From an uncultured Gemmatimonadota bacterium (GTDB lineage: Bacteria; JAAXHH01): a stretch of 64,000 bases of DNA. The stretch's first letter is position 1, and every line of letters begins with the position of its first letter. The translations under genes and the position numbers were made by a program. Positions 1-64,000 of this stretch are shown here, piece after piece. Below the pieces are notes generated by a model. The model worked only from the letters and a program-made list of their open reading frames with translations, ran no database searches and had not been told where the DNA came from. Location of the stretch: assembly GCA_951812955.1 (NCBI GenBank), contig OX638340.1, forward strand, positions 3,616,001 to 3,680,000, given 5' to 3'.

Positions 1-1
1 G

Positions 2-1069
2 GTCCGTTTCCCCTCGGATGATACCGCCCTCGACCGGATCGAACGCTTCATGCAGCGGCTGGGGATACCCGTGGTGGCCTCCGTGGGCGGAGAGGTCGCC
101 GTGTACAGCGCCATGGCGCTGAGTTCACTTTCGGGCCTGGGCAACCTGTTCATCCCCATGGTCGTGGCCGCGCTGATCATCCTGAACACCATGATGAACG
201 CCGTCTATGAACGCTTCAGCGAAATCGGCGTATACAGCGCCGTGGGCCTGGCGCCGGCGCACATTGGCGCGTTGTTCATGGCCGAAGCCGCCATGTACGC
301 CGTGATCGGCGGCATGTCCGGCTACCTCATCGGGCAGACCGTTGCCCGCGGCATCACGGAATACGAGATGCTTGCGGGGTTGACGCTGAACTATTCCTCC
401 CTGTCCGCGGTGGCCTCGACGGCCATGGTCATGGTGGTGGTCATGCTCTCGACGATTTATCCAGCGCGCAAGGCCTCCCAGATGGCCGTTCCGGACGTCA
501 ACAGGCAGTGGTCCTTCCCCGATCCCGAAGGCGACGACTGGCGTTTCGAGTTTCCCTTTACCATCAGCCGCACGGAGACGCTCGGCCTGTGTGCTTATCT
601 GACCCGGTTCTTCGAGTCCTACGGCGAGAGTACGCTGGGGAGTTTCATGACGGACGAGGTGGGCCTGACGGGCAGGAATGGCGGCGCGACCGGCGCAGAC
701 GCGGACTCCGCATCGGGCGCGGCTACTGATTCCGCAGCCGGCGGGAACTTCGAATCGGCAGACGCCGCGGCCACGTACGAAATCACCATGAAGACTTGGC
801 TGGCCCCTTACGACACGGGAGTCAGCCAGCAGGTGACCCTTCACGCGTCGCCCGCCGAGGACGAACACGACCTGTACGCCGTGTGGGTGCACATCTATCG
901 CCTGAGCGGCGACGTGGATTCATGGCAACGACTCAACCGCCGCTTCCTGAACGTGCTACGCAAGCAGTTCCTGGTCTGGCGCACCGTGGACCAGGAGGTC
1001 AAAACGGTCTACGCGGGTGAGGGGCGGGAGATGATTGCATCCGTAGCGGGAGACGCGGTCGAAGCTTGA
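2..1069 (+). CDS. ABC transporter permease, FtsX/MacB-like C-terminal 4-TM domain followed by ~200-aa soluble extension (5' partial; continues upstream of window)
   Basis: Frame open from position 2 with no upstream stop. Hydrophobic block ...IGVYSAVGLAPAHIGALFMAEAAMYAVIGGMSGYLIG... is typical of FtsX-family permease helices. Stop at 1067-1069. Confidence 0.7.
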   Translation, partial: VRFPSDDTALDRIERFMQRLGIPVVASVGGEVAVYSAMALSSLSGLGNLFIPMVVAALIILNTMMNAVYERFSEIGVYSAVGLAPAHIGALFMAEAAMYAVIGGMSGYLIGQTVARGITEYEMLAGLTLNYSSLSAVASTAMVMVVVMLSTIYPARKASQMAVPDVNRQWSFPDPEGDDWRFEFPFTISRTETLGLCAYLTRFFESYGESTLGSFMTDEVGLTGRNGGATGADADSASGAATDSAAGGNFESADAAATYEITMKTWLAPYDTGVSQQVTLHASPAEDEHDLYAVWVHIYRLSGDVDSWQRLNRRFLNVLRKQFLVWRTVDQEVKTVYAGEGREMIASVAGDAVEA

Positions 1070-1170
1070 GCGTTCCCCGGTCCCGCCGGGCTCGCAAACG
1101 CGCCAGAGCGCTCCCCGTGGCTGCGGCGGTAGAGATATTGGTTTGAGCGCGGTCCTGATTGTCAGGCTGA

Positions 1171-1176
1171 AGGAGG
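1171..1176 (+). promoter_or_regulatory. Ribosome binding site (AGGAGG) for cupin gene
   Basis: AGGAGG lies 6 nt upstream of ATG 1183. Confidence 0.6.
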
Positions 1177-1182
1177 AATTCC

Positions 1183-1653
1183 ATGGAAGGCGGCGGCAGC
1201 GAAGGCTCCTGGCTCAACACGCTCATGGGACAGAACGTTCGGGTTATGACGCCGGGATCCGCCACGGAGGATCGCGTGACGGTCATCGAGGCCGTCGAGC
1301 CGCCCCACAGCTCGCCGCCCGTCTTCACCCGCCACGCCTTCATCGAGATGTTCCTGGTCGTCAGAGGTGCCCTGACGTTTCAGTTTCTACACGAAAGCGC
1401 CTTTGTGATCGAAGCTGGCCAGATGGTGACCGTACCCGGCTACCGGCCCCATTCCTTCTGGAACGAGGGGGACGACCCGGCGGCGGTCATGCTGATCTGC
1501 ACGCCCGCGGGGTTGGACCGGTTCTTCGAGGCTTCCGATCGGCTGCTTCGGCGCATGCCGCCGGACACGACCGATCCCGATGAGTTGAAAGCGGAGATGG
1601 CACGCCTTCGGAAGGAGTTCGGGCTGGAACACGTGGCGCCGGCGCCGCGGTGA
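1183..1653 (+). CDS. Cupin-domain protein (small single-cupin barrel)
   Basis: 156-aa ORF with strong RBS; sequence resembles the cupin_2 fold (…EMFLVVRGALTFQF…GQMVTVPGYRPHSFWNEGDDPAAVMLICTP…). Confidence 0.75.
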   Translation: MEGGGSEGSWLNTLMGQNVRVMTPGSATEDRVTVIEAVEPPHSSPPVFTRHAFIEMFLVVRGALTFQFLHESAFVIEAGQMVTVPGYRPHSFWNEGDDPAAVMLICTPAGLDRFFEASDRLLRRMPPDTTDPDELKAEMARLRKEFGLEHVAPAPR

Positions 1654-1954
1654 GGCTTGATTGTCTTAAGGAGGTAACGCTGTCGTTCAGATATACGTAA
1701 CTTCCCGAAAAGAACGTTACGGTGTCGACGAAACACCGTGGAATAGCACACGATTGAAGGATTTGATGTATCCTATAAACTGAGTTGACCCCGTTTAGTA
1801 CGTATGAATTTTTGTACAACGAGGAGTGTTCGACACAACTCCAAGAAATGTGAATCTGTCTACAAACTGGTAATCTTGGTTTTATGTGCACCGGGTAAAG
1901 TCAGTCCGCGTGGGTATGACAGCGTTTATCGGAAAGCTCGGTCGTATGAGGATC

Positions 1955-1960
1955 AAGGAG
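1955..1960 (+). promoter_or_regulatory. Ribosome binding site (AAGGAG) for TIR-like gene N-terminal segment
   Basis: AAGGAG lies 8 nt upstream of ATG 1969 (GTG at 1966). Confidence 0.55.
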
Positions 1961-1968
1961 TTGGCGTG

Positions 1969-2768
1969 ATGGCGAGAGTCCGAAAGTCAACTGCAATTGA
2001 ACGATTGCAGAGGTTGGTTGATGAGGCTTCAGAGCTGGATATGGAGGATGATAGCTCTCAGGAAGTTCAAAAATGGATACAGGACGTTTATACCGCTTTT
2101 ATCAACATATTCGGTGAGGATAGTTCTCAGTTTTCACGACTTCCGCAAAGTCACAAAACAACCCCAAGTGGGGTTCGTGAATACCTGAGATCAATGGTTT
2201 CCTGCGTCGCGTCTAGTCTCGATGAGATCAAGTACTTTCGGGAGGATGAAACAGAAACTGTGAAACAACCCTCAGAACAGGGTGACTTAAAAGCACCAGA
2301 TAAGGATTGTTACGACCAGGGATCGGCGACAAAAAAGTCTTTGTCGTTCATGGTCACGACGAGGCCGTCCTGCAGGCGGTTGCGAGATTTCTAGAAAAGC
2401 TGAAACTCGAACCAGTAATCCTGCACGAACAGGCGAATCAAGGCCGCACGATCATAGAGAAATTTGAGGATCATTCGGATGCGAGTTTTGCCGTGGTTCT
2501 GCTGACACCTGACGACATAGGCGCGGCCGTTACGGATAAGGCCGATCTACGGCACCGAGCTCGTCAGAACGTAATTCTCGAACTCGGATTCTTCATTGGG
2601 AAGTTGGGTCGCAACAGGGTCTGTGCTCTGAAATCGCGTTGTGTCGAAAATCCGTCGGACGTCGATGGGATGGTCTATATCAACCTCGACGAGCCAGATG
2701 CATGGAAGACCGGACTCGTGCGGGAGTTAATGGCAGCTGGTTTCGCCATCGACGCTAACTGGGTTTAG
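1969..2768 (+). pseudogene. TIR-like domain protein (COG4271/PF10137-type 'predicted nucleotide-binding protein containing TIR-like domain'), split by a -1 frameshift in an A6 homopolymer (2331-2336)
   Basis: The frame-1 ORF (1969..2394, helical N-terminal part) and the frame-0 ORF (2307..2768) overlap. The frame-0 product KKVFVVHGHDEAVLQAVARFLEKLKLEPVILHEQANQGRTIIEKFE…FAVVLLTPDDIG…RARQNVILELGFFIGKLGRNRVCAL…PSDVDGMVYI matches my recollection of the TIR-like family consensus. Adding one A to the run gacAAAAAAgtc fuses the two frames (…ATKKVFVVHG…). Confidence 0.55.
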
Positions 2769-2773
2769 CAGCC

Positions 2774-3079
2774 ATGAACGCACAGTTGTCGATTTCCAAA
2801 ACCGAATTGTCAGCCTATTGTAAAAATCATGGCATCCGACGATTAGCAATTTTCGGATCGGTGCTCCGGCCAGATTTTGGCCCGGAGAGCGATATCGACG
2901 TACTGGTCGAGTTCGCACCGAGTCACACTCCCGGTCTGCTGGGCATGGCCGGATTGGAGATTGAACTATCCGAATTGTTTGGCGGTCGGAAGGTGGACCT
3001 GCGGACTCCTGAGGAATTGAGTCGTTATTTTCGACAGAAGGTCATTGACACGGCAGAAGTTCTATATGTGCAGGGATGA
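2774..3079 (+). CDS. mnt: Minimal nucleotidyltransferase (MNT), antitoxin partner of the HepT/MNT type II TA family
   Basis: 101 aa; contains the hallmark GS-x9-13-DxD motif (LAIFGSVLRPDFGPESDIDVLVEF). It starts 6 nt after the TIR-like stop codon and its 3' end overlaps the following HepT remnant. Confidence 0.8.
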   Translation: MNAQLSISKTELSAYCKNHGIRRLAIFGSVLRPDFGPESDIDVLVEFAPSHTPGLLGMAGLEIELSELFGGRKVDLRTPEELSRYFRQKVIDTAEVLYVQG

Positions 3080-3188
3080 CGAAATCCCATTACAGCACAT
3101 GTTGGACGCCGAGCGGGAGGCAGTGTGTTTTTCACGAGGACACAGTTGGTTGCAGCCGCTAAGTCAAGCCTACCATATCGCGCGTGAA
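3066..3188 (+). pseudogene. hepT: HepT (HEPN, DUF86) toxin remnant, truncated to ~40 codons
   Basis: An ATG at 3066 overlaps the MNT stop in the usual MNT-HepT arrangement. The translation MCRDDEIPLQHMLDAEREAVCFSRGHSW… resembles a HepT N-terminus, but a stop follows after 40 codons, before where the Rx4-6H HEPN motif would lie. Confidence 0.45.
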
Positions 3189-3550
3189 TAGTAATCCAGG
3201 ATGGTGGTGTCCGAAGTCACGAGCAGGCATTTGTTCAATTTGGCCGTGGCCACGATCGTGCGGTCGACAGGATCCCGGTGATCCCAGTCCAGTTCGAGAT
3301 TCCCAATCCATGTCCGCACGTCCACTGGACGTACTTCAATCCGTTCGGTCCGTTCCAGATTTTATGCGAAGTCCTGAATGGACAGGGGCAACACAAGATC
3401 GGCCTTTTTCACCCTAACGCCGATCTCCCAGATCGAGATCGAACTGATGCACACGCGGTCGGCTTGTGTAATCGTCTGGTCGTCGATTTTGGACAGGCGT
3501 TCGGGATCCAGTGTCCAGAAAACAAGCGCGGACGTATCCAGTACGACCAT
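3172..3550 (-). pseudogene. PIN-domain (VapC-like) toxin gene disrupted by an in-frame TAA and a frameshift
   Basis: The N-terminal 62 codons (MVVLDTSALVFWTLDPE…) end at TAA (3362-3364). Read in the same frame, the next stretch is …IEVRPVDVRTWIGNLELDWDHRDPVDRTIVATA, which carries the conserved PIN motif. The C-terminal …LLVTSDTTILDYYSRA lies in another frame. Confidence 0.55.
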
Positions 3551-3780
3551 TACGTTTCATCCCATTCGTCGATTGTCGGTGTGTCGATGTCTCCATGATA
3601 GACGATCTTTCCCCGCAGTCCATCGAAGATCCTGTCAACCGATTGCTTTGGCTTTATGGGTTTTACACTGAGAACTGGACTCCGGTTATGCGTTACGATC
3701 AGATCCTCGCCCGATTCCTCGATTTCTCGAAATACCCGAAGCATATTGGCCTTCAGCTTGCTCTTCGATTTGAACAGCAT
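3550..3780 (-). CDS. Phd/YefM-family type II antitoxin
   Basis: 76 aa. KLKANMLRVFREIEESGEDLIVTHNRSPVLSVKPI matches the Phd/YefM N-terminal consensus. It overlaps the downstream PIN start by 1 nt (ATGA). Confidence 0.65.
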   Translation of the reverse strand: MLFKSKSKLKANMLRVFREIEESGEDLIVTHNRSPVLSVKPIKPKQSVDRIFDGLRGKIVYHGDIDTPTIDEWDET

Positions 3781-3950
3781 ATGGACTCCAGTCTGTTTAG
3801 TAAAAGACTATGGGCATGACCCTGGTTATATTCGAAGGATTTCCTATGAACCGTCAAGGATTTATCTCATTCTCGGCAACTTAGAAGTCGGATTCCGTGC
3901 GACTATTCCGACTGTATAGGTATGATGTTCAATTCAATGTGTAAGACAGG

Positions 3951-3979
3951 TTGACAATCGACGTCCCGACGTCTAATAT
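3951..3979 (+). promoter_or_regulatory. Sigma70-like promoter TTGACA-N17-TAATAT; start codon 7 nt after the -10 (probably a leaderless transcript); spacer contains two GACGTC palindromes
   Basis: TTGACA at 3951-3956, 17-nt spacer atCGACGTCccGACGTCta, TAATAT at 3974-3979, ATG at 3986. Confidence 0.5.
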
Positions 3980-3985
3980 TAAAAT

Positions 3986-5122
3986 ATGGCCACTAACACC
4001 GAAAGATACGCTCCTGGTCGAGTACGAGATGCGATAATCCGGGTGATGAGACTAACGACAGAAGGTTTGTCTGCTAAACAGATCGCAGCGAGAGTTGCAA
4101 AGATAGAGGGCCACATGCCTGAGTCCTCGATCAGGTCTTATCTTCGTCTGAACACTCCAGAGACATTTGTTCGTGAAAGGAGGGGGGTATACCGCCTTAA
4201 GGTAGATCATGACAGCAGTCTGCAACGAACGATGTTCAGGAGTCCACCTTGGCAGGAACCCTTCAAGTTTGGATCGGCTACATTGTTTCATAGTGAATGT
4301 TTGGATTGGCTGGACGCAAGAGATGACCAATCAATCCACGCGATAGTTACCGATCCACCTTACGGTCTGCAGGAATACACAGCGAAAGAGCAGACGAAAC
4401 TCCGAAATAGGAAGGGGGGGATCTGGAGGATTCCTCCTGCATTTGATGGCCACGTTCGTTCGCCGTTACCAAGATTCACTACTTTAACCGATGAACAAAA
4501 ACTTTATCTTCGGGAGTTTTTCTATATCTGGTCTCGTCTACTGATCCCCAAGTTGGTACCTGGCGCCAACGTGGTCGTTGCCTCCAATCCACTACTCTCC
4601 CACATTGTCGCCGGCGCTATAGCGGATTCGGGGCTTGAAAGACGCGGCGACATCGTCAGGCTTGTTATGACTATGCGTGGCGGTGATCGGCCAAAAGCGG
4701 CACATGATGAATTCAAGGACGTCAGTGTGCTCCCCAGATCAATGTGGGAGCCATGGCTGATATTCCGTAGGCCTGTGGAGGGAAGAGTACAGGACAACCT
4801 CAGAAAATGGAAAACGGGAGGGTTTCGACGGCCGACTGGACTCAAGCCATTCGGAGATGTTATTCAATCTTCCCCGACCAGAAAAAATGAGAAGGCGATA
4901 GCACCTCACCCCAGCCTTAAGCCACAATCCTTCTTACGACGCCTCGTGAGGGGTGTTCTTCCACTAGGTGAGGGTATAGTTGTCGATCCCTTTGCCGGCG
5001 CTGGCTCTACTCTCGCGGCCGCTGAAGCAGTTGGGTACGAGTCAATCGGAATAGAAAAGGATTCTCTGTACTTCAATATGGCCAAGGAAGCACTACAGCC
5101 ACTAGCCGAGCTCGAAGTGTAG
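3986..5122 (+). CDS. DNA methyltransferase (N6-adenine or N4-cytosine; beta-class, motif IV DPPY before motif I) with N-terminal helix-turn-helix-like domain
   Basis: 378 aa. Motif IV is VTDPPYG (aa ~120). Motif I is VVDPFAGAGSTLAAA near the C-terminus. The N-terminal 70 aa (…LSAKQIAARVAKIEG…) look like a winged-helix domain. Confidence 0.8.
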   Translation: MATNTERYAPGRVRDAIIRVMRLTTEGLSAKQIAARVAKIEGHMPESSIRSYLRLNTPETFVRERRGVYRLKVDHDSSLQRTMFRSPPWQEPFKFGSATLFHSECLDWLDARDDQSIHAIVTDPPYGLQEYTAKEQTKLRNRKGGIWRIPPAFDGHVRSPLPRFTTLTDEQKLYLREFFYIWSRLLIPKLVPGANVVVASNPLLSHIVAGAIADSGLERRGDIVRLVMTMRGGDRPKAAHDEFKDVSVLPRSMWEPWLIFRRPVEGRVQDNLRKWKTGGFRRPTGLKPFGDVIQSSPTRKNEKAIAPHPSLKPQSFLRRLVRGVLPLGEGIVVDPFAGAGSTLAAAEAVGYESIGIEKDSLYFNMAKEALQPLAELEV

Positions 5123-5141
5123 GGACTGAAGGAATCCTCAA

Positions 5142-5672
5142 TTACCTGTCTAGGTAAATCCAGTTCTCGCGAAGTTTACTCACGCCAAAGCGGTCAAGTG
5201 TGGCAGTTCGTGTGCCGAGTTCCCCTCTCGGATTGCGTCTAAAGTCTTCGATGGTTACCCTAGATAGGTAGACTTCCCTAAACGTCATTGGAAGTCTTGA
5301 TGAAGAGGGTTCGGTTTTGTTATCGACCTCGTATACAAATACACACATCCACTGGTCGCGCGCGCCATGTGTATCGACCGCACCGCCTTTTTTCTTCGTG
5401 GTTTTGATTTCAAGACCCTGATCTCCCGACTTAACGGAGTTTTCTGCGTAAACTCCCTGAACGAGAAGGTCAGGATGGCCATTGAAGTAGTTGTTTTCAG
5501 TAAGCACCCTTGAATGTTTAGCCAGACTGGCCGTCAGCATGTCCGATAGCACACCAGACATGATAGCGGGTCTCAACATATCGTCAAGCCGTTCCAGTCC
5601 GCGGTCTACCAGATGAGAATTGACATCGTGGAAGAAATCATAAACGTCCTGCATTGCCGACTCGAAATCCAT
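5142..5672 (-). CDS. Putative type II restriction endonuclease (PD-(D/E)XK candidate) partner of the adjacent methyltransferase
   Basis: 176-aa ORF convergent with and 20 nt from the methyltransferase. Candidate catalytic motif …GHPDLLVQ…(20 aa)…GLEIKTTKKK. AT-rich like the rest of the island. Confidence 0.45.
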   Translation of the reverse strand: MDFESAMQDVYDFFHDVNSHLVDRGLERLDDMLRPAIMSGVLSDMLTASLAKHSRVLTENNYFNGHPDLLVQGVYAENSVKSGDQGLEIKTTKKKGGAVDTHGARDQWMCVFVYEVDNKTEPSSSRLPMTFREVYLSRVTIEDFRRNPRGELGTRTATLDRFGVSKLRENWIYLDR

Positions 5673-5864
5673 AATGCGGAGCTGATATGGTAAAGTCGAG
5701 TCAGGATTGAATGATTCTCTTACTACGACATTTCTGGATTGTTTGATCCGTTCGTCTCCTTCATGTTATCTGAATGCATGTTTCAACAAAATGTGATTTA
5801 CTGTGAATTTGTAAACCACTACCTACAATATCATGACCTAGAATCTCATGAAAGTAAAATCAAT

Positions 5865-7019
5865 CTATTCCTCCACGGCCCGCAGATCCAGCGCCAGGTC
5901 GCGGAAGCTCCGCACGCGGTGTAGGGTGACCAGGTTGGTGTCGTGCTGGTTCTTGCCGCCGCGCGCGGTGCGGGCGACGACGAGTAGATCGTCTCCGGAG
6001 ATGACCTGCGAGGCGTAGCTGAAGGACTCCATAATGCTCCTGCTCATGGCCACGCATCCGGCCTGGAACCAGTTGAGGGCGTCCATGCTGTACATAAGCA
6101 TTAGGATACGCCGCTCGTTTCCCGGCGGTCCGCTGAAACCGATTCGCCGAAGGGGTTCCCGGTCCTGCCACGGGTTCGTGGACAGGGTCACCGTGGTCCA
6201 GTAGAGACCGCCTTTATCGTCGTGGACGATCTGAAACTTGCACTGGGCGCCCGGCATGGGGTGGAACTGGAGGAAACGGTAGTCGAGGTTCCGACCGTCG
6301 TCCTCGACCCGTCCGATTGATGCCAGGCTCGACGTCGTGTGGCCATCGACGATCGTGCGCATGACCATCCGGATCTCGCCGTCCACCAGCACGATGTTGC
6401 CCTCCAGGAAGCTGTCGGCCGGCACCTTGTCCTTCAGGCTTTCGGGATATTTCCGCTGCGAGAGCACATCGGGGATACCAGGAAACCGGACGTGATTGGA
6501 CATGCGCCAGGCCGCCGGATCCAGGAGGTCTCGCGCCAGGTCGCCGGCCACCACCAGCGACTTCCAGTCGAAACGGCTGGGCGCGTCGCAGGTCTCGAAG
6601 GCGCGGTAGGCATGCCCGTTGTGGATCAATACCGGCGTCGGTGCGCAGTGGTGCTTCCCTTCGAAGAGCGTGACCGGCCCTTCCCAGGTGAAGCCGCCGT
6701 CCCGGGAGCGGCCGATGACGATGTCCCGGCTTTTGCGCTTGTTTCCGATGAGATAGGCGTCGTCCCCGTAGGCCCAGACGGTCGCCCAGATGAAATCCTG
6801 GCACGACGCGAGGGTCCACGTTGCGCCGTCGTCGTCACTGACCAGTACCTCGGTCTGATCCGGCACGGATTCCTTGAGCGGACTGGGACGGAACCATTCG
6901 TAACTGGCCAGCAGGCGTCCCGAGCGCATCCGCGCGATCGACGGTGAACCGGCGTATACGTTCTCCGGGTCGGGTGACGAGGCCAGTACCTGGTAGTCTT
7001 TGGCGAGCATTCGATTCAT
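5865..7019 (-). CDS. BNR-repeat (sialidase/neuraminidase-like) glycoside hydrolase family protein; no signal peptide
   Basis: 384 aa with Asp-box motifs SDDDGATW and SRDGGFTW. Confidence 0.75.
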   Translation of the reverse strand: MNRMLAKDYQVLASSPDPENVYAGSPSIARMRSGRLLASYEWFRPSPLKESVPDQTEVLVSDDDGATWTLASCQDFIWATVWAYGDDAYLIGNKRKSRDIVIGRSRDGGFTWEGPVTLFEGKHHCAPTPVLIHNGHAYRAFETCDAPSRFDWKSLVVAGDLARDLLDPAAWRMSNHVRFPGIPDVLSQRKYPESLKDKVPADSFLEGNIVLVDGEIRMVMRTIVDGHTTSSLASIGRVEDDGRNLDYRFLQFHPMPGAQCKFQIVHDDKGGLYWTTVTLSTNPWQDREPLRRIGFSGPPGNERRILMLMYSMDALNWFQAGCVAMSRSIMESFSYASQVISGDDLLVVARTARGGKNQHDTNLVTLHRVRSFRDLALDLRAVEE

Positions 7020-7286
7020 GTCTAACGACCTCCTGGTGATTGGGATGTAAAAACGATTCTACCCGGGTGCAACGCGCTTGTCAACGGGAAGGTACCCGCT
7101 GGATCCGCTCGAAATCGCGCTACCCGAATACGAGAGCGCGAGACCTTCCCATAGTTCTTTACACGCGGCGCCATATTGCCCTTGATCTGAATCGCCCCCG
7201 ACCTGTATCATAGAACCGATCACCAGGACAACCATTCCAGATACGAACATAGCGCATCGAACCGGGTCCGCCGGGAGGATACACTT

Positions 7287-8468
7287 ATGGCCGGAAAAAC
7301 CAACCTGTCCCGCAGAGACTTGCTGATCAAGGGAGGGCTCGCGACGGCCGGCATGGCGCTGCTGCCATCCCACGTACTGGCCCAGTTGGCCCAACTGGCG
7401 CGGGACGAGACGCCCGTGGACTGGATCGATGAATTCGGGCCGCCGCAAAGCCCCGATTTCGTCCTGCTGGACTGGAACGGACTCGAATCTTGGATTACGC
7501 CCGTAGACCAGTTCTTCTCGGCGAGCCACTATCCCGAGCCCACCGTGGCCGGAGAGGGCTACAGCCTGGAGGTTTCCGGCGCGGTAAGACAGAAGCTCAA
7601 TCTGAGCCTCGACGAAATCAAGTCCATGCCGAGCAAAGACGTTATCTTCACCCTCGAGTGCTCGGGTAACCGGGGCGTCCCCGTTTTCAGGGGCGGCGTG
7701 TACAACGCCCGGTGGACCGGCACGCCGCTGGCGCCGATCCTGGAACGGGCAGGGATGTGGGGGAACGGTATCGAGGTGGTTTTCTTCGGACACGATGAAG
7801 GGGTCGAGAACATCACGCCAATTCGAAGCGAACCGCTGGCGATGAAACAGAATTTCGCCCGGTCGCTGACCACGAAACAGGCGATGGATCCGGACATCCT
7901 GCTGGCCTATGAGGTTAACGGACAGACGCTGCCGCCGAAGCACGGATATCCCCTGCGGCTCATCGTACCCGGCTGGTACGGCATCACCCAGGTGAAGTGG
8001 CTGAAACGCATCGAGGTGCGCACTACCCGGTACATGGGCAGGTTCATTTCGCGGGATTACGTCACGGTCCGCGAGGAGACCCACAACGGGGAGACCGTAT
8101 GGCGCCAGGAATCTGTTGGAAAAGGCAGGATCAATTCCGTCACGGCACGGGTCACGCGGGTCGGTCCCCTGCACCGGATCTACGGCGCGGTATGGGGCGA
8201 ACCGCTCAGGGAGGTCCAGGTGCGCATCGATGACGGAGCATGGCAGACGGCCGAAATCATCGAGGGGCTGGACGCCGAACACGCCTGGAAGTTCTGGCGG
8301 TTGGACTGGGACAGGCCTTCAGCGGGCGAGCATACGATCACTTCACGGGGCGTAACGACGGGCGGCACGATACAGCCCGCGCCGGACGATCCCTACCTGG
8401 CCGGCAAGAAGACTTACTGGGAAAGTAACGGCCAGGTGACCCGGACTATTCAGATCTTCGAAAGCTAG
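7287..8468 (+). CDS. Sulfite-oxidase-family molybdopterin oxidoreductase with Tat signal peptide
   Basis: N-terminal SRRDLLIKGGLATAGMAL (twin-arginine). Moco-binding region …FTLECSGNRG…, plus a C-terminal dimerisation domain. RBS GGGAGG 8 nt upstream. Confidence 0.8.
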   Translation: MAGKTNLSRRDLLIKGGLATAGMALLPSHVLAQLAQLARDETPVDWIDEFGPPQSPDFVLLDWNGLESWITPVDQFFSASHYPEPTVAGEGYSLEVSGAVRQKLNLSLDEIKSMPSKDVIFTLECSGNRGVPVFRGGVYNARWTGTPLAPILERAGMWGNGIEVVFFGHDEGVENITPIRSEPLAMKQNFARSLTTKQAMDPDILLAYEVNGQTLPPKHGYPLRLIVPGWYGITQVKWLKRIEVRTTRYMGRFISRDYVTVREETHNGETVWRQESVGKGRINSVTARVTRVGPLHRIYGAVWGEPLREVQVRIDDGAWQTAEIIEGLDAEHAWKFWRLDWDRPSAGEHTITSRGVTTGGTIQPAPDDPYLAGKKTYWESNGQVTRTIQIFES

Positions 8469-8485
8469 GGAACGAATCCCGATCC

Positions 8486-9598
8486 ATGGTCATCGATTCC
8501 CACGCTTACTGTTTTCCTCCGGGAGACGCGAAGGCCGGGTACGCGGACGCAGGTGAACACCTCCGTTGGATACAGGCCGAGCACGCGGTCCACCACCAGC
8601 CGGCCTGGCGGGTCCGTGACCGGGCCGCCGCGTCGTCAGATGCGATCGCTCCCGCTTCGCCCGGGGACTGGTCCACGCTTCCCGACGTGGATTTCCGCGT
8701 CGATCGGACCCATGGCCGGGTGGTGTGGACGATCGACGGCGAAGACTGCACCAAGCAGTTCTACCCGCCCCACCTGCGCAACCTGGAATACACCCCCGAC
8801 GGCCTGATCGCCGAGATGGACTATGCGGGCGTGGACGCCGCCCTGCTCCATACCAATCCCATGCTGAACCGGGACAGCGCGTTTCAGGCCGAATGTATCG
8901 CCGCATTTCCCGACCGGCTGTACTCCATGGCGCCCGTGGAAGAGTGGCGCATCGCGGCGGAACCGGACCGGGTGATCAATGAGATTGAACGGGCCGTGCG
9001 CGTTCGCGGGCTGCACGCCGTCAAGTTCAACGCCACGCTGGCATATCGCGAAAGTGACGAACGCTGGTGCGGTGGCGCCTACCGCCCCTTCTGGGATGCC
9101 GTGGCCACGCTGAAGGTCCCGGTTTTCTTTACCCTGGGCGCCGGACCCGTACTCGGCTACCACAGCGATCTGACGCAGGGCTACTTCAACGAACTCCGCG
9201 TGCTCATGGAATGGATGGACCGGTACCCGGATTCGGTCTGCAGTATCACCCACGGTTTCCCCTGGCGCATGTTTCTCGAAGGCGACCGTCTCGTCTTGCC
9301 TGAGGATCTGTGGAAACCCTACGAGAACCGCAATCTCAGCATGGAAGTCTGCTTTCCCGTGCGCATCGGCGACCTCTTCGACTTTCCCTACAGCGAGGCC
9401 CTACCGGCCCTGGAGGAGTTGGTTGGCCGGATCGGTAGCGACAGGCTGCTGTGGGGCACGGACATGCCCTTCCAGAACAGGTTCTGCACGTATCGGCAGT
9501 CCCGGGACTGGATCGAGAAGTACGCGGGTTTTCTCAGCGAAGCGGACCGTGCCGCGATTATGGGCGGCACCGCCGCGCGAATATTGGGTATTGCGTAG
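8486..9598 (+). CDS. Amidohydrolase-2 family (PF04909-type TIM-barrel metal-dependent hydrolase)
   Basis: 370 aa; N-terminal VIDSHAY… and C-terminal …LLWGTDMPF… match the amidohydrolase-2 signatures. Confidence 0.75.
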   Translation: MVIDSHAYCFPPGDAKAGYADAGEHLRWIQAEHAVHHQPAWRVRDRAAASSDAIAPASPGDWSTLPDVDFRVDRTHGRVVWTIDGEDCTKQFYPPHLRNLEYTPDGLIAEMDYAGVDAALLHTNPMLNRDSAFQAECIAAFPDRLYSMAPVEEWRIAAEPDRVINEIERAVRVRGLHAVKFNATLAYRESDERWCGGAYRPFWDAVATLKVPVFFTLGAGPVLGYHSDLTQGYFNELRVLMEWMDRYPDSVCSITHGFPWRMFLEGDRLVLPEDLWKPYENRNLSMEVCFPVRIGDLFDFPYSEALPALEELVGRIGSDRLLWGTDMPFQNRFCTYRQSRDWIEKYAGFLSEADRAAIMGGTAARILGIA

Positions 9599-9675
9599 CG
9601 AGCAGCTGACGCAGTGGGAATGTGACGTTCTCGAAAACTGTTAAAAGAATAGATAACTTTGTGATACTTTAAGTA

Positions 9676-9726
9676 CCCGGACCTGCACCCGCACCCGGCC
9701 CCGCACCCGGCCCCGAGCCCGCAGGT
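9676..9726. repeat. GC-rich degenerate tandem repeat (gcacccggcccc-like, ~3-4 units) upstream of the uxuA-like gene
   Basis: cccggacctgcacccgcacccggccccgcacccggccccgagcccgcagg. Confidence 0.5.
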
Positions 9727-9747
9727 TTACATAACCCGGAGGATTCC

Positions 9748-10734
9748 ATGCACGTCGGTACCCAGCAGTTTAGCACGGCGGACGAAGACCTGGAGTATCT
9801 CGCCCGCCACGGCGTCTTCAACAAGAACGAGAATAACATTACCTTCCACAGGGAATATGGATGGGACGTGGAGGAACTGGCGGCCAAGAAGGAGAAGTGC
9901 GCCCGGTTCGGCATCAACATGGAGATGGTGGCCCTGCCTATCGCCCAGTTCAACGTCGACGGCGGCCAGGTGCCCAATTACATGCTGGGGAAATACGAGG
10001 AAGGCGACAAGGAAATCGAACTGGTGTGCAACATGGTGCGCCAGGCCTCGGAAGCGGGCATCCCCGCGATCAAATACTACCTTTGCGAGATGGAGAACCA
10101 GCGCACCGAGAGCGATCCGCCCGGACGCGGAGGTTCGATCTACAGCACCTGGGACCTGGAGAAGGCGAAGGACCGGCCGCCGCGGTACGACGAACCCGTA
10201 ACGGCCGAGATGAATTGGGCCCGCATAACCTACTTCCTTGAACGGGTGATCCCCGTGGCGACCGAGTGCAAAGTCCGCATGGCCTGCCATCCCTGCGATC
10301 CGTGGCTGCCGCCCGGCTATCGCTGCGTGGACCGCGTGCTCGGCGGCTTCGACGGGTTCAAGCAATTCATTGAGATCTGTCCCAGTCCGTACCACGGCAT
10401 GAATCTATGCCTGGGTTGCATGGCTGAGAGTTCGCTCGACCCGCGCAACGAGGTGCCTGACATTATTCGATACCTGGGATCGCGGAACAAGATCTTCCTC
10501 TGCCATTTCCGAAACATCGTGGGCGGGAGGAACAAGTTCCAGGAAGTCTGGCCCGACGAGGGCGTCATGAACATGCACCGCAACATGCAAGCGCTCAAAG
10601 AAGTCGGCTACGATCACATGTGCGTGCCCGATCACGCGCCTGGGCACAAGGATCCGGACAGCTACCGGCAGGCCTTCGCCTACGAGTTCGGCTATATTCA
10701 GGCGATGATCCAGGCGGTGATGGACGAGGGGTAG
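9748..10734 (+). CDS. uxuA-like: Mannonate dehydratase (UxuA)-family TIM-barrel protein (short form)
   Basis: 328 aa with the segments KVRMACHPCDP, IFLCHFRNI and VPDHAPGH. From memory these correspond to VRMAVHPDDP, IYFTHLRS and RPDHGHQ of E. coli UxuA. RBS GGAGGA 5 nt upstream. Confidence 0.6.
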   Translation: MHVGTQQFSTADEDLEYLARHGVFNKNENNITFHREYGWDVEELAAKKEKCARFGINMEMVALPIAQFNVDGGQVPNYMLGKYEEGDKEIELVCNMVRQASEAGIPAIKYYLCEMENQRTESDPPGRGGSIYSTWDLEKAKDRPPRYDEPVTAEMNWARITYFLERVIPVATECKVRMACHPCDPWLPPGYRCVDRVLGGFDGFKQFIEICPSPYHGMNLCLGCMAESSLDPRNEVPDIIRYLGSRNKIFLCHFRNIVGGRNKFQEVWPDEGVMNMHRNMQALKEVGYDHMCVPDHAPGHKDPDSYRQAFAYEFGYIQAMIQAVMDEG

Positions 10735-10813
10735 GGTGCTGTTTGGCCTGGCGCGGGCAATCGACATGAAGTGAGCCAAATTGCATGGCGGTCCTGTCTT
10801 CGACACGCCACGT

Positions 10814-12592
10814 TCAAATCTGCCACTCGATCAGTTGCTGGTCCTGTTTAAGGCGTGCACGCTGATGCTGGGCGGCAATGAAGATGTCTTCCAACCCGGG
10901 CGTATCGACTTCGAGCCCCGGCAGGGAGTACCGCGCTTCCATGAGAAACCGGTCCTCCTGCGGCGATTGGATCCATGCGTGCCGCCACCACTCCAACATG
11001 CGGCCTCTCGCGTCAGCCATGGCGATGGAGGAGGGCAGCCGGTCGCTCTTTCTGAGGTTGATGTTGCCGCGGGCCGGCAGCAGGTTCCAGAGATCGTTGT
11101 TGCGCCAGCGCGCCCACGGAAAACAGTGGTCGATGTGCGGAGCGGTTCGAATGCGCGACGCAGACCATACGCAGGTAAGCGCGAATCCGTCATCGCGCAA
11201 CTGCTTCGCCCGTTCCAGGGCAACGCTGGTGTCGTAGCGGCTCTCGGTCCATTCGAACGGGTCGTTTGATACCGTTTCAGCCCCGCGATCCCGAACCACA
11301 GCGGCAGATTGATCGGTGGGGGTCGTCCACCGCGCGGTGTTGCGCAGGCTTGCCGAGTCATCCCAATTTGTAGTCAGTTGCCGCCATTCCCTTACGATGA
11401 CCGGCTCCAGCCAGCAGGCGAACTGACCGAGTGACTGCCATAGCAATGCGGGAATCCTGAGGCGACCGAACTGCGTCAGATATTCGCGGGAGAGAACGAT
11501 GGGCCGGGCGGTCGCCTGCGCCCTGGTATATCCTGATTCGAACAACTGCCGGTTGCCGGAAGCTGGATAGGTGATGTAGCGTACAGGCATCCGCTCGATG
11601 TTTACGCAGGCGTCGTTTATAGCATGGGTAAGGATGACGGCCCGGTCCGAATCAAACCTGGCACCCAGCCGAAGGTCGGAAGGCGAGACGTTCCCGAGAC
11701 GGTAGAACGCATCCTTTGCCCAGCCGTATCCGCCCGGTCCCGATGGGCGTTGCGGCAGACGATGATGCAGGACCAGGGGAAGGTATTGCTTCAACCAGTA
11801 CAGACCGACAGCGCCGAAGGGGATTTCTACGTAGTCGTCCGTACGATTGATGACTAACCCCGGCGCCGTTTCAGCGAGTCGTACCAGGATCCGAAGCAGC
11901 CCCAGCTTGTAGGTCGAGGACTTGTTGTCATTCACGATCACGTGGCGCAGCAGCGGCAGGCTGCCGGTGCCATCGTCCGGCATAGAGAAAACCAGCGTTT
12001 CCCAATGTATGCCGGGTCGCGTCAGGTCCGGCTGCGTCGAGTGGTTGCGCAGCGCGATGGCTCGGCGGTTGGCAAAACCGATAAGTTCCTCTGCCGAAGT
12101 GTCATGAAATCCCCGGGCGACATTTTCCGCGGCATCTCCGCCGCGTCGCAGCGTGAATACCAGCAGTCCGGATGGATTGAGCAGCTCGGAAAGGATGCGG
12201 AAGGCCCGTTCCCGGACATTCTGCGCCACGTGCATCCACACAGCGCTCAGTAGAATCAGGTCGAACCGCCGACCGAGCGCACGCAGAACCCTTAGATCCG
12301 GTAGGGCATCATCCATCCAAACCACGCCTGGGTGGGAGCGTTCCGCAGCGAGGTTCCGCAACGCGCTCGGTTCCACTGCCACGACTTCCCATCCTCTGGC
12401 CGCGAGCCAGTTGGCATCGCGTCCCGAACCGGCGCCGATGTCGCAGGCGAATCCAGGTTCTTCACGCAGGTGGGTCGGAGCCCAGTCTTCATGGACGTCT
12501 GCAGCATCGACTCCGTCATACTGGGCGAAGAGAGCATCTGAATTGAGGTCGTAGTATCTGGTGCTGTTCATGCGGATAGGCAAGACTGGCAC
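10814..12592 (-). CDS. Three-part protein: N-terminal class I SAM-dependent methyltransferase, unassigned central domain, C-terminal HNH nuclease motif
   Basis: 592 aa. Rossmann motif CDIGAGSGRDANWLAARGWEVVAVEP…DLILLSAVWMH. Central ~250 aa unassigned (…STYKLGLLRILVRLAE…GLYWLKQYLPLVLHH…). C-terminus APHIDHCFPWARWRNNDLWNLLPARGNINLRKSDRLPS is the HNH pattern H-x-D-H…N…N. Start is GTG 12592 or ATG 12571. Confidence 0.7.
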   Translation of the reverse strand: MPVLPIRMNSTRYYDLNSDALFAQYDGVDAADVHEDWAPTHLREEPGFACDIGAGSGRDANWLAARGWEVVAVEPSALRNLAAERSHPGVVWMDDALPDLRVLRALGRRFDLILLSAVWMHVAQNVRERAFRILSELLNPSGLLVFTLRRGGDAAENVARGFHDTSAEELIGFANRRAIALRNHSTQPDLTRPGIHWETLVFSMPDDGTGSLPLLRHVIVNDNKSSTYKLGLLRILVRLAETAPGLVINRTDDYVEIPFGAVGLYWLKQYLPLVLHHRLPQRPSGPGGYGWAKDAFYRLGNVSPSDLRLGARFDSDRAVILTHAINDACVNIERMPVRYITYPASGNRQLFESGYTRAQATARPIVLSREYLTQFGRLRIPALLWQSLGQFACWLEPVIVREWRQLTTNWDDSASLRNTARWTTPTDQSAAVVRDRGAETVSNDPFEWTESRYDTSVALERAKQLRDDGFALTCVWSASRIRTAPHIDHCFPWARWRNNDLWNLLPARGNINLRKSDRLPSSIAMADARGRMLEWWRHAWIQSPQEDRFLMEARYSLPGLEVDTPGLEDIFIAAQHQRARLKQDQQLIEWQI

Positions 12593-12866
12593 GGGTAGCC
12601 AGAATAGGCGTGCTTAGACAGATAAGCGTTTTCCCGCTTCATGCGGGCGGGCATTGATTCTTGCGGGTATCCTGCGCACGTACATGATAAAGGCGGGAAA
12701 ACGGTTGAATATCCCATGTCGAAGTCATTATCTATGATCATGCCATATTAGTCGGAAAACGGTAGATGTCAAGCAATCCAATGCGTCTGCTAACCGCGAC
12801 TGTCGCTTGTGTTTGCCTGCAGCGATGGCCTGACGTGTTCTGTGTACGCGCCAATCCCGACAGGAG

Positions 12867-13670
12867 ATGACTGTGATCTCAAAACGCATACTGCCCGGCG
12901 AGCGTCTCGACGACGCCTGGATGGAAGAAATACTCACGGACTTTTACAGGGACGGTTTCGCCCTTATACCGGGTGTGTTGACCCGGGATGAAATCGATGC
13001 CCTCCGCGAGGTGACGGACCGCTGCTTCAACGATCCCGTGCTGGCCGGCACTGATTACCTGAGCGGGCAGGGGGACGGATTCGTGCTCCGCAATACATTG
13101 GAACTGGACGCCGTATTCGTGGACATGCTGATTCGGGAGCCGATCCTGAGTCTGGCTGAAGCCGTCGTGGGAGAGGACTGTAAGTTCTGCGGGCAGAACG
13201 TGATCCGGAACGCGCCGGGCCAGGCCATTTCGCTGTGGCACGTGGACGACCGGGTGGAGTTCCCGTTGCCGGAAGACGTGCACCGCCACGACCCCCGCAT
13301 CCGCATGCCGGTGCAGTGGTTCACCATCCAGATGGCCCTGACAGATATCGATTCGGTGGAGGATGGTCCTACGCAGTTCGTGCCGGGCAGCCAGTATTCC
13401 GGCAGAGATCCCAACAGCCAGGAAAATCCGGAGTTCGAAGGCAGAGGACCGGTCTCTGCGTTATGCAAGGCGGGCGACGTCTACCTGCAGAACAACCAGT
13501 GCTGGCACCGGGGAGCGCCCGTCACATCGGATCAGATGCGCTATGTCTTCCAGTCCCAGTACGCCGCCCGTTGGGCCCACAGGCGGTTCAACGAGTATAA
13601 CCACGTACCTGTGCCGCCCACGGTTCTAAGCCGGGCCTCGGACAGGCTGCGTGGGGTGCTGGGTGCGTGA
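12867..13670 (+). CDS. Phytanoyl-CoA dioxygenase (PhyH)-family Fe(II)/2-oxoglutarate oxygenase (paralog 1)
   Basis: 267 aa with HxD motif WHVDD and a distal His; start may be GTG 12873, better spaced from the AGGAG. Confidence 0.8.
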   Translation: MTVISKRILPGERLDDAWMEEILTDFYRDGFALIPGVLTRDEIDALREVTDRCFNDPVLAGTDYLSGQGDGFVLRNTLELDAVFVDMLIREPILSLAEAVVGEDCKFCGQNVIRNAPGQAISLWHVDDRVEFPLPEDVHRHDPRIRMPVQWFTIQMALTDIDSVEDGPTQFVPGSQYSGRDPNSQENPEFEGRGPVSALCKAGDVYLQNNQCWHRGAPVTSDQMRYVFQSQYAARWAHRRFNEYNHVPVPPTVLSRASDRLRGVLGA

Positions 13671-13760
13671 CGACATGTGCTCAGGTCGGCTTGGCTATTT
13701 AACGGGGCATCCGGCCGATTGCGCAGGCCGGTACCTGGCATGGCCTGATGTACGTCTTGA

Positions 13761-14966
13761 TTAGTGCACGATAGTATCGAACCGCGCGGGCAGCGCCACC
13801 TCGAGCAGCTCGAGGTCGTCGGAGCGGTCCGTGAGGGACGTTTTCGTGTGCGGCGGAATCACGTAGGCGTCTCCCGCCTCCAGCCGGTGTGCGCCCTGGT
13901 CATCCCCGTTCAGGGTCACCTCGCCTTCCATGACGAAGGTGAAGAGGATATCGCCAGTGTGGCTCGTGACCTGTTCCGCGCCTGACGGGCTTCCCTGTTC
14001 GCCTCCTCCGCCGGGGCCTGCGTATTCGCCGCTGATCGTGCCTCCTTGCGCGGAGCCATTCGAGCCGCTGTTCGCACGTGCGACCTGCACCGATGCTACG
14101 CCGCCCGTCGCCTCGCCGATCCCTGTTTCCCGGGCTTCGAATCCCGCTAGTCTCCAGGGTTTCCAGACCGCGTCTTTGAGCTGATGGCGGCAGAATGTCT
14201 GACCGCCGAAGACACGATCGGGGTTCAGCACTCCTGTCGGCAACTCGACCTCGTGGTCGATGGTGGTCACGTGGTCCGCGGGCACGCCGATTTCGATCAC
14301 CTGCAGGTTGTCGGAAGATTCGAGCACGCGATGCCGGATTTCCGGGGGTTGGATCACGCAGTCCCCCGCCTTGAGCATGAAAGGTGGCCCCTGGTCCTCG
14401 TAGACGAGCTTCACCTCGCCACGGTAACAGAAGATCAACTGGAATCCCACCGTATGATAGTGTACAACGTCGGGAACGGGACCGGCGTCGGGGATCCGGA
14501 TGTGGGAAGCAATGATGCTCCCACCCAGGCGGCCGGGCACCAGGTCGCGGTAGTGCATGCCGGCACGGCCGATTACCCAGGGCGTGTTGTCCTTCAGCCT
14601 CCGCACGAGGAAGGCGTGCTCCGTCGGCGGGATTTCCAGCGGCGGATCGGCCCGCACGATCTCGACCCGTGTGCCGTTCGGCGCGGTGAGTTCGGTCCGG
14701 CCGCCGGCCAGAACCGCCGGATCTCGACACAGGATTCGTATTGTGCCCGGCGGTTCGGACGCGCCCTGCTCCAGCCGGATGGTGAGCCCGTGGCCGGAAA
14801 GTACGGAAACTGACGGGTAGTCGGCGGGGTAGATCTTGTCCATACGGAAACCCAGGGTCTTCATGAAGAAGGCCAGGTCCGCGGACAAGTCCGAGGTCGG
14901 CAGCCGGATCTCGGCGCCCTGGATATTGTCCTCGCGGTTGGTCTGCTTGTCGTCATGCAATTGCAT
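13761..14966 (-). CDS. Bicupin protein (two cupin barrels)
   Basis: Two cupin-like cores in an ORF of ~400 aa. Start taken at the internal MQLHDDKQ so that it does not overlap the upstream enolase gene. Confidence 0.65.
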   Translation of the reverse strand: MQLHDDKQTNREDNIQGAEIRLPTSDLSADLAFFMKTLGFRMDKIYPADYPSVSVLSGHGLTIRLEQGASEPPGTIRILCRDPAVLAGGRTELTAPNGTRVEIVRADPPLEIPPTEHAFLVRRLKDNTPWVIGRAGMHYRDLVPGRLGGSIIASHIRIPDAGPVPDVVHYHTVGFQLIFCYRGEVKLVYEDQGPPFMLKAGDCVIQPPEIRHRVLESSDNLQVIEIGVPADHVTTIDHEVELPTGVLNPDRVFGGQTFCRHQLKDAVWKPWRLAGFEARETGIGEATGGVASVQVARANSGSNGSAQGGTISGEYAGPGGGGEQGSPSGAEQVTSHTGDILFTFVMEGEVTLNGDDQGAHRLEAGDAYVIPPHTKTSLTDRSDDLELLEVALPARFDTIVH

Positions 14967-14979
14967 ATCGCCAGCTCCC

Positions 14980-16101
14980 TTATCCTTCGAAACGATACTT
15001 CTCAACGACGTCCATGTTCAGCTCCGTACCCAGTCCGGGTTTCACGGGGAGCCGGAAATAGCCGCTTTCCACGACCGGCGGATCGGTCAGCAGGTCGTCG
15101 CGCCAGGGCGCGTCCCATTTTTCGTCCACGAACTCCAGCACCAGTGCGTTTGGGATATTGGCCATGACGTGAAGGCTCGCCGTCGTGGACACGGCGCTGT
15201 TCGGATTATGGGGCGAGACCTGCATGTAGTAGCTTTCCGCCATGGCGGCGATCTTCTTGGTCTCCATGATGCCGCCCGTGCGCACAACGTCGGGCATGAT
15301 CATGTCCACCGCCTGGGCGGCGATCAGGTCCCGGAAGCCGAAGCGCGTATACCGTCGTTCGCCCACGCAAACGGGCACGTTGACGGACGCGGTCACCCGG
15401 GCCAGGGCGTCGATGTTCTCCGGGTGGACCGGCTCCTCGTAGAACAGCAGGCCGATTTCCTCGAGCCGGTTGCCGATGCGGATCGCGGCGCTCGTGGTGT
15501 ACCGGCATCCCACGTCGGTACAGAGGTCCACCCCGTCGCCCACGGCCTCGCGGCACCGGCGCATGTGTTCCAGGGCCATCTTCTCTTCCTTCAGCGTGAC
15601 AGAGCGAGGCGAGTCAATGCGTTCCCCTTTGACCAGCGGATCCGAGGGGAAGTACGCCTTGATGGCGGTAACGCCCTTGGCGGCCAGTTCTGCGCACTCC
15701 TCCGGGTCGGAGGCATGGCTGTAGAACCGAATGCGGTTGCGGCACGGTCCGCCGATGAGATTGTAGATGGGCTGACCGGTGACCTTGCCCACGATGTCCC
15801 AGAGGGCGATCTCGATGCCGCTGATCGCCGCGATGACCGTACCAGTCTGCCCGATCTGCTCCAGGGCGTAGTACATACGGTGGTACAGGTACTCTATGTG
15901 GAACGGATCCTCGCCGATGATGAGCTTGCTCAGTTCGTCCACGGACTGTGCGATGATGGTGCCGCCCGGCCAGTTCGTCGCGTCCCCCAGGCCCACGACC
16001 CCCTCGTCCGTGTAGACCTGCACGAAGACCCACGGCGAGCCGATGTCCGTCGATTTGCGCCAGGACTCCACCAGGTGCACTTTCACATCGGTGATTTTCA
16101 T
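14980..16101 (-). CDS. Enolase-superfamily enzyme, mandelate racemase/muconate lactonizing family (D-mannonate/galactonate dehydratase-like)
   Basis: 373 aa; MKITDVKVHLV…VQVYTDEGVVGLGDATNW… N-terminal capping domain plus TIM barrel typical of the MR/MLE family. Confidence 0.8.
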   Translation of the reverse strand: MKITDVKVHLVESWRKSTDIGSPWVFVQVYTDEGVVGLGDATNWPGGTIIAQSVDELSKLIIGEDPFHIEYLYHRMYYALEQIGQTGTVIAAISGIEIALWDIVGKVTGQPIYNLIGGPCRNRIRFYSHASDPEECAELAAKGVTAIKAYFPSDPLVKGERIDSPRSVTLKEEKMALEHMRRCREAVGDGVDLCTDVGCRYTTSAAIRIGNRLEEIGLLFYEEPVHPENIDALARVTASVNVPVCVGERRYTRFGFRDLIAAQAVDMIMPDVVRTGGIMETKKIAAMAESYYMQVSPHNPNSAVSTTASLHVMANIPNALVLEFVDEKWDAPWRDDLLTDPPVVESGYFRLPVKPGLGTELNMDVVEKYRFEG

Positions 16102-16215
16102 GAGATGCCTTTGGACTCTTTCATACAGATTCCGGCCGATTTCGTCGCTGGGCGCGCCAGATCATCTCTCCTGACAGACCGCATCGTGCCCGAATTCGAT
16201 GTCAGCCTGCTGGCT

Positions 16216-17019
16216 TCAGTCCCGTCGCAGGTTGCTGAACTCCGGTTTCGGACCGCCCTCTTCACGGTCCCACTGCCACAGTTCCGTGTAGGGCGACTGG
16301 GCGTGGAAACCGAAGATGACCGGTCCGTCTTCGCCCGCCCGTTCGAGCACGTCCGGATTGACCACGCGGGGCATCTCGTACTCGCAACGGGTCCAACGCC
16401 TCCGCCAGGGGCTCAACACCGCATAGCGCGGCTGGTCGGTCTGGTTCTTCGTCGTACCATGCCAGGTATTCACGTCGAAGAGCACGAGCGATCCTTCCGG
16501 GGCGACGGCAGTCCGGGCGTTGCCATAGGCCGAATCGGGCACGTCGAGGTACTCGTACCGGTGGCTGCCCGGGACGAACTCCGTCGCGCCGTTGGTCTCG
16601 GTAAAGGGGCTCAGGCAGAAGATCGTGTTCAAGGCGATCGAGTGGCTCGTGATCCGCCGGCCCTCGTCGGCATCGGGCATGGATGCGTCCCGGTTGTGAC
16701 CGGTGATACCGCTGTCGGAATGCAGCCCGTGTCCGCCTTCACCGGGCATCACCACCGATCCGTACACGGCGCTCAAAAGCGCGTCGGGGCCCAGGAAGTG
16801 TCTCGTCAGCCTCAGATGGTCGGGAAGCTGGTAGAACCGTTCGAACACCCGCGCCTTGTTGAAGAGCCATTCGAAACTGCCCCGCTCGCGGTTGGGGTAA
16901 CGTGTTTCGAGTTCCCTTCGCGCTTCCGCGCATTCCTCTGCCGTCAACTGGTCCGTCAGGATGGTGTATCCCTCAACCTTCAGGTCCAGCACGTGGGCTT
17001 GAAAGGATTCGTCTGTCAT
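16216..17019 (-). CDS. PhyH-family dioxygenase (paralog 2)
   Basis: HxD motif GLHSDSG…; start placed at the internal MTDESFQ. Confidence 0.75.
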   Translation of the reverse strand: MTDESFQAHVLDLKVEGYTILTDQLTAEECAEARRELETRYPNRERGSFEWLFNKARVFERFYQLPDHLRLTRHFLGPDALLSAVYGSVVMPGEGGHGLHSDSGITGHNRDASMPDADEGRRITSHSIALNTIFCLSPFTETNGATEFVPGSHRYEYLDVPDSAYGNARTAVAPEGSLVLFDVNTWHGTTKNQTDQPRYAVLSPWRRRWTRCEYEMPRVVNPDVLERAGEDGPVIFGFHAQSPYTELWQWDREEGGPKPEFSNLRRD

Positions 17020-17120
17020 AGGTTGATTCCGGCTCTCATGTGATGCTTGTTCGACCAGCGCAGGGTTTGGCGGATCAACGGCCGGTATGGCCATCGCCCG
17101 GTCCGCGGCGTCCGCTCGAA

Positions 17121-17936
17121 TCAGCGTCCGGCCAGGTCGTCTCCGAGGTCGGTTGCGTCCACTTTGCCTTTCTCCAGGCTCACGCCGACGACGAAGAGCT
17201 CGAGGTCATCGTCCGTATGGTTGTAGATTCCGTGAGCACTGCCCAGGTTATTCAGAATGGCGTCCCCGCGGACGACCTCCTCGGTCTCGCCGTCCACCGT
17301 GATCCGGCCCCGGCCGTTCATGATCATGTAGGCTTCGTCCACGATCTCGTGCCGGTGGTAGCCCACGGAAGTACCCGGCGGCAGTAGGATATGGCAGAGG
17401 TATTCGAAATTTGTCGTGAAATCCCGACTTCCCCATACCTCCCGGAAAAGCACTTCGCCCTTTCCACCGTGATGCCGCCGGGGCTTCAGTAAGGCGCGGT
17501 TGAACCGTCCCACGGGCAATCGATCAGCGGACTCCAGCTTGACCTCTATGCGCGGGTCGTCGAAATCCTCGCACATCGGGGTGCGGGTGGGGTCCACACA
17601 GTGGAAGTTGAAGAACCAGGTATCCTGGTCCGAGTGGTTGTAGATGCCGTGGGATTCACCCGAGCGGAGGGGCACCGCCGCGCCGCCGTCGACTTCGGTC
17701 GTGCGGCCGTTGTGGGTGAACTGCATGGCGTTGTCGATGGTGACGAAGATCTCTTCCGAGTGGATGTGCGTGTGTTGCCCGATGCCGCTGCCGGGCGGGA
17801 AGATGACAGAGTGGATGAACGACCAGGGAGACTTGAACGCCGTCGCATCGAACCCCGGGTTGAAATAGCTCGCCGCGGCGCCGCCGTGGCTGACGCCCAA
17901 TCTCATCTCTTCGCGCCTTGTATGGGTTATCCGCAT
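17121..17936 (-). CDS. Bicupin protein
   Basis: 271 aa with two cupin_2-like halves (…IGQHTHIHSEEIFVTIDN… and …VGYHRHEIVDEAYMIMNGRG…). Confidence 0.7.
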   Translation of the reverse strand: MRITHTRREEMRLGVSHGGAAASYFNPGFDATAFKSPWSFIHSVIFPPGSGIGQHTHIHSEEIFVTIDNAMQFTHNGRTTEVDGGAAVPLRSGESHGIYNHSDQDTWFFNFHCVDPTRTPMCEDFDDPRIEVKLESADRLPVGRFNRALLKPRRHHGGKGEVLFREVWGSRDFTTNFEYLCHILLPPGTSVGYHRHEIVDEAYMIMNGRGRITVDGETEEVVRGDAILNNLGSAHGIYNHTDDDLELFVVGVSLEKGKVDATDLGDDLAGR

Positions 17937-17993
17937 GCGGACCGCTCCGGACTCCCCGACGATGGCATCATCCGGGGTGTATCTGTACCAAAG

Positions 17994-18794
17994 CTAAAGG
18001 GCGACTTCCTCGACAGGCTGCGTGCCGGTCTCGTAGGCGGGCCGCCACCGGTCGTGGGCCATGGACTCCTCCTCGCTGAGCCCGCACAGCCAGTTCCAGG
18101 TGTGGATGCGGCGTCTCAGGTCCCGGTAGGATTCCACTCCACTCGTGTATGGCGCGGCCGGCCGGTCGCGGTACACGGGGATTTCTTCCGAATCGATGAG
18201 CCAGTCGCGCTGCGGCGGTGCATTGCGGAAGTAGGAGAATTTGATCATGCTGCGGGGCTTGTGATTGAGCTTCGGGCCCGCCCGGTGCCAGATGCCGTAC
18301 CGGGTGATGGCCACGGTGCCGGCCTTCACTACGAGCGAAAGCTGGCCCGTGAGATCGCCGTAGTGGGCGAGGGCGTCGCGGTTGACCGCCCGGCAGTGGG
18401 AACCGGGCAGGATCATGGTCGGCCCGTCTTCGATCCCCACGTCCTGCGGATAATAGTAGCACTGGAGTTCGTTGATCTCGTAACCCTGGCCGGAAATGCC
18501 GTCCGAATGCCAGTCCTGACCCGCGACGGGCTCGTTTATGAGGTGGTGATGGCCGCCCGTCGGCATCAGGAAGTTGGCACCGAGCAGCGAACGTATCACG
18601 CCTGCCAGCCGCGGATGGAGCAGGACTTCGCGGACGAAATCCGGTGAACCGACCAGTTCCTTCGCGCGGCCGACCTTGACGTTGCGGCACTGCGCGTTGA
18701 AACCGGGATCCACCATTTCTTCAAGCACCGCGTAACCCTTCGCCACGAAATCCATCACGTCGTCGTCGGTCATTGTCGGTCTGATCTCCGCCAT
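17994..18794 (-). CDS. PhyH-family dioxygenase (paralog 3)
   Basis: 266 aa; …QDWHSDGISG… HxD motif. Confidence 0.8.
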   Translation of the reverse strand: MAEIRPTMTDDDVMDFVAKGYAVLEEMVDPGFNAQCRNVKVGRAKELVGSPDFVREVLLHPRLAGVIRSLLGANFLMPTGGHHHLINEPVAGQDWHSDGISGQGYEINELQCYYYPQDVGIEDGPTMILPGSHCRAVNRDALAHYGDLTGQLSLVVKAGTVAITRYGIWHRAGPKLNHKPRSMIKFSYFRNAPPQRDWLIDSEEIPVYRDRPAAPYTSGVESYRDLRRRIHTWNWLCGLSEEESMAHDRWRPAYETGTQPVEEVAL

Positions 18795-18806
18795 CGCAGC
18801 GCCTCC

Positions 18807-19169
18807 TCAGTTCCACTTCTCGAGTATGAAATCGAAACCCACGTAGTCGTTTTCCAGGTCCTTGTACTCGTACAGCTTGGGGATGGGGTACTGCACCACG
18901 CGCCACCCGTCGGCAACGGCCTCCAGCACGGAGTCGTACGGCGGCTCGTCGCCCGGCAGTCTCAGCACGGGCTTCTCGCCGGGAACGAATACCACCCAGC
19001 CCACGATCCCGGACCGCATATTGGTCGACCGTGCGGTCAGGTACATGATCTTCGGCCGGGGCGGGTTTTCCAAGAACGATTCCAGCTTGTCCAGGTCCCG
19101 TTCTTCCAGTGCGCCGTTTTCGAGTTTCCCGCGGCTTTCAGCGATCCACTGCCTGATTTCCGATTGCAT
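18807..19169 (-). CDS. Hypothetical protein, first gene of the minus-strand PhyH/bicupin/enolase cluster
   Basis: ~120 aa from the internal start MQSEIRQW…; no recognisable domain. Confidence 0.4.
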   Translation of the reverse strand: MQSEIRQWIAESRGKLENGALEERDLDKLESFLENPPRPKIMYLTARSTNMRSGIVGWVVFVPGEKPVLRLPGDEPPYDSVLEAVADGWRVVQYPIPKLYEYKDLENDYVGFDFILEKWN

Positions 19170-19533
19170 TTCGTGATGTCCCTTTGCCGAGTCTGACGTC
19201 GCGGACAATACAGATGCTAAAGGTGTAATGTACAAGGCGTTCTGATTATCGATGTCAGGAGTACGAATGCTCCTGCAATGGTACAGAGGCTACCGGTACC
19301 GTGTCAAGCAGGAATGAACCGTCTTTTTTGAAGGTGGTTTCGGCATGGAAGCCGCTGGTCTTGACAGCGTCCGGCACGCCGCTTAAGTTGCCTTCTGACG
19401 GTCATCGAAATGCGATCATCCAGGTCATTCAGTTCATTCCGACCAGCTGAACAGCGTGCGCAATTCGGGCAGAAACTTCCGGTCCGTCGATTTCCCGTTA
19501 CCAATTTCGATTCTCAGTTTAAAGGTATTCTAT

Positions 19534-20283
19534 ATGTCCCACGCGCAACCCCTGAATGCCCAGCAGATCGCCTACTTCAAGCTAAACGGCTACCTGGTCC
19601 TGAAGAACGTTTTCGACGAGGGAACCCTGGAGGCATGGCGGCGGCAGATCTGGCGGGCGCTCGATGGCTGCCTCGAAGATCCCGCGACCTGGCCCAGGGA
19701 AACGAGCGGTCTAGACGGGTACGATTACGATCCGCCCGAATCGGCCCTTGTGCACCATCCACAGATGATGGCGATCATCGACCAGCTCAGCGGGGGAACT
19801 TTCGTCGCTGGCGACGGCATTCCGATCATTCGGTGGCCCGATCCAGGAAAGTCCTGGGAAATGCCCCAAACGGGACATATCGATGCCTACGGGGGACGCT
19901 GGCTGCCCTTCATGATCGGCGCGACGACCTACCTGTACGACGTGGAACCCGGCGGCGGAGCCTTGATCTACTGGCCGGGAAGCCACCACGCCGCTCACCG
20001 GTACTTTCTCGAGCATCCCTCGCATGTCGACGGCAGCTTCCTGGAGATCGAGGGGTTTTCGTGGGACGTGTTCTGCGACAACCCGGCCACCGGCGGCCAG
20101 GAGTTTACCGCGAAGGCCGGCGACGTGGTGCTCTGGCATGCCTACCTGACCCACAACGGATCGGAAAATACCAGTCATTCGCCGCGCTTCGCCCTCTTCG
20201 CACGCTGGAACCATGAGAAACACCTGGAGCAGTCCTTCAGATACGAGATCCCCGAGGATCTGTGGAAGTATTGGGCGGTGTGA
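19534..20283 (+). CDS. PhyH-family dioxygenase (paralog 4)
   Basis: Start at MSHAQPLNAQQIAYFKLNGYLVLKNVF… (typical PhyH N-terminus); TGHIDAY HxD motif. Confidence 0.8.
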   Translation: MSHAQPLNAQQIAYFKLNGYLVLKNVFDEGTLEAWRRQIWRALDGCLEDPATWPRETSGLDGYDYDPPESALVHHPQMMAIIDQLSGGTFVAGDGIPIIRWPDPGKSWEMPQTGHIDAYGGRWLPFMIGATTYLYDVEPGGGALIYWPGSHHAAHRYFLEHPSHVDGSFLEIEGFSWDVFCDNPATGGQEFTAKAGDVVLWHAYLTHNGSENTSHSPRFALFARWNHEKHLEQSFRYEIPEDLWKYWAV

Positions 20284-20452
20284 GAGAGAACGCCTAAACT
20301 GCGGTTGTTTGATAGAAAACCGTCGTCTCGTGTAATGAGGCATACCTTAGAGCTGAAGATCCGTACAGAGATTCCCGGTTCAAGCCGGTTCGCTGTCTCG
20401 CCGTCGACAATATGATTTCGAGAACAGTCGCTGTTCCCCGACTATACTGTCA

Positions 20453-20863
20453 ATGAGCTCAGTACCGGAACCGGATCAAGAGGAAGATCTTATGGGGAAA
20501 ATCATGAATGATTCCGCGAGCGTATCCGTTTTCGAGGTCGTTGGCAACGCTCTTTGCGTTGCTTCCGACGACGGCCAGAGAGTACACGACCGACTTTCGA
20601 CTGCATTGAAGGATAGCCGCCATGTGAATCTTTCTTTTCGCAACGTGACATCGCTTACTTCGGCTTTTCTGAACACCGCGGTCGGCCAATTGTATGGAAC
20701 CTTCAGCGAAGATCATATACGTACGCAGTTGAACATCGAAGAAATGTCCCTGGATGATCTGGTGTTACTCGAGCGTGTGGTCGACACAGCGAAGCAATAC
20801 TTCAAAGACCCTCAAAGATTCGAACAAGCGCTTCGTGAGGAAATGGATGACTATGACGACTGA
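20453..20863 (+). CDS. STAS-like small protein (DUF4325-like), in a low-GC patch
   Basis: 136 aa. …HVNLSFRNVTSLTSAFLNTAVGQLYGTF… resembles the DUF4325/STAS-like consensus. Lower GC than flanks. The 3' end overlaps the next gene's start. Confidence 0.5.
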   Translation: MSSVPEPDQEEDLMGKIMNDSASVSVFEVVGNALCVASDDGQRVHDRLSTALKDSRHVNLSFRNVTSLTSAFLNTAVGQLYGTFSEDHIRTQLNIEEMSLDDLVLLERVVDTAKQYFKDPQRFEQALREEMDDYDD

Positions 20864-21395
20864 TTCCAAGGCGCTCGCGGTGAATGAACACGAATTCAGT
20901 CGTAGAGATAGGTTGTTTCTTGATACTAATATCTGGTTGTATCTATTCGGTCCGCATAAACCCAAGGCAAGAGCGATCGACACGTATTCAAGTGTGCTTA
21001 AGCGGATTCTGGATGCGGGTAGCAGAATCTATATCGACGTTCTGATCGTTTCAGAGTTCATCAACGCATGCGCCAGGTTGAATTGGCATCTTGCAACAAA
21101 CAGGAAAATTGGTTTCAAAGCATTTCGAAATTCGTCATCTTTCAAATCAGTCGCCAGGTCGGTGTCAAGCGACGCCGCGCGGGTTATGTCCCACTGCTTG
21201 CGTGTGGAAAGTGGATTCTCGGACATGGCCGCGACCGAATTGCTCAATGAATTTGTCACCGGAAAATGCGACTTCAACGATCAAGTTATCATAAGACTCT
21301 GTAAAAAAGAAGAACTAACCCTGATTACACACGACGCCGATTTCAAAGGCGCGGGGATTCCGATTTTGACAGCGAACCATCGTCTTCTGAACTAA
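20847..21395 (+). CDS. PIN-domain protein (VapC-like ribonuclease fold)
   Basis: LFLDTNIWLYLF (Asp-1 motif), YIDVLIVSEFINACAR (Glu motif), LTLITHDADFKG (C-terminal Asp motif). Start MTMTTDSK overlaps the preceding stop. Confidence 0.65.
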   Translation: MTMTTDSKALAVNEHEFSRRDRLFLDTNIWLYLFGPHKPKARAIDTYSSVLKRILDAGSRIYIDVLIVSEFINACARLNWHLATNRKIGFKAFRNSSSFKSVARSVSSDAARVMSHCLRVESGFSDMAATELLNEFVTGKCDFNDQVIIRLCKKEELTLITHDADFKGAGIPILTANHRLLN

Positions 21396-21399
21396 TCCC

Positions 21400-22227
21400 A
21401 TGCCCGCCTACCCCCGCTACCTCACCAAAGCTCAATTGGAGCAGTTCTGGTCCGACGGCTACCTGGTTTTGAAAGGCACGCTGGATCAAGAAGTGGTAGA
21501 AAAAGCCCGCGAATTCCTGCTGGACCTGATCCCGCGGGACCTGGTCATCCCGGACCACTACCACGCGAACCACGGCCGGTTCAAGCCCCACCACCCCGAC
21601 GGGAATGGCAGCTTTTTTGAACCTGCGATGCTGCCCCTGATGCAGAACGAAGCACTTTACGGCGCTGCCGTGGATATACTGGAGACAGAATACATCCGGG
21701 TGTGGGACGGTTCGGCGGGGATAACGCTAAGAAACCGCGCCATGGAAGGACGGCTCCAGAACCTCCACCTCGACGCTGTACCGGGAGGGCCCGAAGACCT
21801 GAATGAGGGGTTCCTTCGCACGGGAATAGGTATCGGCGGATGTTATTACCTGAACAAGGTTGAAGGTGAGGGCGGCGGCATCCACGTGGTTCCCGGCGGG
21901 CCGAACCGGGTGAGGGATATCATGCTTAACGAACCGGACGGTCTGACGCGCAACAACGGCTGGGGTCATATCACCGATTTTTCGTCGTCCATGGAGGTAA
22001 CCGGTGATGCCGGCGATTTCGTGCTGATGCATCACCTGATGCCCCACTCGGCCAGCGCCAATCACAACGCCGCGCCACGGATCGCCCAGTTCACCCGTCT
22101 GCAGGCCCTGACGGACGATGACGCCCGCCTCGCTCCGGGTCCCGACCGACCCCTGGACCCCGCAGCGCTTGGCGCCCTGACACCCCTGGGACGCAAACTG
22201 TTCCGCCTGGCCCCGTGGATCGGGTAA
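21400..22227 (+). CDS. PhyH-family dioxygenase (paralog 5)
   Basis: 275 aa; YLTKAQLEQFWSDGYLVLKG… N-terminus; LHLDAV motif. Confidence 0.8.
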   Translation: MPAYPRYLTKAQLEQFWSDGYLVLKGTLDQEVVEKAREFLLDLIPRDLVIPDHYHANHGRFKPHHPDGNGSFFEPAMLPLMQNEALYGAAVDILETEYIRVWDGSAGITLRNRAMEGRLQNLHLDAVPGGPEDLNEGFLRTGIGIGGCYYLNKVEGEGGGIHVVPGGPNRVRDIMLNEPDGLTRNNGWGHITDFSSSMEVTGDAGDFVLMHHLMPHSASANHNAAPRIAQFTRLQALTDDDARLAPGPDRPLDPAALGALTPLGRKLFRLAPWIG

Positions 22228-22242
22228 TTTGTAGTTCCGCAA

Positions 22243-24216
22243 TTGGAACGGACGTACTCCATGTCCTCTGAACCTCCCCGGTCCCGTGGCCCTTCGGCCA
22301 TATCCCTGCGGGCCGGGATCATCGGGCTCGCGCTCTCCGCCGTGGTGGCTTTCTGGGGCCAGTTCGCCGCCGATCACGCCGGTTACAACTATACCACCTA
22401 CGCCCATATCCCCTCGGCGCTGCTGATCCCCTTCCTGATCCTGATCCTGGGTCCCCACGTCCTGCTCAAGAGGCTGGCGCCCGGGTACGCCCTGACGACT
22501 TCCGAGCTGATCGTGATTTTCGTCATGGGCCTGATCGGTTCGATGGTGCCCGACTGGGGCATGACGAGATACCTGGTCTCCCTCATCACGGGGCCCTTCT
22601 ACCATGCGAGTCCCGAGAACCGCTGGGCGGAGACTTTTTTCGAGACCTTGCCCGGGTGGCTCGTGATCAGCGGCAAGACGGACGCGGTACGGGTTTTCTA
22701 CGAAGGCGCCGCGCCGGGTTACCGGATCCCGTGGATGGCCTGGATCTCGCCCCTGCTGTGGTGGATGTCGTGTTTCGCCGCCCTGATGTGGACGGGCGCA
22801 TGCATCGTGGTCATCCTGCGAAAGCAATGGGTCAGCCACGAAAGGCTGCGCTTTCCCCTGGGGGAGGTATCGCTCAACCTGATGGGCGTGGCGAAGGACC
22901 CGAACGAGCCGCCCATGGTCCGCACGACTGCCTTTCGTATCGGCGCCGGCCTGTCGCTGGCCGTCGTGTGCTGGAACATCGCCTCCTACTGGGACATCGT
23001 TACCCCTATCCCCATCATGGGGCCGGACCTGCTGTATCTGAAGGTCCATCCGTCGATACCGGATCTTCCCATCCGGCTGAATGTCTTCGTACTGTGTTTC
23101 GCTTTCTTCATAAACGCCGAGATCCTGTTCAGCCTGTGTTTCTTCCTGCTCTTCACCACGCTGCAGCGGGGGCTGATGAACATGCTCGGGATCACGGCGG
23201 CCACGACCATGTCTCCTACCGGGCTCGTGGGCACCCAGTCCATCGGTGCCCTGATCGCCCTGGTGGTGTGGGGATTGTGGATGGCCCGTCGTCACCTGGC
23301 CGGTGTGGCCCGGCGGGCGTTTCGAAAGGATCCGTCGATCGATGACAGCAGTGAGTTCTTCTCGTACCGGGTGGCGGTTTTCGGATTGATCTTCGGCATG
23401 CTCTACCTGCTGGCATGGCTTTACAGCATCGGCATGTCGCTGCCCGTCAGCCTTGTCCTCCTGGCCGTACTCTTCATCGTCTACATCGGAATGGCCCGGA
23501 TCGTTGCGGAGGCGGGTCTGGTCGCCATGGACCTGCCGGTAACAGCCAACAACTTCACCGGGGGCATTATCGGCGCCGACAACCTGGACCCGTCCTCGAT
23601 CACCGCTATGGGCATGACGAACGCCTTCGCCCGGAACTGGCGGACCTTTACGATGATCGGGCTGTCTCACGCCGCCTACCTGCAGCGCTGGATGGGGCCG
23701 TCCACCCGGCACCTCTTCCTCTGGATCTGCCTGGCCTTCGCCGTCAGTGTCGTAACTTCCCTCTACTACTACATCAGCGCGGGTTATGCAGTCGGCGCCG
23801 ATAATCTGCTGTCCAAGCCCGGCGACCTCGTACCCTTCTTCTACAACACGATCATGACGTGGAACAGCAGCGCAAGCAGTGTCTCGGAACTGGAACTGAT
23901 CTTCTTCGGGAACGGTATCGTCCTGTACATGCTGATGATCCTCGGACGCTTCATGTTTCTCTGGTGGCCGCTGCATCCCATCGGCCTGGTCGCCGTGGCC
24001 GCGGACACCGTGCGGTTCATGTTCCTACCCTTCCTGCTGGCCTGGCTCGTCCAGGTAATCCTGCTGCGCCTGGGTGGAGGAGCCCTTTACCGCAGAGCGC
24101 AGCCCCTGTTTCTCGGCATCCTGGTTGGATATGTCCTTGGGATGGCCCTCTCATTCCTGGTGGACAGCCTGTGGTTTCCGGCCGCACCGCACCAGTTCGA
24201 ATCCTTTATCAACTGA
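22243..24216 (+). CDS. Large polytopic membrane protein of unknown function (paralog A of 28259..30250)
   Basis: 657 aa with >12 hydrophobic segments. Shares ITGPFYHASPENRWAETFF… and RKQWVSHERLRFPL blocks with the 28259 gene. Confidence 0.7.
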   Translation: MERTYSMSSEPPRSRGPSAISLRAGIIGLALSAVVAFWGQFAADHAGYNYTTYAHIPSALLIPFLILILGPHVLLKRLAPGYALTTSELIVIFVMGLIGSMVPDWGMTRYLVSLITGPFYHASPENRWAETFFETLPGWLVISGKTDAVRVFYEGAAPGYRIPWMAWISPLLWWMSCFAALMWTGACIVVILRKQWVSHERLRFPLGEVSLNLMGVAKDPNEPPMVRTTAFRIGAGLSLAVVCWNIASYWDIVTPIPIMGPDLLYLKVHPSIPDLPIRLNVFVLCFAFFINAEILFSLCFFLLFTTLQRGLMNMLGITAATTMSPTGLVGTQSIGALIALVVWGLWMARRHLAGVARRAFRKDPSIDDSSEFFSYRVAVFGLIFGMLYLLAWLYSIGMSLPVSLVLLAVLFIVYIGMARIVAEAGLVAMDLPVTANNFTGGIIGADNLDPSSITAMGMTNAFARNWRTFTMIGLSHAAYLQRWMGPSTRHLFLWICLAFAVSVVTSLYYYISAGYAVGADNLLSKPGDLVPFFYNTIMTWNSSASSVSELELIFFGNGIVLYMLMILGRFMFLWWPLHPIGLVAVAADTVRFMFLPFLLAWLVQVILLRLGGGALYRRAQPLFLGILVGYVLGMALSFLVDSLWFPAAPHQFESFIN

Positions 24217-24368
24217 GTACTACCCTCATAAACTCACCAGAACACAGGATCGCGGAACCGTAAATGAAGCCCTGATATCGAAACCGTAAAAGAACGTCTG
24301 ACGAAAGTTCGCAATCATCCGAAACGGAAGCGAGACGCAATCATCCGAAACGGAAGCGAGACGCAACC

Positions 24369-25733
24369 ATGGCCACGAAATCCGGACGCCCCAATCTCCT
24401 GTTTATCATGGACGACCAGCACCGGCACGACTACCTGTCCGCGGCGGGAGCGACCTTCGTGCGCACGCCGAACCTGGACTGTTTGGCGGAACGCGGGGTC
24501 CGATTCAGCCAGTGCATAACCAACGCCCCGGTCTGCGCGCCCGCGCGCATCGGCCTGGCCAGCGGCTACCAGCCCGCGCGGCTGGGGTGCCTGGACAACA
24601 ACTGCTACCTGCCCCGCCATATCACGCCCTATTACGTCCGGCTTCGGGACGCGGGATACCGGGTCGGGTGCGTGGGGAAACTCGACCTGGCCAAGCCGGA
24701 TCCCTACAACGGCCGCCACGGCGACCGAGCCCGGGTGTTCGGTTGGGGTTTCACCCATCCCGTGGAATGCGAAGGCAAGATGCACGCGGGCATGGCGGAC
24801 CAGCCGCGGGGACCTTATGGATTCTGGCTTCAGGAGCAGGGACTCTTCGAACGCTTCCGGACGGATTACGCGGCCCGGGGAGCGCGGGGCTGGATCGAGG
24901 GTGCTTCCCATGATTCTATATTGCCTGAGGACGCTTTCGAGGATGCCTACATTGGCCGCCGCGCCGTGGAATGGATGGACACCGTCCCCGACGATTACCC
25001 GTGGCATCTCTTCGTCAGCTTCGTGGGGCCGCACGATCCCTTCGATCCGCCTACGTCATACGCGGAACGATACCGGGGCGCTGCCGTGCCGCCGGCAATA
25101 CGAAGCAACGAAGAGGGGAAGCCGTCCTGGGTCAACGCCCGTCGGCGCGACCTGTCCGAAGATGAAGTGGCAGTTACGCGCCGGCAGTATTGCGCGGTCA
25201 TCGAACTGATCGACGACCAGGTAGGCCGGATCATCGAAGCCGTAGAACGGCGGGGCATGGCGGAGGATACCATCGTCGTGTTCGCCAGCGACCACGGCGA
25301 AATGCTGGGCGACCATGGCCTGTACACCAAATCCGTTCCCTACGAGGTGGCCCTGCGCGTGCCGCTCATTGCCGCTGGACCAGGCATAGCGGGAGGGCGT
25401 ACTTCCGACGCCCTCGTGGAACTGATCGACGTCAATCCGACCCTGTGCGGTCTGGCGGGTCTGCCCGCCCAGGAAGGGCTCGACGCCAGCGACTTCAGCG
25501 CCGTGCTCACCGGGGATCGTTCGACCCACCGCGAGGAAGCGGCCAGCGCGCTTCGCGAATTCCGGCTCGTACGCACGGCGGATCACAAGCTTGTGGTGCA
25601 CCACACGGGTGAAACGGAGCTATACGACCTGAAAAACGATCCTGAAGAGCTTGAAAACGTGGCGGCCGATCGGCCCGATGCGGTCAACGCGCTGCGAAGG
25701 CGTCTGCAGCGGCGATTTCACTTCCCGCCCTAA
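24369..25733 (+). CDS. Sulfatase (formylglycine-dependent, Cys-type), no signal peptide
   Basis: 454 aa; NLLFIMDDQHR…NAPVCAPARIGLASG (C-x-P-x-R motif), followed by a typical sulfatase core. Confidence 0.85.
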   Translation: MATKSGRPNLLFIMDDQHRHDYLSAAGATFVRTPNLDCLAERGVRFSQCITNAPVCAPARIGLASGYQPARLGCLDNNCYLPRHITPYYVRLRDAGYRVGCVGKLDLAKPDPYNGRHGDRARVFGWGFTHPVECEGKMHAGMADQPRGPYGFWLQEQGLFERFRTDYAARGARGWIEGASHDSILPEDAFEDAYIGRRAVEWMDTVPDDYPWHLFVSFVGPHDPFDPPTSYAERYRGAAVPPAIRSNEEGKPSWVNARRRDLSEDEVAVTRRQYCAVIELIDDQVGRIIEAVERRGMAEDTIVVFASDHGEMLGDHGLYTKSVPYEVALRVPLIAAGPGIAGGRTSDALVELIDVNPTLCGLAGLPAQEGLDASDFSAVLTGDRSTHREEAASALREFRLVRTADHKLVVHHTGETELYDLKNDPEELENVAADRPDAVNALRRRLQRRFHFPP

Positions 25734-25787
25734 CGCCGGCGATTTCACTTCCCGCCGTGACCCTCCGTGACCATGCCGGACATGCCG

Positions 25788-26624
25788 TCAAGACCGGCCG
25801 TAAGGCGCGCCATCGGGCGAGGCATGTTGCGGTGAGACGATCTGGCGTCGTTCGGGCGTAAGACGGTCCAGCAGTTCGGGCGAGGGCTGGTACCCGTGGC
25901 GGAAATTGCCCCAGGAAGGTCCGTACCGGTAGACCACGATACGGCGCGTTCCCGCGTTTCGCCGGGTGGCCGAACCGTGGGAGATGCCATCCACGAACAA
26001 CAGGGCGTCGCCGGCCTCCATAAACAGTTCCGCGGAACCGGTAATGCCCTCCACGGAAGCGCCCTTGGGCTTCATGGCGTGCCGGGCGAATTCTGGGTGG
26101 ATGAAGTTGGATTTGTGACTGCCCGGGATGACCATGGTGGCGCCGTCCCCGGGACCGATGTCGGTCAGGGCCATGAGCACATTGACCTGCCCGCACATGA
26201 ACCGGCCGCCGTGGTAGCGGAAGCCGTTGCGCATGATGGGCGGGTATCCCCCGGAATGCAGCCCGATCGCCTCTCCCGGCTCCCGGAAATTTGCGAAGTT
26301 CTCGTCGATGAACAGCGGGCCGTGTGCGTAGTCGAAGGTACCCTCCCCGCCCACGAAATGCTTGACCCGGTCGAACCACGAAGGATGGTCGATCAGGGCT
26401 TCGAACGGGGCGCCCGCTTCGTAAATCTGCTGGAGGTTCAGGCCGTCCACGGTGCCGTAGGTATGGGCGTTGACGAATCCGTGCCATTCGCCCGGCGACA
26501 GGGCCGGGAATTCGTCCAGGGAGGCGTTCAGTTCCGCCACTTCCGCCCTCGACAGGGCCTGCTTCAGATGGAGGAATCCGTTCAGGTCGAAGAGATAGAC
26601 ATCCAGGTCGTCAAGATTGCTCAT
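25788..26624 (-). CDS. PhyH-family dioxygenase (paralog 6)
   Basis: Start at MSNLDDLDVYLFDLNGFLHLKQ (26624); sits between the two sulfatase/membrane-protein pairs. Confidence 0.8.
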   Translation of the reverse strand: MSNLDDLDVYLFDLNGFLHLKQALSRAEVAELNASLDEFPALSPGEWHGFVNAHTYGTVDGLNLQQIYEAGAPFEALIDHPSWFDRVKHFVGGEGTFDYAHGPLFIDENFANFREPGEAIGLHSGGYPPIMRNGFRYHGGRFMCGQVNVLMALTDIGPGDGATMVIPGSHKSNFIHPEFARHAMKPKGASVEGITGSAELFMEAGDALLFVDGISHGSATRRNAGTRRIVVYRYGPSWGNFRHGYQPSPELLDRLTPERRQIVSPQHASPDGAPYGRS

Positions 26625-26808
26625 GGGATTGTACCGTTTCTCCAGGGAAATCCTGTTGATTTGTCCCGCCCGATTCGTTACTCTCTTGATCGGCAATATA
26701 TCTCGCCAACCAGCGATACACAACCCAATTGCACTGGGAACCGCGCGAGACGCCGGCCGGATCCATTCCATCCCGAAATATCCGCGTAGACAGGACGAGG
26801 TAACCTGA

Positions 26809-28182
26809 ATGAAGGCCGTTTCACAGCCCAACGTGCTGATTGTGCTGAGTGATCAACTGCGGCGGCAGGCCCTGTCCACCTACGGCGATCCGAACATCGT
26901 CACGCCTCACGTCGACGACCTGGCCGGCCGGGGTGTTCGATTCGAGAACGCCAGTTCTACCTGTCCCATCTGCGTCCCTTTCCGTTTCACTTTCATGACG
27001 GGGCTGTACGCCCATGACCGGAAGGTACCTGGTATCGAGTACAGGATGTCTCCCGCGGAACGCACCCTGGCCGACGAGTTCAACGAGGCGGGGTACGAAA
27101 CGATCTATACGGGCAAATGGCATCTCGACGGAGGTCACGGCCGCATGGGGTCCGCCCGGCAGTGCGGGCGGATGCCCGTGAAGAAGGCCTACCGGGGCCG
27201 CTGGCAGAAGTGGATGGGTTTCGAACTCAGAAACGGCCCCTTCGATACCTTTTATTTCGAAGACGACGACCCGACGCCAAAACCGGTAGAAGGATACCAG
27301 ACCGACGGGCTTTTCGAGCTCGCCATGGACTACCTCGAGACCCGGGATCCGTCCCGTCCCTTCTGCATGGTGGTTTCCGTCGAGCCGCCCCACGATCCTT
27401 TCGAGGCCCCGGAGGCGATGCAGCGCACCTGGGAGGCGATGGACATCGTGCTTCCGCCCAACGTCGACGCGGCCGACGCCGAGGCCATGGAACGGATCAT
27501 GCTCAACCGGAAGCGGTATTACGCCATGGTGGAAAACCTGGACTGGAACATGGGGCGCCTCGGCGCATTTCTGCTGCGAACCGGCCTCCACGGCGAGACC
27601 GTGGTCGTGTTTCTTTCGGATCACGGAGAACTCGGCGGCGCCCATGGACTCCGGGGAAAGCAGTGGCCTTACGAGGAGTCGACGGGAATCCCCCTGATCG
27701 TGGCGGATCCACGGCACCCGGACCGGGCCGGTGCCTTGATCGAAGATCCGGTCTCCACCGAGGACCTGTTCCCCACCATACTCGGTCTGGCCGGGCTGCG
27801 ACCACGGGACGCCCTTCCCGGCGAAAACCTTGCACCGTTGATACACGGCAACACCGGACGGCTGGAGCGGGAAGGCGTGATGCTCGAGTTCGTGGCTGAA
27901 CTGCGTCAGGGCATGGCCTTCTACGACCAGGTCTGGCGTGGGTACCGATCCGCTCGGTACAAGTATACCGTGTGCGGGGACAACCTCGGCGGCGCCGGGC
28001 CGTGGCAGTTCTTCGATCTGGCGGAGGATCCCTGGGAACAGCGAAATCTCATTGACGATCCCGCTTTCCGGCCGGAGATCACGCGTCACCATGGCCTTCT
28101 CCTGGACAGGATGAAGGAGACCGACGACCACTTCGTACTCCTACCCGCCTTCGGAATGGAAGGATTGAATACCTGGGATTGA
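26809..28182 (+). CDS. Sulfatase (Cys-type), no signal peptide
   Basis: 457 aa; NVLIVLSDQLR…STCPICVPFRFTFMTG (C-x-P-x-R). Confidence 0.85.
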   Translation: MKAVSQPNVLIVLSDQLRRQALSTYGDPNIVTPHVDDLAGRGVRFENASSTCPICVPFRFTFMTGLYAHDRKVPGIEYRMSPAERTLADEFNEAGYETIYTGKWHLDGGHGRMGSARQCGRMPVKKAYRGRWQKWMGFELRNGPFDTFYFEDDDPTPKPVEGYQTDGLFELAMDYLETRDPSRPFCMVVSVEPPHDPFEAPEAMQRTWEAMDIVLPPNVDAADAEAMERIMLNRKRYYAMVENLDWNMGRLGAFLLRTGLHGETVVVFLSDHGELGGAHGLRGKQWPYEESTGIPLIVADPRHPDRAGALIEDPVSTEDLFPTILGLAGLRPRDALPGENLAPLIHGNTGRLEREGVMLEFVAELRQGMAFYDQVWRGYRSARYKYTVCGDNLGGAGPWQFFDLAEDPWEQRNLIDDPAFRPEITRHHGLLLDRMKETDDHFVLLPAFGMEGLNTWD

Positions 28183-28258
28183 ACCCCGCGATCCTCGCTA
28201 AGCACCGCACAGGATCCGTCGGCGGCTGTGTCTGAATCCAGAGGAAATCGAAGCATAC

Positions 28259-30250
28259 ATGTCCCAAACCAGCGAGACGACGCCACAGACCGGCGAAACC
28301 GGAAGCGGTGGCGCGGCTAAAACACTGACGACCGGTCTCACCCGCAGGGCCCTGCTGATCGGCATCTTTCTGTCTGTCCTGCTGAACATCTGGACGATTC
28401 ACGCGGGCTACATCAGCCAGTCGTCGTTCATCAGCCTGACCCACCTGCCCGTTTCCGCCCTGTTCCCCTTCCTGCTGGTGCTGCTGGGGCTCAATCCGCT
28501 GTTGAAAGTCTTCTGGCCGTCCAGGGTACTGCACCGCAATGAACTGATAATCGTGTTCTTCCTGGTCTTTACCGCGTCGACCATTCCCGCGTGGCCCTTC
28601 AGTTCCTACTGGATCAGCGGTATCACGGGGCCGTACTATAACGCCACCACGGAGAACCAGTGGGCGGAGCTCTTCTTCCAGTATCTGCCCTCCTGGCTGA
28701 TCGTCCAGGACGAGCAGCGCGCCCTCTCGTGGTTTTTCGAAGGCATCCCTGACAGCCGCCCCCCGGTCTTCGGCATCATTCGCAATGCCTGGACCGTACC
28801 GATGTTCTGGTGGGTCACCTTCTTCCTCGCCATCTTCGTGGTCGGCGCGTCGGCCATGGTCATGCTTCGCAAACAGTGGGTGGAACACGAGCGGCTGTCC
28901 TTCCCGCTCGCCCAGATTCCGCTGATCCTGGTCGAAGAGGAGAAGGGCCGCGCGTTGCCCGCCGTGATGCAATCGAAGCTGTTCTGGTACGCTTTCGGCA
29001 TCACGTTGTTTATTTTCCTCTGGAACATCGTCGGTTTCTTCAACTGGGTCAGCGCCATCCCCATTGGGCCGCTGCACAACTTCCCCGTTGTGATCGCCCG
29101 GGCGTTTCCCGCTATTCCCGTCAAGTTCAATTTCCTGGTTGCGGGCGTTGGATACTTCACGAACCTGAACGTCCTTTTCAGCATATGGGTGTTCTTCGTC
29201 ATCATGACCATTCAGCAGGGCATCATGACCCGCCTCGGCGTGCCCAATGCCTTCGCGGTCGTCAAGTCGCAGCATTCCGGCGGGTTTCTCGTGTTTGCTC
29301 TGTACGCTTTGTGGGCGGCGCGGCGGCACCTGAAGGACGTCGTGATGAAAGCACTGGGCAAGGCGCCCCACGTGGATGATTCGAAGGAGTTCTTTTCCTA
29401 CCGGATGGCCGCGCTGGGCGTCCTGGGTGGCGTTACCTACATCGTGTGCTGGCTTTATGCCACGGGCATGTCCCTCGGAATCATCGCCTTCATGATGGGG
29501 TCGTTGCTGATCATGTTCGTGGGCGTGACGCGCATCGTGGCGGAAACGGGCATCGTGTTCCTTGACCTGCCCTTCGAGACCCACGACTTCACGGTGGCCG
29601 TCATCGGTTCGGGGAGTATCAGTACGCGGGATCTGACAAACCTCGCCATAGCCAATTCCTACGCCCGCAACTGGCGGACGCTCGGCATGTGTTCCATGGG
29701 GCATATCGCCAAGGTCGACGACGAGATGGGCGGTACGGGTAAAGGATCCTTCAAGACGATCACGGCCGTTCTCGCCCTGAGTATAGTCGTGTCGTTGATA
29801 TTCACGATTTACCTGGGATATAACCACGGAGGGGCTTCGCAGTTCTTCGAGCCTGCGTTCACCAACGGGACCAAGCTACCTTACGACAACCTGGTCAAAT
29901 GGATCAATAACAGGGAGGCGATCACCGGGACCGAGTTCTGGTTCATGGTCTTCGGAGGTGTGATTACCACACTGCTGATCCAGGCTCACCACCGGTTCAC
30001 CTGGTGGTCGCTGCACCCCATCGGATTCACCGTTGTGCTGACGCCGGGCATGGCCAGTTCGGCTTTCTCGCTGTTTGTGGTCTGGTGCGTGAAGGCCCTG
30101 CTCCTGAAGATCGGGGGCATCCAGCTGTACAGAAAGGCCGTACCCGCTGTCATGGGCATGCTCGTTGCGTTCGTACTTGGCGTGTTTCTTTCGTACGTGG
30201 CCGACGTCGCCTGGTTTCCCAGGGCAGGCCATCCCGTTCAGAACTGGTAA
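28259..30250 (+). CDS. Large polytopic membrane protein of unknown function (paralog B of 22243..24216)
   Basis: 663 aa; ISGITGPYYNATTENQWAELFF… and RKQWVEHERLSFPLAQI align with paralog A. Confidence 0.7.
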   Translation: MSQTSETTPQTGETGSGGAAKTLTTGLTRRALLIGIFLSVLLNIWTIHAGYISQSSFISLTHLPVSALFPFLLVLLGLNPLLKVFWPSRVLHRNELIIVFFLVFTASTIPAWPFSSYWISGITGPYYNATTENQWAELFFQYLPSWLIVQDEQRALSWFFEGIPDSRPPVFGIIRNAWTVPMFWWVTFFLAIFVVGASAMVMLRKQWVEHERLSFPLAQIPLILVEEEKGRALPAVMQSKLFWYAFGITLFIFLWNIVGFFNWVSAIPIGPLHNFPVVIARAFPAIPVKFNFLVAGVGYFTNLNVLFSIWVFFVIMTIQQGIMTRLGVPNAFAVVKSQHSGGFLVFALYALWAARRHLKDVVMKALGKAPHVDDSKEFFSYRMAALGVLGGVTYIVCWLYATGMSLGIIAFMMGSLLIMFVGVTRIVAETGIVFLDLPFETHDFTVAVIGSGSISTRDLTNLAIANSYARNWRTLGMCSMGHIAKVDDEMGGTGKGSFKTITAVLALSIVVSLIFTIYLGYNHGGASQFFEPAFTNGTKLPYDNLVKWINNREAITGTEFWFMVFGGVITTLLIQAHHRFTWWSLHPIGFTVVLTPGMASSAFSLFVVWCVKALLLKIGGIQLYRKAVPAVMGMLVAFVLGVFLSYVADVAWFPRAGHPVQNW

Positions 30251-30298
30251 TCTTGCTGCGTCCTGCTGATCTCCAGCAGGCGCGTGGGAGCGTTGAAA

Positions 30299-30688
30299 AT
30301 GTCGGAAGAACAGGATCCCCAGGAAATACTCGACCGCATCCTGGAAAACGACGGCCGATATCCCAGGAGGGCCTACCTCTTCGTCCTTGAGGCGGTTTCG
30401 TATACGGTGGAGAAACTGTCAGAACGCAGGCACATATCGGGGAAGGAACTTTCCATGGGCATCAGGGATCTCGCCCTCGAAAGGTTCGGCATCGCGGCGA
30501 AACTGGTGTTCGAAGAGTGGAACCTCACCAGAACCCGTCACTTCGGCGACATCGTCTTCAATCTGGTCAACGAGGGGTTACTGCGGAAAACCGAAGAGGA
30601 CGACATCGAGGATTTCGACGAGGTGTTCGACTTCACCACCGCGTTCGAAACCGAGTTCCGGATCACCGTGGAATCGAAGGACGGCTGA
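30299..30688 (+). CDS. Conserved hypothetical small acidic protein
   Basis: ~130 aa (MSEEQDPQEILDRILENDGRYPRRAYLFVLEAV…); no catalytic motifs. Confidence 0.45.
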   Translation: MSEEQDPQEILDRILENDGRYPRRAYLFVLEAVSYTVEKLSERRHISGKELSMGIRDLALERFGIAAKLVFEEWNLTRTRHFGDIVFNLVNEGLLRKTEEDDIEDFDEVFDFTTAFETEFRITVESKDG

Positions 30689-30797
30689 TCACCGTTCCCC
30701 ATGGTGTTGTTTCGGTCTGCTTCGGCATCATCCCCCGGGCCTGAATTAGATGGGGCCTTCAGGCCTCAGCGGAATCCCTGACGCCAGATCTTTGGCC

Positions 30798-32717
30798 TTA
30801 TGCCCTCCGGACCGTGCGCTGCCGTCTCCCGAAAGTAGGTTTCGGCGCCTGAGTTTGCGATTCGGACCCGCTTTGGGTATTCGAACCTTCGTCCCGGGAA
30901 TCCGAGCTTGTCTCCGATTGAATGGATGGTTCGTTCACGGCTTCGGGCTTGTCTCCGGCAGCCTTCGCGGTCCTGGATCCGGGCTTGTCTCCGGCAGCCT
31001 TCCTGGTCCTGGATCCGGGCTTGTTTCCGGCAGCCTTCCTGGTCCTGGATCTGGGCTTGTTTACGGTCGCCTTCACGTCCTTGGTCTCGGGTTCATCTCC
31101 GGCAGCCTTTGCGTCCTTAGCCTCGGGCTCGTTTTCGGCAATCTTCACGGCCTTGGTCTCGGGTTCATCTCCGGCAGCCTTTGCGTCCTTGGCCTCGGGC
31201 TCATTTCCGGCAGCCTTCGCGGTCTTGGTTTCGGACTCATTTCCGGCAGTCTTAGCGGTCTTGGTTTCAGACTCATTGGCCACCGCGGTCTCACCGCCGG
31301 ATTCCTCGGCGGTTTCAGCAATGACTGGTTGCGTTTCCACAGTTTCCGGCGAATCGTCCTTTTTCGGTGCAGCATCCTTGCCTCTTCGGGTTCTGCCGGT
31401 CCTGCTCCCTTGACCGTTACCTCTGGAGGCGCGGCTTTTCTTACCGTCGCCTTTTTCCCCGGCCGCGGATGTGTCGCGGTCGCTTCCATCATCGGGCGTG
31501 AGGGCTTTCTCTTCCTGCTGTACGGTTTCATCCTGCGTGTTCGTTTCGTCGGCCGCGGAGGAAGGTGCACCGTTCGTCTGCTGTCGCGTGCCGCGCCGGC
31601 CTCCTGACTGTCGGGGCTTGCCCGATGAGCGCTTTGAACGGCTCGTGCCGGATCTCGCGGATGAACGGGAAGCGGACGGTTTCGCTTCGGCCGCCACCGT
31701 CTCGTCGCCGGTGTCTCCGTTGGCCGCGGGGGGCAGGGAACGGAAGTTGAGCCGGCCGGAAGCGGTCGGCACGGATTTAAGCTTGTTGATCAGTCGCTTC
31801 GGAAAGACCATGCGGGCCGTGATCAGCGGATTCCCCCACTGGCTGACGCGGAGTCCGCCCCCCAGGCTGACCAGGGCGTAGGCCGTATCGTAATCCAGTC
31901 CCTTGTCCTGCGAGATCCATTTCACCATCTCGGTGATCGCCAGTCTGGCAGCCTGGTCGACCGAGGACGCGGAAGTAATGGTGACCCATTCGCCCTTCGA
32001 TTCGACCCGGGGCCAGGAAAACCGGCCGCCGGGTTGCGTGTCCACCCGGAGCGTGACCTCGGCCGCGACTTCCACGCCCGATCCGGAAATCTGTCCGTCG
32101 CCCATGCAGGCCTTTACATCGCCCAGCGACAGCAGGGCGCCGTTGACCTGGACGGGAAGGTAGACCCTGGACCCGGTCGTGATCTCCAATGTGTCCATGT
32201 TGCCGCCGTGTCTGCCGGGGTAGACGGTTTCGATCTCCCCGTGCTTCGTGGCCACGCCAAGGACGCCGATCACCGGGCGCACCGGAAGGGCAAGCCGGTC
32301 GTCCAGCTTGACTTGATTGTCGTCTACTTCCAGGACACGTACATTGTGATTCTGGATGTCCTGCCCGGGGACGCCCGCTTCCGAACGGACGGCGAACACG
32401 CCGGTATCCGACGTTTTGATCTCCTTCACCTGAATGGAAAGCACGTCGCCGATATGGGCTTCTTCTATGCATATGGGACCGGATACGGGAATACCGTCGG
32501 ACTTGTCAACGTCACCATGGGTTCGGGGTTCTTCCGTAAGGAGACCCCGGAAACAGTCCTGTGTTTCCACGACGACGGTCTCACCGCGGTTCACAGTAAT
32601 GGCGGGTGAGACGTTCGGGCCGAATACCTGGTGTAACTGGTCTCTGGTTACCCGTCTGGTCAGGACTGCTTGCTCGTTCTTGGACGTCCGCGACGTCCTG
32701 GATGATCTGCGAAACAA
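30798..32717 (-). CDS. Acetamidase/formamidase (FmdA/AmdA) family enzyme fused to a ~330-aa low-complexity Lys/Ala/Glu/Thr-rich repetitive C-terminal tail
   Basis: N-terminal 300 aa: …VVETQDCFRG…GPICIEEAHIGDVLSI…GGNMDTLEITTGSRVYLPV…SLGDVKACMGDGQISGSGVE. C-terminal tail carries tandem repeats (…PETKAVKIAENEPEAKDAKAAGDEPETK…; …KPGSRTRKAAGDKPGSRTAKAAGDKPEA…). Confidence 0.7.
   Translation of the reverse strand: MFRRSSRTSRTSKNEQAVLTRRVTRDQLHQVFGPNVSPAITVNRGETVVVETQDCFRGLLTEEPRTHGDVDKSDGIPVSGPICIEEAHIGDVLSIQVKEIKTSDTGVFAVRSEAGVPGQDIQNHNVRVLEVDDNQVKLDDRLALPVRPVIGVLGVATKHGEIETVYPGRHGGNMDTLEITTGSRVYLPVQVNGALLSLGDVKACMGDGQISGSGVEVAAEVTLRVDTQPGGRFSWPRVESKGEWVTITSASSVDQAARLAITEMVKWISQDKGLDYDTAYALVSLGGGLRVSQWGNPLITARMVFPKRLINKLKSVPTASGRLNFRSLPPAANGDTGDETVAAEAKPSASRSSARSGTSRSKRSSGKPRQSGGRRGTRQQTNGAPSSAADETNTQDETVQQEEKALTPDDGSDRDTSAAGEKGDGKKSRASRGNGQGSRTGRTRRGKDAAPKKDDSPETVETQPVIAETAEESGGETAVANESETKTAKTAGNESETKTAKAAGNEPEAKDAKAAGDEPETKAVKIAENEPEAKDAKAAGDEPETKDVKATVNKPRSRTRKAAGNKPGSRTRKAAGDKPGSRTAKAAGDKPEAVNEPSIQSETSSDSRDEGSNTQSGSESQTQAPKPTFGRRQRTVRRA
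30944..31270. repeat. Imperfect 33-36 bp in-frame tandem repeats (~9 units) encoding the repetitive tail of the acetamidase gene
   Basis: Repeats of gggcttgtctccggcagccttcctggtcctggatcc and related gggttcatctccggcagcctttgcgtccttggcctc units. Confidence 0.7.
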
Positions 32718-32765
32718 AATAGTATTACCTCTCTTGGATGGGTTGGTGAATCCAACTGGAGCGGC

Positions 32766-33785
32766 TCAACCGAAGAGCTCATCTCCATATGCGAATATGG
32801 CGGGCGTACCTCCCGTGTGCAGGAAGACGATGGTGTCGTCTGGCTGGAAGCGCCCTTCCCTGATGTGTATGGCCAGGCCGTCCATGGCCTTGGCCGTGTA
32901 TACCGGGTCGAGTACGATGCCCTCGGTCCGCGCCACCAGGCGCATGGTCTCGAGGCTGGTGCGCGACGGTTCGCCGAAATCCGGTTTGGCGTATTCGCAC
33001 GTGACATCGAAATCTTCCGGCGTGAACGTTTGTTTCAGTCCGATGACCGAGGCGCATTCGTTGGCCACGGGTGCGAGACGTTCCTGCATTTCCCGGTCGT
33101 CCCCCACCCAGTAGTTGAGCCCGACGGCCTTGAAGCAGGCGGATACGGCGCGCAGTCCGACCACCAGGCCGACGATGGTATAGGTCATGGAACTCGTGTA
33201 GATTGCCTTGGGCGCAATGCCCCGCTGTGCCAGTTGCTCGCACAGTTCCAGGGTGGCGTCCACATAGGCCACGGCGCGCAGGATCGCACCGTCGCTGCTC
33301 GTGTCGTAGGGTTTCGATCCCTTTGTTTCCAGCTCCTTCATCTGCTTTTTCAACTCGTCCTTCACGGTCAGGGGAAAGACGTACTTGATCTGGTCCGCCA
33401 TGAGGTGGTTGAGCAGCAGGTTGCCGGAAACGGGGTAGGATCTATGGTCCCGCGGGATGACCACGATGGACTTCATGCCGAGCCGTGCGGCGGCGGCAGC
33501 GGTCTGCGCGGACTGGTTGGACTGGGAATCGGACCCGTGGAGCAGGCAGTCGCAACCCCTGTCGAGGGCTGGACCCAGCGAGTAGGTGAACTGGCGGGCC
33601 TTGTTTCCGCCCATGGCCAGTCCGGTCATGTCATCGCGTTTGACGAGAATTCGGGGGCCCCCAAGGGCTTTCCCGAGGCGAGGACAGTCCTGTAGCGGAG
33701 TGGGCAGGTGGGCCACCGGCGCTCGGGTGAACCTGCCCAGCAGGTGACGCAGTTTCTGCGCGGCGTCACGGTCGTACAACTTCAA
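32766..33785 (-). CDS. PLP-dependent ACC deaminase / D-cysteine desulfhydrase family enzyme
   Basis: 339 aa; …KRDDMTGLAMGGNKARQF… (PLP-Lys region) and C-terminal FLHTGGTPA (TGGT motif). Confidence 0.75.
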   Translation of the reverse strand: MKLYDRDAAQKLRHLLGRFTRAPVAHLPTPLQDCPRLGKALGGPRILVKRDDMTGLAMGGNKARQFTYSLGPALDRGCDCLLHGSDSQSNQSAQTAAAAARLGMKSIVVIPRDHRSYPVSGNLLLNHLMADQIKYVFPLTVKDELKKQMKELETKGSKPYDTSSDGAILRAVAYVDATLELCEQLAQRGIAPKAIYTSSMTYTIVGLVVGLRAVSACFKAVGLNYWVGDDREMQERLAPVANECASVIGLKQTFTPEDFDVTCEYAKPDFGEPSRTSLETMRLVARTEGIVLDPVYTAKAMDGLAIHIREGRFQPDDTIVFLHTGGTPAIFAYGDELFG

Positions 33786-33845
33786 TATGACTGCTCCAAC
33801 AGGCGGTACGCGGGACCTCCGCTTGGAAAGGTCCGTCGCGTTCGC

Positions 33846-35618
33846 CTAATGACCGAATGCAGCGCCCTCGATCCGGGGGTCCGGCGCACCCAGGCGATAG
33901 CCTGTGTCGGGGTCCACCATGATACTGTGGCCGTCACCCTGGCGGTAGGATCCACCGCCGAATCCGCGGCTGCTGAGCTCATGGCCCTTGGCCTGCAGTG
34001 CGTCCGCTGTCTCGCGCCCCACTCCGCCTTCCAACCGAAGGAAGTCCGGAAACCACTGGTGGTGTACACGCGGCGCGTCGACCGCTTCCTGGATGTTCAT
34101 GCCGTGATCGACGACATTCAGGATCAGCTGCATAGTCGTATTTATGATAGTGCGTCCTCCGGGGCTGCCCACGACCAGGTACAGATCGCCGTTACGCGTA
34201 ACGATGGTCGGCGACATCGAACTCAGCATACGCTTGTTCGGTTCGATGATATTCGGCGGCGTGCCGATCTGTCCGGTGGTTCTCGTGATCCCCGGCTGAG
34301 GATTGAAATCGCCCATCTCATTATTCGTGATCATGCCCGTTCCCGCGATGACGATGTGGGAGCCGTACCCGCCTTCGAGCGTGTAGGTGTTCGATACGCC
34401 GTTACCCCACTGGTCGACAACGGAGTAGTGCGTGGTCTGGTCGCTCTCGCTCGGCATCGTCAAATCGGGTCCCAGTTCTTCGCTGGGCGTGGCGAAGAAG
34501 GGATCGATCGTGGACCGGAGCTCTGCCGCGTACTCCTTCGTCGTTAAGTGTTCCGGTATCTCGACGAAGTCCGCGTCTCCAAGGTGCCGGGCACGGTCGG
34601 CGTAAGCCCGGCGCATCGCTTCGGCCATGATATGTAGTGTATTGGAGGAGTTATGGCCCATCCGGCCCAGGTCGTAACCTTCAAGCATGTTGAGCATAAG
34701 CGACATGGTGATGCCGCCGGAGCTCGGAGGGGGCATGGAAATGATCTCGTATTCCCCCCGATACTTGTTTCTAACGGGTTCCCGAATGATCGCCTGGTAG
34801 TTCGCCAGGTCGGTCCGGTCGATCATCCCTCCCCCGGCTTTCATATCCTTTTCAATCAATTCGGCGGTCACACCCTTGTAGAATCCGTCGTGGCCGTCCC
34901 GGGCGATGTGCTTCAGGGTTTCCGCCAGGTCTTTCTGAACCCACCGGTCGCCTGCCTGCCAGGCCTCGCCGTCGCTCCGGAGCATGGCCGCCTTGCTAGC
35001 CGGGATCTGATTGAATATGACCGTTCGGCTGTTCAATCCCCGGGCGATGCGCTCTGTCAGAATGAACCCGTTTTCGGCGAGATCGATGGCGGGCTGGATG
35101 ACTTCCGCCATGGACATGGTGCCGTATTTCTCCAGGGCCAGGGCGAATCCGGCCACTGTACCCGGCACGCCGATGGCCAGGTGGTGTATGCGGTTGGTCG
35201 GAGGATGGTAGGTTGAACCGTCGCGGCGGGTGAGGGTGATGTTCGGGTTCACCGCGCGGTTGCCGTCTTCATCCAGGTACATCCGGGCATGGGCCTTGCC
35301 CGGCGCTTTCTCGCGGTAGTCGACCGCCACGGCCGTTCCGTCGGCCATGCGTATGATCATGAACCCGCCGCCGCCGATGTTGCCGGCGGATGGGTGGGTC
35401 ACCGCCAGGGCCAGTCCGAGCCCCACGGCGGCGTCTACGGCGTTACCGCCCTTCTTCAGGATGTCCGCGGCGATCTGTGTGGCCAGAGGTTCCACCGCGA
35501 CCGCCATGCCTTTCTTGCCGACGACCGGCTTGCGGGACGCCGCATTGGCATCATAGATCGATAAGGCCGAGATAAACAGGCCGCATATTGCGACCAGGAT
35601 TGTCAGGCGATGCTTCAT
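33846..35618 (-). CDS. ggt: Gamma-glutamyltranspeptidase with signal peptide
   Basis: Start MKHRLTILVAICGLFISALS (signal). …GMAVAVEPLATQIAADILKKGGNAVDAAV…GGGGFM… and the catalytic Thr region …TTHYSVVD… are characteristic of GGT. Confidence 0.85.
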   Translation of the reverse strand: MKHRLTILVAICGLFISALSIYDANAASRKPVVGKKGMAVAVEPLATQIAADILKKGGNAVDAAVGLGLALAVTHPSAGNIGGGGFMIIRMADGTAVAVDYREKAPGKAHARMYLDEDGNRAVNPNITLTRRDGSTYHPPTNRIHHLAIGVPGTVAGFALALEKYGTMSMAEVIQPAIDLAENGFILTERIARGLNSRTVIFNQIPASKAAMLRSDGEAWQAGDRWVQKDLAETLKHIARDGHDGFYKGVTAELIEKDMKAGGGMIDRTDLANYQAIIREPVRNKYRGEYEIISMPPPSSGGITMSLMLNMLEGYDLGRMGHNSSNTLHIMAEAMRRAYADRARHLGDADFVEIPEHLTTKEYAAELRSTIDPFFATPSEELGPDLTMPSESDQTTHYSVVDQWGNGVSNTYTLEGGYGSHIVIAGTGMITNNEMGDFNPQPGITRTTGQIGTPPNIIEPNKRMLSSMSPTIVTRNGDLYLVVGSPGGRTIINTTMQLILNVVDHGMNIQEAVDAPRVHHQWFPDFLRLEGGVGRETADALQAKGHELSSRGFGGGSYRQGDGHSIMVDPDTGYRLGAPDPRIEGAAFGH

Positions 35619-35958
35619 TGATCTTATCCTCTGTTCCGCTGTTAGGTACTTAGGGAAGCTTCGAGTTTGATGCGAACTTCGGAGTTTACTACACTTCACC
35701 ACTGGATTTCATGCCTGCCCTTCACACTCGCCTGGAAAGCAGGCACAGGCAATTAAGGCGGGGTTCCCGGTCAAGTCAAGGTCTATATGTTCTAATTTGC
35801 CGAAGAACGATCACTATAAATGTACGCCGTACTGCCTTTTTGCCTTCAGTTTTTCTCTGTTGATCGGCCCGGCTCACCATCGTATATTCGAACGATGTTT
35901 CAAACACAGAAAAACGACGGCTGAACTCATCCGCGAGACCCATCCACAGGTGCCCTTC

Positions 35959-37104
35959 ATGCGTAAACACTACCGTTTGATGATCCCAGGTCCCATCGAA
36001 ATAAGCCCCGACGTGGCGGCCCACATGGGCGATCCGATCACCGCCCACTACGGAGATCGCTGGGTGGAGATCTGGCGCAAGACCATTTCCAATCTTCAGC
36101 GCGTCATCGGGACGGAAGGCGATGTTTTCGTACTCGTGGGATCGGGTCACACGGCCAACGACGTGGTCGTGAACAGCCTGTTCAATCCCGGCGACCGGAT
36201 TCTGACCCTCGACAATGGCCTGTTCGGCCGGCGTCTGGATGATCTCGCCAGGGCGTTCGGCCTTGATTCCGTGGTGTTGGAGAAGCCCTGGGGCGTTCCC
36301 TTCGAAGCTTCCGACATCCACGAAGCGGCCGCGGCCAATCCCGGCCTGAAGGCGGTATTCATGGTGCACGGGGAAACTTCAACTGGCGTGGCCAACCCGG
36401 TACGCGAGCTGGCCGCCGCCGCGAAGGAACACGGCATGCTCGTCCTGGCGGACACGATCGCGTCCCTGGGCGGAGAGCAGTACCTGATGGACGCCTGGGA
36501 CATCGACGTCACGGTCTGCGCCTCTCAGAAGGCACTTGGCGCGCCGCCGGGCCTGGCCCTCGTGGCCGTGAGCGACCGGGCATGGGACGTCATGAAAGAC
36601 CGGCGCGAGCCCCGCGGATTCATGGGCGATCTTCAGAACCTGCGCCATTTCGCCGTTACTCAGGCCGACGTCCATCCCCATCCAGGCACCATGCCCGTCA
36701 ACAACTTCGTCGCCCTGGAGAAGAGCACCGCTTCGATCCTGGAGGAAGGTCTCGAGGCGACCTGGACCCGCCACAGAAAGATCGCCCGCGTGGTGCGGGA
36801 AGGGGTCCGCGCCATGGGACTGAAGATCATGGCCGAGGAACGGGCCGCCTGCGTCAACATGACGGTTATCCTTTCGGAAGACCGGTTCAAACCCGTCGCT
36901 TTTTCCGATTTCATGAAGGCCGAGTACGGCATGCACGTCGGCCTGGGCCTGGGTGACTACGTGAATCGGTCGATCCGAGTGGGCCACATGGCGCACAACG
37001 CCAACCTGGAGGCCGTAACGCCGTTCCTGGTCGGCCTGGAACAATACCTGCGCCGGCAGGGCTTCGACGTGGCGCGCGGAGCGTGTCTGGCCGGCCTTGA
37101 CTGA
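35959..37104 (+). CDS. Class V aminotransferase (serine-glyoxylate/alanine-glyoxylate aminotransferase-like)
   Basis: Start MRKHYRLMIPGPIEISPDV (typical AGT N-terminus); PLP-lysine region …VTVCASQKALGAPPGLAL…. Confidence 0.8.
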   Translation: MRKHYRLMIPGPIEISPDVAAHMGDPITAHYGDRWVEIWRKTISNLQRVIGTEGDVFVLVGSGHTANDVVVNSLFNPGDRILTLDNGLFGRRLDDLARAFGLDSVVLEKPWGVPFEASDIHEAAAANPGLKAVFMVHGETSTGVANPVRELAAAAKEHGMLVLADTIASLGGEQYLMDAWDIDVTVCASQKALGAPPGLALVAVSDRAWDVMKDRREPRGFMGDLQNLRHFAVTQADVHPHPGTMPVNNFVALEKSTASILEEGLEATWTRHRKIARVVREGVRAMGLKIMAEERAACVNMTVILSEDRFKPVAFSDFMKAEYGMHVGLGLGDYVNRSIRVGHMAHNANLEAVTPFLVGLEQYLRRQGFDVARGACLAGLD

Positions 37105-37150
37105 GCTGCCGGCCTTGACTGAACTGCCGGTCTGGACTGCCGGCCTGGAC
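37087..37150. repeat. Short degenerate tandem repeat (ctgccggccttgactga x2 plus 2 partial units) at the 3' end of the aminotransferase gene
   Basis: ctggccggccttgactgagctgccggccttgactgaactgccggtctggactgccggcctggac. Confidence 0.5.
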
Positions 37151-37237
37151 CGACCTCTGGGGCCTGGAAAGAATGCCTCTGGTCGGCTTGTACTGATTCT
37201 ACTTCAATCTCCACCGACGATTCGGGAGAAACCGATC

Positions 37238-37564
37238 ATGATCTACGAAGAACGCATCTATAAAATCATGCCTGGCCGCGTGCCGGACATCCTGGACCGG
37301 TTCACCAACCACGCCCTGCCCCTCTTCGAGAAGCACGGCATGAAGCTGGTGGGCTTCTGGCAGACCGTGATCGGACCCAGCAACCACGAACTCACCTACC
37401 TGCTGGCCTTTGAGGACGCGAACCACCGCGACCGCACCTGGGCGGCGTTCATGGCCGATCCCGCCTGGATCAAGGCCAAGGCCGAAAGCGAAACGAACGG
37501 TCCGCTGGTGGCGGACGTGGCCAACCGGCTCCTCGCGCCGGTTCCTTTCTCTCCCCTGAAATAG
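37238..37564 (+). CDS. NIPSNAP-family protein
   Basis: 108 aa; MIYEERIYKIMPGRVPDILDRFTNHALPLFEKHGMKLVGFW… matches the NIPSNAP/dimeric alpha-beta-barrel consensus. Confidence 0.7.
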   Translation: MIYEERIYKIMPGRVPDILDRFTNHALPLFEKHGMKLVGFWQTVIGPSNHELTYLLAFEDANHRDRTWAAFMADPAWIKAKAESETNGPLVADVANRLLAPVPFSPLK

Positions 37565-37582
37565 ACTGTCCCTTTCGGATTC

Positions 37583-39658
37583 ATGGTAAAATCCCCAAGA
37601 CTCAAAAAAGAACTCGGTTTCTTCGAAGTGTACGCCGTGGCGACGGGCACGACGCTGAGCGCAGGCTTCTTCCTGTTGCCCGGCCTGGCCGCGATGGAAG
37701 CCGGTCCGTCCCTCGTGCTGGCCTATCTCCTGGCGACCCTCCCCCTCATTCCGGCCATGCTGTGCATCGTGGAACTGGCCACAGCCATGCCCCGTGCCGG
37801 CGGCGTGTATTACTTCATCGACCGCTCTCTGGGTCCTTACGTCGGACTGATTACCGGTGTCGGAACCTGGCTTGCGCTCATCCTCAAGGTCACCTTCGCC
37901 CTTGTGGGAATGGGCGCCTATATTGCCCTGTTCTTCCCCGGCCTGCCGCAGAAACCCCTAGCCATTGTCCTGGCCGCTGGCCTCGGCGCGGTGAACTATT
38001 TCGGTGCCCGGAAGAGCGGCCGTCTACAGATCTACCTGGTGTTGGGCCTGTTGCTCCTCCTGGCCGGCTTTATTGGTGGTGGAGTACCGGCATTGGAATC
38101 TGCTGCTTTCGAGGGACTCTTCGACGTCGAGGTTACTACGCTCATGGGGACGGCCGGTATGGTCTACATCAGCTACGTGGGCGTAACCAAGGTCGCAAGC
38201 CTTTCGGAAGAAATCGAAAAACCGGAGAAGACCCTTCCCCTGGGCGTGTTCCTTGCCCTGGCCACCTCCGTCCTGGTATATGGTCTCGGCACGGCTATTA
38301 TGGTGGGTGTGATTCCCATCGAACGCCTTTCGGGCGACCTTACGCCGGCGGCAACTGCGGCCGAAATACTGTATGGCTGGTGGGGAAGCCTGTTCATCTC
38401 GGTCGCGGCCCTGCTCGCTTTCGTCTCCGTGGCGAACGCAGGCATCCTGAGCGCTTCGCGCTATCCGCTGGCGATGAGCAGGGACCAGTTGCTGCCCGGC
38501 AGAATCAGCCACGTAACTTCCCAGGGCGTGCCGGTCATCTCGCTGCTGCTTACCGTAGCAAGCATCCTCGTCATCCTGGTGGCCCTGGACCCCGTGGGCA
38601 TCGCCAAGCTGGCTAGCGCCTTTCAACTGGTCGTCTTCGCGTTCGTGTGCCTCGCGGTCGTCGTGATGCGGGAGAGCAGAATCGTCGAGTACGACCCGGG
38701 ATACCGATCGCCCTGGTACCCCTGGATGCACATCGCGGGCATGGTCCTGCCCTTCTTCGTGGTCTGGCAGATGGGTTGGCCCGCCATACTGTTCATCGCC
38801 GGGTTCATTGTCGCCGGGACCCTGTGGTATTTCTACTACGCACGGTTCCGGGCCGACCGCAATGGCGCCATCTACCACATCTTCGAACGGTTGGGTCGCC
38901 TGCGACATAAGGGCCTGGATTCGGAGATGCGGGATATCCTGAAGGAAAAGGGTCTCCGGGACGAAGACCCTTTCGAAGACATGATCACGCGATGCCAGGC
39001 CGTCGATCTGGAGCATGAAATCGAATTCGGGCGGGTTGCCAATGAGGCGGCAGAGAGGTTGTCGGCCCGTATCGGGCTTTCAGTCAATGATATCAGCGAT
39101 CGATTCATGCAAGGGACCCGTGCAGGCGGAACGCCCGTGGCAAAAGGCGTGATGCTGCGCCATTTTCGAATACCGGATCTCGCCCTGCCTGAGCTGGTGC
39201 TCGTCCGTTCGTTCGAGGGCGCACGTGTGAACTACCAGAACCCCGTGACCGGCTTGCAGGATTCAGACGAGATTCATGCGTTTTTCTTTCTGGTCAGCCC
39301 CTTGGAAAACCCCGCGTTGCACCTGCGCATGCTGGCCAGGATTGCGAATCGGGCCGATGACGAGAACTTCGGCCAGGTGTGGATCGCCGCGGTCGATGAG
39401 CACTCCCTTCGCGACATATTTCTGCGTCATGATCGGTACCTTACCGTCCCGGTCCTCCCCCAATCGCCCGCAAGCGTCCTGATTGGAAAGCGAATCTCGG
39501 AGATAGATATCCCCGAAGGATGTCGAATCGTGTGGATACGCCACTTCGATGAGGTTATCATCCCCAGGGGCGATACCGTGATCCAATCCGGCACGCTGCT
39601 GACCGTTATCGGAGAGCCCAACGACGTGAACGTTTTCCGACGAAAGTACCACGCCTAG
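37583..39658 (+). CDS. APC-superfamily amino acid permease with two C-terminal TrkA-C-like regulatory domains
   Basis: 691 aa with 12 TM segments (…FFEVYAVATGTTLSAGFFLLPG…); the cytoplasmic C-terminal ~250 aa look like RCK_C/TrkA_C repeats. Confidence 0.8.
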   Translation: MVKSPRLKKELGFFEVYAVATGTTLSAGFFLLPGLAAMEAGPSLVLAYLLATLPLIPAMLCIVELATAMPRAGGVYYFIDRSLGPYVGLITGVGTWLALILKVTFALVGMGAYIALFFPGLPQKPLAIVLAAGLGAVNYFGARKSGRLQIYLVLGLLLLLAGFIGGGVPALESAAFEGLFDVEVTTLMGTAGMVYISYVGVTKVASLSEEIEKPEKTLPLGVFLALATSVLVYGLGTAIMVGVIPIERLSGDLTPAATAAEILYGWWGSLFISVAALLAFVSVANAGILSASRYPLAMSRDQLLPGRISHVTSQGVPVISLLLTVASILVILVALDPVGIAKLASAFQLVVFAFVCLAVVVMRESRIVEYDPGYRSPWYPWMHIAGMVLPFFVVWQMGWPAILFIAGFIVAGTLWYFYYARFRADRNGAIYHIFERLGRLRHKGLDSEMRDILKEKGLRDEDPFEDMITRCQAVDLEHEIEFGRVANEAAERLSARIGLSVNDISDRFMQGTRAGGTPVAKGVMLRHFRIPDLALPELVLVRSFEGARVNYQNPVTGLQDSDEIHAFFFLVSPLENPALHLRMLARIANRADDENFGQVWIAAVDEHSLRDIFLRHDRYLTVPVLPQSPASVLIGKRISEIDIPEGCRIVWIRHFDEVIIPRGDTVIQSGTLLTVIGEPNDVNVFRRKYHA

Positions 39659-39729
39659 GGCTCGTAGCTGGCAGCCACATCGCGCATGTCGGCGTCGGCG
39701 ATGCCCGCTTCCCGGCGCATGTGCCACGC

Positions 39730-40680
39730 CTAGGGCACGTAGGGCGTCCCTGTCCGGTGCAGTTCCTTGGTTACCGCCATCTGACACGTCACGTAGGCGT
39801 GCACATCCGCGTTGCCGCGGCGGTTCAGCAGGCCGGCGGAGTAGCCCGGGCGGGCATCCGCGATGGTGCCCACGATGAGGTTTGCGTATTCCACGGTAGT
39901 CTCGTACCGGTCCGCGATGAGGGCGTTCATCTCGCTCCAGGCGATCTTGACGGCTTCCTCCCAGTTGTAGCCCTGTCCGCTGGTCAGGTATTCCTCCCGC
40001 GACTCCACGATCCGGGTTTTCTCCACGACCGGCGCACTGCACGGAAACCCCTGCGATTTATCCACCTTCATCGTGATCGTCGAATCGATTTCCACGCCCG
40101 TGCCGGTCAACTCGCCGTCCCCCATCCGCGCATGCACGTCGCCCAGGGTGAGCAGTCCCCCCGGTTTCTGGGCGCGGATGTGCACCGTGCTCCCCGGTTG
40201 GATCGCATTGAAATCCATGTTGCCGCCCGTATCGATCTGGTGGGGAGCTACCGATTCCAGCTGTACGACGCCGATCATGGGCCGGACCGGCACTACGAAG
40301 TCGGGTGGGAAATGAACGAGTCCGTCTCGCACCGGCGCGATCAGTCGCAGGCTGCCCCAGTGCGGTCCGCCGTTGCGGTAGAAGCCGTAGGGACCGACTT
40401 CCATGTCGATGATCTCCACGGACACCCAGTCCCCGGCCTCGATACCCTCGATGAAAAAGGGGCCACACGGACGCGAATGCCGATAGGGGTCCACGTCCAT
40501 GACCGCCCCGGCCCGCAGGTCCTTCTTGGCGAGGTAGTCCTGGTCGTGTCCCCCGTAGGTCTCCACCTGGACCGTCTCTCCAGGCTGGAGCACGCCCCGG
40601 TTTACACGGTATGCCGGGTCTTCGGGGCCGGACAGGTAAGGGGTGCGGGTGAATCGGCGCATGAGATACTCCTTCCTCAC
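39730..40680 (-). CDS. Acetamidase/formamidase (FmdA/AmdA) family enzyme (second copy, no tail)
   Basis: 316 aa; …VQVETYGG…GPFFIEGIEAGDWVSVEI…GGNMDFNAIQPGSTVHI…LGDVHARMGDGELTGTGVE. Confidence 0.8.
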   Translation of the reverse strand: MRKEYLMRRFTRTPYLSGPEDPAYRVNRGVLQPGETVQVETYGGHDQDYLAKKDLRAGAVMDVDPYRHSRPCGPFFIEGIEAGDWVSVEIIDMEVGPYGFYRNGGPHWGSLRLIAPVRDGLVHFPPDFVVPVRPMIGVVQLESVAPHQIDTGGNMDFNAIQPGSTVHIRAQKPGGLLTLGDVHARMGDGELTGTGVEIDSTITMKVDKSQGFPCSAPVVEKTRIVESREEYLTSGQGYNWEEAVKIAWSEMNALIADRYETTVEYANLIVGTIADARPGYSAGLLNRRGNADVHAYVTCQMAVTKELHRTGTPYVP

Positions 40681-40859
40681 TGGGCTGACAGATTATGGAG
40701 TAATAGAAATCATTCTGTATTGCCTTGATGTGTTTTTTGTCACCTTCGGGCGATTGTGCGTTATATTCCGGATTGTATTCGTTCCTTCGACCCCTTACAA
40801 GCCCAAAAACAGCGCCAATGCGCGACCAAATACGCGCTGCGCGCTGCGGAGAACTGCCC

Positions 40860-41711
40860 ATGCGACTGACGGAACAGCAACATGCGTTTGTGGATACCTT
40901 CGGCTACCTCGGTTTTCCTGGGTTATTGAAAGACCGGATCGACGAGATCATCGACGCCTTCGAGTCCGTGTGGACCGAGCGCGGCGGCGGGCACGACGGA
41001 AGGCCCCACGACGGTACGGCGCGGTCCTGCATCGTGCCCTTCATCGATCAGCATCCGGTGCTGTCCTCGCTCATAGACGATCCTCGGGTCAACGGCATCT
41101 TCAGCAGCCTCCTGGGCGATGATTTCGTCTACCTGGGCAGCGACGGCAATTTCTACGTCAGCGATACCAACTGGCATTCCGACACGGACTGGTCGGGCAA
41201 GATGCGTGGCAAGCCGCCCCGCATCTACTTCAAGATGGCCTTCTATCTCGATCCCCTGACGCGGGATTCGGGTGCGCTTCGGGTGATTCCGGGCAGCCAC
41301 CGGTACGGCGACGCCTATGCCGAAGCGCTGGAAACCCGGATCAGGAAGTCGGGGGAAAACTGGGGCGTCGAGGGCTGGGAGGTGCCCGCGGTGGCGCTCG
41401 AGACGCAACCGGGCGACGTCGTCGTATTCAACCAGAACACCAAGCACAGCGCCTGGGGAGGAAGCGACCGGCGCAGGATGTTCACGATCAATTGTACGGC
41501 GCGTTTCGCCGAGAAGGATATGCAACTACTGAAGAACGAGATCGCCGCGGGCGCCCGGTTCTGGCTCGACAGCGTCTACGGCGAAGCCATGCTGGAGACG
41601 GCCGGTCCGGCGCGCATGAAGCACCTGGAGCAGCCCCTGGCCCACCAGGACCACCTGGCGGAGGAAGTGCGGAAGGCTAAACTGCGGATGGCGGAGCCGT
41701 CGAGGGGTTAA
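40860..41711 (+). CDS. PhyH-family dioxygenase (paralog 7; close paralog of 53932..54720)
   Basis: Start MRLTEQQHAFVDTFGYLGFPGLLKDRIDEI…; …NWHSDTDW… HxD motif. Confidence 0.8.
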   Translation: MRLTEQQHAFVDTFGYLGFPGLLKDRIDEIIDAFESVWTERGGGHDGRPHDGTARSCIVPFIDQHPVLSSLIDDPRVNGIFSSLLGDDFVYLGSDGNFYVSDTNWHSDTDWSGKMRGKPPRIYFKMAFYLDPLTRDSGALRVIPGSHRYGDAYAEALETRIRKSGENWGVEGWEVPAVALETQPGDVVVFNQNTKHSAWGGSDRRRMFTINCTARFAEKDMQLLKNEIAAGARFWLDSVYGEAMLETAGPARMKHLEQPLAHQDHLAEEVRKAKLRMAEPSRG

Positions 41712-42712
41712 CGCCAGGTCTGACGGGCGCGGACTTCGGAGAGGAACCGCTTCGCGTTGCCTGAGAAATGGTCCTCGATCTCCCGCGCGGTCAGACCCAG
41801 CATGTCCGCCACCTGTTTTTCCTGCCTGAGCTGCTCGTAGATGACCAGCGTCGCCCTGGAATCGCAGTGGGGCGTCGTTTCCGTCGTGCCCTCGTAGTAG
41901 GTCCACGCACGCCCGTAGGTCACGTACTTGCCGCGTGCGCATCCCGCCACAACGTTGTCCGAGCCAAACATGACGCGCGAGCGGTCCTCGTGTTTCATCA
42001 GCAGGTATTGGGTGTACAGGTCGTTCACGGCCGAGGTGTCGTACCAGATATTGGGCAGGCCGGTCAGGAACTGGATCGCCCGCTCCATCATGAAGCAGTT
42101 GAAGGCCCTTGCGCAGTGGGCAAGGATCCACTGGGCGCGGGGATACCGCTTCGTGTAATCTGCGAGGTCCCGCTGGTTGTCGGGGTCCGCCGGTCCTTCG
42201 GGCTTGGACATGTGCATCGTGATGGCAAGCCCCATGTCGTGGGCCACCTCGATGAAGGATTCGGGCAGAAAATCGCGGATGCGGCAGTAGGTGGGATCCG
42301 GGGCGAAGGTCCGGTACGGCTTCAGGCCCAGGAAGCCGTGTCTTTTTACCTGCGCGGCCACGTATTCCGGCGTCATGTCGGGCGTGACCATCATGTTGAT
42401 CCCCGATACGGGATCCTGCTTCATCTCCTCGGCCATCCAGTCGTTATGCCCTTCCGTGTCGATCCCCCCCGGGATCGGTGTACCGAGGACCAGGTAGTGC
42501 ATCTCGCGGCCGGGATACATTTTATTCGCCCAGTCCAGGTGGTCCTGGTAGTCGATTTCAAGGCGGAGCCCGGAGGGGTCCGGGTCCAGTCTTCCCCTGT
42601 GCCGCTCAGACCACATGTGGACGTGCATGTCGTAGACGGTGTCCGGTACGTAATCGGCCAGTTCTTCGTCCCATATGCCCCGATCGAATTCCTGGTAGTC
42701 CGGCGCTCGCAT
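41708..42712 (-). CDS. Amidohydrolase-2 family protein
   Basis: Start MRAPDYQEFDRGIWDEE… with GGAG RBS; …VYDMHVHMW… N-terminal metal-ligand His pair and …VMFGSDNV… C-terminal motif. Confidence 0.75.
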   Translation of the reverse strand: MRAPDYQEFDRGIWDEELADYVPDTVYDMHVHMWSERHRGRLDPDPSGLRLEIDYQDHLDWANKMYPGREMHYLVLGTPIPGGIDTEGHNDWMAEEMKQDPVSGINMMVTPDMTPEYVAAQVKRHGFLGLKPYRTFAPDPTYCRIRDFLPESFIEVAHDMGLAITMHMSKPEGPADPDNQRDLADYTKRYPRAQWILAHCARAFNCFMMERAIQFLTGLPNIWYDTSAVNDLYTQYLLMKHEDRSRVMFGSDNVVAGCARGKYVTYGRAWTYYEGTTETTPHCDSRATLVIYEQLRQEKQVADMLGLTAREIEDHFSGNAKRFLSEVRARQTWR

Positions 42713-42924
42713 GTTGTCTCCTCGAGTTTTGGTCGGATCGCGCGGATTTACGCTTCTCGGGCACAACGTCCGGTATGCTTTGTGTGAACCCGAGCCATAC
42801 ATTAGTGGAACACCCATTTTAGTAGAAGTGGGCCGGAGTTTCAAGGCAAAAGAGTCTTTGACAACACCTCGTCCCGTCCACTTATTGCCCACGAGATCAA
42901 CTCCCTTAAATACCGCCATCTACG

Positions 42925-44097
42925 TTGGAGGCTATCATGGCTGAAACACACGAAATGGACCGGCGGAATTTCCTGCGTAACACCGTCCTGGGCGGCGCGG
43001 GTGTTTCGCTGATCGGCACGCCGGTATGGGAAGCCGCGGCCCAAATGGTCAACGAACCCCAGATGCCGGCAGTAAACGGTGTCGGACTCGATGATCCCCT
43101 GCTGGTCCAGCTCAGCATCAATGAGAATCCCCTCGGCGCTTCGCACCGCGCCATCGAGGCGGTCGCGAGCAAGATGTTCGGCATGAACCGGTATACCATG
43201 CACAACGAGCTCGAGGAAGCCCTCGCCGACTTTCACGGCGTCGATCCCGAGTCGGTCTTCATGGGCGTCGGTTCATCGGAAATCCTGTTGACGGCGACGC
43301 TGGCGGCCTTCTGGGATCAGCCAGGCAATACGGTGACGGCCTTTCCATCCTATCGTTCCATACCGAGGACGACCGAGGAACTCGGACAGGCGGTCAAGAA
43401 AGTGCCCCTGACCGGAGACTGGCAGATGGACCTGTCCGCCATGGCTGCGGCGGTCGATGACCAGACCCGGATCGTCAGTATCTGCAATCCCAACAACCCA
43501 ACGGGCCAGATACTCGATGCCTCGGCGCTGGAGCAGACGATCAGGGCGATGCCGAAGGACGTAATCGTCTGCGTCGACGAAGCCTATATTCAGTTCGTGG
43601 ACGATCCGGACTACCCGTCGATGATTCCGTTGACGAAGGACGTCGAGAACCTGCTGATCTCCCGCACGTTCTCTAAGGCGTATGGACTGGGTGGCATGCG
43701 TGTCGGTTATGGCGTCGCGCACCCGTCGCTGTTGGAGAAAATGCAGCGGTTCAGCATCGGAATGCTCAACAAGAACACCCTATCGACCGTTGCGGCCCTC
43801 GCCGCGCTGGGAGACCAGGAGCACGTGAGGCGTTCGGCAGCGCTTGCACGGGAAGGCAAAGCGTATCTCTACGAAGAGCTCGAAGGCATGGGATACAGCC
43901 CCTTGCGCACGCAGACCATCTTCGTCACCGTCGAGGTCGGCCCCAACGTGCAGACTCTCATAGATCGCCTCTGGGAGAAGAAGGTCCAGGTCCGTCAGGC
44001 TTTCGACATGGAAGGCTTCATGCGGATTTCAGTCGGCCTGCCCCGGGAGAACGAAGCCTTTATCTCCGCCTTCAAGCGGGAACGCAGCGCGTTGTAG
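42925..44097 (+). CDS. Histidinol-phosphate aminotransferase (HisC)-like class I/II PLP aminotransferase with an N-terminal twin-arginine (Tat) signal
   Basis: N-terminus …HEMDRRNFLRNTVLGGAGVSLIGTPVWEAAAQ, then …LSINENPLGASHRAIEAV…NPNNPTGQ…SRTFSKAYGLGGMRVGY (PLP-Lys). Confidence 0.75.
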   Translation: MEAIMAETHEMDRRNFLRNTVLGGAGVSLIGTPVWEAAAQMVNEPQMPAVNGVGLDDPLLVQLSINENPLGASHRAIEAVASKMFGMNRYTMHNELEEALADFHGVDPESVFMGVGSSEILLTATLAAFWDQPGNTVTAFPSYRSIPRTTEELGQAVKKVPLTGDWQMDLSAMAAAVDDQTRIVSICNPNNPTGQILDASALEQTIRAMPKDVIVCVDEAYIQFVDDPDYPSMIPLTKDVENLLISRTFSKAYGLGGMRVGYGVAHPSLLEKMQRFSIGMLNKNTLSTVAALAALGDQEHVRRSAALAREGKAYLYEELEGMGYSPLRTQTIFVTVEVGPNVQTLIDRLWEKKVQVRQAFDMEGFMRISVGLPRENEAFISAFKRERSAL

Positions 44098-44165
44098 ACA
44101 ACAGTCATTCAGGCAACAGGACCGGAGCGCGTCTTAGGCGCGTTACAGAAAGGTATTTCAATCCG

Positions 44166-44930
44166 ATGAATTACCCGAACACGCTCAAGCGGCGCATCCG
44201 CGACGGCGAACTGCTGCTGGGTACGGTCCTGACCGCCCATAATTCGTTTGACGCCTCGGTGGTCTGCGGTTCGGATATCGACTTCCTCTGGATCGATACC
44301 GAGCACTCCGCGAGTGCCGTAGAAGACCTGGGCATGGTGCCGGTGATCGCCCGCCAGCGGGACGTGGCGCCCATGATCCGGATCGCGTGGAATGATCCCG
44401 CCTTGATCAAGAAGGCCTACGATATCGGTGCCGTGGCGGTCATGATCCCCCAGGTCAACACGGCCGAGGAGGCGGAGCACGCGGTTCGGCACGCCCGGTA
44501 CGCTCCCGAAGGACAGCGCGGGATTTCCCCCTACTGGGCGATGATGGCGGGACTGGACTTCAAGCACGTAGTTAAAACGGCCAACGCGGAGACCGTCACC
44601 GTGCTGCAGATCGAAAGCGTCGAAGCCCTGGATAACCTGGACGAAATCAAGCAGGTGGAAGGAATCGACGTCCTCTTTCTCGGTCCCACGGACCTGTCCG
44701 CGACGATGGGCGTGATCGCTGAGACCGAATCACCCGAGGTACAGGGCGCTATGCGCGAGTTTCCCGGCCGGCTGGAAGGTTCCGGGATCATGGCGGGGAC
44801 GACGCTGGCCGATTTGCAGGATATCCAGCAGAAAATTGAATGGGGTTACCGATTCATCAACGTGGGCAGCCCCATGGGTTACGGTATGCAGGTGCTGAAG
44901 GACAACCTGGATGCGCTGCGGAGTGGATGA
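44166..44930 (+). CDS. HpcH/HpaI-family aldolase (2-keto-3-deoxy acid aldolase-like)
   Basis: 254 aa; …LLGTVLTAHNSFDASVVCGSDIDFLWIDTEHSA… matches the HpcH/HpaI aldolase signature. Confidence 0.75.
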   Translation: MNYPNTLKRRIRDGELLLGTVLTAHNSFDASVVCGSDIDFLWIDTEHSASAVEDLGMVPVIARQRDVAPMIRIAWNDPALIKKAYDIGAVAVMIPQVNTAEEAEHAVRHARYAPEGQRGISPYWAMMAGLDFKHVVKTANAETVTVLQIESVEALDNLDEIKQVEGIDVLFLGPTDLSATMGVIAETESPEVQGAMREFPGRLEGSGIMAGTTLADLQDIQQKIEWGYRFINVGSPMGYGMQVLKDNLDALRSG

Positions 44931-44934
44931 GCGG

Positions 44935-45741
44935 ATGATCAACGAAGAACAGGTCCGGAAATTCCAGGAAATGGGATGGCTGGTGGTGGAGGGCGTCTAC
45001 ACCCACGAGGAAGCCGACGAGGTGGCGCGACTGGCACTGCAGACGGCGGATTCCATGGATGTAGAGGAATCCATGGCCGGCTATCTGCTGGACCGTTCCG
45101 AATCGGGAGAATCCGCGCCCCGGAAGATCGACAGTCCCTACCTGCGGAATCCGCTATTTCGCGATTTTGCCCTGGATGGCAGGCTTCGGGAGATACTCCG
45201 GCGAATCACCGGCGAAGAACCCCTGCTCAAGAGCGACCAGCTTTTCATGAAACCGCCGCGGTTCGGATCGGAGAAACCTTACCACCACGACAATTTCTAC
45301 TTCCGTTGCACGCCGGGCGGCCACGTGATCACGGCCTGGATCGCCCTCGACGACGTGGACGAGGAGAACGGCTGCCTTCGATACATCTCCGGTTCGCACA
45401 AGAAGGGGATCATCGAGCACGTGGAGGTCCCCGGCCAGCCCTACAACCTGGCTCCTCCGGACGACTTGATCGATTGGGAGAACGAGGCCTCAGCGCCGGT
45501 GCGCAAGGGCGGCGTGGTCTTCCACCACTCGGAGACCCTCCACTCGTCGCGTCGCAATACGTCAGATCGATGGCGGCGCGGCTACGCGACGCATTGGGTT
45601 ACCGCTGCGGTGACCAGCGAGACCGACAACCTGGACGGCGCATATTTTCAAAGCGACGAGTACGCGGAGTACGTGCGGGCCGTGGACCGGACGAAGGATG
45701 ACGCGGCGCAAGTTGGTACCGCCGATTCGGGAGGGGCCTGA
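44935..45741 (+). CDS. PhyH-family dioxygenase (paralog 8)
   Basis: MINEEQVRKFQEMGWLVVEGVYT…; YHHDNFYF HxD motif; start 5 nt after the aldolase stop. Confidence 0.8.
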   Translation: MINEEQVRKFQEMGWLVVEGVYTHEEADEVARLALQTADSMDVEESMAGYLLDRSESGESAPRKIDSPYLRNPLFRDFALDGRLREILRRITGEEPLLKSDQLFMKPPRFGSEKPYHHDNFYFRCTPGGHVITAWIALDDVDEENGCLRYISGSHKKGIIEHVEVPGQPYNLAPPDDLIDWENEASAPVRKGGVVFHHSETLHSSRRNTSDRWRRGYATHWVTAAVTSETDNLDGAYFQSDEYAEYVRAVDRTKDDAAQVGTADSGGA

Positions 45742-45743
45742 CT

Positions 45744-46427
45744 TTGACGACGGCAACGGTGGCCGGAACTATCACCGATCTCATGTGGTCGGAGACGGCT
45801 TCGATCTACGACGCGATCCTCGCGCACCCTTTTATCAAGGGACTAACCTCCGGGGATCTCGACCGGTCTGCTTTCGAGTTCTACACCGTGCAGGACGCGC
45901 TCTACCTGAAGGACTACGCCCGGGCCCTGAGCCTTGCCGCCGTGAAAGCGCCGGATGAGGAGACCATCATCCTCTTCAACGAGCATTCGAAGGGCTGTCT
46001 CGTGGAAGAGCGGGCCATGCAGAAGAACTTCTTCGACGTCTTCGGCCTTTCGGCGGAACAGGTGTGGGCGACGCCCAAGGCACCCGCTTGCCAGGCCTAT
46101 ACGAGCTACCTGCTATCGGTAGCCTACGCCCGGCCCTTCCACGAGGTCGTGGCCGTGGTGCTTCCCTGTTACTGGATCTACTGGGAGGTGGGCAAGGCGC
46201 TGGCCGAGAAGGGATCGCCCGATCCCATGTACCAGCAGTGGATCGACACCTACGCAGGCGAGGAGTTCGCCGAGGCCGTCGTGGCCGTCCTCGAAATCAC
46301 GAACCGGGTCGCACGGGGACTTCCGGATGTGGATCGAGCAGCCATGCTACATCATTACGTCACGACCAGCCGGTACGAGTGGATGTTCTGGGACATGGGG
46401 TATCGGAAGGAAGCCTGGCCGGTGTGA
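45744..46427 (+). CDS. tenA-like: TenA/THI-4/PQQC-family protein (thiaminase II / aminopyrimidine aminohydrolase-like)
   Basis: …ILAHPFIKGLTSGDLDRSAFEFYTVQDALYLKDYARAL… and a conserved Cys (…VVLPCYWIYWEVG…). Start is TTG 45744 or ATG 45783. Confidence 0.65.
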   Translation: MTTATVAGTITDLMWSETASIYDAILAHPFIKGLTSGDLDRSAFEFYTVQDALYLKDYARALSLAAVKAPDEETIILFNEHSKGCLVEERAMQKNFFDVFGLSAEQVWATPKAPACQAYTSYLLSVAYARPFHEVVAVVLPCYWIYWEVGKALAEKGSPDPMYQQWIDTYAGEEFAEAVVAVLEITNRVARGLPDVDRAAMLHHYVTTSRYEWMFWDMGYRKEAWPV

Positions 46428-46462
46428 GGAGGGCACCACGCCGGTGTCTATGGACCCAGTTA

Positions 46463-47245
46463 CTACGCTCGATCGTCGTCGCTAATCAGGTTACGCAGGA
46501 TGTCCACCAGCGCCCGTCCGGGTGCCTTCTCAGCGTATCCAGCAGATTCAAATCCCCGTTGTCCATTTCTCCGCACCTCAATCTCGCCCCACGGGACAAA
46601 GAACCCCTCTTTCAACCGGACTTCCACCAGGTCGCCGATGTCGTACAGCGTCGAGGTGTTGTTGTTAACTAGCCGGTTCGACCGGGTAATGGCCATGCCT
46701 TCTTCTCCTGAACCATCGATATCGTAGAACACCAGCAGGTCGGCCACCGTGGCGGCCACCCCGCGAAACAGGGCGTTGTTCTGAAGCGATACGATGAAGT
46801 TGGCCCCCCTGTCGGCGTCGATATCCGGGTGGATGTATAGACCGGCTCTGGTATTGGTCCAGATCCCGCGGGCGGCCCGTCGTACACGCTGGACAGCCGG
46901 GTCAGTGGATGATCCGTTTCCCGTTCGACTGGAGGCGCCGGTCCGGGCATGCTCTCTCCGTTCATGGGCAGTCTGCGAGGAAGTACGGTAACGAGGCGGC
47001 TGTTGCCGTTGGGAGGACGCCCTGGAAGACGAAGGCATCCGCAGCTTTTCCGGATTTCGGACGAGCCACTGGTAGGCCTCATTGATCTCCGTGAACTTGG
47101 CCGTGGCGCGGTCTTTCACACGGTCGGGCACCTTGTCCGGGTGCCAGATCAGCGCCAGCTCCCGGTACGACTTCTTCACGTCGTCAATAGACGCGCCTGG
47201 AGCGAGGTCGAGCGAATGAAGCGCCCTGTTCGTGGTATCGTCCAT
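46463..47245 (-). CDS. J-domain (DnaJ-like) protein with uncharacterised C-terminal domain
   Basis: N-terminal …IDDVKKSYRELALIWHPDKVP…FTEINEAYQWL is a J domain with HPD motif; the remaining ~150 aa are unassigned. Confidence 0.65.
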   Translation of the reverse strand: MDDTTNRALHSLDLAPGASIDDVKKSYRELALIWHPDKVPDRVKDRATAKFTEINEAYQWLVRNPEKLRMPSSSRASSQRQQPPRYRTSSQTAHERREHARTGASSRTGNGSSTDPAVQRVRRAARGIWTNTRAGLYIHPDIDADRGANFIVSLQNNALFRGVAATVADLLVFYDIDGSGEEGMAITRSNRLVNNNTSTLYDIGDLVEVRLKEGFFVPWGEIEVRRNGQRGFESAGYAEKAPGRALVDILRNLISDDDRA

Positions 47246-47375
47246 ACAGGGTTATTTAACCGATACAAAGGGTTGTCTCAAGGTTTTTGTGCCGGTATAT
47301 TCACCTCGTAGATTTTTCTGACCAGTGTGACCACTCTTTCGATTCAATATTCGTTCTTATGAACAAGGTCTAGAC

Positions 47376-48209
47376 ATGCCCATTACCGACGCCCTGCCCG
47401 ATATGAAGCGGGAACTTCGTTTTTTTCCGGCAAGATCCGAAAATCCGAAAGCGCTTTCCCGTGAACAGATCGACTTCTTCAACACGAACGGGTATCTGTG
47501 CCCCCTCGATGTATTTACGCCGCGGGAAGCCGAAGCGAACCGCCTGTATTTCGAGGACCTGATGGCCCGTGCAGAGAAGGAAGGGTACAACAGCTACTCC
47601 ATCAACGGCTGGCATCGGCATTGCGAGGGCATCTACAACCTGGCCATGAACGAGAGGATTCTGGACTACGCGGAGGACCTGGTCGGCGAGACGTTGATCT
47701 GCGAGATGACCCACTATTTCTGCAAGATGCCGGGCGACGTGCAGCGGGTGAGCTGGCACCAGGACGCCTCCTACTGGCCTCTGACCCCGAGCAAAGTGGT
47801 GACGATCTGGCTGGCCATAGACGACGTGGACGGGGAAAACGGACCCATGACGGTCATCCCCGGTTCACACCTTCACGGACAAATCCCCTTCGAGAACAGC
47901 ACGAAAGCCGAACGCAACGTGCTGGGACAGTCCGTCCACGACCCGCTCAGGTGGGGTGGCGATCCCGTGCCCTTTACCATGAAGGCGGGCCAGATCTCCA
48001 TGCACACCGACCTGCTGCTGCACGGTTCCGAGCCGAATGTTTCCGACCGCCGCCGCTGCGGACTGACGATACGGTATCTGCCGCCGGACGTCCGGGGCCG
48101 CTACCCGGAATACCACAGGGCCATCATCTGCCGAGGCAGCGATCCCTCGGGTTATTGGAGACCCATACCCCGCCCGACGGGCGACCAGATTCCTCCACGC
48201 AATCGCTAG
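47376..48209 (+). CDS. PhyH-family dioxygenase (paralog 9)
   Basis: 277 aa; …VSWHQDASYWPL… HxD and …GSHLHG…. Confidence 0.8.
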   Translation: MPITDALPDMKRELRFFPARSENPKALSREQIDFFNTNGYLCPLDVFTPREAEANRLYFEDLMARAEKEGYNSYSINGWHRHCEGIYNLAMNERILDYAEDLVGETLICEMTHYFCKMPGDVQRVSWHQDASYWPLTPSKVVTIWLAIDDVDGENGPMTVIPGSHLHGQIPFENSTKAERNVLGQSVHDPLRWGGDPVPFTMKAGQISMHTDLLLHGSEPNVSDRRRCGLTIRYLPPDVRGRYPEYHRAIICRGSDPSGYWRPIPRPTGDQIPPRNR

Positions 48210-48297
48210 TATCTACATTGTATCGACGGCGCATTGTCGGTATCTACGGCAAGAGTGGTATCAACGCCGCAATTGTGGTATCTACGGCGCAATAGTA
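48209..48297. repeat. Array of 4 degenerate ~20-bp direct repeats (GTATCTACGGCGCAATTGTG-like) in the convergent intergenic region
   Basis: gtatctacattgtatcgacggcgcattgtcg / gtatctacggcaagagtg / gtatcaacgccgcaattgtg / gtatctacggcgcaatagta, contiguous with no spacers. Confidence 0.55.
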
Positions 48298-48335
48298 CTC
48301 AAATTCAGCTATCCGCGCCGACTTAGAGACCAAAT

Positions 48336-49229
48336 CTATGCCGAAAGCGGCCTGCAGTTTTTACACGGCCGGCATCCGCCGTTCGTTGCGTCCTCCGTAC
48401 TGCTGAATTCAAGGCGGTGCTCCCGCTTGATGCGCCGCGCATCACGGCAGGTGGGGTAACAGTAAATTCCTGTAGTTCGGCTTCCGATGTAGCGTACACC
48501 CCGCTGCTTCCAATTAGCGAGATCTTCCCTCGGTATTCCTTCCCGTTCCAGCAGCGTCCATTTCATTTCCGGACCGTAGTAGTAGTTTCCCACGCCCCCG
48601 GTCGAGGGTACAAGCCGGTGGCAGGGCACCAGGAAGGGAACGGGATTCCGGGCCATGACCGTTCCAACGGCACGGACCGCCTTCGGTCTGCCCACCTCCC
48701 GGGCCAGCCAGGCATAGGGACGGACCTCTCCAGACGGTATCCTGGCCAGGTGTACCAGCACGGTCTGTTCGAATTCGGTAAGTCCCTCAAGGGTAACCGG
48801 TGGCTGAGCGATCTTTTCTCCTCTTATGGCCCGTCTGACTGCCAGGGCGTAGGTTTCCGGCAAGGAACCACGTACTACGGAACGCCCGAGCCTGTCTTTG
48901 TAAAATGACTCGAAGGCGCCGTCCTCCGCCACGTCGAGTTTAACCGCGGATATGCCCTTTGGCGTGAAACCTACGTGCGCCGGCCCGAAATCCGTGTCGA
49001 TGACATCGTACCGATCTGCAATCCTGATCATAACTTCCTCCATGAGCCCCGCGGGGGCGGTCAGTATCAGTTTGGGAGATGCCGCTGCGAGATGCCCCAT
49101 GAATGCGGCCTCTTCGCGGCATGCGGCACACACTTCCAGGTGTTCCACCACGGCCCGGCTCGCCTTATCGTACGCCTCGCCGGTTCTGATTTGATCCAGT
49201 TGCTGTCTTGCTTCGTTACAGTCCACTGG
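48336..49229 (-). CDS. Anti-sigma factor fusion: N-terminal zinc-binding (ZAS / zf-HC2) anti-sigma domain, complete O6-alkylguanine-DNA alkyltransferase (MGMT; N- and C-domains, PCHRL active site), and C-terminal Ada-type Cys4 zinc domain
   Basis: ZAS motif …VDCNEARQQLD…HLEVCAACREE (C…H-x3-C-x2-C). MGMT C-domain LTEFEQTVLVHLARIPSGEVRPYAWLAREVGRPKAVRAVGTVMARNPVPFLVPCHRLV…GNYYYG. C-terminus IYCYPTCRDARRIKREHRLEFSSTEDATNGGCRPCKNCRP matches my recollection of the Ada N-terminal metal-binding consensus. Start is probably GTG ~49229, overlapping the sigma-factor stop (ORF track opens at 49328). Confidence 0.7.
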   Translation of the reverse strand, partial: PVDCNEARQQLDQIRTGEAYDKASRAVVEHLEVCAACREEAAFMGHLAAASPKLILTAPAGLMEEVMIRIADRYDVIDTDFGPAHVGFTPKGISAVKLDVAEDGAFESFYKDRLGRSVVRGSLPETYALAVRRAIRGEKIAQPPVTLEGLTEFEQTVLVHLARIPSGEVRPYAWLAREVGRPKAVRAVGTVMARNPVPFLVPCHRLVPSTGGVGNYYYGPEMKWTLLEREGIPREDLANWKQRGVRYIGSRTTGIYCYPTCRDARRIKREHRLEFSSTEDATNGGCRPCKNCRPLSA

Positions 49230-49770
49230 GGTCGTCCTCCATGATTTTGCGAAGTCTGCGTAGCGCCCGGTACACCTTGCCCCGCAGCGCCGATTCCGAC
49301 GAACCGGTGACTGCCGCGATATCCGCATAGGTGTATTGCTCGATGAATCGCAGAATGATCAATTCCCGGCTTTCTCTGCCCAGTCTTTCGAGAGCCTTCC
49401 GGATCGCCCTGGCCTGGTCGTTTTGGGGGACGAAGGCCTGCTCTTGAAGGTCGTCCTTCATCCGCTCTACCGCGCCTGTCATGCGTTTGCGCGACCTCAG
49501 CCTGTTCAACGCCAGGTTCCGCACGATGCGGTACAGCCAGGGACGGATTTCGAGCGTCCGGCACCGCTCCGAGTCGTACTTACCGGAGAGTGTTTCGTAG
49601 GCCTTGACAAAGGCTTCCTGCGTAACGTCGAGGGCATCGTCCGAACCACCGAGCATGTGGAAGGCGTAGGTGAAGAGTCTGTCCTTGTATGCCGCCACCA
49701 GGTTTGCCACCGCGCCTCTGTTGCCGCGATGGATTTCCAGCGCGATGCATCGTCCCTCTTCCTGCGTCAT
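49216..49770 (-). CDS. ECF-subfamily RNA polymerase sigma-70 factor
   Basis: 184 aa. Region 2 …DALDVTQEAFVKAY… and region 4 …YTYADIAAVTGSSESALRGKVYRALRRLR… are present. It overlaps the downstream anti-sigma gene. Confidence 0.85.
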   Translation of the reverse strand: MTQEEGRCIALEIHRGNRGAVANLVAAYKDRLFTYAFHMLGGSDDALDVTQEAFVKAYETLSGKYDSERCRTLEIRPWLYRIVRNLALNRLRSRKRMTGAVERMKDDLQEQAFVPQNDQARAIRKALERLGRESRELIILRFIEQYTYADIAAVTGSSESALRGKVYRALRRLRKIMEDDPSGL

Positions 49771-49972
49771 GCAAAGTCCTTTGTTGTCCTGACTACCGTC
49801 CCAGTCACAGATAAAACACCGTCGAGGCGGATTACGTTCGGATCAAAACGAATTCGAGTATCCTTCTTGACAGCTTCTTTGCTGTTTCTTTCCTTACCAA
49901 TAAGATCCTTGTTTTCTTATCTTACTGCACATCAGTCGCAATTCGGCGAAATTCATTGTCCCATCTACGCCA

Positions 49973-50170
49973 ATGCCTCGAAAAGTCAGAGAGCTGATTA
50001 AGGATTTGGTAGATGCGGGATTTGTTGAAACAGGTGGGAAAGGCAGCCATAGGAAATTCACACATGTACGAGTATCGAAAATCGTGGTCCTATCTGGCCA
50101 CCTTGGAGACGATTCGAAAAGCTATCAGGAACAGGCCATTAACGTAGCAATCAAGGAGTCACAGAAATGA
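49973..50170 (+). CDS. hicA: HicA-family toxin (type II TA; mRNA interferase)
   Basis: 65 aa; MPRKVRELIKDLVDAGFVETGGKGSHRKFTH…VVLSGHLGDD matches HicA/YcfA-like. In a low-GC patch. Confidence 0.75.
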   Translation: MPRKVRELIKDLVDAGFVETGGKGSHRKFTHVRVSKIVVLSGHLGDDSKSYQEQAINVAIKESQK

Positions 50171-50406
50171 AGACGAGTGCTCAATATGTGAAGATAGTGG
50201 AATGGTCAGAAGAGGATCAGTGTTTCGTCGGCAGCTGTCCCGGCCTGCTCTACGGTGGGTGTCATGGTGATAACGAACAGGAAGTGTTCTCCGAGTTATG
50301 CCGGATCGTAGAGGAAACCATAAATTTGTATAGACGAGACGGCCGGTCCCTTCCTTCACCGACATCGGGAAAAGACTACGCCAATAAAATGCTGGATATC
50401 GTCTGA
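50167..50406 (+). CDS. hicB: HicB-family antitoxin
   Basis: 79 aa; MKTSAQYVKIVEWSEEDQCFVGSCPGLLYGGCHGDNEQEVFSELCRIVEE matches the HicB RNase H-like N-domain. Overlaps the hicA stop by 4 nt. Confidence 0.75.
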   Translation: MKTSAQYVKIVEWSEEDQCFVGSCPGLLYGGCHGDNEQEVFSELCRIVEETINLYRRDGRSLPSPTSGKDYANKMLDIV

Positions 50407-50424
50407 TTTGCCTGCAGCTTCTGC

Positions 50425-52215
50425 CTACCCGCCTCCCCCTAGCACCCTCTCCCAGAATCCGGACGATCCAGAGTTCCGATTCCCATCCTCGGCGATGTAG
50501 ATCGTGAAGGCCGTGTTCCCGATCTGCTCGCCCCGCCAGGACCGGAATCCCCTGCGGTTCGGTTCGAGGGCGTCTCCCCGGATGTCCGATTTCCATATCT
50601 GGTTCATCGTTGGGTACCACACGAACAGACCGCCGACCTCCTCCACCAGGATCCGCTCGGCCTGCCGGTAGACGTCCATGCGCTTTCCGTGGTCACCGAC
50701 CACGCCGCCCGCCTGGACCACGAGCCGGTCGAAGAGATCGTGTTTCCAGGCGTGTCGGCCGGAGGATAGCCACAGGTTCATCAGGCTGCTGGGATCGATG
50801 AAGTCGGCCCCGAAACGGACAAGGCCCAGGGGAAGCTGGTGGCTGTTGATCGCGTCCATGAAGATCTTGACCTCCATGTTCCGCACCACCAGTTCGATCC
50901 CCAGGTTCTGCTTGATCATGGCTTGGATCGCCTCGCCCGCCTCGTGTACCGGACGCACGTCGCGCCGGACCCACATTTCCACCCGCGGGAATCCCTTACC
51001 GTCCGGATAACCCGCTTCGGCCAGCAGCTTGCGGCCCAGTGCGGGGTCGTATCGCTGGATGGGCTTCAGCGCTTCCGTCGCATCTGCCGGGAAACCGGGC
51101 GGCAGCATGGAGTAGGCCGGTGTCGCGAAGCCCTGCAGTGCGGAATTGCAGACGGCGTTCCGGTCGATGGAGTGGCTGAAGGCCTGGCGGACCTTGAGGT
51201 TGTTGAAGGGCGGGTTGTACGTGTCCATCGTGAGGTAGTAGGTGGCGAAGTCGGTGTATGAGTGCAGTTCGCCGTTCAGCTTCGGATCGGTCTTAATCCG
51301 GGCGAGCTCCGCGTTGTTTGTGATGAGGGCGAAGTCGATCTCGTCCGCCTCGTAGGAGGCGAGCAGGGGCGGCGGTGTCGACGCGTTGTACAACTTGGCT
51401 ATAATCGTTTCCAGGTAGGGGCGCGCGGCGCCGTGGTACCTCGGATTGGCCTTGAGCACGACGCGGTCGGCCTTGGTCCATTCCTCCAGGTAGAACGGTC
51501 CGCTGGCGATGGAAGTCTCTGAGCTGGTGGACCAGGTGTCGCCGTGCTTCTCGACCGCCTGGCGGGGAGAGACCCAGCTGTCGACCATCAGGTCAGGCAT
51601 GTAGGCGCAGGGTTCGTCGGTCTCGATCAGCAGGGTGTAATCGTCGATCGCGTGCACACCGAGCGAGTCGAGGGGAAGCTCCCGGCCGACTACCCTGCTC
51701 CAGTTTTTGATCGGCCGGTAGTACCACTCCACGTCGTAGGCGTTTTCCGGGTCGGCCCCGCGACGCAGGGTGAAGACCCAGTCGTGGGCGGTCAGCGGTT
51801 TGCCGTCGGAAAACTCCAGGTCGTCGCGGAGATAGAAGTACCAGCCCAGTCCGTCGGCAGTGGGCTCCCAGCTGTTCGCCGCCGCCGGGATCAGGTTGAA
51901 ATCCTTGTCAAATCGAATAAGCGGTTCCGCGATGATCCGGTGGCCGTAGGTGCCCTTGTAGATCGTGCGGAACCATTCCATGTAGGTGTTGTCGAGCTGG
52001 AACAGGCGGACGTACTGCTCCGAAGGAGGCGCCGCGTCGGGGGGCAGCGTAACGCCCGCGGAATTAACGTAGCGCGCGGACTGCCCGGACTGCCCGGACT
52101 GCCCGAACTGCCCGGATGTCCCTGACTGCCGGTCGACTGCCAGGACATGCAGGATCCCTGCCGCGGTGGCGCAGCAAACCAGGATGATAGCAATAGCGCG
52201 GGCAGTTGAGATCAT
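50425..52215 (-). CDS. ABC transporter substrate-binding protein, family 5 (peptide/nickel/oligosaccharide-type)
   Basis: 596 aa with signal peptide MISTARAIAIILVCCATAAG…, then a (GQS)n linker, then an SBP_bac_5-like core (…NSWEPTADGLGWYFYLRDDLEFSDGKPLTAHDWVFTLRRG…). Confidence 0.8.
   Translation of the reverse strand: MISTARAIAIILVCCATAAGILHVLAVDRQSGTSGQFGQSGQSGQSARYVNSAGVTLPPDAAPPSEQYVRLFQLDNTYMEWFRTIYKGTYGHRIIAEPLIRFDKDFNLIPAAANSWEPTADGLGWYFYLRDDLEFSDGKPLTAHDWVFTLRRGADPENAYDVEWYYRPIKNWSRVVGRELPLDSLGVHAIDDYTLLIETDEPCAYMPDLMVDSWVSPRQAVEKHGDTWSTSSETSIASGPFYLEEWTKADRVVLKANPRYHGAARPYLETIIAKLYNASTPPPLLASYEADEIDFALITNNAELARIKTDPKLNGELHSYTDFATYYLTMDTYNPPFNNLKVRQAFSHSIDRNAVCNSALQGFATPAYSMLPPGFPADATEALKPIQRYDPALGRKLLAEAGYPDGKGFPRVEMWVRRDVRPVHEAGEAIQAMIKQNLGIELVVRNMEVKIFMDAINSHQLPLGLVRFGADFIDPSSLMNLWLSSGRHAWKHDLFDRLVVQAGGVVGDHGKRMDVYRQAERILVEEVGGLFVWYPTMNQIWKSDIRGDALEPNRRGFRSWRGEQIGNTAFTIYIAEDGNRNSGSSGFWERVLGGGG
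52072..52125. repeat. 9-bp tandem repeat (ctgcccgga x4-5) encoding the (GQS)n linker of the SBP
   Basis: gcgcgcggactgcccggactgcccggactgcccgaactgcccgga. Confidence 0.7.
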
Positions 52216-52385
52216 GGAGGGACCATCCGTTGGTCACAATGGCCACAATCGTCACTATAGAAGGATTGCAACGTACCTTATCCCCTTTCCTACCCCGCGT
52301 CAAGTATATGACGGTGATTCGGCTTGACCCCCATCGGGCGGTCTTTATTTTGCACGTGGACCTCAACAGGCCGGTGAATCACCCC

Positions 52386-52886
52386 ATGGATTCCTTCCTC
52401 ATATCTCAGGCGCTCGCCGCCGTCGCATTCACCTGCGGCGTGATCTCCTTCCAATACAAGAAGCGACGCAACGTGTTGCTCTGGTTGAGCGCCTCGGCGC
52501 TGACCAATGCGTGCCACTTCTTCGTGCTTGGCAGAAACGGCGCGGGAACCCTGTACGTCGTGATGGGCGTGCGTGTCTTCACGGCGGCTTTCACGACCGA
52601 CCAGCGCCTGATGTACGTTTTCATGGCGCTGATCGTGGCCGGATTCTTCGTGTCCTATGAACGGCCACTGGACATACTGGCGCTTTTCGGATCGCTACTG
52701 CCGACCTACGGGAACTTTCAGAAATCCGACCGCAAGATACGGCTGATCTACATGGCCTGCGCGCTGATCTGGATGATCCACAACTACATCGCCGGCAGTC
52801 CGGTCGCCGTCCTCATGGAAACCACGTTCCTGGTCAGCAACCTGGTCGGATACTACCGGATTTACCGGTTCGCGCTAAAGGCCTGA
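52386..52886 (+). CDS. YgjV-like inner membrane protein
   Basis: ~166 aa with 5-6 TM helices (MDSFLISQALAAVAFTCGVISFQYKKRRNVLLWLSASALTNACHFFVLG…), resembling the Imp-YgjV family. Confidence 0.55.
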   Translation: MDSFLISQALAAVAFTCGVISFQYKKRRNVLLWLSASALTNACHFFVLGRNGAGTLYVVMGVRVFTAAFTTDQRLMYVFMALIVAGFFVSYERPLDILALFGSLLPTYGNFQKSDRKIRLIYMACALIWMIHNYIAGSPVAVLMETTFLVSNLVGYYRIYRFALKA

Positions 52887-52946
52887 TCAGGCACACCCGA
52901 TTCACACTGAAGCCTGATAGTAGTTGCCCAGTTGGTCTTTGCGGGA

Positions 52947-53900
52947 TTACCCGTACATCCGGATCGGGGTGGGCTCGGTGGGACGGTTCTTTCGGGGCGG
53001 ACGCTGCGTAGTGACCTTCAGCGCCTCCTCCCAGCCCCGGCTCCACGTGTTGTAGTCCGCTAGCACGAATTCGGGATGGCGCTGGCTGCGGACGATGAAG
53101 TTGGGGTAGAAGGATCGTCCCGTGGGCAGGCCGGTCTGCTGATACCGCAGGTCGAGACTCCACCGGATCGATCCCGATCGGTTGGGGATGGACCGGTGCG
53201 GGATCAGCTTGTGCATGAGCAGCACGTCGCCCTTCTTCATCGGCAAAGACAGGACCTTGCCTTCGGGCAACCCGCTTTCTTCGATGCCGAATCCTTCGCT
53301 CCAGTATACGGTGCCGCGGTGGTGTACGCGGGGGATGATCTGCAGGCATCCGTTCTCTTCGTCGGTATCGCACAGGGGCAGCCAGACGGTGAGAATAAAG
53401 ACCGGATCGGCGTCTTCTTGGTGCACCTGCGCGTCCTGGTGCCAGGGCGCCACATTTTCTTTGACACGCGCAGCCAGGGCGTTCTCGTCGCCGCTGCCGT
53501 TGCCGCCACTATCGCCACTGGCCACGGCCTCCGGCAACTTCGCCCGCAGATGCTGTATGGGGCTGCACGTGATTTCGGGTCCGACGAGAGACCCCACCAG
53601 GTTCAGCATCCGGTCGTTACCGAGAAATCGGAATACCGCTTCGGCACGCATGTGCATGATGTCGATATCGTCATAGATCGAGGGGTTTTCCCGGGTGATC
53701 AGGGCCAGCCGTCGCTCGAAGGGTTCTCCCTCGTGAAGTTCGGTAATTCGTCCTTCTTCATGGAGACTGCGCGCCCGTCCGTCCACGAACGCTTCGATCC
53801 CGGCGATGACGGGATCCAGATCATCACCGGTGAGCGCTCCCTTTACGATGACGTATCCTTCATCTACAAAATGCTGAAACTGATCCTGTGTGAGTGCCAT
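52947..53900 (-). CDS. PhyH-family dioxygenase (paralog 10)
   Basis: 317 aa; MALTQDQFQHFVDEGYVIVKG…; …APWHQDAQV… HxD. Confidence 0.8.
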   Translation of the reverse strand: MALTQDQFQHFVDEGYVIVKGALTGDDLDPVIAGIEAFVDGRARSLHEEGRITELHEGEPFERRLALITRENPSIYDDIDIMHMRAEAVFRFLGNDRMLNLVGSLVGPEITCSPIQHLRAKLPEAVASGDSGGNGSGDENALAARVKENVAPWHQDAQVHQEDADPVFILTVWLPLCDTDEENGCLQIIPRVHHRGTVYWSEGFGIEESGLPEGKVLSLPMKKGDVLLMHKLIPHRSIPNRSGSIRWSLDLRYQQTGLPTGRSFYPNFIVRSQRHPEFVLADYNTWSRGWEEALKVTTQRPPRKNRPTEPTPIRMYG

Positions 53901-53931
53901 GTTATTGTATTCCCCGGTCCGTGTAGTTTGT

Positions 53932-54720
53932 TCAAGCCGCTTTCGGGATGTGAGAGATCAAGTTCTGCAGGTGCCGTAGTCGTTCGGGCGTGGCCGTGGA
54001 AACCAGGGGGCCGTTCTCCCTGCCAAAAACTTCCCGCGTCGTATAGCCGTGTTGACGGATGATCTTCTTGTACGCCTCGAGCGCAGGGCCTTCCGTATGA
54101 TGACCTGTAAATACGATCGTGAACATGCGCCGCCTTGTCCCCCCGCCCCACGCGCTGTGCTTGGTGGAATGATTGAACACGGCCAGGTCGCCGGGTTGGG
54201 TCTCGACGGCGACTGCGGGAACCTCGCTGCCGTGGAGCCCACCCCACCCTCCCTTCCTGCCCGTAAGGTGTTCGTGGACCGATTCCGCGTAGCCTTCGCC
54301 GAACCGGTGGCTACCCGGGATGACCCGGAGCGCTCCCGTGTCCCTCGTCATGGGATCCAGGTAGATCGCCATCTTGAAGAACCGGATCGGTTCGGGCCAC
54401 TGGGTGTCGGAGTGCCATCGCGTGTCGCCCACATACAGATTGCCGTCGCTGTTCCAGTACTGGTATTGATCGCCCAGCAGGCCGGCTGCGATGCCGTGTA
54501 TGCGGGGATCGTCCAGCAGCGTGCACAGGTAGGGATCATGGTTGATAAACGGCACGATGGCCAGCCGCTCCACGCCTGCGTGGTCGTCGCTCCCGTTTTT
54601 TTTCAGCAGCCCATCGAAAGCCGCTGCTATTTCATCGATCCTGTCGTTGAGCAGACCGGGAAAGTGTAGATACCCGAAGGTATCCATGAATTCCTTCTGG
54701 TGTGATTCAAGTTGAAACAT
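53932..54720 (-). CDS. PhyH-family dioxygenase (paralog 11; close paralog of 40860..41711)
   Basis: 262 aa; MFQLESHQKEFMDTFGYLHFPGLLNDRIDEI…; …RWHSDTQW…. Confidence 0.8.
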   Translation of the reverse strand: MFQLESHQKEFMDTFGYLHFPGLLNDRIDEIAAAFDGLLKKNGSDDHAGVERLAIVPFINHDPYLCTLLDDPRIHGIAAGLLGDQYQYWNSDGNLYVGDTRWHSDTQWPEPIRFFKMAIYLDPMTRDTGALRVIPGSHRFGEGYAESVHEHLTGRKGGWGGLHGSEVPAVAVETQPGDLAVFNHSTKHSAWGGGTRRRMFTIVFTGHHTEGPALEAYKKIIRQHGYTTREVFGRENGPLVSTATPERLRHLQNLISHIPKAA

Positions 54721-54787
54721 CGTAGTTCCTCATATTCGCCAGATGTCCATTGGCGCCAGCCGACAGGCTTCTTTACCTCGGGATCCG

Positions 54788-55867
54788 TCAGTATTCTTCG
54801 AGCACGGATCCCTCGATGCCCCGTGTTCCATCTTCATAAACATAATAGTAAACGACCAGCACCCGTCCATCATTCAATTCGAGCGACCAGGGATACCCGC
54901 AGTCCGGTTCCAGGGAATCGGCGCGCACGACGATTTCCGGCGCGGTATCCAGGTCGCCGGCTTCGGGATCGAGGACACGCGCCAGGCATCCCATCTGTCC
55001 TTCCCACCGGGTTCCCACCGTGGCCAGGATGCGGCCGTCCCGCAGCCCGAGCAGGTGTCCGGGACATCCCCGCATCGTCGTCGACCGCCATGGGGACCAG
55101 GTCTCGCCTCCGTCATCCGAATGGACTTCCACCAGGTGCACGTCCTGTCCTGGTGGTTGGTTCGGATGACAACGGAAGAGTACCAGGATACGGCCGGACG
55201 GCGTCATGTGGATCGCCGGTTCGCTGAAATGAGCGACGTCGTCCACGGCAATGCGCCCGGCATAAGTCCAGGTATGTCCGCCATCGGTCGACGATTGCAT
55301 CATGCCGAAAAAGGGTGGCCTGCCTTCTGGATGATCCGTCGCCTTGCCAGGTAGCAGAAGACGCCCGTCCGGCATCTCCAGCAAACCGCTCCGGCAGACC
55401 CCGGAGTGCGACGCGGGATGGCCGTTCACGGCGTCCGGCATTGGTGGAAAGCTTTCGGGATGTGTCCAGGTCGTCCCATCGTCCAGCGATCGTACGTTGA
55501 AACCCACTCCCGGGCGGGACACCCAGGTATGCTTGGAGACCTCCGGCGGATCGGCGGGTAACAAATCCACCGTGCTGGCGTGCAGGAAGATTTCACCGGA
55601 TGAAAGGGGATGGGTGCCGAAATCGACCACGCCGCCGAAGGGGTAGGCCGTTACCAGTTCAACCGGCCCCCAGGACTGCCCTTCATCTTCGGACCGGCAG
55701 GCCCGCACGTCGAAGAGGGGATGGCTGTGGTGACTGAATCCCGTGGCGGGTGACCGGTGAAATAACGTCAGCAGGTCACCGCCGGGTGTCCGGATAATGT
55801 TCGGATGGGCGCCGTACCAGCCCTCATCGCGGTAGATCGTAATATGATCCGCTACGCGCCAGCTCAT
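54788..55867 (-). CDS. BNR-repeat (sialidase-like) beta-propeller protein, no signal peptide
   Basis: Four Asp-box motifs: SEDEGQSW, SLDDGTTW, STDGGHTW, SDDGGETW. Confidence 0.8.
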   Translation of the reverse strand: MSWRVADHITIYRDEGWYGAHPNIIRTPGGDLLTLFHRSPATGFSHHSHPLFDVRACRSEDEGQSWGPVELVTAYPFGGVVDFGTHPLSSGEIFLHASTVDLLPADPPEVSKHTWVSRPGVGFNVRSLDDGTTWTHPESFPPMPDAVNGHPASHSGVCRSGLLEMPDGRLLLPGKATDHPEGRPPFFGMMQSSTDGGHTWTYAGRIAVDDVAHFSEPAIHMTPSGRILVLFRCHPNQPPGQDVHLVEVHSDDGGETWSPWRSTTMRGCPGHLLGLRDGRILATVGTRWEGQMGCLARVLDPEAGDLDTAPEIVVRADSLEPDCGYPWSLELNDGRVLVVYYYVYEDGTRGIEGSVLEEY

Positions 55868-56018
55868 GTGGACTCAGTCCTTCCGGTGTTCGATCCAATT
55901 TGTTCACGTTGGATTGAATTTCAACGAAATCGACGATGGATTCAAGCACAAACCTGTGGCAGCCTTGCGGAAAACGAAAATATGGTCAGATTTCTCGACA
56001 AATCCGGACTGGCGGTTC

Positions 56019-56088
56019 CGTCTCAGGTGGACATCGCGGCAAGCCGCCTGCATGCGTCTGTCTCAGGTGGACATCGCGGCAAGCCGCC
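56019..56088. repeat. Two copies of a 28-30 bp direct repeat (tctcaggtggacatcgcggcaagccgcc) separated by 12 bp
   Basis: Copy 2 (56061-56088) contains the last 8 codons and the stop of the minus-strand kinase-like gene; copy 1 (56021-56048) lies just downstream and duplicates them. Confidence 0.7.
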
Positions 56089-56725
56089 GGAGCGCGTCGG
56101 GCGCTCGTCCAGTTTCAATATGCCTCAGGATCATGCCGCCACCAGTTTCGGCGCTCATTTCGGATGTATCGATCTCGAGGTCATAGATGCCGGGTTTATG
56201 TACTTCCCGGTCCCAGATCCGTACGAGATCCGGGACAGGCGCGTCGGCCGGTATATCCTCTCCCCTGTGCCAGGTTTCCCTGCGGCGTCGCCACACTTCG
56301 TCAACCGGGCACCGCACGCCTACGAAATACACCCGCAGTCCGTTCAGCCGCTTCGCGCAGTCGTAGAGGATACCGCTCACGGTAGCGTAATCATCATGAT
56401 GCGCGACGTCAGAAACCACGTTCAGGCCCTTGCGAAGCTGGACTGCGATGGAATCGTAGAGCGCTTCGTACATGTTGGGTATCAACGGTTCGAGGTCGGG
56501 CCGTTCGCCGCCTGGCCGGTTCACGATAGCGGCGGGCCGCAGCCCGATCCCTGGGCGAAACCGCGGCGGCGTGATATCTATGAATCGATCGGCGCCGAGG
56601 TTCATCCATGGCTCCCGCGACATCTGCTGGATGGCGGACGCGATACTGGATTTCCCGGATCTGGGCGCTCCGTTGAGTATCACGGCTGTGCCTTGTACGG
56701 TCGTGGAATCAGGCAAGGCGCTCAT
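56063..56725 (-). CDS. P-loop kinase-like protein, chloramphenicol phosphotransferase (Cpt)-like / zeta-toxin-like fold
   Basis: Walker A VILNGAPRSGKSSIA close to the N-terminus, as in Cpt-family proteins. Start chosen at MSALPDSTTVQG; upstream in-frame M codons extend to 56902. Confidence 0.55.
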   Translation of the reverse strand: MSALPDSTTVQGTAVILNGAPRSGKSSIASAIQQMSREPWMNLGADRFIDITPPRFRPGIGLRPAAIVNRPGGERPDLEPLIPNMYEALYDSIAVQLRKGLNVVSDVAHHDDYATVSGILYDCAKRLNGLRVYFVGVRCPVDEVWRRRRETWHRGEDIPADAPVPDLVRIWDREVHKPGIYDLEIDTSEMSAETGGGMILRHIETGRAPDALRRLAAMST

Positions 56726-56912
56726 CTCCTTAATGACGTGCCGCAACACTCCCGAAAGCAACCCCTGTCGCCCTGCTGGAAACAGGTCCATCGGCGTCCC
56801 TGTTTCGTTGTGGATTCTCCGGAATATAGGACTTATCTTCGATGAGAGGAATTGGTATTTATCTTCTACGGCCGCGCTGTACAGGTATCCTTGTAACGGC
56901 AATTATCAGCCA

Positions 56913-58283
56913 ATGACGACTCGACTAATAACGGGCAACTACGAACTCAACGCGAGAATCACCGGCGCAGGTTCGGCGCCGGCTGCGACCATCCGTTTTT
57001 CCGGAGGCGAACAGGCAAACGCTGTCCTGGAAATCGACGGCCGTGGCTTTCGCGTAGTCCGGCGGGCCGGGAGAGCTTGCACCGTGCTGAAGGACTATAC
57101 CGGCGGGGGACCGCCCCCCTGGGAGGTACGCGTGCTGAAGAAGGGCAACTTCTTCCGTTTCCGCGTAAACGGAAACACGGGCTGGATCCGGGGCCCAACG
57201 GGCGAATGGGTCGGATTGTACGATCCATGGGAGAACACGCTGGTTCTGGAGGGGTCCGGGGGATGCGGATACGAATCCTGCACGGTCACGACGCTGCCCT
57301 GGCTGAGCCAGATGACGGAACCGGTCATTTCCCTGGGCCCGGCGGGCAGTCACTACGAAAAGCAGATCATTCCAGGCGCGAACATTGAAATAGACGGGCG
57401 CTACTACATGTACTGCATGGCGGGCATGGAAGGCGACCAGGAAGGGTCCTCGCGGCGTACCATCGCCGTGGCGGAAAGCACAAATCTTATAACGTGGAAA
57501 GTGCACCCTTCGCCCGTCCTTTCCCATGCGGACGCGCCGGGAGACAATATCTACGTGAACGGCGCGGTCGTCACGCCCGAGGGGCAGGTTGCCATCATGT
57601 ACGCCGTGCAGCAGTATCCGTCCTGGATCGGATTCATGATCGCCTTGGCCGATGATCCACTGGGCCCATTCACGCCCTTCGCGGGAGATCCCGTCTACCG
57701 GCATTTCAACGACGCCGCACACGAATTCGACCTGCGGCGGGTGGACCATCCGGATTACCGTTACATCATGTTCTACGCGGGTTACACGCCGCGGCAATCG
57801 GGGGGCTGGCCGGGCGGAGACCGGGGCTACCTGCTTTACAGCGACGACCTCGTGGACTGGCGCGAGGACGCGACCAATCCCGTATTCGGTCCGGAGACGA
57901 GGGACGACTGGGACGCCGTGCACGTCCGGCCACGGTCGCTCGATCGTATCGGCGACACGTGGTATCTCTGGTACGAAGGGTGCAACGCATGGACGCCGCC
58001 GGGCACGGCAGGGCGGGAACAGTGGTGCGATTCGGTCGGACTCGCCCGTTCGGCGGACCTTGAAAACTGGTCATACTATCCCCGAAATCCAGCGCTGCCG
58101 GCACTGGGAATCGGAGCTGAGCGTTTCGACAATACCTGGACCGGCTGGCCTCGCATGGTCGTAAAAGACGAGGTAGGATACGTGTTCTACACAGGAAACG
58201 CCCAGGTTGGCCTCAGAACGATTCCGATCCGTCGCCTGGTGGACTGGGAGTCCGAAGGCGGGGAGACGCTTCGGATGTTTTAG
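56913..58283 (+). CDS. Putative glycoside hydrolase with 5-bladed beta-propeller (GH43/GH32/GH130-like) and N-terminal beta-sandwich domain
   Basis: ~457 aa from ATG 56913; …GRYYMYCMAGMEGDQ…TIAVAESTNLITWKVHP…MFYAGYT…GDTWYLWYEGCNAW… resembles a furanosidase-type propeller. Confidence 0.5.
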   Translation: MTTRLITGNYELNARITGAGSAPAATIRFSGGEQANAVLEIDGRGFRVVRRAGRACTVLKDYTGGGPPPWEVRVLKKGNFFRFRVNGNTGWIRGPTGEWVGLYDPWENTLVLEGSGGCGYESCTVTTLPWLSQMTEPVISLGPAGSHYEKQIIPGANIEIDGRYYMYCMAGMEGDQEGSSRRTIAVAESTNLITWKVHPSPVLSHADAPGDNIYVNGAVVTPEGQVAIMYAVQQYPSWIGFMIALADDPLGPFTPFAGDPVYRHFNDAAHEFDLRRVDHPDYRYIMFYAGYTPRQSGGWPGGDRGYLLYSDDLVDWREDATNPVFGPETRDDWDAVHVRPRSLDRIGDTWYLWYEGCNAWTPPGTAGREQWCDSVGLARSADLENWSYYPRNPALPALGIGAERFDNTWTGWPRMVVKDEVGYVFYTGNAQVGLRTIPIRRLVDWESEGGETLRMF

Positions 58284-59092
58284 GCGGGTTTTCCTGGGTC
58301 GTTCGGGGAAGATGGCTCGCGCGGGGCGGACGGGGCGCGCGGGGCGGACGGGGCGCGCGGGGCGGACGGGGCGGCCGCCCGCATCTTCCGCGCCTGGTAC
58401 CGGCGCGCCAGGTAAACCGGCAGGTACACCGCGAAGAACATGACAAGCGCCACGGCGTCGAGGATGGGGATGTACCACGGCCACGGCGCGAAGAAGAAAG
58501 GCGACACCGTACCCCAGGGCGGCTTCGAGAGGTACATGTAGTTCGACCCCAGGAGCAGATTGACGATACCCACGGCCATGGCGAATACATTCAGGGCTAT
58601 AAAGGCGCGAAAGAGTCCGGCCAGCGTGGGCCGCATGCCCAGGCCCCAGGTGGCGTAAAGGACGCCCACCACGATACCGGAGTGGACGATGAAGTACTGG
58701 AAGAAACGCCACGAAGGGAAACCGGCATCCATGGCACCCGGCGTGATCACGGCGTTGGCGGAACCGACCAGGCCCCAGAAGTAGGCGATCTCGTAGGTCC
58801 GCCGGCTGCGGAACAACAGGGTAGCGGCCGTGACCAGATTCGCGACACCGCAGATATGCAGCGGCAGGTGATTCCGTATGAAGTAGTCCAGGCCGAACTG
58901 CAGGAGGCGCTGTCCCCCGGCCGAGACTTCATTGATCAACAGCATGGCGGCGAGCAGGTAGCCGATGGCGGCGGCCACACGGCCGTCCGGGTTTCTTCGC
59001 GCCAACTTAGATAGCACGACGGCGAAGATCAGGGTCAGGCCCATCACCACGAGGTGCGGGGTCCCGAATGTCTGGAATTGGGATGGGTTCAT
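58280..59092 (-). CDS. Polytopic membrane protein (YwaF-like / TMEM164-like intramembrane family) with (APSAPR)n C-terminal tail
   Basis: Start MNPSQFQTFGTPHLVVMGLTLIFAVVL…, ~7 TM segments. C-terminal …AAAPSAPRAPSAPRAPSAPREPSSP is encoded by 18-bp repeats. Confidence 0.6.
   Translation of the reverse strand: MNPSQFQTFGTPHLVVMGLTLIFAVVLSKLARRNPDGRVAAAIGYLLAAMLLINEVSAGGQRLLQFGLDYFIRNHLPLHICGVANLVTAATLLFRSRRTYEIAYFWGLVGSANAVITPGAMDAGFPSWRFFQYFIVHSGIVVGVLYATWGLGMRPTLAGLFRAFIALNVFAMAVGIVNLLLGSNYMYLSKPPWGTVSPFFFAPWPWYIPILDAVALVMFFAVYLPVYLARRYQARKMRAAAPSAPRAPSAPRAPSAPREPSSPNDPGKPA
58318..58371. repeat. Perfect 18-bp tandem repeat x3 (cgcgcggggcggacgggg)
   Basis: Encodes the APRAPS repeats at the 3' end of the minus-strand membrane protein gene. 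Confidence 0.8.
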
Positions 59093-59248
59093 GATGTAGA
59101 ATGGGTGAGGTGGCATTGCCCGATCTACCGAAGATACATCGCGAAGCATTCCGGTCAAGGCGGCGGGCTGATCAGGCCGGTGCCGCCCCCGGCGATGGAT
59201 CCGGCTTTTCCGGCAGGCATCCATAACCTGAAGAGATGACCATACTCC

Positions 59249-62053
59249 ATGATTACGTTGTTTAAAAACGGACTACCACAGTCACAGATCGTGCTGTCCC
59301 CTTCGTCCGGACCGGCAGAACGGCGTGCCGCTCTCGAGTTCCAGCGCATCGCGAAATGCATGTGCGGTGTTGAACTGCCCATACATAAGGTGTCGGACGG
59401 ACAATCTCCAGCCGGCGCCGATGGATCTCCAGCCGGCGCCGATGGATCAGATCCCGTCCCCGGAGACGCCTCAGGTCGGGTATACATCGGGTGGGCGCCT
59501 CAGGATCTCGCCATCAATCTCTCCGAAACCGCCCTGGGCTACGACGGTTATGTCATCCTGTGCGCCGGCAACATACTGGTGCTGACAGGACGAAAGCCCT
59601 ACTCGGCGCTTTATGCCGCGTACCGCCTGTTCGAAGAACATCTTGGCTGCGGTTTCTTCGAAGAAGGCGAGCAGATTCCCCGGACGGATACCGTCTCGAT
59701 TGGCGAACTGACGGACTACCGCAAGCCCCGGTTCAAGTGGCGGATGTATTTTGCGAACATGCAGGATGCCTACAGCGGCATGCGCTGGTGGACCTGGGAG
59801 GAGTTCAAACCCTGGATCGACTACCTGGTCAAGAAACGGTTCAACATCCTCGAGAGCGGCAACATCGCGGACTGTTGCGGCATCGGCGCGCTGGCGGCCA
59901 ACCGGCTGGGCGTACCGGTGGAACTGACCGACTGGCAGAAAGCGCGCATCGCGTTGCTGCGGCGCGTCTTCGACTATGCCCGGGAGGCCGGAATCCGGAT
60001 CCGGTACCGCATGCAGCTTCACGTGGGCACGCCCGCGGTCAATCCCGGTTTTTCTCCCTACGCTGACGGCCGACAACTCCAGGAATTCGTGGACGGGTAC
60101 GAGGCCATGACCGGCGCGAAGATCCGCGTGGCGCCCCTGGAGTGGTGCGGCGAGTCCGAGATCGTCCTCGACCCGCGGGACCCGGTGACCCGGCGGTTCA
60201 CAACCGCCGTGGTGGAGTCTTACGGACAAGCGCTGGGTACGGACCATCTCTACAGCCTGTGGCTGCCCACGGAGGAGACCTGGGTGGAGGATGACCCGGA
60301 CCGGGCCGCGGAACTGACCCGCGCGTCCGTCGACGGCATGATCCAGGCCATCCGGGAAGGCGACCCGGACGCGGTGCTGTTCAGCCCACGGGTGTGCACG
60401 GACAATCCCACGGCGGCCGCACAGGCGCAGGCGGTCCGGGACGCAGGCCTGCCCGTGATCGGCAACATGTTCCTCAACCACGGCGGCCGCATGTACGACT
60501 TCCTGCGGTGCGACTACTACTGGGGCCTGCCGTGGTCCACGGGCATGTGCGGCCAGTGCGGCCGGGAGACCAACCCCAACGGCGATATCGAAACGGCGAT
60601 CAACAATGCCCGGTCGCTGGCGGATCACCCAAAGGCGCGGAACCTCCAGGGCTTCATGGTGTCGACCGAAACCAACCATCGGAACGTCATGACCATGGAT
60701 CTCTACGCGGAGCTGTCGTGGAATCCAGCGGACCTGGATCCCGACGACTACATCGAACGGTGGAACCGCAGGAGATACGGACCGGCGGCCGAAGGCACCC
60801 GTCCAGCCGTCCGGATATTCGCCGAAACGATCATGGCCTACTTCGACCCGTGCACCCACAACGGTCCGCTTTACCGAAACTGGGACGGCACCCTGCTGCC
60901 CGGTCTCACTTCCGGGTCCGTCAAACGGCTCATCGGATTCCTGCCGTCCCTACACGAGATGCTCGAGATCCTGCTTTCCCCGTACGATAAACTCGGAGAT
61001 TCCCCCATGTACCGCTTCGACCTGGTGGATATCGGACGCACCTACCTGGCGGGCATCTTCAACCATCGCCTGGCTGACGCGCGCAAGGCCTTTCGCGCCG
61101 GGGACAGGGAAAGGTTCGAGCGAATGGCCGGGGAGACGGAGCAGGTAATGCTCGCCATGGCCCGGTACTGCAGTGCCCATGAGCAGTTCAGGCTGAAGAC
61201 CCACGACGAATGGGCGGCGCGGTGGCCCGAGATCGTGCCCGGCCACGCCAACGGCGAAAGCAACTGGATCACCTTCACCGCGCTGATTTCCCTGGAAAAC
61301 TGGCAGGTGCTGCTGGACTACCTGCCGGAAGATTTCGCCGAGATGATCGTCCACTATTTCCTCCCCCGCGTGCGGCAGTACATCGACCGGATGCGGACGA
61401 TGATGGACCGGGGCGAGGATATTTCGGAACGGCTGGTGGACCGGGATTCAGACGTGGATCTGCCGTCCCGCGTGGCGAATTGGTCGACGCCCCAGGGCAA
61501 CACGCCCTGGTCGCCCTACGGGGACACCTGCGAGCCCGAGTTGACCGAAGAGGACGAAGCACTCGCCCTTAGGCTCATCAAGGCCGGATCCGTAAGCGGC
61601 AGCTACGACTATTATGAGGGTCCACTCGATACGCTCGTCCGCGAGATGCTGGACGAGTTCCCGTCCCCCGGGGACATCGAGGAGATCCTCGCGGAGGAAG
61701 ACTACGCGCCGCCGAGTAACCGGCTGGTATTGCACGGCGTCCCCGGTGAGACGATCGAGGGCTTCAACGTGCCCGGTTTCGTGGAAAGGGTCGAGGTCCC
61801 GCGAGAACTCCAGAATCTCATCGCGGTGCGCGAGGTACGCAGGGAGTACAATATCGCCCGGGGTGAGATCGCCCTGTACCAGGTGACCGTACCGCCGGAG
61901 GTCGAACTGACCCGCCTCGAAGACGTATCCGCTTCCTCGGACGGCCACGATGTTGCGGTATTCACCTTCCAGGAGGGAGCAACTGATTACAAGGTATGGT
62001 TCGACAGCGGGACGGACCTGGACGTGGCCTCTTTGGTAGTGAAACGGATTTAG
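59249..62053 (+). CDS. Large (934 aa) putative glycoside hydrolase, TIM-barrel type (GH20/GH89-like or DUF4838-like)
   Basis: Long uninterrupted ORF with aromatic-rich blocks (…MRWWTWEEFKPWIDYLVKKRFNILE…). Family assignment is tentative. Confidence 0.45.
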   Translation: MITLFKNGLPQSQIVLSPSSGPAERRAALEFQRIAKCMCGVELPIHKVSDGQSPAGADGSPAGADGSDPVPGDASGRVYIGWAPQDLAINLSETALGYDGYVILCAGNILVLTGRKPYSALYAAYRLFEEHLGCGFFEEGEQIPRTDTVSIGELTDYRKPRFKWRMYFANMQDAYSGMRWWTWEEFKPWIDYLVKKRFNILESGNIADCCGIGALAANRLGVPVELTDWQKARIALLRRVFDYAREAGIRIRYRMQLHVGTPAVNPGFSPYADGRQLQEFVDGYEAMTGAKIRVAPLEWCGESEIVLDPRDPVTRRFTTAVVESYGQALGTDHLYSLWLPTEETWVEDDPDRAAELTRASVDGMIQAIREGDPDAVLFSPRVCTDNPTAAAQAQAVRDAGLPVIGNMFLNHGGRMYDFLRCDYYWGLPWSTGMCGQCGRETNPNGDIETAINNARSLADHPKARNLQGFMVSTETNHRNVMTMDLYAELSWNPADLDPDDYIERWNRRRYGPAAEGTRPAVRIFAETIMAYFDPCTHNGPLYRNWDGTLLPGLTSGSVKRLIGFLPSLHEMLEILLSPYDKLGDSPMYRFDLVDIGRTYLAGIFNHRLADARKAFRAGDRERFERMAGETEQVMLAMARYCSAHEQFRLKTHDEWAARWPEIVPGHANGESNWITFTALISLENWQVLLDYLPEDFAEMIVHYFLPRVRQYIDRMRTMMDRGEDISERLVDRDSDVDLPSRVANWSTPQGNTPWSPYGDTCEPELTEEDEALALRLIKAGSVSGSYDYYEGPLDTLVREMLDEFPSPGDIEEILAEEDYAPPSNRLVLHGVPGETIEGFNVPGFVERVEVPRELQNLIAVREVRREYNIARGEIALYQVTVPPEVELTRLEDVSASSDGHDVAVFTFQEGATDYKVWFDSGTDLDVASLVVKRI
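59405..59446. repeat. 21-bp tandem duplication (tctccagccggcgccgatgga x2) encoding SPAGADG x2
   Basis: Direct perfect duplication inside the large ORF, near its N-terminus. Confidence 0.7.
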
Positions 62054-62195
62054 CGCGGGCCGCATATAACGCCAGCGGTTTGTATGACGCGTAACGGCGG
62101 AGTTTCCTTTTGACAGCCGCTGACCTCGCCGCTTAACATTGCATAGGGTTTAGCATACCGTCTGCACCGCGGAACATTGTCCGGAGCATCGACCT

Positions 62196-63002
62196 ATGAT
62201 GCCTGCACCGGAAGACTACGACCTCGACCTCAAAGTAGCGGAACTCAAGATCAATGGGTTTACGGCCTTTGAAGATCTCATTCCGCCAGAGAAGATCGAC
62301 CGGATTCGTGAGGCGTTCCTGCCCAGACTGAACCGGCTCAGGGATCGCGAGAAAGGCGGGATTCATCCGGAAGAGCGGGGTGAGGTGAGCACGGGAAAGG
62401 GGCGCCAGCAGTTCATCAACCGCTTTACGATGCACGTGCCCTGGGAGACTCCTTTCTCCGATCCGGATATCTACGAGAACCCGGTCGTGCTGGCCTTTCT
62501 CGAGAGATACTGGGGCGCGGACGATTTTCAAATCACCTGCTATCATTCCAACAACCCCTACCCAGGCAGTGAATTTCAACCGTGGCACCGGGACATCCAC
62601 CTGATCACGCCCCACGTGGGCCTGCCGGTCTGTCCCCACTTCGGCATCAAGTTTCCCCTCGTGGACACGAACGAGGAAAACGGCAGCTTCGAGGTCATGC
62701 CCGGCACCCAGTACCTGGCGGACCCGGAAATGGAGAAGGCGTACGACGAGATCCTGTGCAACGGCCATTTCCCGGGCGCGCACCGGATGAACCTGAAGAA
62801 AGGGACCATGTGGGTGCAGGACCCAAGAACCCTGCACCGGGGTACGCCGAACCGGTCCGATCACGCCCGCATGGAACTGGTCATCTGCTATTCCCGGCCG
62901 TGGTTCCGTCCGTCGACCGTAGAGATATCGCAGGCGGAATATGACAAACTATCTGAACGCGGCCGGGCAATGCTGACACGCAGCATCATCACGGCGTCCT
63001 GA
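62196..63002 (+). CDS. PhyH-family dioxygenase (paralog 12)
   Basis: 268 aa; …FQPWHRDIHL… HxD and …HRG… distal His. Confidence 0.8.
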   Translation: MMPAPEDYDLDLKVAELKINGFTAFEDLIPPEKIDRIREAFLPRLNRLRDREKGGIHPEERGEVSTGKGRQQFINRFTMHVPWETPFSDPDIYENPVVLAFLERYWGADDFQITCYHSNNPYPGSEFQPWHRDIHLITPHVGLPVCPHFGIKFPLVDTNEENGSFEVMPGTQYLADPEMEKAYDEILCNGHFPGAHRMNLKKGTMWVQDPRTLHRGTPNRSDHARMELVICYSRPWFRPSTVEISQAEYDKLSERGRAMLTRSIITAS

Positions 63003-63044
63003 CCCCTTTCATCTGCCTACCGCGATCTGTATGAGGAGCAGCCC

Positions 63045-63839
63045 ATGTTGACCGAGGCCCAGATCGCCCATTTCCAGACCTTCGGATTCCTGGTCATACG
63101 ACAGGCCTTCACGCGTTCGGAGGTGGAGGCACTGATCCGGGAGGCCGATGCGGCTTACGCGGCGAAATCGGACCGCGAAAAAGACGGCTCGTCTTCGATG
63201 TGGACATCTGAGTTAGTAGAGGAACGCCCGGCCTTGATGAAGCTGATGGAGGACGACCGGATCTACCTGTCCATAGGCGGACTCCTGGGCCGGGATTTCA
63301 TCTGGAACGGGTCCGAAATCATGTGGGGGATCGACCCGACGCTGGCCGATCACACCTGGCATTTCGATGGCCATAAGACCTCGCGGAATCTCGACTATCC
63401 GCGGACCAAGGTCATGCTGTACCTCGATCCCCAGCGGAGGGACACCGGCGCGCTGCGCGTCATCCCCGGTTCCCATCGGGATCCTCTTCACAAAGCGCTG
63501 TTCCCCCTTCAGGACGCCCACCTGGGCGGAGACCCCAACCCTTACGGCGTCGAGGGACCGCAGATTCCCGCCTGCGCCATCGAAACGGATCCGGGCGACA
63601 TCGTCTTCTTCAACCAGTGGCTGTATCACGCGGTGTACGGCAAGGAGGGAAAACGGAGGGTCATCGTCCTCAAGTTCGGACCCCGGCCACGGACGCACGC
63701 CCATCTGGCCATGCTGCGGGACGGCGCACCTGCCGGGTTTGCGCCACATCCGGCTTTAAGCAACAGCAAGCGTCTCCGTATCAGGCGACTGGCCGAGGCG
63801 TGCTCCGAACTCGAAGCGCAGGTTGAAAAACTGGATTGA
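63045..63839 (+). CDS. PhyH-family dioxygenase (paralog 13)
   Basis: 264 aa; MLTEAQIAHFQTFGFLVIRQAF…; …HTWHFDGHK… HxD. Confidence 0.8.
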   Translation: MLTEAQIAHFQTFGFLVIRQAFTRSEVEALIREADAAYAAKSDREKDGSSSMWTSELVEERPALMKLMEDDRIYLSIGGLLGRDFIWNGSEIMWGIDPTLADHTWHFDGHKTSRNLDYPRTKVMLYLDPQRRDTGALRVIPGSHRDPLHKALFPLQDAHLGGDPNPYGVEGPQIPACAIETDPGDIVFFNQWLYHAVYGKEGKRRVIVLKFGPRPRTHAHLAMLRDGAPAGFAPHPALSNSKRLRIRRLAEACSELEAQVEKLD

Positions 63840-63858
63840 AGCGCGGACCGGCCGGCGG

Positions 63859-64000
63859 TCACACCGGCTGCCGGATCCTGGCCACTACGCCCCGCCACCA
63901 GTTCCGGAGGTCTTCGAAGGCGCTGTAGACCAGGGGCAGCGCGACCATGGCGCCAATAGTGGAGAAGATCAGGCCGCCCATAACGGATCGCCCCATGGGA
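63859..64000 (-). CDS. RND-type efflux permease (AcrB/CzcA-like), C-terminal end only (3' partial; gene body lies beyond window end)
   Basis: Minus-strand translation …MGGLIFSTIGAMVALPLVYSAFEDLRNWWRGVVARIRQPV* resembles the last TM helix and C-terminus of RND permeases. Confidence 0.45.
   Translation of the reverse strand, partial: PMGRSVMGGLIFSTIGAMVALPLVYSAFEDLRNWWRGVVARIRQPV

Follow-up and report, generated by a model that had tools for sequence, protein, structure and literature searches.

Core defence hotspots of Pseudomonas aeruginosa have been described as loci whose flanks are conserved, whose GC is lower, and which lack a consistent mobile element; their transfer was proposed to proceed by recombination within the flanks (PMC10250203). 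Hotspots without detectable mobile elements have also been reported in Escherichia coli (PMC10121019). The locus studied here, within a 64-kb stretch of DNA analysed as a whole (the window), probably belongs with them: we give a probability of about 0.72 to the reading that a chromosomal defence hotspot lies between a cupin gene and a BNR/sialidase-like gene, and that the interval is its current cargo, modular, recently spread, and decayed first on the toxin side. It would clearly exemplify a type of locus already known (the core defence hotspot), not a new one. The original prediction had seen one low-GC island of decayed defence modules; composition, gene content, and toxic-side damage stood, whereas a single island and a local origin of the PIN and HepT lesions did not.

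Composition and edges of the interval

The following features delimit the interval, around which the cupin and BNR/sialidase-like genes form a convergent pair.

1183..1653, + strand: cupin gene, left flanking core gene (Pfam Cupin_2, 3.6e-11)
1654..1767, no strand: polymorphic junction 3' of the cupin gene (two allelic types)
1768..5884, no strand: exchanged cargo unit of 4.1 kb, near-identical in three lineages whose flanks are diverged
5865..7019, - strand: BNR/sialidase-like right flanking core gene (BNR_2, E 0.001, below the cut-off)

Base composition drops sharply between the two flanking genes, as predicted, with a GC of 0.489 in the slot (1654-5864) versus 0.631 in the flanks and 0.600 in the whole window. 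GC runs at 0.63-0.65 up to 1600, at 0.445-0.54 in 1601-6000, and at 0.59-0.65 beyond, and GC3 is 0.43-0.68 in the island genes versus 0.79-0.83 in the flanking genes. When the 64 kb are scanned in sliding 4-kb pieces, GC is lowest in 2001-6000 (0.499), which also shows the largest tetranucleotide frequency distance and the lowest correlation of tetranucleotide usage with the window (0.747 versus 0.79-0.93); composition is therefore not uniform, and the interval is the most atypical part in tetranucleotide usage. Neither integrase, transposase (both predicted to be absent), nor tRNA gene was found in the window, and a search for short direct repeats, also suggested earlier, found no direct or inverted repeats flanking the interval.

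The junction 1654-1767, which diverges by 36% from L010/L001 and by only 3.5% from L046, is part of the flank and lies outside the exchanged cargo. A hairpin is located within it at 1719-1739. The limits first proposed for the island (1655-5860) hold for the low-GC break but not for the recently exchanged unit, which spans 1768-5884.

MAGs can hold chimeric joins at composition breaks, and the low-GC block might be a binning or assembly chimera in which DNA of a foreign organism was joined to the contig. However, the same two cargo junctions are present in at least 10 independent contigs of different samples (JGI, ENA, Logan, and NCBI assemblies), and the slot is also occupied in chromosome-level MAGs, which makes a chimera extremely improbable.

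Gene content of the cargo

The cargo contains the following features.

1768..1968, + strand: promoter-like segment and leader before the TIR-like gene (alignment of slot left edges and leaders)
1969..2394, + strand: TIR-like gene, N-terminal domain, frame 1 (PADLOC PDC-S35 profile positions 4-102, E 6.1e-5)
2329..2337, + strand: frameshift site in the TIR-like gene (alignments with nine related contigs)
2337..2768, + strand: TIR-like (CAP12/PycTIR-type) domain, frame 3 (Pfam PF10137, CAP12-PCTIR_TIR, 4e-40; PADLOC PDC-S35, 3.6e-72)
2774..3079, + strand: MNT/MntA-type nucleotidyltransferase antitoxin, intact (Pfam NTP_transf_2, 5.4e-11; Polbeta, 2.7e-11)
3066..3191, + strand: HepT toxin stump (alignment with intact HepT of L012, L016, and L020)
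3170..3550, - strand: PIN (VapC-like) toxin pseudogene (Pfam PIN on both halves; translation)
3550..3780, - strand: Phd/YefM-like antitoxin, intact (Pfam PhdYeFM, E 0.046; kept upstream of PIN in all relatives)
3781..3985, no strand: divergent promoter region between the Phd-like and methyltransferase genes (sequence scan; slot right-edge comparison)
3986..5122, + strand: type II DNA methyltransferase (MTase), N6/N4 class, intact (Pfam N6_N4_Mtase, 2.1e-16; PADLOC MTase_II, 1.8e-100)
5142..5747, - strand: putative type II restriction endonuclease, family unnamed, no apparent lesion (PD...EIK motif; restriction-endonuclease fold)

A promoter-like TTGACC at 1785-1790 and a leader of roughly 170 nt precede the TIR-like gene. 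Segment 1768-1968 gave no match in a consensus promoter scan or in Rfam; L007 and L011 have retained it too, ahead of other cargo. The N-terminal part of the gene is 99% identical to an intact 266-aa gene in L001/L010, and frame 1 beyond the frameshift site reaches a stop at 2392-2394. Compared with nine related contigs that carry the in-frame allele (L001-L006, L010, L046, and, by pattern match, L047), one C is lost at 2329/2330 (GACCAAAAAAG to GACAAAAAAG), and an exact-pattern metagenome scan at this site returned the in-frame allele only. The 0-frame reading of the broken gene at the site is A_AAA_AAG. The gene had been predicted to be frameshifted and is indeed split in this sequence; judging from the alignments, however, the frameshift appears to be a single-base deletion private to this assembly, of a kind indistinguishable from an assembly error. 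That it is such an error, which would leave only two of the four modules truly damaged here, is possible but less likely than not: the extra C of the nine close contigs is missing from the window alone and the site adjoins an A6 run, a spot for base-caller errors, yet across the 11.2 kb aligned with L010 no other indel falls in a coding region, so that the assembly is not generally error-prone, and the gene does suffer inactivation elsewhere, through a 1-nt loss at most 8 nt from the same spot in L016 and a large internal deletion in L012. NCBIfam Cap12 scores 36 bits versus a cut-off of 450.

The MNT sequence contains the GS...DxD motif and matches NCBIfam MntA at 4e-10 (39.5 bits, below the cut-off of 60). 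The end of MNT, with its stop, and the start of the HepT stump share 14 nt. Alignment with the intact HepT proteins of relatives (118-120 aa; Pfam HepT-like 1.3e-20 for the L016 copy) bears out the predicted truncation, with homology over about the first 22 of the 41 codons of the stump, the remainder, including the RX4HXY motif, having been lost in a deletion of some 330 bp.

The predicted PIN pseudogene has one in-frame TAA (3362-3364) at codon 63, where relatives have E or K; its acidic catalytic residues are still present, and intact 126-aa orthologues occur in at least 14 relatives. The Phd stop overlaps the PIN start (TAATG), but the predicted Phd/YefM identity corresponds to a sub-threshold match, since both the window gene and that of a relative (PhdYeFM E 2.4e-4) score below gathering. 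In the region 3781-3985, a sigma-70-like site (3951-3979) points toward the MTase, and there is a degenerate version of the palindromic operator that relatives have upstream of Phd.

Both members of the predicted type II restriction-modification (R-M) pair are present. The MTase shows DPPY and FAGAG motifs, an HTH-like N-terminal extension, and a dN/dS of 0.04-0.07. Its 176/201-aa partner matches no Pfam, NCBIfam, or PADLOC model and has no sequence match in PDB. The canonical ATG lies at 5672, and an ATC at 5747-5745 is located 8 nt after AAGGAG (5761-5756); the gene probably starts at this non-canonical ATC and not at the ATG implied earlier. The same convergent R-M pair is flanked by housekeeping genes in Dehalococcoidia and in other phyla, and phage-like contigs carry pairs of this family as well. 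The pair appears to be a self-contained unit and is probably functional in this genome.

States of the slot in related genomes

Relatives comprised about 30 sponge-symbiont contigs, with MAGs labelled Latescibacterota or Gemmatimonadetes, in which the BNR/sialidase-like gene served as the anchor for locating the slot. This gene (78-97% identity) and the cupin gene (tblastn 77-94% identity) are conserved in L007-L031; the cupin gene lies beside the slot in nearly all relatives, and both genes were found, paired, in 19 related genomes. The slot measures between 66 bp and 6.3 kb, with more than 10 kb in L008, L018, and L038, and occupied slots have lower GC than their flanks in every case. L024 and L026 have an empty slot; in six of the fetched genomes (L013, L014, L015, L017, L019, and L023) Phd-PIN is its only content; and elsewhere it contains other combinations, with, among others, SLFN_AlbA_2, AAA_21/SMC, and Mrr-helicase-MTase genes. 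Compared with L007, the flanks are close (dS 0.15) and the R-M genes have a dS >1.7, whereas compared with L016 and L021 the R-M genes are less diverged than the flanks. These comparisons indicate that the slot is a conserved defence hotspot in this sponge-symbiont clade, and that each module has its own history, with gains, losses, and replacements that appear independent among relatives.

The acquisition of one 4.2-kb island, as originally envisaged, does not agree with this picture: Phd-PIN occupies the slot position in most relatives, and the TIR/MNT-HepT block and the R-M pair were added on either side. The mechanism had been called not evident, but its kind is no longer obscure: a hotspot between core genes that occurs in empty, small, and large states. 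What is left of one integrative element (a genomic island, a prophage, or part of an ICE) that inserted once between the two genes and later lost its integrase could also have low GC, atypical tetranucleotide usage, and sharp, reproducible ends, and phage-like contigs with same-family R-M pairs and the two IS3-family transposases in the L018 slot fit such an origin. We nevertheless consider it unlikely, because Phd-PIN-only slots and discordant module divergence argue that the content was not delivered as one element. Furthermore, the window lacks integrase, tRNA gene, flanking direct repeats, and terminal inverted repeats, and the empty sites share no attachment-site-like scar with its edges.

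Recent spread of the 4.1-kb cargo

For all three pairs among the window, L010, and L046, the cargo diverges by 0.34-0.56% versus 3.3-6.8% for the flanks (Fisher p <= 3e-21), and synonymous divergence is 0-0.04 versus 0.11-0.18. Because of this contrast, recent horizontal spread of the cargo among at least three lineages is indicated. All three share the PIN and HepT lesions, which accordingly did not arise in this genome. The low-divergence tract ends within ~20 bp of the BNR stop and ~115 bp past the cupin stop in every comparison.

An old resident, with low GC due to the nature of its genes and low divergence due to strong purifying selection, would fit the syntenic Phd-PIN of most relatives and the dN/dS of 0.04-0.3 of all intact genes. 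However, synonymous sites of the cargo are equally conserved, and only 0-2 differences are found in the stump of HepT, in the PIN pseudogene, and in intergenic stretches, which contradicts this explanation, and the slot is empty or otherwise filled in related genomes; we regard it as very improbable.

Under the hotspot reading, the resident Phd-like/PIN pair would form the middle of the cargo, which the TIR-like candidate and the MNT-HepT pair may have joined on the cupin side and the compact R-M pair on the BNR side. The dead PIN and truncated HepT would already have been aboard when the combination spread, most likely through recombination anchored in conserved sequences at both cargo edges. 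MNT and Phd would then remain as orphan antitoxins here, and the TIR-like gene would only lately have lost its frame through the deletion of a single base, unless that base was mis-assembled. As a counterpoint, flank-anchored homologous recombination should drag along variable lengths of donor flank, and the ends here are sharp and common; they could reflect a site-specific or illegitimate insertion route. The slot also carries mobile elements in at least one relative, L018.

Decay of the toxic partners

The predicted pattern of a broken toxic partner beside an intact protective one holds in the window and recurs across relatives. HepT was deleted independently three times (window lineage, L022, and L037) with MNT intact each time, the endonuclease was lost in L021 with the MTase intact, and PIN carries a nonsense codon with Phd intact in one case. 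No antitoxin-only loss was seen across the relatives examined, the sole Phd loss (L012) coinciding with catalytic substitutions in PIN. All five lesions are thus toxin-sided (5 against 0; binomial p = 0.03, a small count). A cell that loses an antitoxin or methylase but retains the active toxin or nuclease dies, and the toxic partner therefore decays first, as is established for addiction modules. This order-of-loss constraint predicts the same pattern, and selection against toxic components, proposed earlier, is not required.

Comparison with known systems

The TIR-like gene resembles PDC-S35 in combining a C-terminal TIR-like domain (PF10137) with an N-terminal domain of roughly 120 aa, and in its overall length of about 266 aa, which matches the PDC-S35 profiles; the window copy is split. 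It has no cyclase gene nearby and is therefore not an effector of CBASS or Pycsar. PDC-S35 is only a candidate defence family, and the gene is a candidate single-gene defence system. As in MntA-HepT (type VII) systems, an MNT gene is followed by an overlapping HepT gene, and intact pairs occur in L012, L016, L020, and L038, but the window keeps ~22 HepT codons and hence the antitoxin-side enzyme only. The Phd-PIN pair is similar to VapBC-like type II pairs in its small antitoxin gene, which shares one base with a 126-aa PIN gene, its upstream palindromic operator (in relatives), and four acidic residues in PIN; it differs from those with Phd/YefM in its below-threshold antitoxin and in the PIN nonsense codon of the window lineage.

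The convergent methylase and small nuclease resemble type II R-M systems of the EcoRV/NaeI branch of PD-(D/E)XK enzymes, with a PD...ExK motif and best structural matches to NaeI, ThaI, SwaI, BglI, SfiI, and EcoRV. Like mobile two-gene R-M units, the pair is kept across phyla and inserted between housekeeping genes. Unlike these systems, the nuclease belongs to a family without a Pfam, NCBIfam, or PADLOC model, and its conserved N-terminus lacks a canonical start codon in this clade.

The locus as a whole resembles cDHS1 and cDHS2 of P. aeruginosa (PMC10250203) and the E. coli hotspots (PMC10121019) in occupying a fixed site on the chromosome between conserved core genes, with cargo from nothing to many kilobases, defence and addiction modules, GC below the flanks, and no consistent integrase, as well as different cargo in close strains and the same cargo in diverged ones. 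It differs in size (0.07 to >10 kb versus a median of 26 kb), in its uncultivated sponge-symbiont hosts, in the sharp stop of the exchanged tract at the cargo edges, and in a fixed core, made up of a resident TA pair, that offers two points of insertion.

Composition and gene content of the low-GC interval

GC content along the window is 0.63-0.65 up to about position 1600, 0.445-0.54 at 1601-6000 and 0.59-0.65 beyond, and the slot itself (1654-5864), which lies between a cupin gene and a BNR/sialidase-like gene, has a GC of 0.489 vs 0.631 in the adjoining flanks and 0.600 in the whole window. When the 64 kb are scanned in sliding 4-kb pieces, the piece at 2001-6000 shows the GC minimum (0.499), is least correlated with the window in tetranucleotide usage (0.747 vs 0.79-0.93 for other pieces) and has the largest k-mer frequency distance. 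Third-position GC is 0.79-0.83 in flanking genes vs 0.43-0.68 in island genes. The break in composition claimed in the original prediction is thus real and sharp when GC, third-position GC and tetranucleotide usage are computed over the 64 kb. Profile searches and, for the nuclease, a fold search identified the modules that it had listed (TIR-like gene, MNT-HepT, Phd-PIN and a restriction-modification (R-M) pair), bearing out a content of defense and addiction genes only.

Features of the low-GC interval
1969-2331, + strand (frame 1): TIR-like gene, N-terminal part; start of the PDC-S35 profile, 6.1e-5
2337-2768, + strand (frame 3): TIR-like gene, C-terminal part; Pfam CAP12-PCTIR_TIR (PF10137) 4e-40, PADLOC PDC-S35 3.6e-72
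2774-3079, + strand: MNT nucleotidyltransferase; NTP_transf_2, 43 bits (cut-off 21)
3066-3191, + strand: HepT stump of 41 codons, overlapping the MNT stop
3550-3170, - strand: PIN gene with a single in-frame TAA at 3362-3364
3780-3550, - strand: PIN partner of 76 aa, upstream of PIN; Phd/YefM match below threshold
3986-5122, + strand: N6/N4-class methyltransferase; PF01555 2.1e-16, PADLOC MTase_II 1.8e-100, DPPY and FAGAG motifs
5672-5142, - strand: nuclease ORF of 176 aa, convergent with the methyltransferase; profile searches without match

An Rfam search of 1400-6200 at a permissive threshold gave no match, and a promoter and terminator scan gave counts not above those in shuffled sequence. 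Three of the four modules had been described as damaged; the TIR, HepT and PIN lesions are all present in the sequence, but that of TIR is indistinguishable from an assembly error. On the whole, the earlier observation was confirmed, and its interpretation was supported in part and is refined below.

A conserved slot with variable contents

Scanning species-representative genomes for the BNR-like protein yielded 30 loci from MAGs labelled Latescibacterota or Gemmatimonadetes, and a further contig with the island was found in the Aplysina aerophoba sponge assembly MKWU. We compared the slot in the 19 genomes that had both flanking genes on the fetched stretch. These genomes share the cupin and BNR-like genes, together with a Moco oxidoreductase and an M28-FtsX protein, and the slot between them ranges from 66 bp to 6.3 kb, exceeding 10 kb in three contigs. 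At least 10 different sets of contents were observed among relatives.

Slot contents in related contigs
Empty: L026 (66 bp), L024 (149 bp)
Phd-PIN alone, slot of about 745 bp: L013, L014, L015, L017, L019, L023
MNT-HepT and Phd-PIN: L020; also L022, with HepT broken
Methylase without nuclease, and Phd-PIN: L021
Complete window-like module set: L016, L037
Different cargo, up to 6.3 kb: L007, L009, L011, L012, L031
More than 10 kb: L008, L018, L038

Additional slot genes in relatives encode SLFN_AlbA_2/HATPase_c_4 proteins, AAA_21/SMC-type ATPases and an Mrr-helicase-methylase fusion. The large versions (noted at L018 17149-20355, L008 11757-20302 and L038 7270-12447) carry SLFN_AlbA_2, a 1359-aa HTH protein, AAA_13/SMC ATPases and the Mrr-helicase-methylase fusion, and two IS3 transposases are present in the L018 slot only. 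GC is below that of the flanks in every occupied slot. Because slot contents vary between conserved flanks in relatives, the island is the cargo of a conserved hotspot, with Phd-PIN as its resident core; the TIR/MNT-HepT block comes in next to the cupin gene, the R-M pair next to the BNR gene. Outside the slot, strains are hypervariable at 680-1120 of the window, where the M28-peptidase/FtsX protein ends in a low-complexity C-terminal tail followed by a spacer; the coding part has in-frame indels of 18, 45, 27 and 3 nt, and divergence is 25-37%.

Recent spread of the cargo

The same 4.1-kb cargo was detected in three lineages, namely the window, L010 together with L001-L006 (contigs from JGI, Logan, ENA and NCBI assemblies), and L046. 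In all three pairwise comparisons, divergence is 0.34-0.56% across 1768-5884 vs 3.3-6.8% in the flanks (Fisher p <= 3e-21). Likewise, dS is 0-0.04 for island genes vs 0.11-0.18 for the cupin, BNR and Moco genes, a roughly twenty-fold contrast. Purifying selection on the cargo could in principle produce low divergence; however, pseudogenes and intergenic stretches of the cargo are conserved to the same degree as its genes, and this explanation is therefore excluded. All three lineages share the nonsense codon in PIN and the deletion in HepT, and both lesions are thus older than the spread.

The histories of the modules are mosaic. Between L007 and the window the flanks are close (dS 0.15) vs a dS above 1.7 for the R-M genes; in L016 and L021 the R-M genes are nearer to those of the window than the flanks are. 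For TIR, MNT, PIN and Phd, distances are equal to or greater than those of the flanks.

Order of decay in the toxin-antitoxin and R-M modules

MNT retains the GS...DxD motif (GSVLRPDFGPESDID). Alignment with the intact 118-120-aa HepT of L012, L016 and L020, in which the RX4HXY motif is present (GMRNRLVHAY/HANF), shows that a deletion of about 330 bp in the window takes HepT codons from about 23 onward, including RX4HXY, and reaches the spacer before PIN. The PIN gene has one nonsense codon (TAA) in place of the E or K that relatives encode at position 63; its conserved acidic residues are unchanged, and the lesion is therefore young. The Phd-like gene sits just upstream of PIN with a 1-nt overlap, and its Phd/YefM Pfam E-values (0.046 in the window, 2.4e-4 in a relative) are both under the gathering score. 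In L012 (slot 2885-3346, - strand), the only genome without Phd, the PIN gene has two catalytic positions substituted (E to V, D to N), which looks like a later stage on the same decay path. Elsewhere in the window, two PhyH dioxygenase genes enclose a second low-GC insert (0.52-0.54) at 20453-21395, whose two genes encode a PIN-domain protein and a DUF4325 (STAS-like) protein and are probably another toxin-antitoxin-like pair.

Lesions confined to the toxic partner
HepT, window lineage: 3' deletion
HepT, L022: internal deletion and stop
HepT, L037: ATG to ATA, and a different internal deletion
Nuclease, L021: gene absent, methylase 97% identical
PIN, window lineage: nonsense codon

No loss of an antitoxin only or of a methylase only was seen among the relatives examined. 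The pattern of a broken toxic partner beside an intact protective one, noted originally in the window, hence recurs in relatives, with 5 independent lesions in toxic partners vs 0 in protective partners (p = 0.03 on an even expectation, from a small sample). In addiction modules the protective gene cannot be lost first. The toxin-first pattern is the order that such modules are known to impose, and the additional selection against toxicity that had been proposed is not needed, as loss order yields the same pattern.

The TIR-like gene and its frameshift

Compared with nine closely related contigs (L001-L006, L010, L046 and L047), in which the TIR gene is a single ORF of 266 aa, the window lacks a single C at 2329/2330 (GACCAAAAAAG -> GACAAAAAAG). 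The ORF is intact in L001-L006, L010, L037, L038 and L046 and split by the 1-nt deletion in the window; the 120 best TIR homologues are, with few exceptions, also single ORFs (about 245-320 aa, mostly 265-271 aa). No other coding-region indel occurs across the 11.2 kb that align with L010, and a metagenome scan for exact patterns across the frameshift, allowing either allele, retrieved one contig, with the in-frame allele. The lesion is thus real in the window sequence and private to it, and a single assembly error would look alike. Exact look-up of the window's BNR and cupin proteins returned no record, and the strain is thus represented by no further assembly that the search could find.

Programmed -1 frameshifting was rejected: the heptamer is canonical, but the homologues are almost all single ORFs. 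The in-frame allele is 99.6% identical, so the mutation is very recent and does not represent an evolved signal, and the hairpin downstream of the heptamer is not significant (z = -1.63) and begins only 2 nt past it. The L016 TIR gene has a 1-nt loss (slot ~749-760) at most 8 nt from the window frameshift (2329-2337); this second split, in an independently diverged lineage, falls where the linker meets the TIR domain, in the same A-rich stretch (AGC AAA AAA TCT). In L012 the gene has a large internal deletion. The TIR gene is partnerless and often broken (window, L016 and L012). Two database proteins of 148 aa (P0180 and P0182) that might be taken as 'TIR-only' proteins are gene-calling artefacts of intact genes; the public 148-aa TIR calls in L037 (6001-6447) and L038 (6001-6447) are start-codon artefacts, and a frame of 266-270 aa is open in both. 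Neither the window nor any of the related slots contains a cyclase (CD-NTase or pyrimidine cyclase), so the TIR gene is not a CBASS/Pycsar effector here; NCBIfam Cap12 scores 36 bits on it vs a cut-off of 450.

The R-M pair and the start of the nuclease

The R-M pair is without lesion in the window. The nuclease beside the methyltransferase has a restriction-endonuclease fold and a PD-(D/E)XK motif. No match was obtained in Pfam, NCBIfam, PADLOC or PDB sequences; the fold was recognised by fold search, the PDB sequence search giving no useful match. More than 8000 homologues at >=80% identity, all unnamed and some of them in Chloroflexi and Dehalococcoidia MAGs, were found, and the family has 566 representatives at the 50% cluster level. 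Its alignment displays a PD...ExK signature (NGHPD ... G[VI]E[VI]K) in which P92, E113 and K115 are invariant or nearly so. In unrelated genomes, the nuclease gene is always convergent with an N6_N4 methylase of 378-384 aa; the convergent pair occurs in Dehalococcoidia, other phyla and phage-like contigs. In the unrelated genomes it lies between housekeeping genes, and no integrase or transposase is located beside it in these loci. Two phage-like IMG/VR contigs, L054 and L055, carry a pair of the same family at 5989-7550 (nuclease family 68-71% identity). There it belongs to a phage-like replication module and adjoins genes for an HNH nuclease, a DnaB-type helicase and a replication initiator. 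The signature and the constant pairing therefore support the predicted reading of the 176-aa ORF and methylase as a type II R-M pair. Palindrome avoidance over the 64 kb, examined to guess the target, revealed universal CTAG depletion only.

The nuclease probably extends beyond the ATG at 5672. The 25 codons upstream encode a segment, FNPxxxLPYxLR, that is found family-wide even at 33-50% identity and is modelled with pLDDT >90; this extension keeps its frame in every clade member, and the window copy differs from that of L016 by 6 synonymous changes and 1 non-synonymous change. The extension (5673-5761, - strand) contains no ATG, GTG or TTG in the window, L010, L016, L007 or L037. An ATC at 5747-5745 (- strand), conserved in the same five sequences, lies 8 nt past an AAGGAG (5761-5756); homologues from other phyla begin with Met-Pro-Ile, and the ATC matches their third codon, Ile. 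Translation would most likely start at this AUC at 5747.

Route of transfer

No integrase or transposase is present in the window, as originally stated, and a tRNA/tmRNA scan of the whole window found none. The search of the flanks for direct repeats proposed at that stage, performed around and inside the interval and including inverted repeats, gave only short chance-level matches and nothing at either edge; the empty sites (L024 and L026) share no common scar. An integrative genomic island or prophage remnant was rejected because there is no integrase, no tRNA or attachment site and no flanking direct repeat. An integron cassette array (CALIN) was also rejected, since gene orientations are mixed and a general repeat search found no recurrent inverted repeats between modules.

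The edges of the cargo are themselves conserved. Its left end coincides with a promoter-like segment and leader (1768-1968; TTGACC and a leader of about 170 nt upstream of the TIR gene, without Rfam match) that are kept across many slot variants, even before different cargo: they persist in L007 and L011, where an SLFN_AlbA_2 gene replaces the TIR gene. The right end falls within the BNR gene, in its conserved 3' part. Recombination anchored in these edge segments would be the simplest route by which the cargo moves, and flank recombination has been proposed as the transfer route for Pseudomonas core defence hotspots (PMC10250203). However, the low-divergence tract has the same ends in every comparison (left at about 1768, right between 5722 and 5885), and edge-anchored recombination would not explain such constant ends well.

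Significance and comparison with known systems

A different reading would take the cargo not as decaying junk but as a selected, recently sweeping 'attenuated' cassette with every dangerous activity throttled or silenced. Under it, the nuclease is produced from a conserved AUC start, PIN and HepT are dead, TIR is split at a slippery A_AAA_AAG from which slipping by -1 would give back the exact wild-type protein (L016, a second lineage, is broken at most 8 nt away), and the orphan Phd and MNT are kept to neutralise incoming homologous toxins (anti-addiction immunity). We consider this combination improbable.

The locus offers a compact and well-resolved case of defence/addiction gene turnover in uncultivated sponge symbionts, in which R-M and TA genes are known to be enriched (PMC5649159). 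All stages, from empty site through lone TA pair to multi-system island, are found within one slot; decay repeatedly begins at the toxic partner, and a pre-decayed block still spreads between strains. The unnamed and very widespread type II nuclease family, which has no family model, may interest restriction-enzyme mining. Current concepts are unchanged by these findings.

Each module belongs to a known family or is a remnant of one, and the nuclease family is unnamed. Relative to type VII MntA-HepT, the window MNT has the nucleotidyltransferase motif but HepT is without the RNase motif; the gene arrangement fits VapBC-like/Phd-PIN type II systems, but the PIN domain is interrupted. The TIR gene shares the PF10137 domain with the candidate family PDC-S35 but is not a single ORF of about 266 aa, and it is without the cyclase adjacent to CBASS/Pycsar effectors (Cap12, PycTIR). 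As for the locus, the cargo is dominated by defence and addiction genes (TIR-like, MNT-HepT, Phd-PIN, R-M, SLFN_AlbA_2, AAA_21/SMC and Mrr-helicase-MTase), and it cannot be attributed to one class of mobile element. The locus resembles the core defence hotspots of Pseudomonas aeruginosa (PMC10250203) in its conserved flanks, its variable cargo with some sites empty, its defence-rich content, its lower GC and its lack of a consistent mobile element, and it behaves like the E. coli hotspots without a mobile element. It is an ordinary and good example of the known core-defence-hotspot kind.

Follow-up and report, generated by a model that had tools for sequence, protein, structure and literature searches.

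The closest described counterpart of the gene studied here is PDC-S35 of the PADLOC catalogue. PDC stands for "phage defence candidate"; the preprint of the PADLOC developers predicts these candidates by "guilt by embedding", from genes embedded in known defence systems, and leaves PDC-S35 itself unnamed (bioRxiv 10.1101/2024.01.29.577857). In our literature search, PDC-S35 was neither named nor tested in any paper found, and the papers found on PF10137 dealt with TIR classification only. At the level of the TIR domain, the nearest described proteins are Cap12/TIR-STING (PDB 7un8, 9lmq) and PycTIR (PDB 8jsj), and for the gene that follows they are the MntA-HepT type VII toxin-antitoxin pairs, such as SO_3165/SO_3166 of Shewanella. 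For the arrangement of the genes, PrrC-EcoprrI offers the case of a toxin embedded in a restriction-modification (R-M) operon (PMC3710099).

The window, by which we mean the whole 64-kb stretch of DNA that was analysed, holds the gene in interrupted form: translation of positions 1969-2768 gives two halves of one protein, encoded in two frames. What makes the finding worth attention is chiefly the TIR-MntA-HepT cassette that is conserved in relatives; in the window, a decaying remnant of that cassette is left. The gene sits in a low-GC island bounded by a cupin gene and a 384-aa gene, together with mntA, a stub of hepT, vapBC, a type II methyltransferase (MTase) gene and a 176-aa ORF. GC3 is about 0.5 in the island versus about 0.8 elsewhere. 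The features of the region are as follows.

1650-5850, no strand: low-GC island, 45-53% GC versus 61-65% in the flanks (composition profile)
1953-1958, plus strand: Shine-Dalgarno-like AAGGAG, read from the sequence, 10 nt ahead of the ATG at 1969
1969-2336, plus strand: N-terminal part of the TIR gene; a helical domain takes up residues 1-95 or so, and a disordered linker and the two lysine codons follow
2329-2337, plus strand: lesion site, reading ACA AAA AAG in the upstream frame and one base short in pairwise alignments
2337-2768, plus strand: TIR domain of the PF10137 CAP12/PycTIR type (Pfam), in the -1 frame, with stop codon TAG at 2766-2768
2774-3079, plus strand: minimal nucleotidyltransferase (MNT; putative MntA-like antitoxin), 101 aa, intact, with Pfam Polbeta and NTP_transf_2 above their cut-offs
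3066-3191, plus strand: hepT stub, of which the first 26 or so codons are HepT-homologous (translation compared with the intact HepT of locus L003)
3170-3550, minus strand: pseudogene of vapC, which encodes a PIN-domain toxin, interrupted in frame by TAA at 3362-3364 (E63*, GAA to TAA)
3550-3780, minus strand: 76-aa ORF, presumed VapB-type antitoxin, upstream of and overlapping vapC
3986-5122: type II MTase gene (PADLOC MTase_II, E 1.8e-100)
5142-5672, minus strand: 176-aa ORF

The frame of ATG 1969, a start also used by the intact orthologues in L001, L004 and L084, closes at a premature TAG (2392-2394) and yields a 141-aa product made up of 123 native and 18 out-of-frame residues. At a displacement of -1, the other frame opens at 2304 and has TTG 2307 as its first start codon; the A6 run occupies 2331-2336. 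The coordinates given in the sequence-only reading were all reproduced from the sequence. When one base is added at 2330/2331, the repaired ORF encodes a fused protein of 266 aa that is 100% identical to database protein P0121, from L084. The MNT gene starts at 2774 after a 5-nt spacer behind the TAG at 2766-2768, in keeping with the tight linkage noted earlier. A promoter scan upstream of the TIR gene found no sigma-70-like promoter, positions 1-9000 of the window contain no Rfam RNA families, and there are no tRNA genes within the 64 kb.

The intact protein

The repaired protein matches the PADLOC model of PDC-S35 (PDLC05005) from end to end (E 1.9e-80; residues 7-264, profile positions 4-260 of 264). 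As encoded, the window copy fails to form a single translatable ORF, the one-base deletion splitting the PDC-S35 gene in two. An HMM search gave 135.3 bits for PF10137 (cut-off 24.7; E 1.3e-39), aligning profile positions 1-118 of 119 with residues 123-241 of the repaired protein, and placed the onset of the TIR domain at the first codon past the A run. The TIR-like C-terminus proposed in the sequence-only reading is thus supported above the gathering threshold across the whole domain.

The AlphaFold2 model of a 96%-identical orthologue (P0001; pLDDT 80.5) contains a four-helix N-domain (7-91, with helices at 7-23, 32-49, 54-57 and 67-91), a low-confidence disordered linker (96-120) and a TIR fold (124-257). 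The best Foldseek match of this model in the PDB is the SfSTING TIR domain (E 1.9e-5), followed by TIR-STING 9lmq and then by the TIR domains of MyD88, SpbK and SPARTA. Judged on the orthologue model, and not on the window sequence, the predicted fold is that of a TIR domain (flavodoxin-like). By sequence as well, the family profile matches the Cap12/TIR-STING and PycTIR chains in the PDB. Glu205, within RQNVILELG, is invariant in 110 sequences and aligns with the E of RDNVVFEFG in the Cap12 chains; we take it to be the residue that carries out catalysis in TIR NADases.

The protein therefore shares PF10137, the fold and the NV..E.G motif with its glutamate with Cap12/TIR-STING and PycTIR, and with PycTIR also the position of the TIR domain C-terminal to another domain. 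It differs from both in that other domain, which is here a family-specific helical bundle. The N-terminus had been described as helical and without an assigned family, and both points agree with the helices of the orthologue model and with the absence of any Pfam match to the N-domain in 109 members. A word-indexed search with the N-domain alone returned no matches, and an exhaustive phmmer search against 1.84 billion representatives returned 11, nearly all of them from its own family or fragments. Sharing of the N-domain with other effectors was found by none of these three routes.

Membership among the CBASS or Pycsar effectors was considered and rejected. No STING, SAVED or cNMP-binding Pfam domain, and hence no signal-binding domain of these kinds, was detected in the repaired protein or in 109 relatives, and the NCBIfam Cap12 equivalog models scored far below their cut-off (29-34 bits versus 450). 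No CD-NTase or pyrimidine cyclase gene adjoins the TIR gene, its neighbours being the cupin gene, MNT, vapBC and the MTase gene; the related loci have MNT/HepT or Mod/Res neighbours.

In an intact protein of this kind, the N-domain would restrain the TIR domain or sense infection. Once activated, the TIR domain would hydrolyse NAD+ via the conserved glutamate, as do TIR-STING (Cap12) and PycTIR, and the hydrolysis would lead to abortive infection. We infer both the NADase activity and the abortive outcome by analogy with those proteins.

Continuity of the gene and its cassette in relatives

When the repaired protein was used as a query, thousands of matches came back, the best 120 of which were examined. 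Nearly all of these are 265-271 aa long at a query coverage of 99-100%, and more than 100 homologues are uninterrupted, at about 267 aa. The junction of the repaired protein, ...GSATKKVFVVHGH..., corresponds to the family consensus. When the junction was checked at the DNA level in 78 homologues, 76 were unshifted, the shifted ones being only the window and locus L014; a run of at least six A at the junction was present in only six of the 78. The sequence-only reading had proposed this comparison of orthologues, and had named two separate genes, with a stand-alone 153-aa TIR-like protein as the norm, as the outcome that would speak against a single broken gene. What the relatives have are continuous ORFs of about 267 aa. 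On these sequence comparisons, window 1969-2768 is best described as this genome's version of a gene that is normally unbroken and encodes about 266 aa.

Two genuine genes, one for an N-domain protein and one for a stand-alone 153-aa TIR protein started at TTG 2307, could be argued from public databases, in which the 153-aa product with its TTG start is annotated (P0122) and some relatives are entered at 148 aa (P0060 and P0062). The 148-aa entries, however, sit within uninterrupted 268-aa ORFs of L002 and L003, and look stand-alone because the gene caller picked an internal ATG. At TTG 2307 itself, an AAGGA abuts the codon at an unusable spacing, and start codons are otherwise absent from that frame. 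The residues read there, LRPGIGDKK (2307-2336), are unlike the family, whereas DCYDQGSATKK of the other frame fits it. With the orthologue alignments ruling out two separate genes, we give this account practically no chance. The fitting annotation for the window gene is that of a PDC-S35 gene with a frameshift, not that of a stand-alone 153-aa TIR protein, and public calls of 148-153 aa in the PDC-S35 TIR family should be read as artefacts of an internal start or a frameshift.

In 20 loci of the closer subfamily, the match to the query begins at its residue 1, with identities of 42-100%. An MNT gene follows the TIR gene at 0-46 nt in 15 of them, often with an ATGA stop/start overlap, and lies 1.2 kb downstream in one further locus; HepT comes after MNT in 13 of the 20. 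The arrangement of a TIR-like gene, MNT and possibly HepT had been called unusual, yet it recurs in 15-16 of these 20 closer relatives and across several phyla. From a comparison of TIR, MNT and HepT proteins we used the MNT and HepT identities only, the TIR identities being unreliable as first HSPs of over-extended ORFs. In this comparison the MNTs share 41-90% identity with the MNT of L003. The hosts are Gemmatimonadota, Alpha- and Gammaproteobacteria, Terriglobia/Bryobacterales (Acidobacteriota), Nitrospirales (Nitrospirota) and Binatia. Given this divergence of the MNTs and this spread of hosts, the linkage of TIR and MNT genes is old.

About 10 loci carry the order mod-TIR-mntA-hepT-res on one strand, with overlapping stop and start codons. 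The upstream gene, of about 850 aa, encodes a type III methyltransferase (PADLOC MTase_III, E 2.4e-150; Pfam N6_N4_Mtase), and the downstream gene, of about 960 aa, a ResIII protein. In the closer subfamily, the TIR gene would be co-transcribed, and is probably translationally coupled, with the MntA-HepT type VII pair. Further out, at about 40% identity, 17 full-length relatives have neither MNT nor HepT; these adjoin MmeI-type R-M, AbiU2, AbiTii, PIN/IrrE or transposase genes. Relatives are thus found in or beside R-M and Abi genes, in line with the PDC-S35 match. In PADLOC, however, PDC-S35 is a single-gene candidate, whereas the closer subfamily described here is consistently linked to mntA-hepT.

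Compared with the MntA-HepT type VII systems, the MNT gene of the relatives overlaps the HepT gene (PF01934) by 14 nt, as is the usual layout, while the described systems consist of two genes, to which the TIR gene upstream adds a third. The likeness to PrrC-EcoprrI is one of layout, the cassette in about 10 relatives having the form of a "latent toxin nested in an R-M operon". The host system in the relatives is nevertheless of type III and not of type Ic, the effectors are a TIR domain and a HepT RNase in place of an ABC-HEPN anticodon nuclease, and the cassette in the window lies outside any R-M operon. Our literature search found no paper tying HEPN/MNT, type III restriction and embedding together.

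It is possible, though we propose it only tentatively, that the PDC-S35 TIR protein, MntA and HepT form a coupled three-gene module, typically placed between mod and res, that acts as a second-line layer of abortive infection. Such a module would wield two effectors, NAD+ depletion and an RNase, with MntA perhaps governing both HepT and the TIR protein. Control of the TIR protein by MntA, if true, would be a reason for mntA to be kept intact and constrained in the lineage of the window long after the deletion of hepT. If the three-gene module is true, the window would represent a late stage in its dismantling. The linkage offers a testable candidate for a tripartite abortive-infection module, and likewise for a TIR effector under the control of a nucleotidyltransferase.

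The missing base

The junction letters of the single-base-short allele in the window are GCGACAAAAAAGTC. Four further alleles, all unbroken and all from loci syntenic with that of the window, can be set beside it.

Window: GCG ACA AAA AAG TC, one base short
L084 (ENA scaffold; 99.0% nucleotide identity over 4.9 kb): GCG ACC AAA AAG GTC
L004 (Gemmatimonadetes MAG APA_bin_41; 97.6% nucleotide identity over 6.6 kb): GCG ACC AAA AAA GTC
L085 (MKWU01003041.1): GCG ACC AAA AAA GTC
L001 (ENA contig; 91% nucleotide identity): GCG ACA AAA AAA GTC

Pairwise alignments show the lesion to be the sole coding indel versus L004 (6.6 kb) and versus L084 (4.9 kb). Because the three most similar alleles (L084, L004 and L085) read ACC, the base lost may, on this comparison, be the C of a CC dinucleotide and not an A of an A7 tract; the L001 allele, ACA AAA AAA, would instead fit the loss of an A from A7. 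The suggestion that an extra A fuses the two halves consequently holds for the fusion, which one base does achieve, and is less certain for the identity of that base, which may be the C before the run. The A run is not statistically special, AAAAAAG occurring 7 times in the window.

We are inclined, with some reserve, to regard the one-base lesion as a real, very recent loss-of-function mutation. An assembly or consensus error, with the genome intact (ACC AAA AAA or ACA AAA AAA) and a base dropped at the edge of the homopolymer, is a substantial possibility beside it. An exact-sequence look-up found the 153-aa frameshifted product on one 3.81-Mb contig only, of about 11 that carry members of its 90% cluster, the unbroken members lying on about 10 contigs; such confinement, and the position at a homopolymer edge, would both suit an error. 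The gene shows no decay past the shift (dN 0 and dS 0.011 versus L084), which fits an error and a very recent event equally well. In L014, which comes from a chromosome-level MAG, the same site holds A6 although A7 is required, and a second frameshift within 10.8 kb, in a conserved Peptidase_M28/FtsX gene, shows that indel errors do occur in assemblies of that kind; many 1-nt indels are likewise present on the L001 contig. Against an error stand the absence of other coding indels over 4.9-6.6 kb versus two independent assemblies, the 64-kb window itself, which is otherwise dense with long uninterrupted ORFs, and the adjoining toxin genes, which bear real lesions confirmed independently. Moreover, if the ancestor read ACC AAA AAA, the lost base was the C of a dinucleotide, and loss of a C from CC is a less typical homopolymer error. 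Copies elsewhere in the family have been broken separately, by an insertion of about 800 nt (L018), an in-frame stop (L077) and a 5' truncation (L006).

Accounts in which the shift serves the cell fare far worse. The sequence-only reading had listed a slippery site for programmed frameshifting, under which a short N-domain protein would be the default product, with -1 ribosomal frameshifting or transcriptional slippage adding the full TIR protein at a low rate. The zero frame of ATG 1969 does contain A_AAA_AAG at 2331-2337, an X_XXY_YYZ heptamer that is classic among bacterial -1 sites (dnaX and IS3 type). Slippage by -1 on it yields exactly the wild-type ...ATKKVFVVHGH, an AGGGA stands 8 nt upstream, and a local hairpin is predicted. 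Close relatives, however, encode the protein in a single frame, and the 76 of 78 homologues that are unshifted mostly have no A run at the junction at all. Folding of 2300-2420 gave a z-score of -1.97, with the main local helix pairing the slippery site itself, and the AGGGA represents conserved Gln-Gly codons that unshifted alleles also have. The window is thus like dnaX and IS3-type sites in its zero-frame A_AAA_AAG, with a -1 product that is here the full-length one, and unlike them in a shift that is unconserved and arises by deletion in one assembly, and in having no convincing stimulatory element. With the shift and the slippery run missing from orthologues, we rejected programmed recoding as highly improbable; the heptamer stands in the upstream frame because of the deletion, as its by-product, and incidental leakiness there is plausible from the sequence. 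A phase-variable switch, in which the A tract would toggle a toxic effector ON and OFF via slipped-strand mispairing, is equally hard to credit. Two independent OFF alleles (the window and L014) do fall at the same A tract, and relatives have ON alleles with A6 or A7 tracts. Yet the tract is merely 6-7 nt long, whereas known contingency tracts are usually at least 8 nt; it is missing from most family members, reads A5G in the closest relative, L084, and the OFF allele of L014 comes from an assembly that probably contains sequencing errors. Across assemblies, one OFF contig stands against about 10 ON contigs.

Under the preferred reading, that of a real mutation, one base would have gone at the boundary of linker and TIR domain, translation would stop at 2392-2394, and the TIR domain would not be made. 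Rare -1 slippage on the accidental A_AAA_AAG might restore some of it. The frameshift would then be the newest step in a stepwise inactivation of toxic genes, following the deletion in hepT and the nonsense codon in vapC. What the window adds is a further copy, inactivated or mis-assembled, of a defence candidate that is catalogued and untested.

Neighbouring toxin genes and the island

The gene downstream of the TIR gene resembles MntA of the type VII systems in being a minimal nucleotidyltransferase, with a visible GS...DxD motif (FGSVLRPDFGPESDIDV) and a match to PADLOC PDC-S09 (E 1.3e-24). It departs from those systems in its NCBIfam MntA equivalog score, which is under the cut-off (39.5 bits versus 60), and in its partner, since hepT is here a stub of 26 codons. 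A DNA alignment with L014, which keeps hepT, shows that about 320 nt, and with them the remainder of the gene, were deleted, including the region of the Rx4-6H RNase motif, which the stub lacks. HepT with this motif is present in L003, L005, L014, L015, L078 and others, and the intact relatives match PF01934. By alignment, the deletion is common to the window and L001, and L002, L004 and L084 have no space for hepT between mntA and vapC. In lineages without hepT, mntA has a dN/dS of about 0.3, a constraint that is compatible with a role of MntA towards the TIR protein and does not prove one.

The read-through translation of vapC matches the Pfam PIN domain (E 7e-15). Codon comparison places its E63* also in the independent assemblies L004 and L084, and not in L001, L002 or L014. 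The adjacent 76-aa ORF is conserved in position in L001, L002 and L084, with a dN/dS of 0.13-0.22, and had no family match in profile searches; its antitoxin role is presumed, from position only. The distribution of these lesions suggests that toxin loss was nested, with hepT going before vapC and the TIR frameshift, found in the window alone, coming last. This order of loss provides a clear small example of the decay of a defence/toxin island.

The island is about 99.6% identical to that of L004, and the flanks about 96%. In the comparison with L001, dS is 0.03-0.05 for TIR-mntA versus 0.5-0.7 for vapBC; TIR-mntA is thus much closer to L001 than vapBC is, and the island is therefore a mosaic.

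Composition and decay of the low-GC island

Comparison of the window with L004, a close syntenic copy, revealed approximately 99.6% identity across the low-GC island (1850-5750), as compared to approximately 96% in the flanking core genes. Relative to L001, another close syntenic copy, dS was 0.03-0.05 for the segment carrying the TIR gene and mntA, versus 0.5-0.7 for vapBC. Together, these two contrasts indicate that the island has a mosaic origin or has undergone recent exchange. Four features of the island are considered here:

3066-3191, hepT stub, retaining just the first ~26 codons of the toxin HepT
3170-3550, minus strand, vapC (PIN) toxin gene, with an in-frame TAA at 3362-3364 (E63*, GAA to TAA)
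3986-5122, plus strand, type II N6/N4 DNA methyltransferase gene (PADLOC MTase_II, E 1.8e-100)
5142-5672, minus strand, 176-aa ORF, convergent with the adjoining methyltransferase gene

The stub reflects a deletion of approximately 320 nt from hepT, which alignment showed to be common to the window and L001; the gap between mntA and vapC is likewise too short for hepT in L002, L004, and L084. Just 5' of the stub, the putative antitoxin gene mntA is intact and constrained (dN/dS ~0.3). The premature vapC stop was also found in L004 and L084, which are independent assemblies, while intact copies lacking it are present in L001, L002, and the more distant orthologous locus L014. Given this distribution, E63* is a real nonsense mutation.

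The methyltransferase gene and the 176-aa ORF are kept as a pair in L002, L004, L014, and L084. Searches of the ORF against Pfam, PADLOC, and NCBIfam returned no match, and it is possibly the cognate restriction endonuclease of the methyltransferase.

Disrupted copies and short gene calls of the TIR family

A 70%-identical TIR orthologue in L014 (OZ245326.1, another chromosome-level MAG) is frameshifted at the same junction as the window's gene, reading AGC AAA AAA TCT (5340-5380), where A7 is needed and A6 is present. At this locus a Peptidase_M28/FtsX gene is frameshifted as well (~2085-2097), suggesting that the L014 assembly contains indel errors. L001 (ERZ18545484 ptg007879l, locus 5195-10503) differs from the window by 17 single-base indels in approximately 5 kb, 14 of them insertions, which break the cupin, 384-aa, and Mo-oxidoreductase genes. 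L001 is a low-quality consensus, yet it retains an unbroken TIR gene.

The family is independently disrupted in three more loci. The gene in L018 (4353-5159) is interrupted by an insertion of approximately 800 nt that, by eye, seems to contain a transposase-like (ISL3-like) remnant. An in-frame stop lies inside RG*TIIEKF in L077 (~5120-5172), and the copy in L006 is truncated at its 5' end. Public 148-aa calls in L002 and L003 (P0060 and P0062, both at 4001-4447) take as their start codon an internal ATG that lies four codons 5' of the TIR domain, within a continuous 268-aa ORF. These calls are an annotation artefact mimicking stand-alone TIR proteins.

Cassettes nested in type III restriction-modification operons

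At 10 loci (L007, L009, L010, L012, L013, L015, L016, L017, L021, and L078; about 2400-9300 in each), type III Mod and ResIII genes enclose TIR-mntA-hepT, all in the same orientation and with stop and start codons overlapping by 4 nt. L017 has an additional MNT-HepT pair upstream, and in L012 an extra 1.2 kb parts the TIR gene from mntA.

Follow-up and report, generated by a model that had tools for sequence, protein, structure and literature searches.

A widespread methyltransferase–reader–HNH fusion protein as a candidate one-protein defence nuclease

The closest described systems are the type IV restriction endonucleases of the ScoMcrA and SprMcrA type, built as SBD(wHTH)-(SRA)-HNH (PDB 5ZMM, 5ZMO, 7CCD; PMC6224610; PMC7461809), with H116, R/K117, Y164 and P165 forming the sulfur-recognising cavity of the ScoMcrA-type SBD (PMC6224610), and the winged-helix-HNH and EcoKMcrA/TagI-type modification-dependent endonucleases (PMC11037411; PMC6182155; PMC6765204). 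Reader-nuclease proteins are known from the vicinity of phosphorothioate (PT) genes (PMC10853773), and SspE (DUF262 + DUF1524) and SspFGH are restriction partners of SspABCD (PMC8092258). Type IIG/IIC enzymes such as MmeI and BpuSI carry in one chain a gamma-class N6-adenine methyltransferase (NPPY), a TRD and a PD-(D/E)xK nuclease, while the TehB/RPA2492/UbiG-like methyltransferases (PDB 3E23, 2XVA, 2I6G, 4KDR) stand alone as enzymes of metabolism or detoxification and are not known in fusion with a nuclease. The protein reported here is encoded in the window (the whole 64-kb stretch of DNA that was analysed) and joins a SAM-dependent methyltransferase (MTase), a reader-like middle domain and an HNH nuclease (Table 1). 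In contrast to ScoMcrA and SprMcrA, with which it has no detectable sequence homology and which Foldseek does not recover, it has no SRA domain and bears the MTase at its N-terminus; its middle domain, which includes an additional alpha/beta subdomain, is about 210 aa long where an SBD has about 160 aa, and its HNH lacks a zinc finger and belongs to the Cas9/HNH_4 type rather than to the HNH_2 or McrA type. The reader lies outside any described family, and none of the winged-helix-HNH, EcoKMcrA or TagI enzymes has a methyltransferase. Because the gene is found among restriction and anti-phage genes in many bacteria, the protein most probably acts as a defence nuclease of a new, one-protein kind: with a probability of about 0.55, we propose a horizontally mobile anti-invader nuclease in which a type IV-like reader and HNH would be joined by a module for SAM-dependent control or catalysis.

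Table 1. Position of the gene, its predicted domains and associated sites in the window
Feature	Residues	Position	Strand	Basis
Whole open reading frame, 592 aa from GTG, stop codon included		10814..12592	-	ORF list
Probable real CDS, 585 aa, ATG at Met8		10814..12571	-	Close-homolog length and start
N-terminal class I SAM-dependent MTase module, including C-terminal beta-hairpin 180-203	8-204	11981..12571	-	
SAM-binding motif I ACDIGAGSGRD	49-59	12416..12448	-	Translation and conservation
Middle reader-like domain	205-412	11357..11980	-	
Variable linker, predicted disordered	413-440	11273..11356	-	pLDDT <50
C-terminal HNH nuclease domain and flanking helices	441-592	10817..11272	-	
HNH_4 core motif HIDHCFPWARWRNNDLWNLLPARGNINLRKSDRLP	486-520	11033..11137	-	Pfam HNH_4
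Promoter-like site TTGACA-16-TAATAT		12745..12772	-	Consensus match only

The open reading frame was recovered exactly as the initial annotation had given it, and a check of the translation placed the two motifs quoted there, motif I and the HNH core, where they had been reported. Translation probably starts from the ATG at 12571 (Met8) and not from the GTG, because most close homologs are 585 aa long and begin, with an 'MNS..YYD' N-terminus, at the equivalent of Met8. A chance reading frame of a GC-rich genome is ruled out by more than 2,589 homologs, the three-part full-length architecture being retained to at least 30% identity, and the AlphaFold model of the full-length protein is confident and compact (mean pLDDT 90, pTM 0.86). 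The promoter-like site precedes the ATG by about 175 nt, inside a 274-bp divergent intergenic region; in the promoter and terminator scan, counts were not above chance, with 1 promoter-like site found against 1.2 expected from shuffles.

Regarding the C-terminal domain, it falls among the HNH_4/Cas9-type beta-beta-alpha-metal nucleases, as judged by a Pfam match above cut-off (23.4 bits for 22, a narrow pass), a D-H general-base dyad, metal- and structure-supporting Asn residues and the beta-beta-alpha fold. The putative catalytic residues are D488-H489, N503, N512 and K515, of which D488 and N503 are invariant and H489, N512 and K515 at least 90% conserved in 52 sequences reaching down to 30% identity. 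The initial annotation was right about the presence of an HNH domain, but not in calling it canonical: the pattern is the D-H...N...N of Cas9/HNH_4, without the zinc-binding cysteines of the zinc-finger H-N-H type. In the proposed mechanism, the beta-beta-alpha-metal site (D488-H489, N503, N512) would nick or cleave the target DNA.

The middle domain belongs to no Pfam family, and residues ~180-485 are left uncovered by any Pfam match, in agreement with the earlier statement that no motif could be assigned to this region. It opens with a fusion-specific junction loop, PDDGTG (205-210), which is invariant, followed by the signature helix N-D-x-K-S-S-T-Y228-K229-L-G-L-L-R234, a beta-hairpin (249-258) and the motif P258-F-G260...W266; the linker that follows shows poor conservation in the alignment as well as in the exhaustive search. 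In this winged-helix-containing domain, the near-invariant helix Y228-K229...R234 and the hairpin wing would most likely contact nucleic acid, probably DNA bearing some modification. Only the architecture and the neighbouring genes lead us to infer that nucleic acid is bound and that a modification is required; DNA as the target and the role of the MTase are inferred as well. The suggestion that the domain is an SBD-type reader did not hold at the sequence level, where such a membership is rejected: PF26340 (DNA-SBD_ScoMcrA) is absent from the protein, a middle-domain profile run against PDB sequences returned no SBD at E <= 10 and only spurious haemoglobin matches, hhalign against a 14-sequence PF26340 alignment gave a probability of 0.2%, and Foldseek did not recover SBDs.

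These negative searches bear directly on a PT-linked explanation, according to which the middle domain would be a divergent SBD-type reader, and the protein a PT-dependent nuclease or an alternative Ssp restriction partner, with the PT sulfur, or else an intermediate containing sulfur, as the substrate of the thiol/TehB-like MTase. Three genomic settings speak for it. The stop of the gene overlaps, in two loci (L036 and L038), the start of a genuine SBD-HNH gene followed by SspD; in a third (L109), it is convergent with SspD-SspC, with SspA divergent and neither SspE nor SspFGH visible, so that it stands beside SspD/SspC in the usual place of a PT-sensing nuclease; and on a Sphingopyxis plasmid, a complete SspABCD is separated by only 66 bp from a standalone MTase cassette of the same type. 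The N-terminal MTase moreover has S-, Se- and halide-methyltransferases (TPMT, thiol MT, TmtA, NmbA, TehB-like) among its close structural neighbours. However, Ssp genes are nearby in only 3 of the 65 lineages, there is no homology to SspE or SspFGH, and the resemblance of the middle-domain 'YK...PF' to the SBD 'HK...YPF' is by eye only, with a spacing of 30 versus 49 residues. Together with the failed SBD searches, this leaves the PT-linked explanation distinctly unlikely. A bolder form of it would place the fused family and its prophage MTase/membrane-protein relatives in one new class of conflict systems, in which an SBD-like reader docks on PT-DNA, an S/Se-type MTase S-methylates the PT sulfur, thereby neutralising or marking it, HNH nicks, and the standalone MTase of phages and plasmids serves as counter-measure or mimic; we regard it as a long shot.

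The N-terminal module is a class I SAM-dependent MTase with a Rossmann fold, on the basis of Pfam matches above gathering cut-off (Methyltransf_23/11/12/25; residues 43-179, E = 1e-11 for Methyltransf_23), a D/E-x-G-x-G-x-G motif I and an acidic residue after beta-2. In the 52 sequences, down to 30% identity, D51, G53, G55, G57, E74 and D95 are conserved; within motif I, G53 is invariant and D51, G55, G57, R58 and D59 are at least 90% conserved. Residues other than those of the SAM site, namely W92, D95, P98, W119 and H121, are conserved as well, which suggests genuine catalysis on a defined substrate. The module is, as judged from its sequence scores, TehB-like only, since it misses every curated cut-off for TehB membership (PF03848, 19.8 for 20.4; NF008405, corresponding to PRK11207, 27.4 for 218; TIGR00477, 15.8 for 219.5). 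It has neither a (D/N/S)PP(Y/F/W) nor a C5 'PC' motif and matches none of the DNA-methylase Pfam families (N6_N4_Mtase, MethyltransfD12, N6_Mtase, DNA_methylase). Pfam and NCBIfam scores and structural neighbours agree with the initial annotation that this is a small-molecule/TehB-like enzyme and not a canonical DNA methylase.

The same features weigh on the reading of the protein as a self-contained restriction-modification enzyme, similar to type IIG/IIC, whose MTase would methylate the host's own sites read by the middle domain while HNH cuts unmethylated invader DNA. As in type IIG enzymes, methyltransferase, DNA-binding and nuclease parts share one polypeptide with SAM as ligand, the SAM and HNH sites are both intact, and the gene stands solo, without a separate methylase. 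In contrast to type IIG/IIC, the MTase is a class I enzyme of the small-molecule type without a DNA-MTase motif, the nuclease is an HNH, and a DNA MTase domain with a TRD was not found in the nuclease chain; the restriction-modification models of PADLOC, including REase_MTase_IIG, do not match the protein, and the same MTase occurs in prophages, alone with a membrane protein. A further argument comes from a sister family of about 385 aa with more than 1,000 members, made of reader and HNH without MTase and exemplified by a Tolypothrix plasmid protein of 387 aa that aligns to residues 210-521 (E = 1e-18). In the neighbourhoods of this MTase-less branch, no cognate or consistent methylase gene was found, and the nuclease thus needs no protective methylase, as with type IV enzymes. 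A restriction-modification role, put forward in the initial annotation, could not be upheld, and we consider it very unlikely. To judge by these sequences, reader and HNH (residues ~205-592) are the core, autonomous unit of the family. The fused protein likewise has the architecture of a type IV enzyme, a reader joined to a nuclease without a cognate protective methylase. In the defence nuclease that we favour, the RPA2492/UbiG/TehB-like MTase, tied to the reader by the PDDGTG loop, would not be a host-protecting cognate DNA methylase and would most likely have a SAM-dependent role in control or in catalysis: nuclease activity may be coupled to SAM binding, or methyl groups may be transferred to an acceptor other than a base, for example a small molecule or a nucleophilic group of a modified nucleic acid.

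The MTase is also found without the other two domains. Standalone proteins of about 200 aa share W92/D95/LP98/AVW119MH121 and come directly after a homologous small hydrophobic membrane protein in phage phi458, 18 viral contigs and the Sphingopyxis plasmid; of these partners, phi458 Orf2 and the 141-aa Sphingopyxis protein are both hydrophobic and show homology to one another. The small genes upstream of standalone MTases were also compared with the middle domain and are unrelated to it. Standalone-MTase loci of Burkholderia, Methylomonas and Azospirillum are without a small hydrophobic partner. It is well known from defence systems that a shared enzymatic module can carry either a nuclease or a membrane effector. 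The pairs with a membrane protein favour a SAM-sensing or 'guard' type of abortive infection, in which the MTase would be the sensor, through SAM occupancy or by methylating or binding a phage trigger, and the effector would be exchangeable between HNH and membrane protein. The invariant PDDGTG junction and the high pTM suggest, in the model, that MTase and reader are tightly coupled, as this scheme would have it. However, nothing points to what would be sensed, and a membrane protein paired with an MTase might just as well serve to detoxify small molecules, in the manner of tehA/tehB, and have no relation to defence. The existence of the reader-HNH unit without any MTase also counts against it, since the MTase is therefore not required for nuclease function. 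Such a guard function seems to us rather unlikely.

The fused family counts 577 representatives at 50% clustering, from several phyla. All three parts are present in the 47 complete representatives (47/47) of the exhaustive search, which found the middle domain in no other architecture than MTase + middle + HNH. Variation of the central domain and of the HNH residues among homologs, named at the outset as an argument against the proposed function, was not observed, both being kept to 30% identity. Full-length copies lie on nine plasmids, others in IS-rich islands, and a single defence island has the gene three times, once intact and twice truncated. The copies of the window's clade, whose closest named MAGs are of Latescibacterota/Gemmatimonadota type, are 73-77% identical to gammaproteobacterial ones. 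A full-length fused copy was not found in phage genomes and viral contigs, and PHROGs holds no specific family for the fused protein, the MTase-less form or phi458 Orf2. In PADLOC-DB v2.0.0, no defence-system component matches over the full length, the sole match being mad2 (E = 2.5e-10), confined to the generic MTase region (residues 44-153). The usual annotation of the fused proteins is only 'class I SAM-dependent methyltransferase', and a literature search on methyltransferase-HNH fusions in defence, on TehB with HNH, on SBD with methyltransferase and on Ssp partners gave no description of the fusion. The family is thus widespread yet uncharacterised, being absent from PADLOC and from the literature searched. 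If the proposed function is correct, a large, phylogenetically broad family of one-gene defence nucleases has been missed by current catalogues, joining a Cas9-type HNH, an unclassified reader and a kind of methyltransferase not known in restriction. Prophages carrying the same methyltransferase alone would look like an arms race, the methyl acceptor could reveal a new coupling of SAM to immunity or a new nucleic-acid modification, and the compact reader-HNH unit could serve as a modification-specific nuclease. As cultured carriers exist (Marinobacter litoralis, Grimontia marina, Veronia, Roseomonas, Azospirillum and Sinorhizobium fredii NGR234), experiments are feasible.

A restriction or defence neighbour is present in at least 25 of the 65 dereplicated lineages (raw count), and about 60% of the dereplicated loci have no recognisable defence neighbour. 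SauUSI-like PLD-helicase-DUF3427 type IV enzymes occur in 10 loci, mostly within 500 bp, and shorter DUF3427 proteins in 3 further ones, giving 13 loci with DUF3427 in 9 of the 65 lineages. Some loci have Mrr, a Schlafen-type helicase, and HNH_2 or SBD-HNH genes directly downstream, and CBASS, Zorya, TIR and NOV_C are further neighbours. Defence and restriction genes hence recur beside the gene in unrelated lineages, as in a defence-island gene, and the survey of homolog neighbourhoods proposed initially did reveal this co-occurrence outside the window's clade; in the window and the roughly 19 related MAG loci with the same synteny, the gene is not part of a defence island, which counts against the defence reading. 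All-against-all clustering of neighbours (32, then 38, then 93 loci) gave no universal partner gene.

A housekeeping or metabolic enzyme, for example in RNA or tRNA modification or processing, located near defence genes by accident, is the remaining explanation. It could account for the constant position that the gene occupies, in the window and in about 19 related MAG loci, between metabolic genes of PhyH-like and UxuA-like type, for a weak PHROG match labelled 'tRNA methyltransferase' and for the mostly housekeeping context of one locus (L034). However, the synteny of the window's clade was set aside as uninformative on function, because these genomes are close relatives (80-92% identity) and it reflects descent. 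The occurrence of the gene is patchy across phyla, with the high identity to gammaproteobacterial copies given above, and its plasmid copies, IS-rich islands and truncated duplicates also speak against such a role. A conserved operon partner was not found, and no locus showed an association with translation or RNA-modification genes: homologs in tRNA or rRNA modification operons, a possible objection raised in the initial annotation, were not seen, the other lineages having the gene in restriction or defence islands and on plasmids. A housekeeping role is most improbable.

In the window itself, a tRNA scan of the 64 kb found none, so there is no obvious integration site. The initial annotation had noted no partner methyltransferase nearby, which is correct for the adjacent genes but not further away, where a low-GC patch 5-9 kb off has a DPPY N6/N4 DNA methylase.

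The ORF at 10814..12592 on the minus strand, which the initial annotation described as a methyltransferase (MTase), an unclassified middle and an HNH nuclease in one chain, is best interpreted as a one-protein, horizontally mobile anti-invader nuclease. Its core would consist of a type IV-like reader and a Cas9-type HNH domain, while the fused SAM-dependent, small-molecule-type MTase may act as a control or catalytic module; we infer that DNA is the target and that activity is modification dependent, whereas domain make-up, conservation, the fixed fusion, the separable modules, mobility and gene neighbourhoods are observed directly. The ORF was confirmed (592 aa from GTG), with both motifs quoted in the initial annotation at their expected positions in the translation. 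It is a genuine gene and did not arise by chance: its homologs number more than 2,589, and its AlphaFold model is confident and compact (mean pLDDT 90.0, pTM 0.86), with disorder at residues 413-440 only. Translation probably begins at the ATG at 12571 (Met8), seven codons inside the listed GTG (12571-12592), since most close homologs have 585 aa and open with MN(S/G)..YYD. In database searches, no Pfam family matched residues ~180-485, NCBIfam gave only sub-threshold TehB, UbiG and daptide-MTase matches, the sole PADLOC v2 match was partial (mad2 to the generic MTase region), a PDB sequence search returned TehB-like MTases only, PHROGs does not contain the protein, and homologs are annotated at source merely as "class I SAM-dependent methyltransferase".

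Features of the ORF, of the window and of loci fetched around homologs (L numbers; coordinates local to each locus)
Feature	Position	Strand	Remark
Class I SAM-MTase families	residues 43-179	-	Pfam, Methyltransf_23 E = 1e-11
HNH_4	residues 486-520	-	Pfam, 23.4 bits vs gathering score 22, narrow pass
TIR-like protein	window 2307-2768		by eye only
MNT-type nucleotidyltransferase	window 2774-3079		by eye only
Phd/YefM-like antitoxin	window 3550-3780	-	by eye only
N6_N4 DNA methylase	window 3986-5122		DPPY motif, Pfam E = 2e-16
176-aa ORF	window 5142-5672	-	convergent to N6_N4 methylase
268-aa ORF	window 19410-20216		no Pfam family
Second PhyH-family gene	window 21400-22227
Three gene copies	L016 112-11782		within 12 kb
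Loci with common flanks	L034, L036, L038, ~6000-17000 each
SBD-HNH (ScoMcrA-like) + SspD	L036 11683-13352; L038 11680-13578		SspD PADLOC E = 6e-81 and 5e-100
Homolog with SspD-SspC and SspA	L109 11857-17508
Two-gene cassette	L039 2336-3519 (phage phi458); L132-L151; L051 14840-15870		hydrophobic protein ~140-220 aa + ~200-aa TehB-like MTase
MTase-less family (reader + HNH_4)	L040 6022-7185; L042-L047		~385 aa

The fusion is fixed. Searched exhaustively with HMMER, the middle region by itself (residues 185-480) yielded 577 representatives at 50% clustering and E <= 1e-3 (305 at E <= 1e-10); all 47 complete ones carry MTase, middle domain and HNH, no other architecture was found among these representatives, and the shorter matches look like fragments. 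Across 52 aligned sequences with identities as low as 30%, conservation is complete or at least 90% at the SAM site (D51, G53, G55, G57, R58, D59, E74), at further MTase positions (W92, D95, P98, L100, V118, W119, H121), at a junction specific to the fusion (P205-D206-D207), at a signature of the middle domain (R216, D222, K224, Y228, K229, L232, L233, R234, P258, G260, W266) and at the HNH set (D488, H489, N503, N512, K515). Neither of the two outcomes initially named as speaking against the proposal, loss of the middle domain and HNH residues in homologs or a conserved housekeeping context, therefore holds.

The middle domain had been suggested to be a DNA reader, possibly resembling the sulfur-binding domain (SBD), a domain previously read as a winged HTH (PMC10853773). 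Membership in the SBD family is rejected: Pfam PF26340 did not match the ORF, a 24-sequence middle-domain profile found no SBD among PDB sequences, hhalign against 14 genuine PF26340 proteins gave 0.2% probability, and Foldseek, one of the checks initially proposed, retrieved nothing beyond HNH domains of Cas9 and a weak match to EcoKMcrA. Because of these results, the likeness to the SBD is modest and at fold level only. The motifs (H/N)KPLLxL and YPFW of the SBD and YK(L/P)xLLR and PF of the middle domain look alike by eye only, with different spacing.

Both halves of the fusion also exist separately. On a Tolypothrix plasmid, a protein of 387 aa matches residues 210-521 (E = 1e-18), the alignment beginning exactly at the DNK..YK..LLR motif. 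It heads a sister family that lacks the MTase and has more than 1,000 members, mostly cyanobacterial and often on plasmids (including a Nostoc/Anabaena PCC 7120-type plasmid), whose annotations go no further than "HNH endonuclease domain-containing protein" or hypothetical. These genes stand alone in mobile surroundings, and no methylase recurs consistently beside them at the loci viewed; hence the nuclease needs no protective methylase. A single-chain restriction-modification (R-M) enzyme, close to the self-contained restriction enzyme initially envisaged and third by support among four alternatives, is thereby disfavoured; a type IV-like or otherwise gated nuclease would fit. On Nostocales plasmids, the MTase-less gene is divergent to an HNH_2 nuclease gene.

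Standalone MTases (~200 aa, 33-44% identity to the N-terminal module) share with it the non-SAM residues W92, D95, LP98 and AVW119MH121, and occur on plasmids, in phage phi458 and in about 20 viral contigs. Wherever a viral contig extends upstream of the MTase, a small hydrophobic homologous protein lies directly 5' of it, the two genes overlapping or directly abutting. No PHROG family was found for this cassette. It occurs in 18 viral contigs and, beside the integrase, in phi458; a Sphingopyxis plasmid also carries it, and there 66 bp separate it from a complete SspABCD module of the phosphorothioate (PT) system. Depending on the setting, one MTase type is therefore joined to a nuclease (cellular genomes) or accompanied by a membrane protein (prophages). 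A guard or SAM-sensing system whose effectors can be exchanged is the best supported of the alternatives to an anti-invader nuclease. Reader-HNH nucleases are a known kind; the unclassified central domain, the fused small-molecule-type MTase and the prophage cassette are new, and no published description of an MTase-reader-HNH fusion was found in the literature searched. There is a small chance of something more unusual than a reader-HNH variant.

Regarding genomic setting, the nearest neighbours in the window are metabolic (UxuA-like TIM barrel, amidohydrolase and molybdopterin oxidoreductase on one flank; PhyH, cupin and enolase-superfamily enzyme on the other), an arrangement recurring at about 19 loci of Latescibacterota/Gemmatimonadota-type MAGs at 80-92% identity. 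This synteny is shared descent and uninformative on function, and a housekeeping enzyme is the least supported of the four alternatives. In Gammaproteobacteria and metagenomic loci neighbours vary, with no universal partner gene among the loci compared. The survey of homolog neighbours proposed initially revealed recurrent restriction and defence genes outside the window clade, in at least 25 of 65 lineages (dereplicated at 80% identity, fetched flanks; a raw count). A SauUSI-like PLD-helicase-DUF3427 type IV enzyme (PMC3141236) accompanies homologs in Marinobacter litoralis (L024), Grimontia marina (L026), L037 and seven more loci, mostly within 500 bp (PADLOC mREase_IV, E = 7e-215); with shorter DUF3427 proteins at three more, DUF3427 enzymes total 13 loci in 9/65 lineages. 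Other neighbours are Mrr, a Schlafen-type helicase with S24 peptidase, NOV_C, TIR, Zorya and, directly downstream at some loci, HNH_2 nucleases. Full-length copies reside on nine plasmids, and none was found in phage genomes or viral contigs. On a Ca. Rariloculaceae chromosome (L016), two truncated copies (425 and 271 aa) and an intact one (587 aa) are interspersed with other genes: a full CBASS operon (cyclase, E2, SAVED-2TM), a regulator of the RmrA/CapP type and a PRTase pair. This layout suggests a defence hotspot that has undergone insertion or recombination more than once. Downstream there, a repeated ORF pair flanks the region.

Three related gammaproteobacterial MAGs (L034, L036, L038) have the same bordering genes: HSP15-like at one end; Glu-Cys ligase, DsbB and radical SAM at the opposite end. 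What lies between these borders differs (PIN/Phd toxin-antitoxin pairs, AAA_15/DUF3696, RNA ligase, SBD-HNH, repeated small ORFs) and all three keep the homolog, which marks the site as a variable-island hotspot. In L036 and L038, the homolog's stop overlaps the start of a genuine SBD-HNH gene, matching 7CCD and 5ZMO by sequence, followed by SspD; no SspA, SspB or SspC was found within 10 kb, and SspD is apparently an orphan. Such pairing of a PT reader-nuclease with a single PT-synthesis gene is unusual. In L109, the homolog is convergent with SspD-SspC, with a divergent SspA, and is the sole nuclease adjoining the cluster; no SspB (DUF4007), SspE or SspFGH was detected in 21 kb. A reader/nuclease tied to PT, with an MTase acting on sulfur, ranks second among the alternatives, and the link, seen in 3/65 lineages, is suggestive, not decisive.

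The window itself holds a low-GC patch at 1800-5700 (49-51% GC vs ~60-64% flanking) resembling a small defence/R-M island of acquired origin, where the 176-aa ORF could be the restriction enzyme of the N6_N4 methylase; this methylase occurs in some syntenic relatives only. A second lower-GC stretch (19000-22300, 52-57% GC) contains the 268-aa ORF and the second PhyH-family gene.
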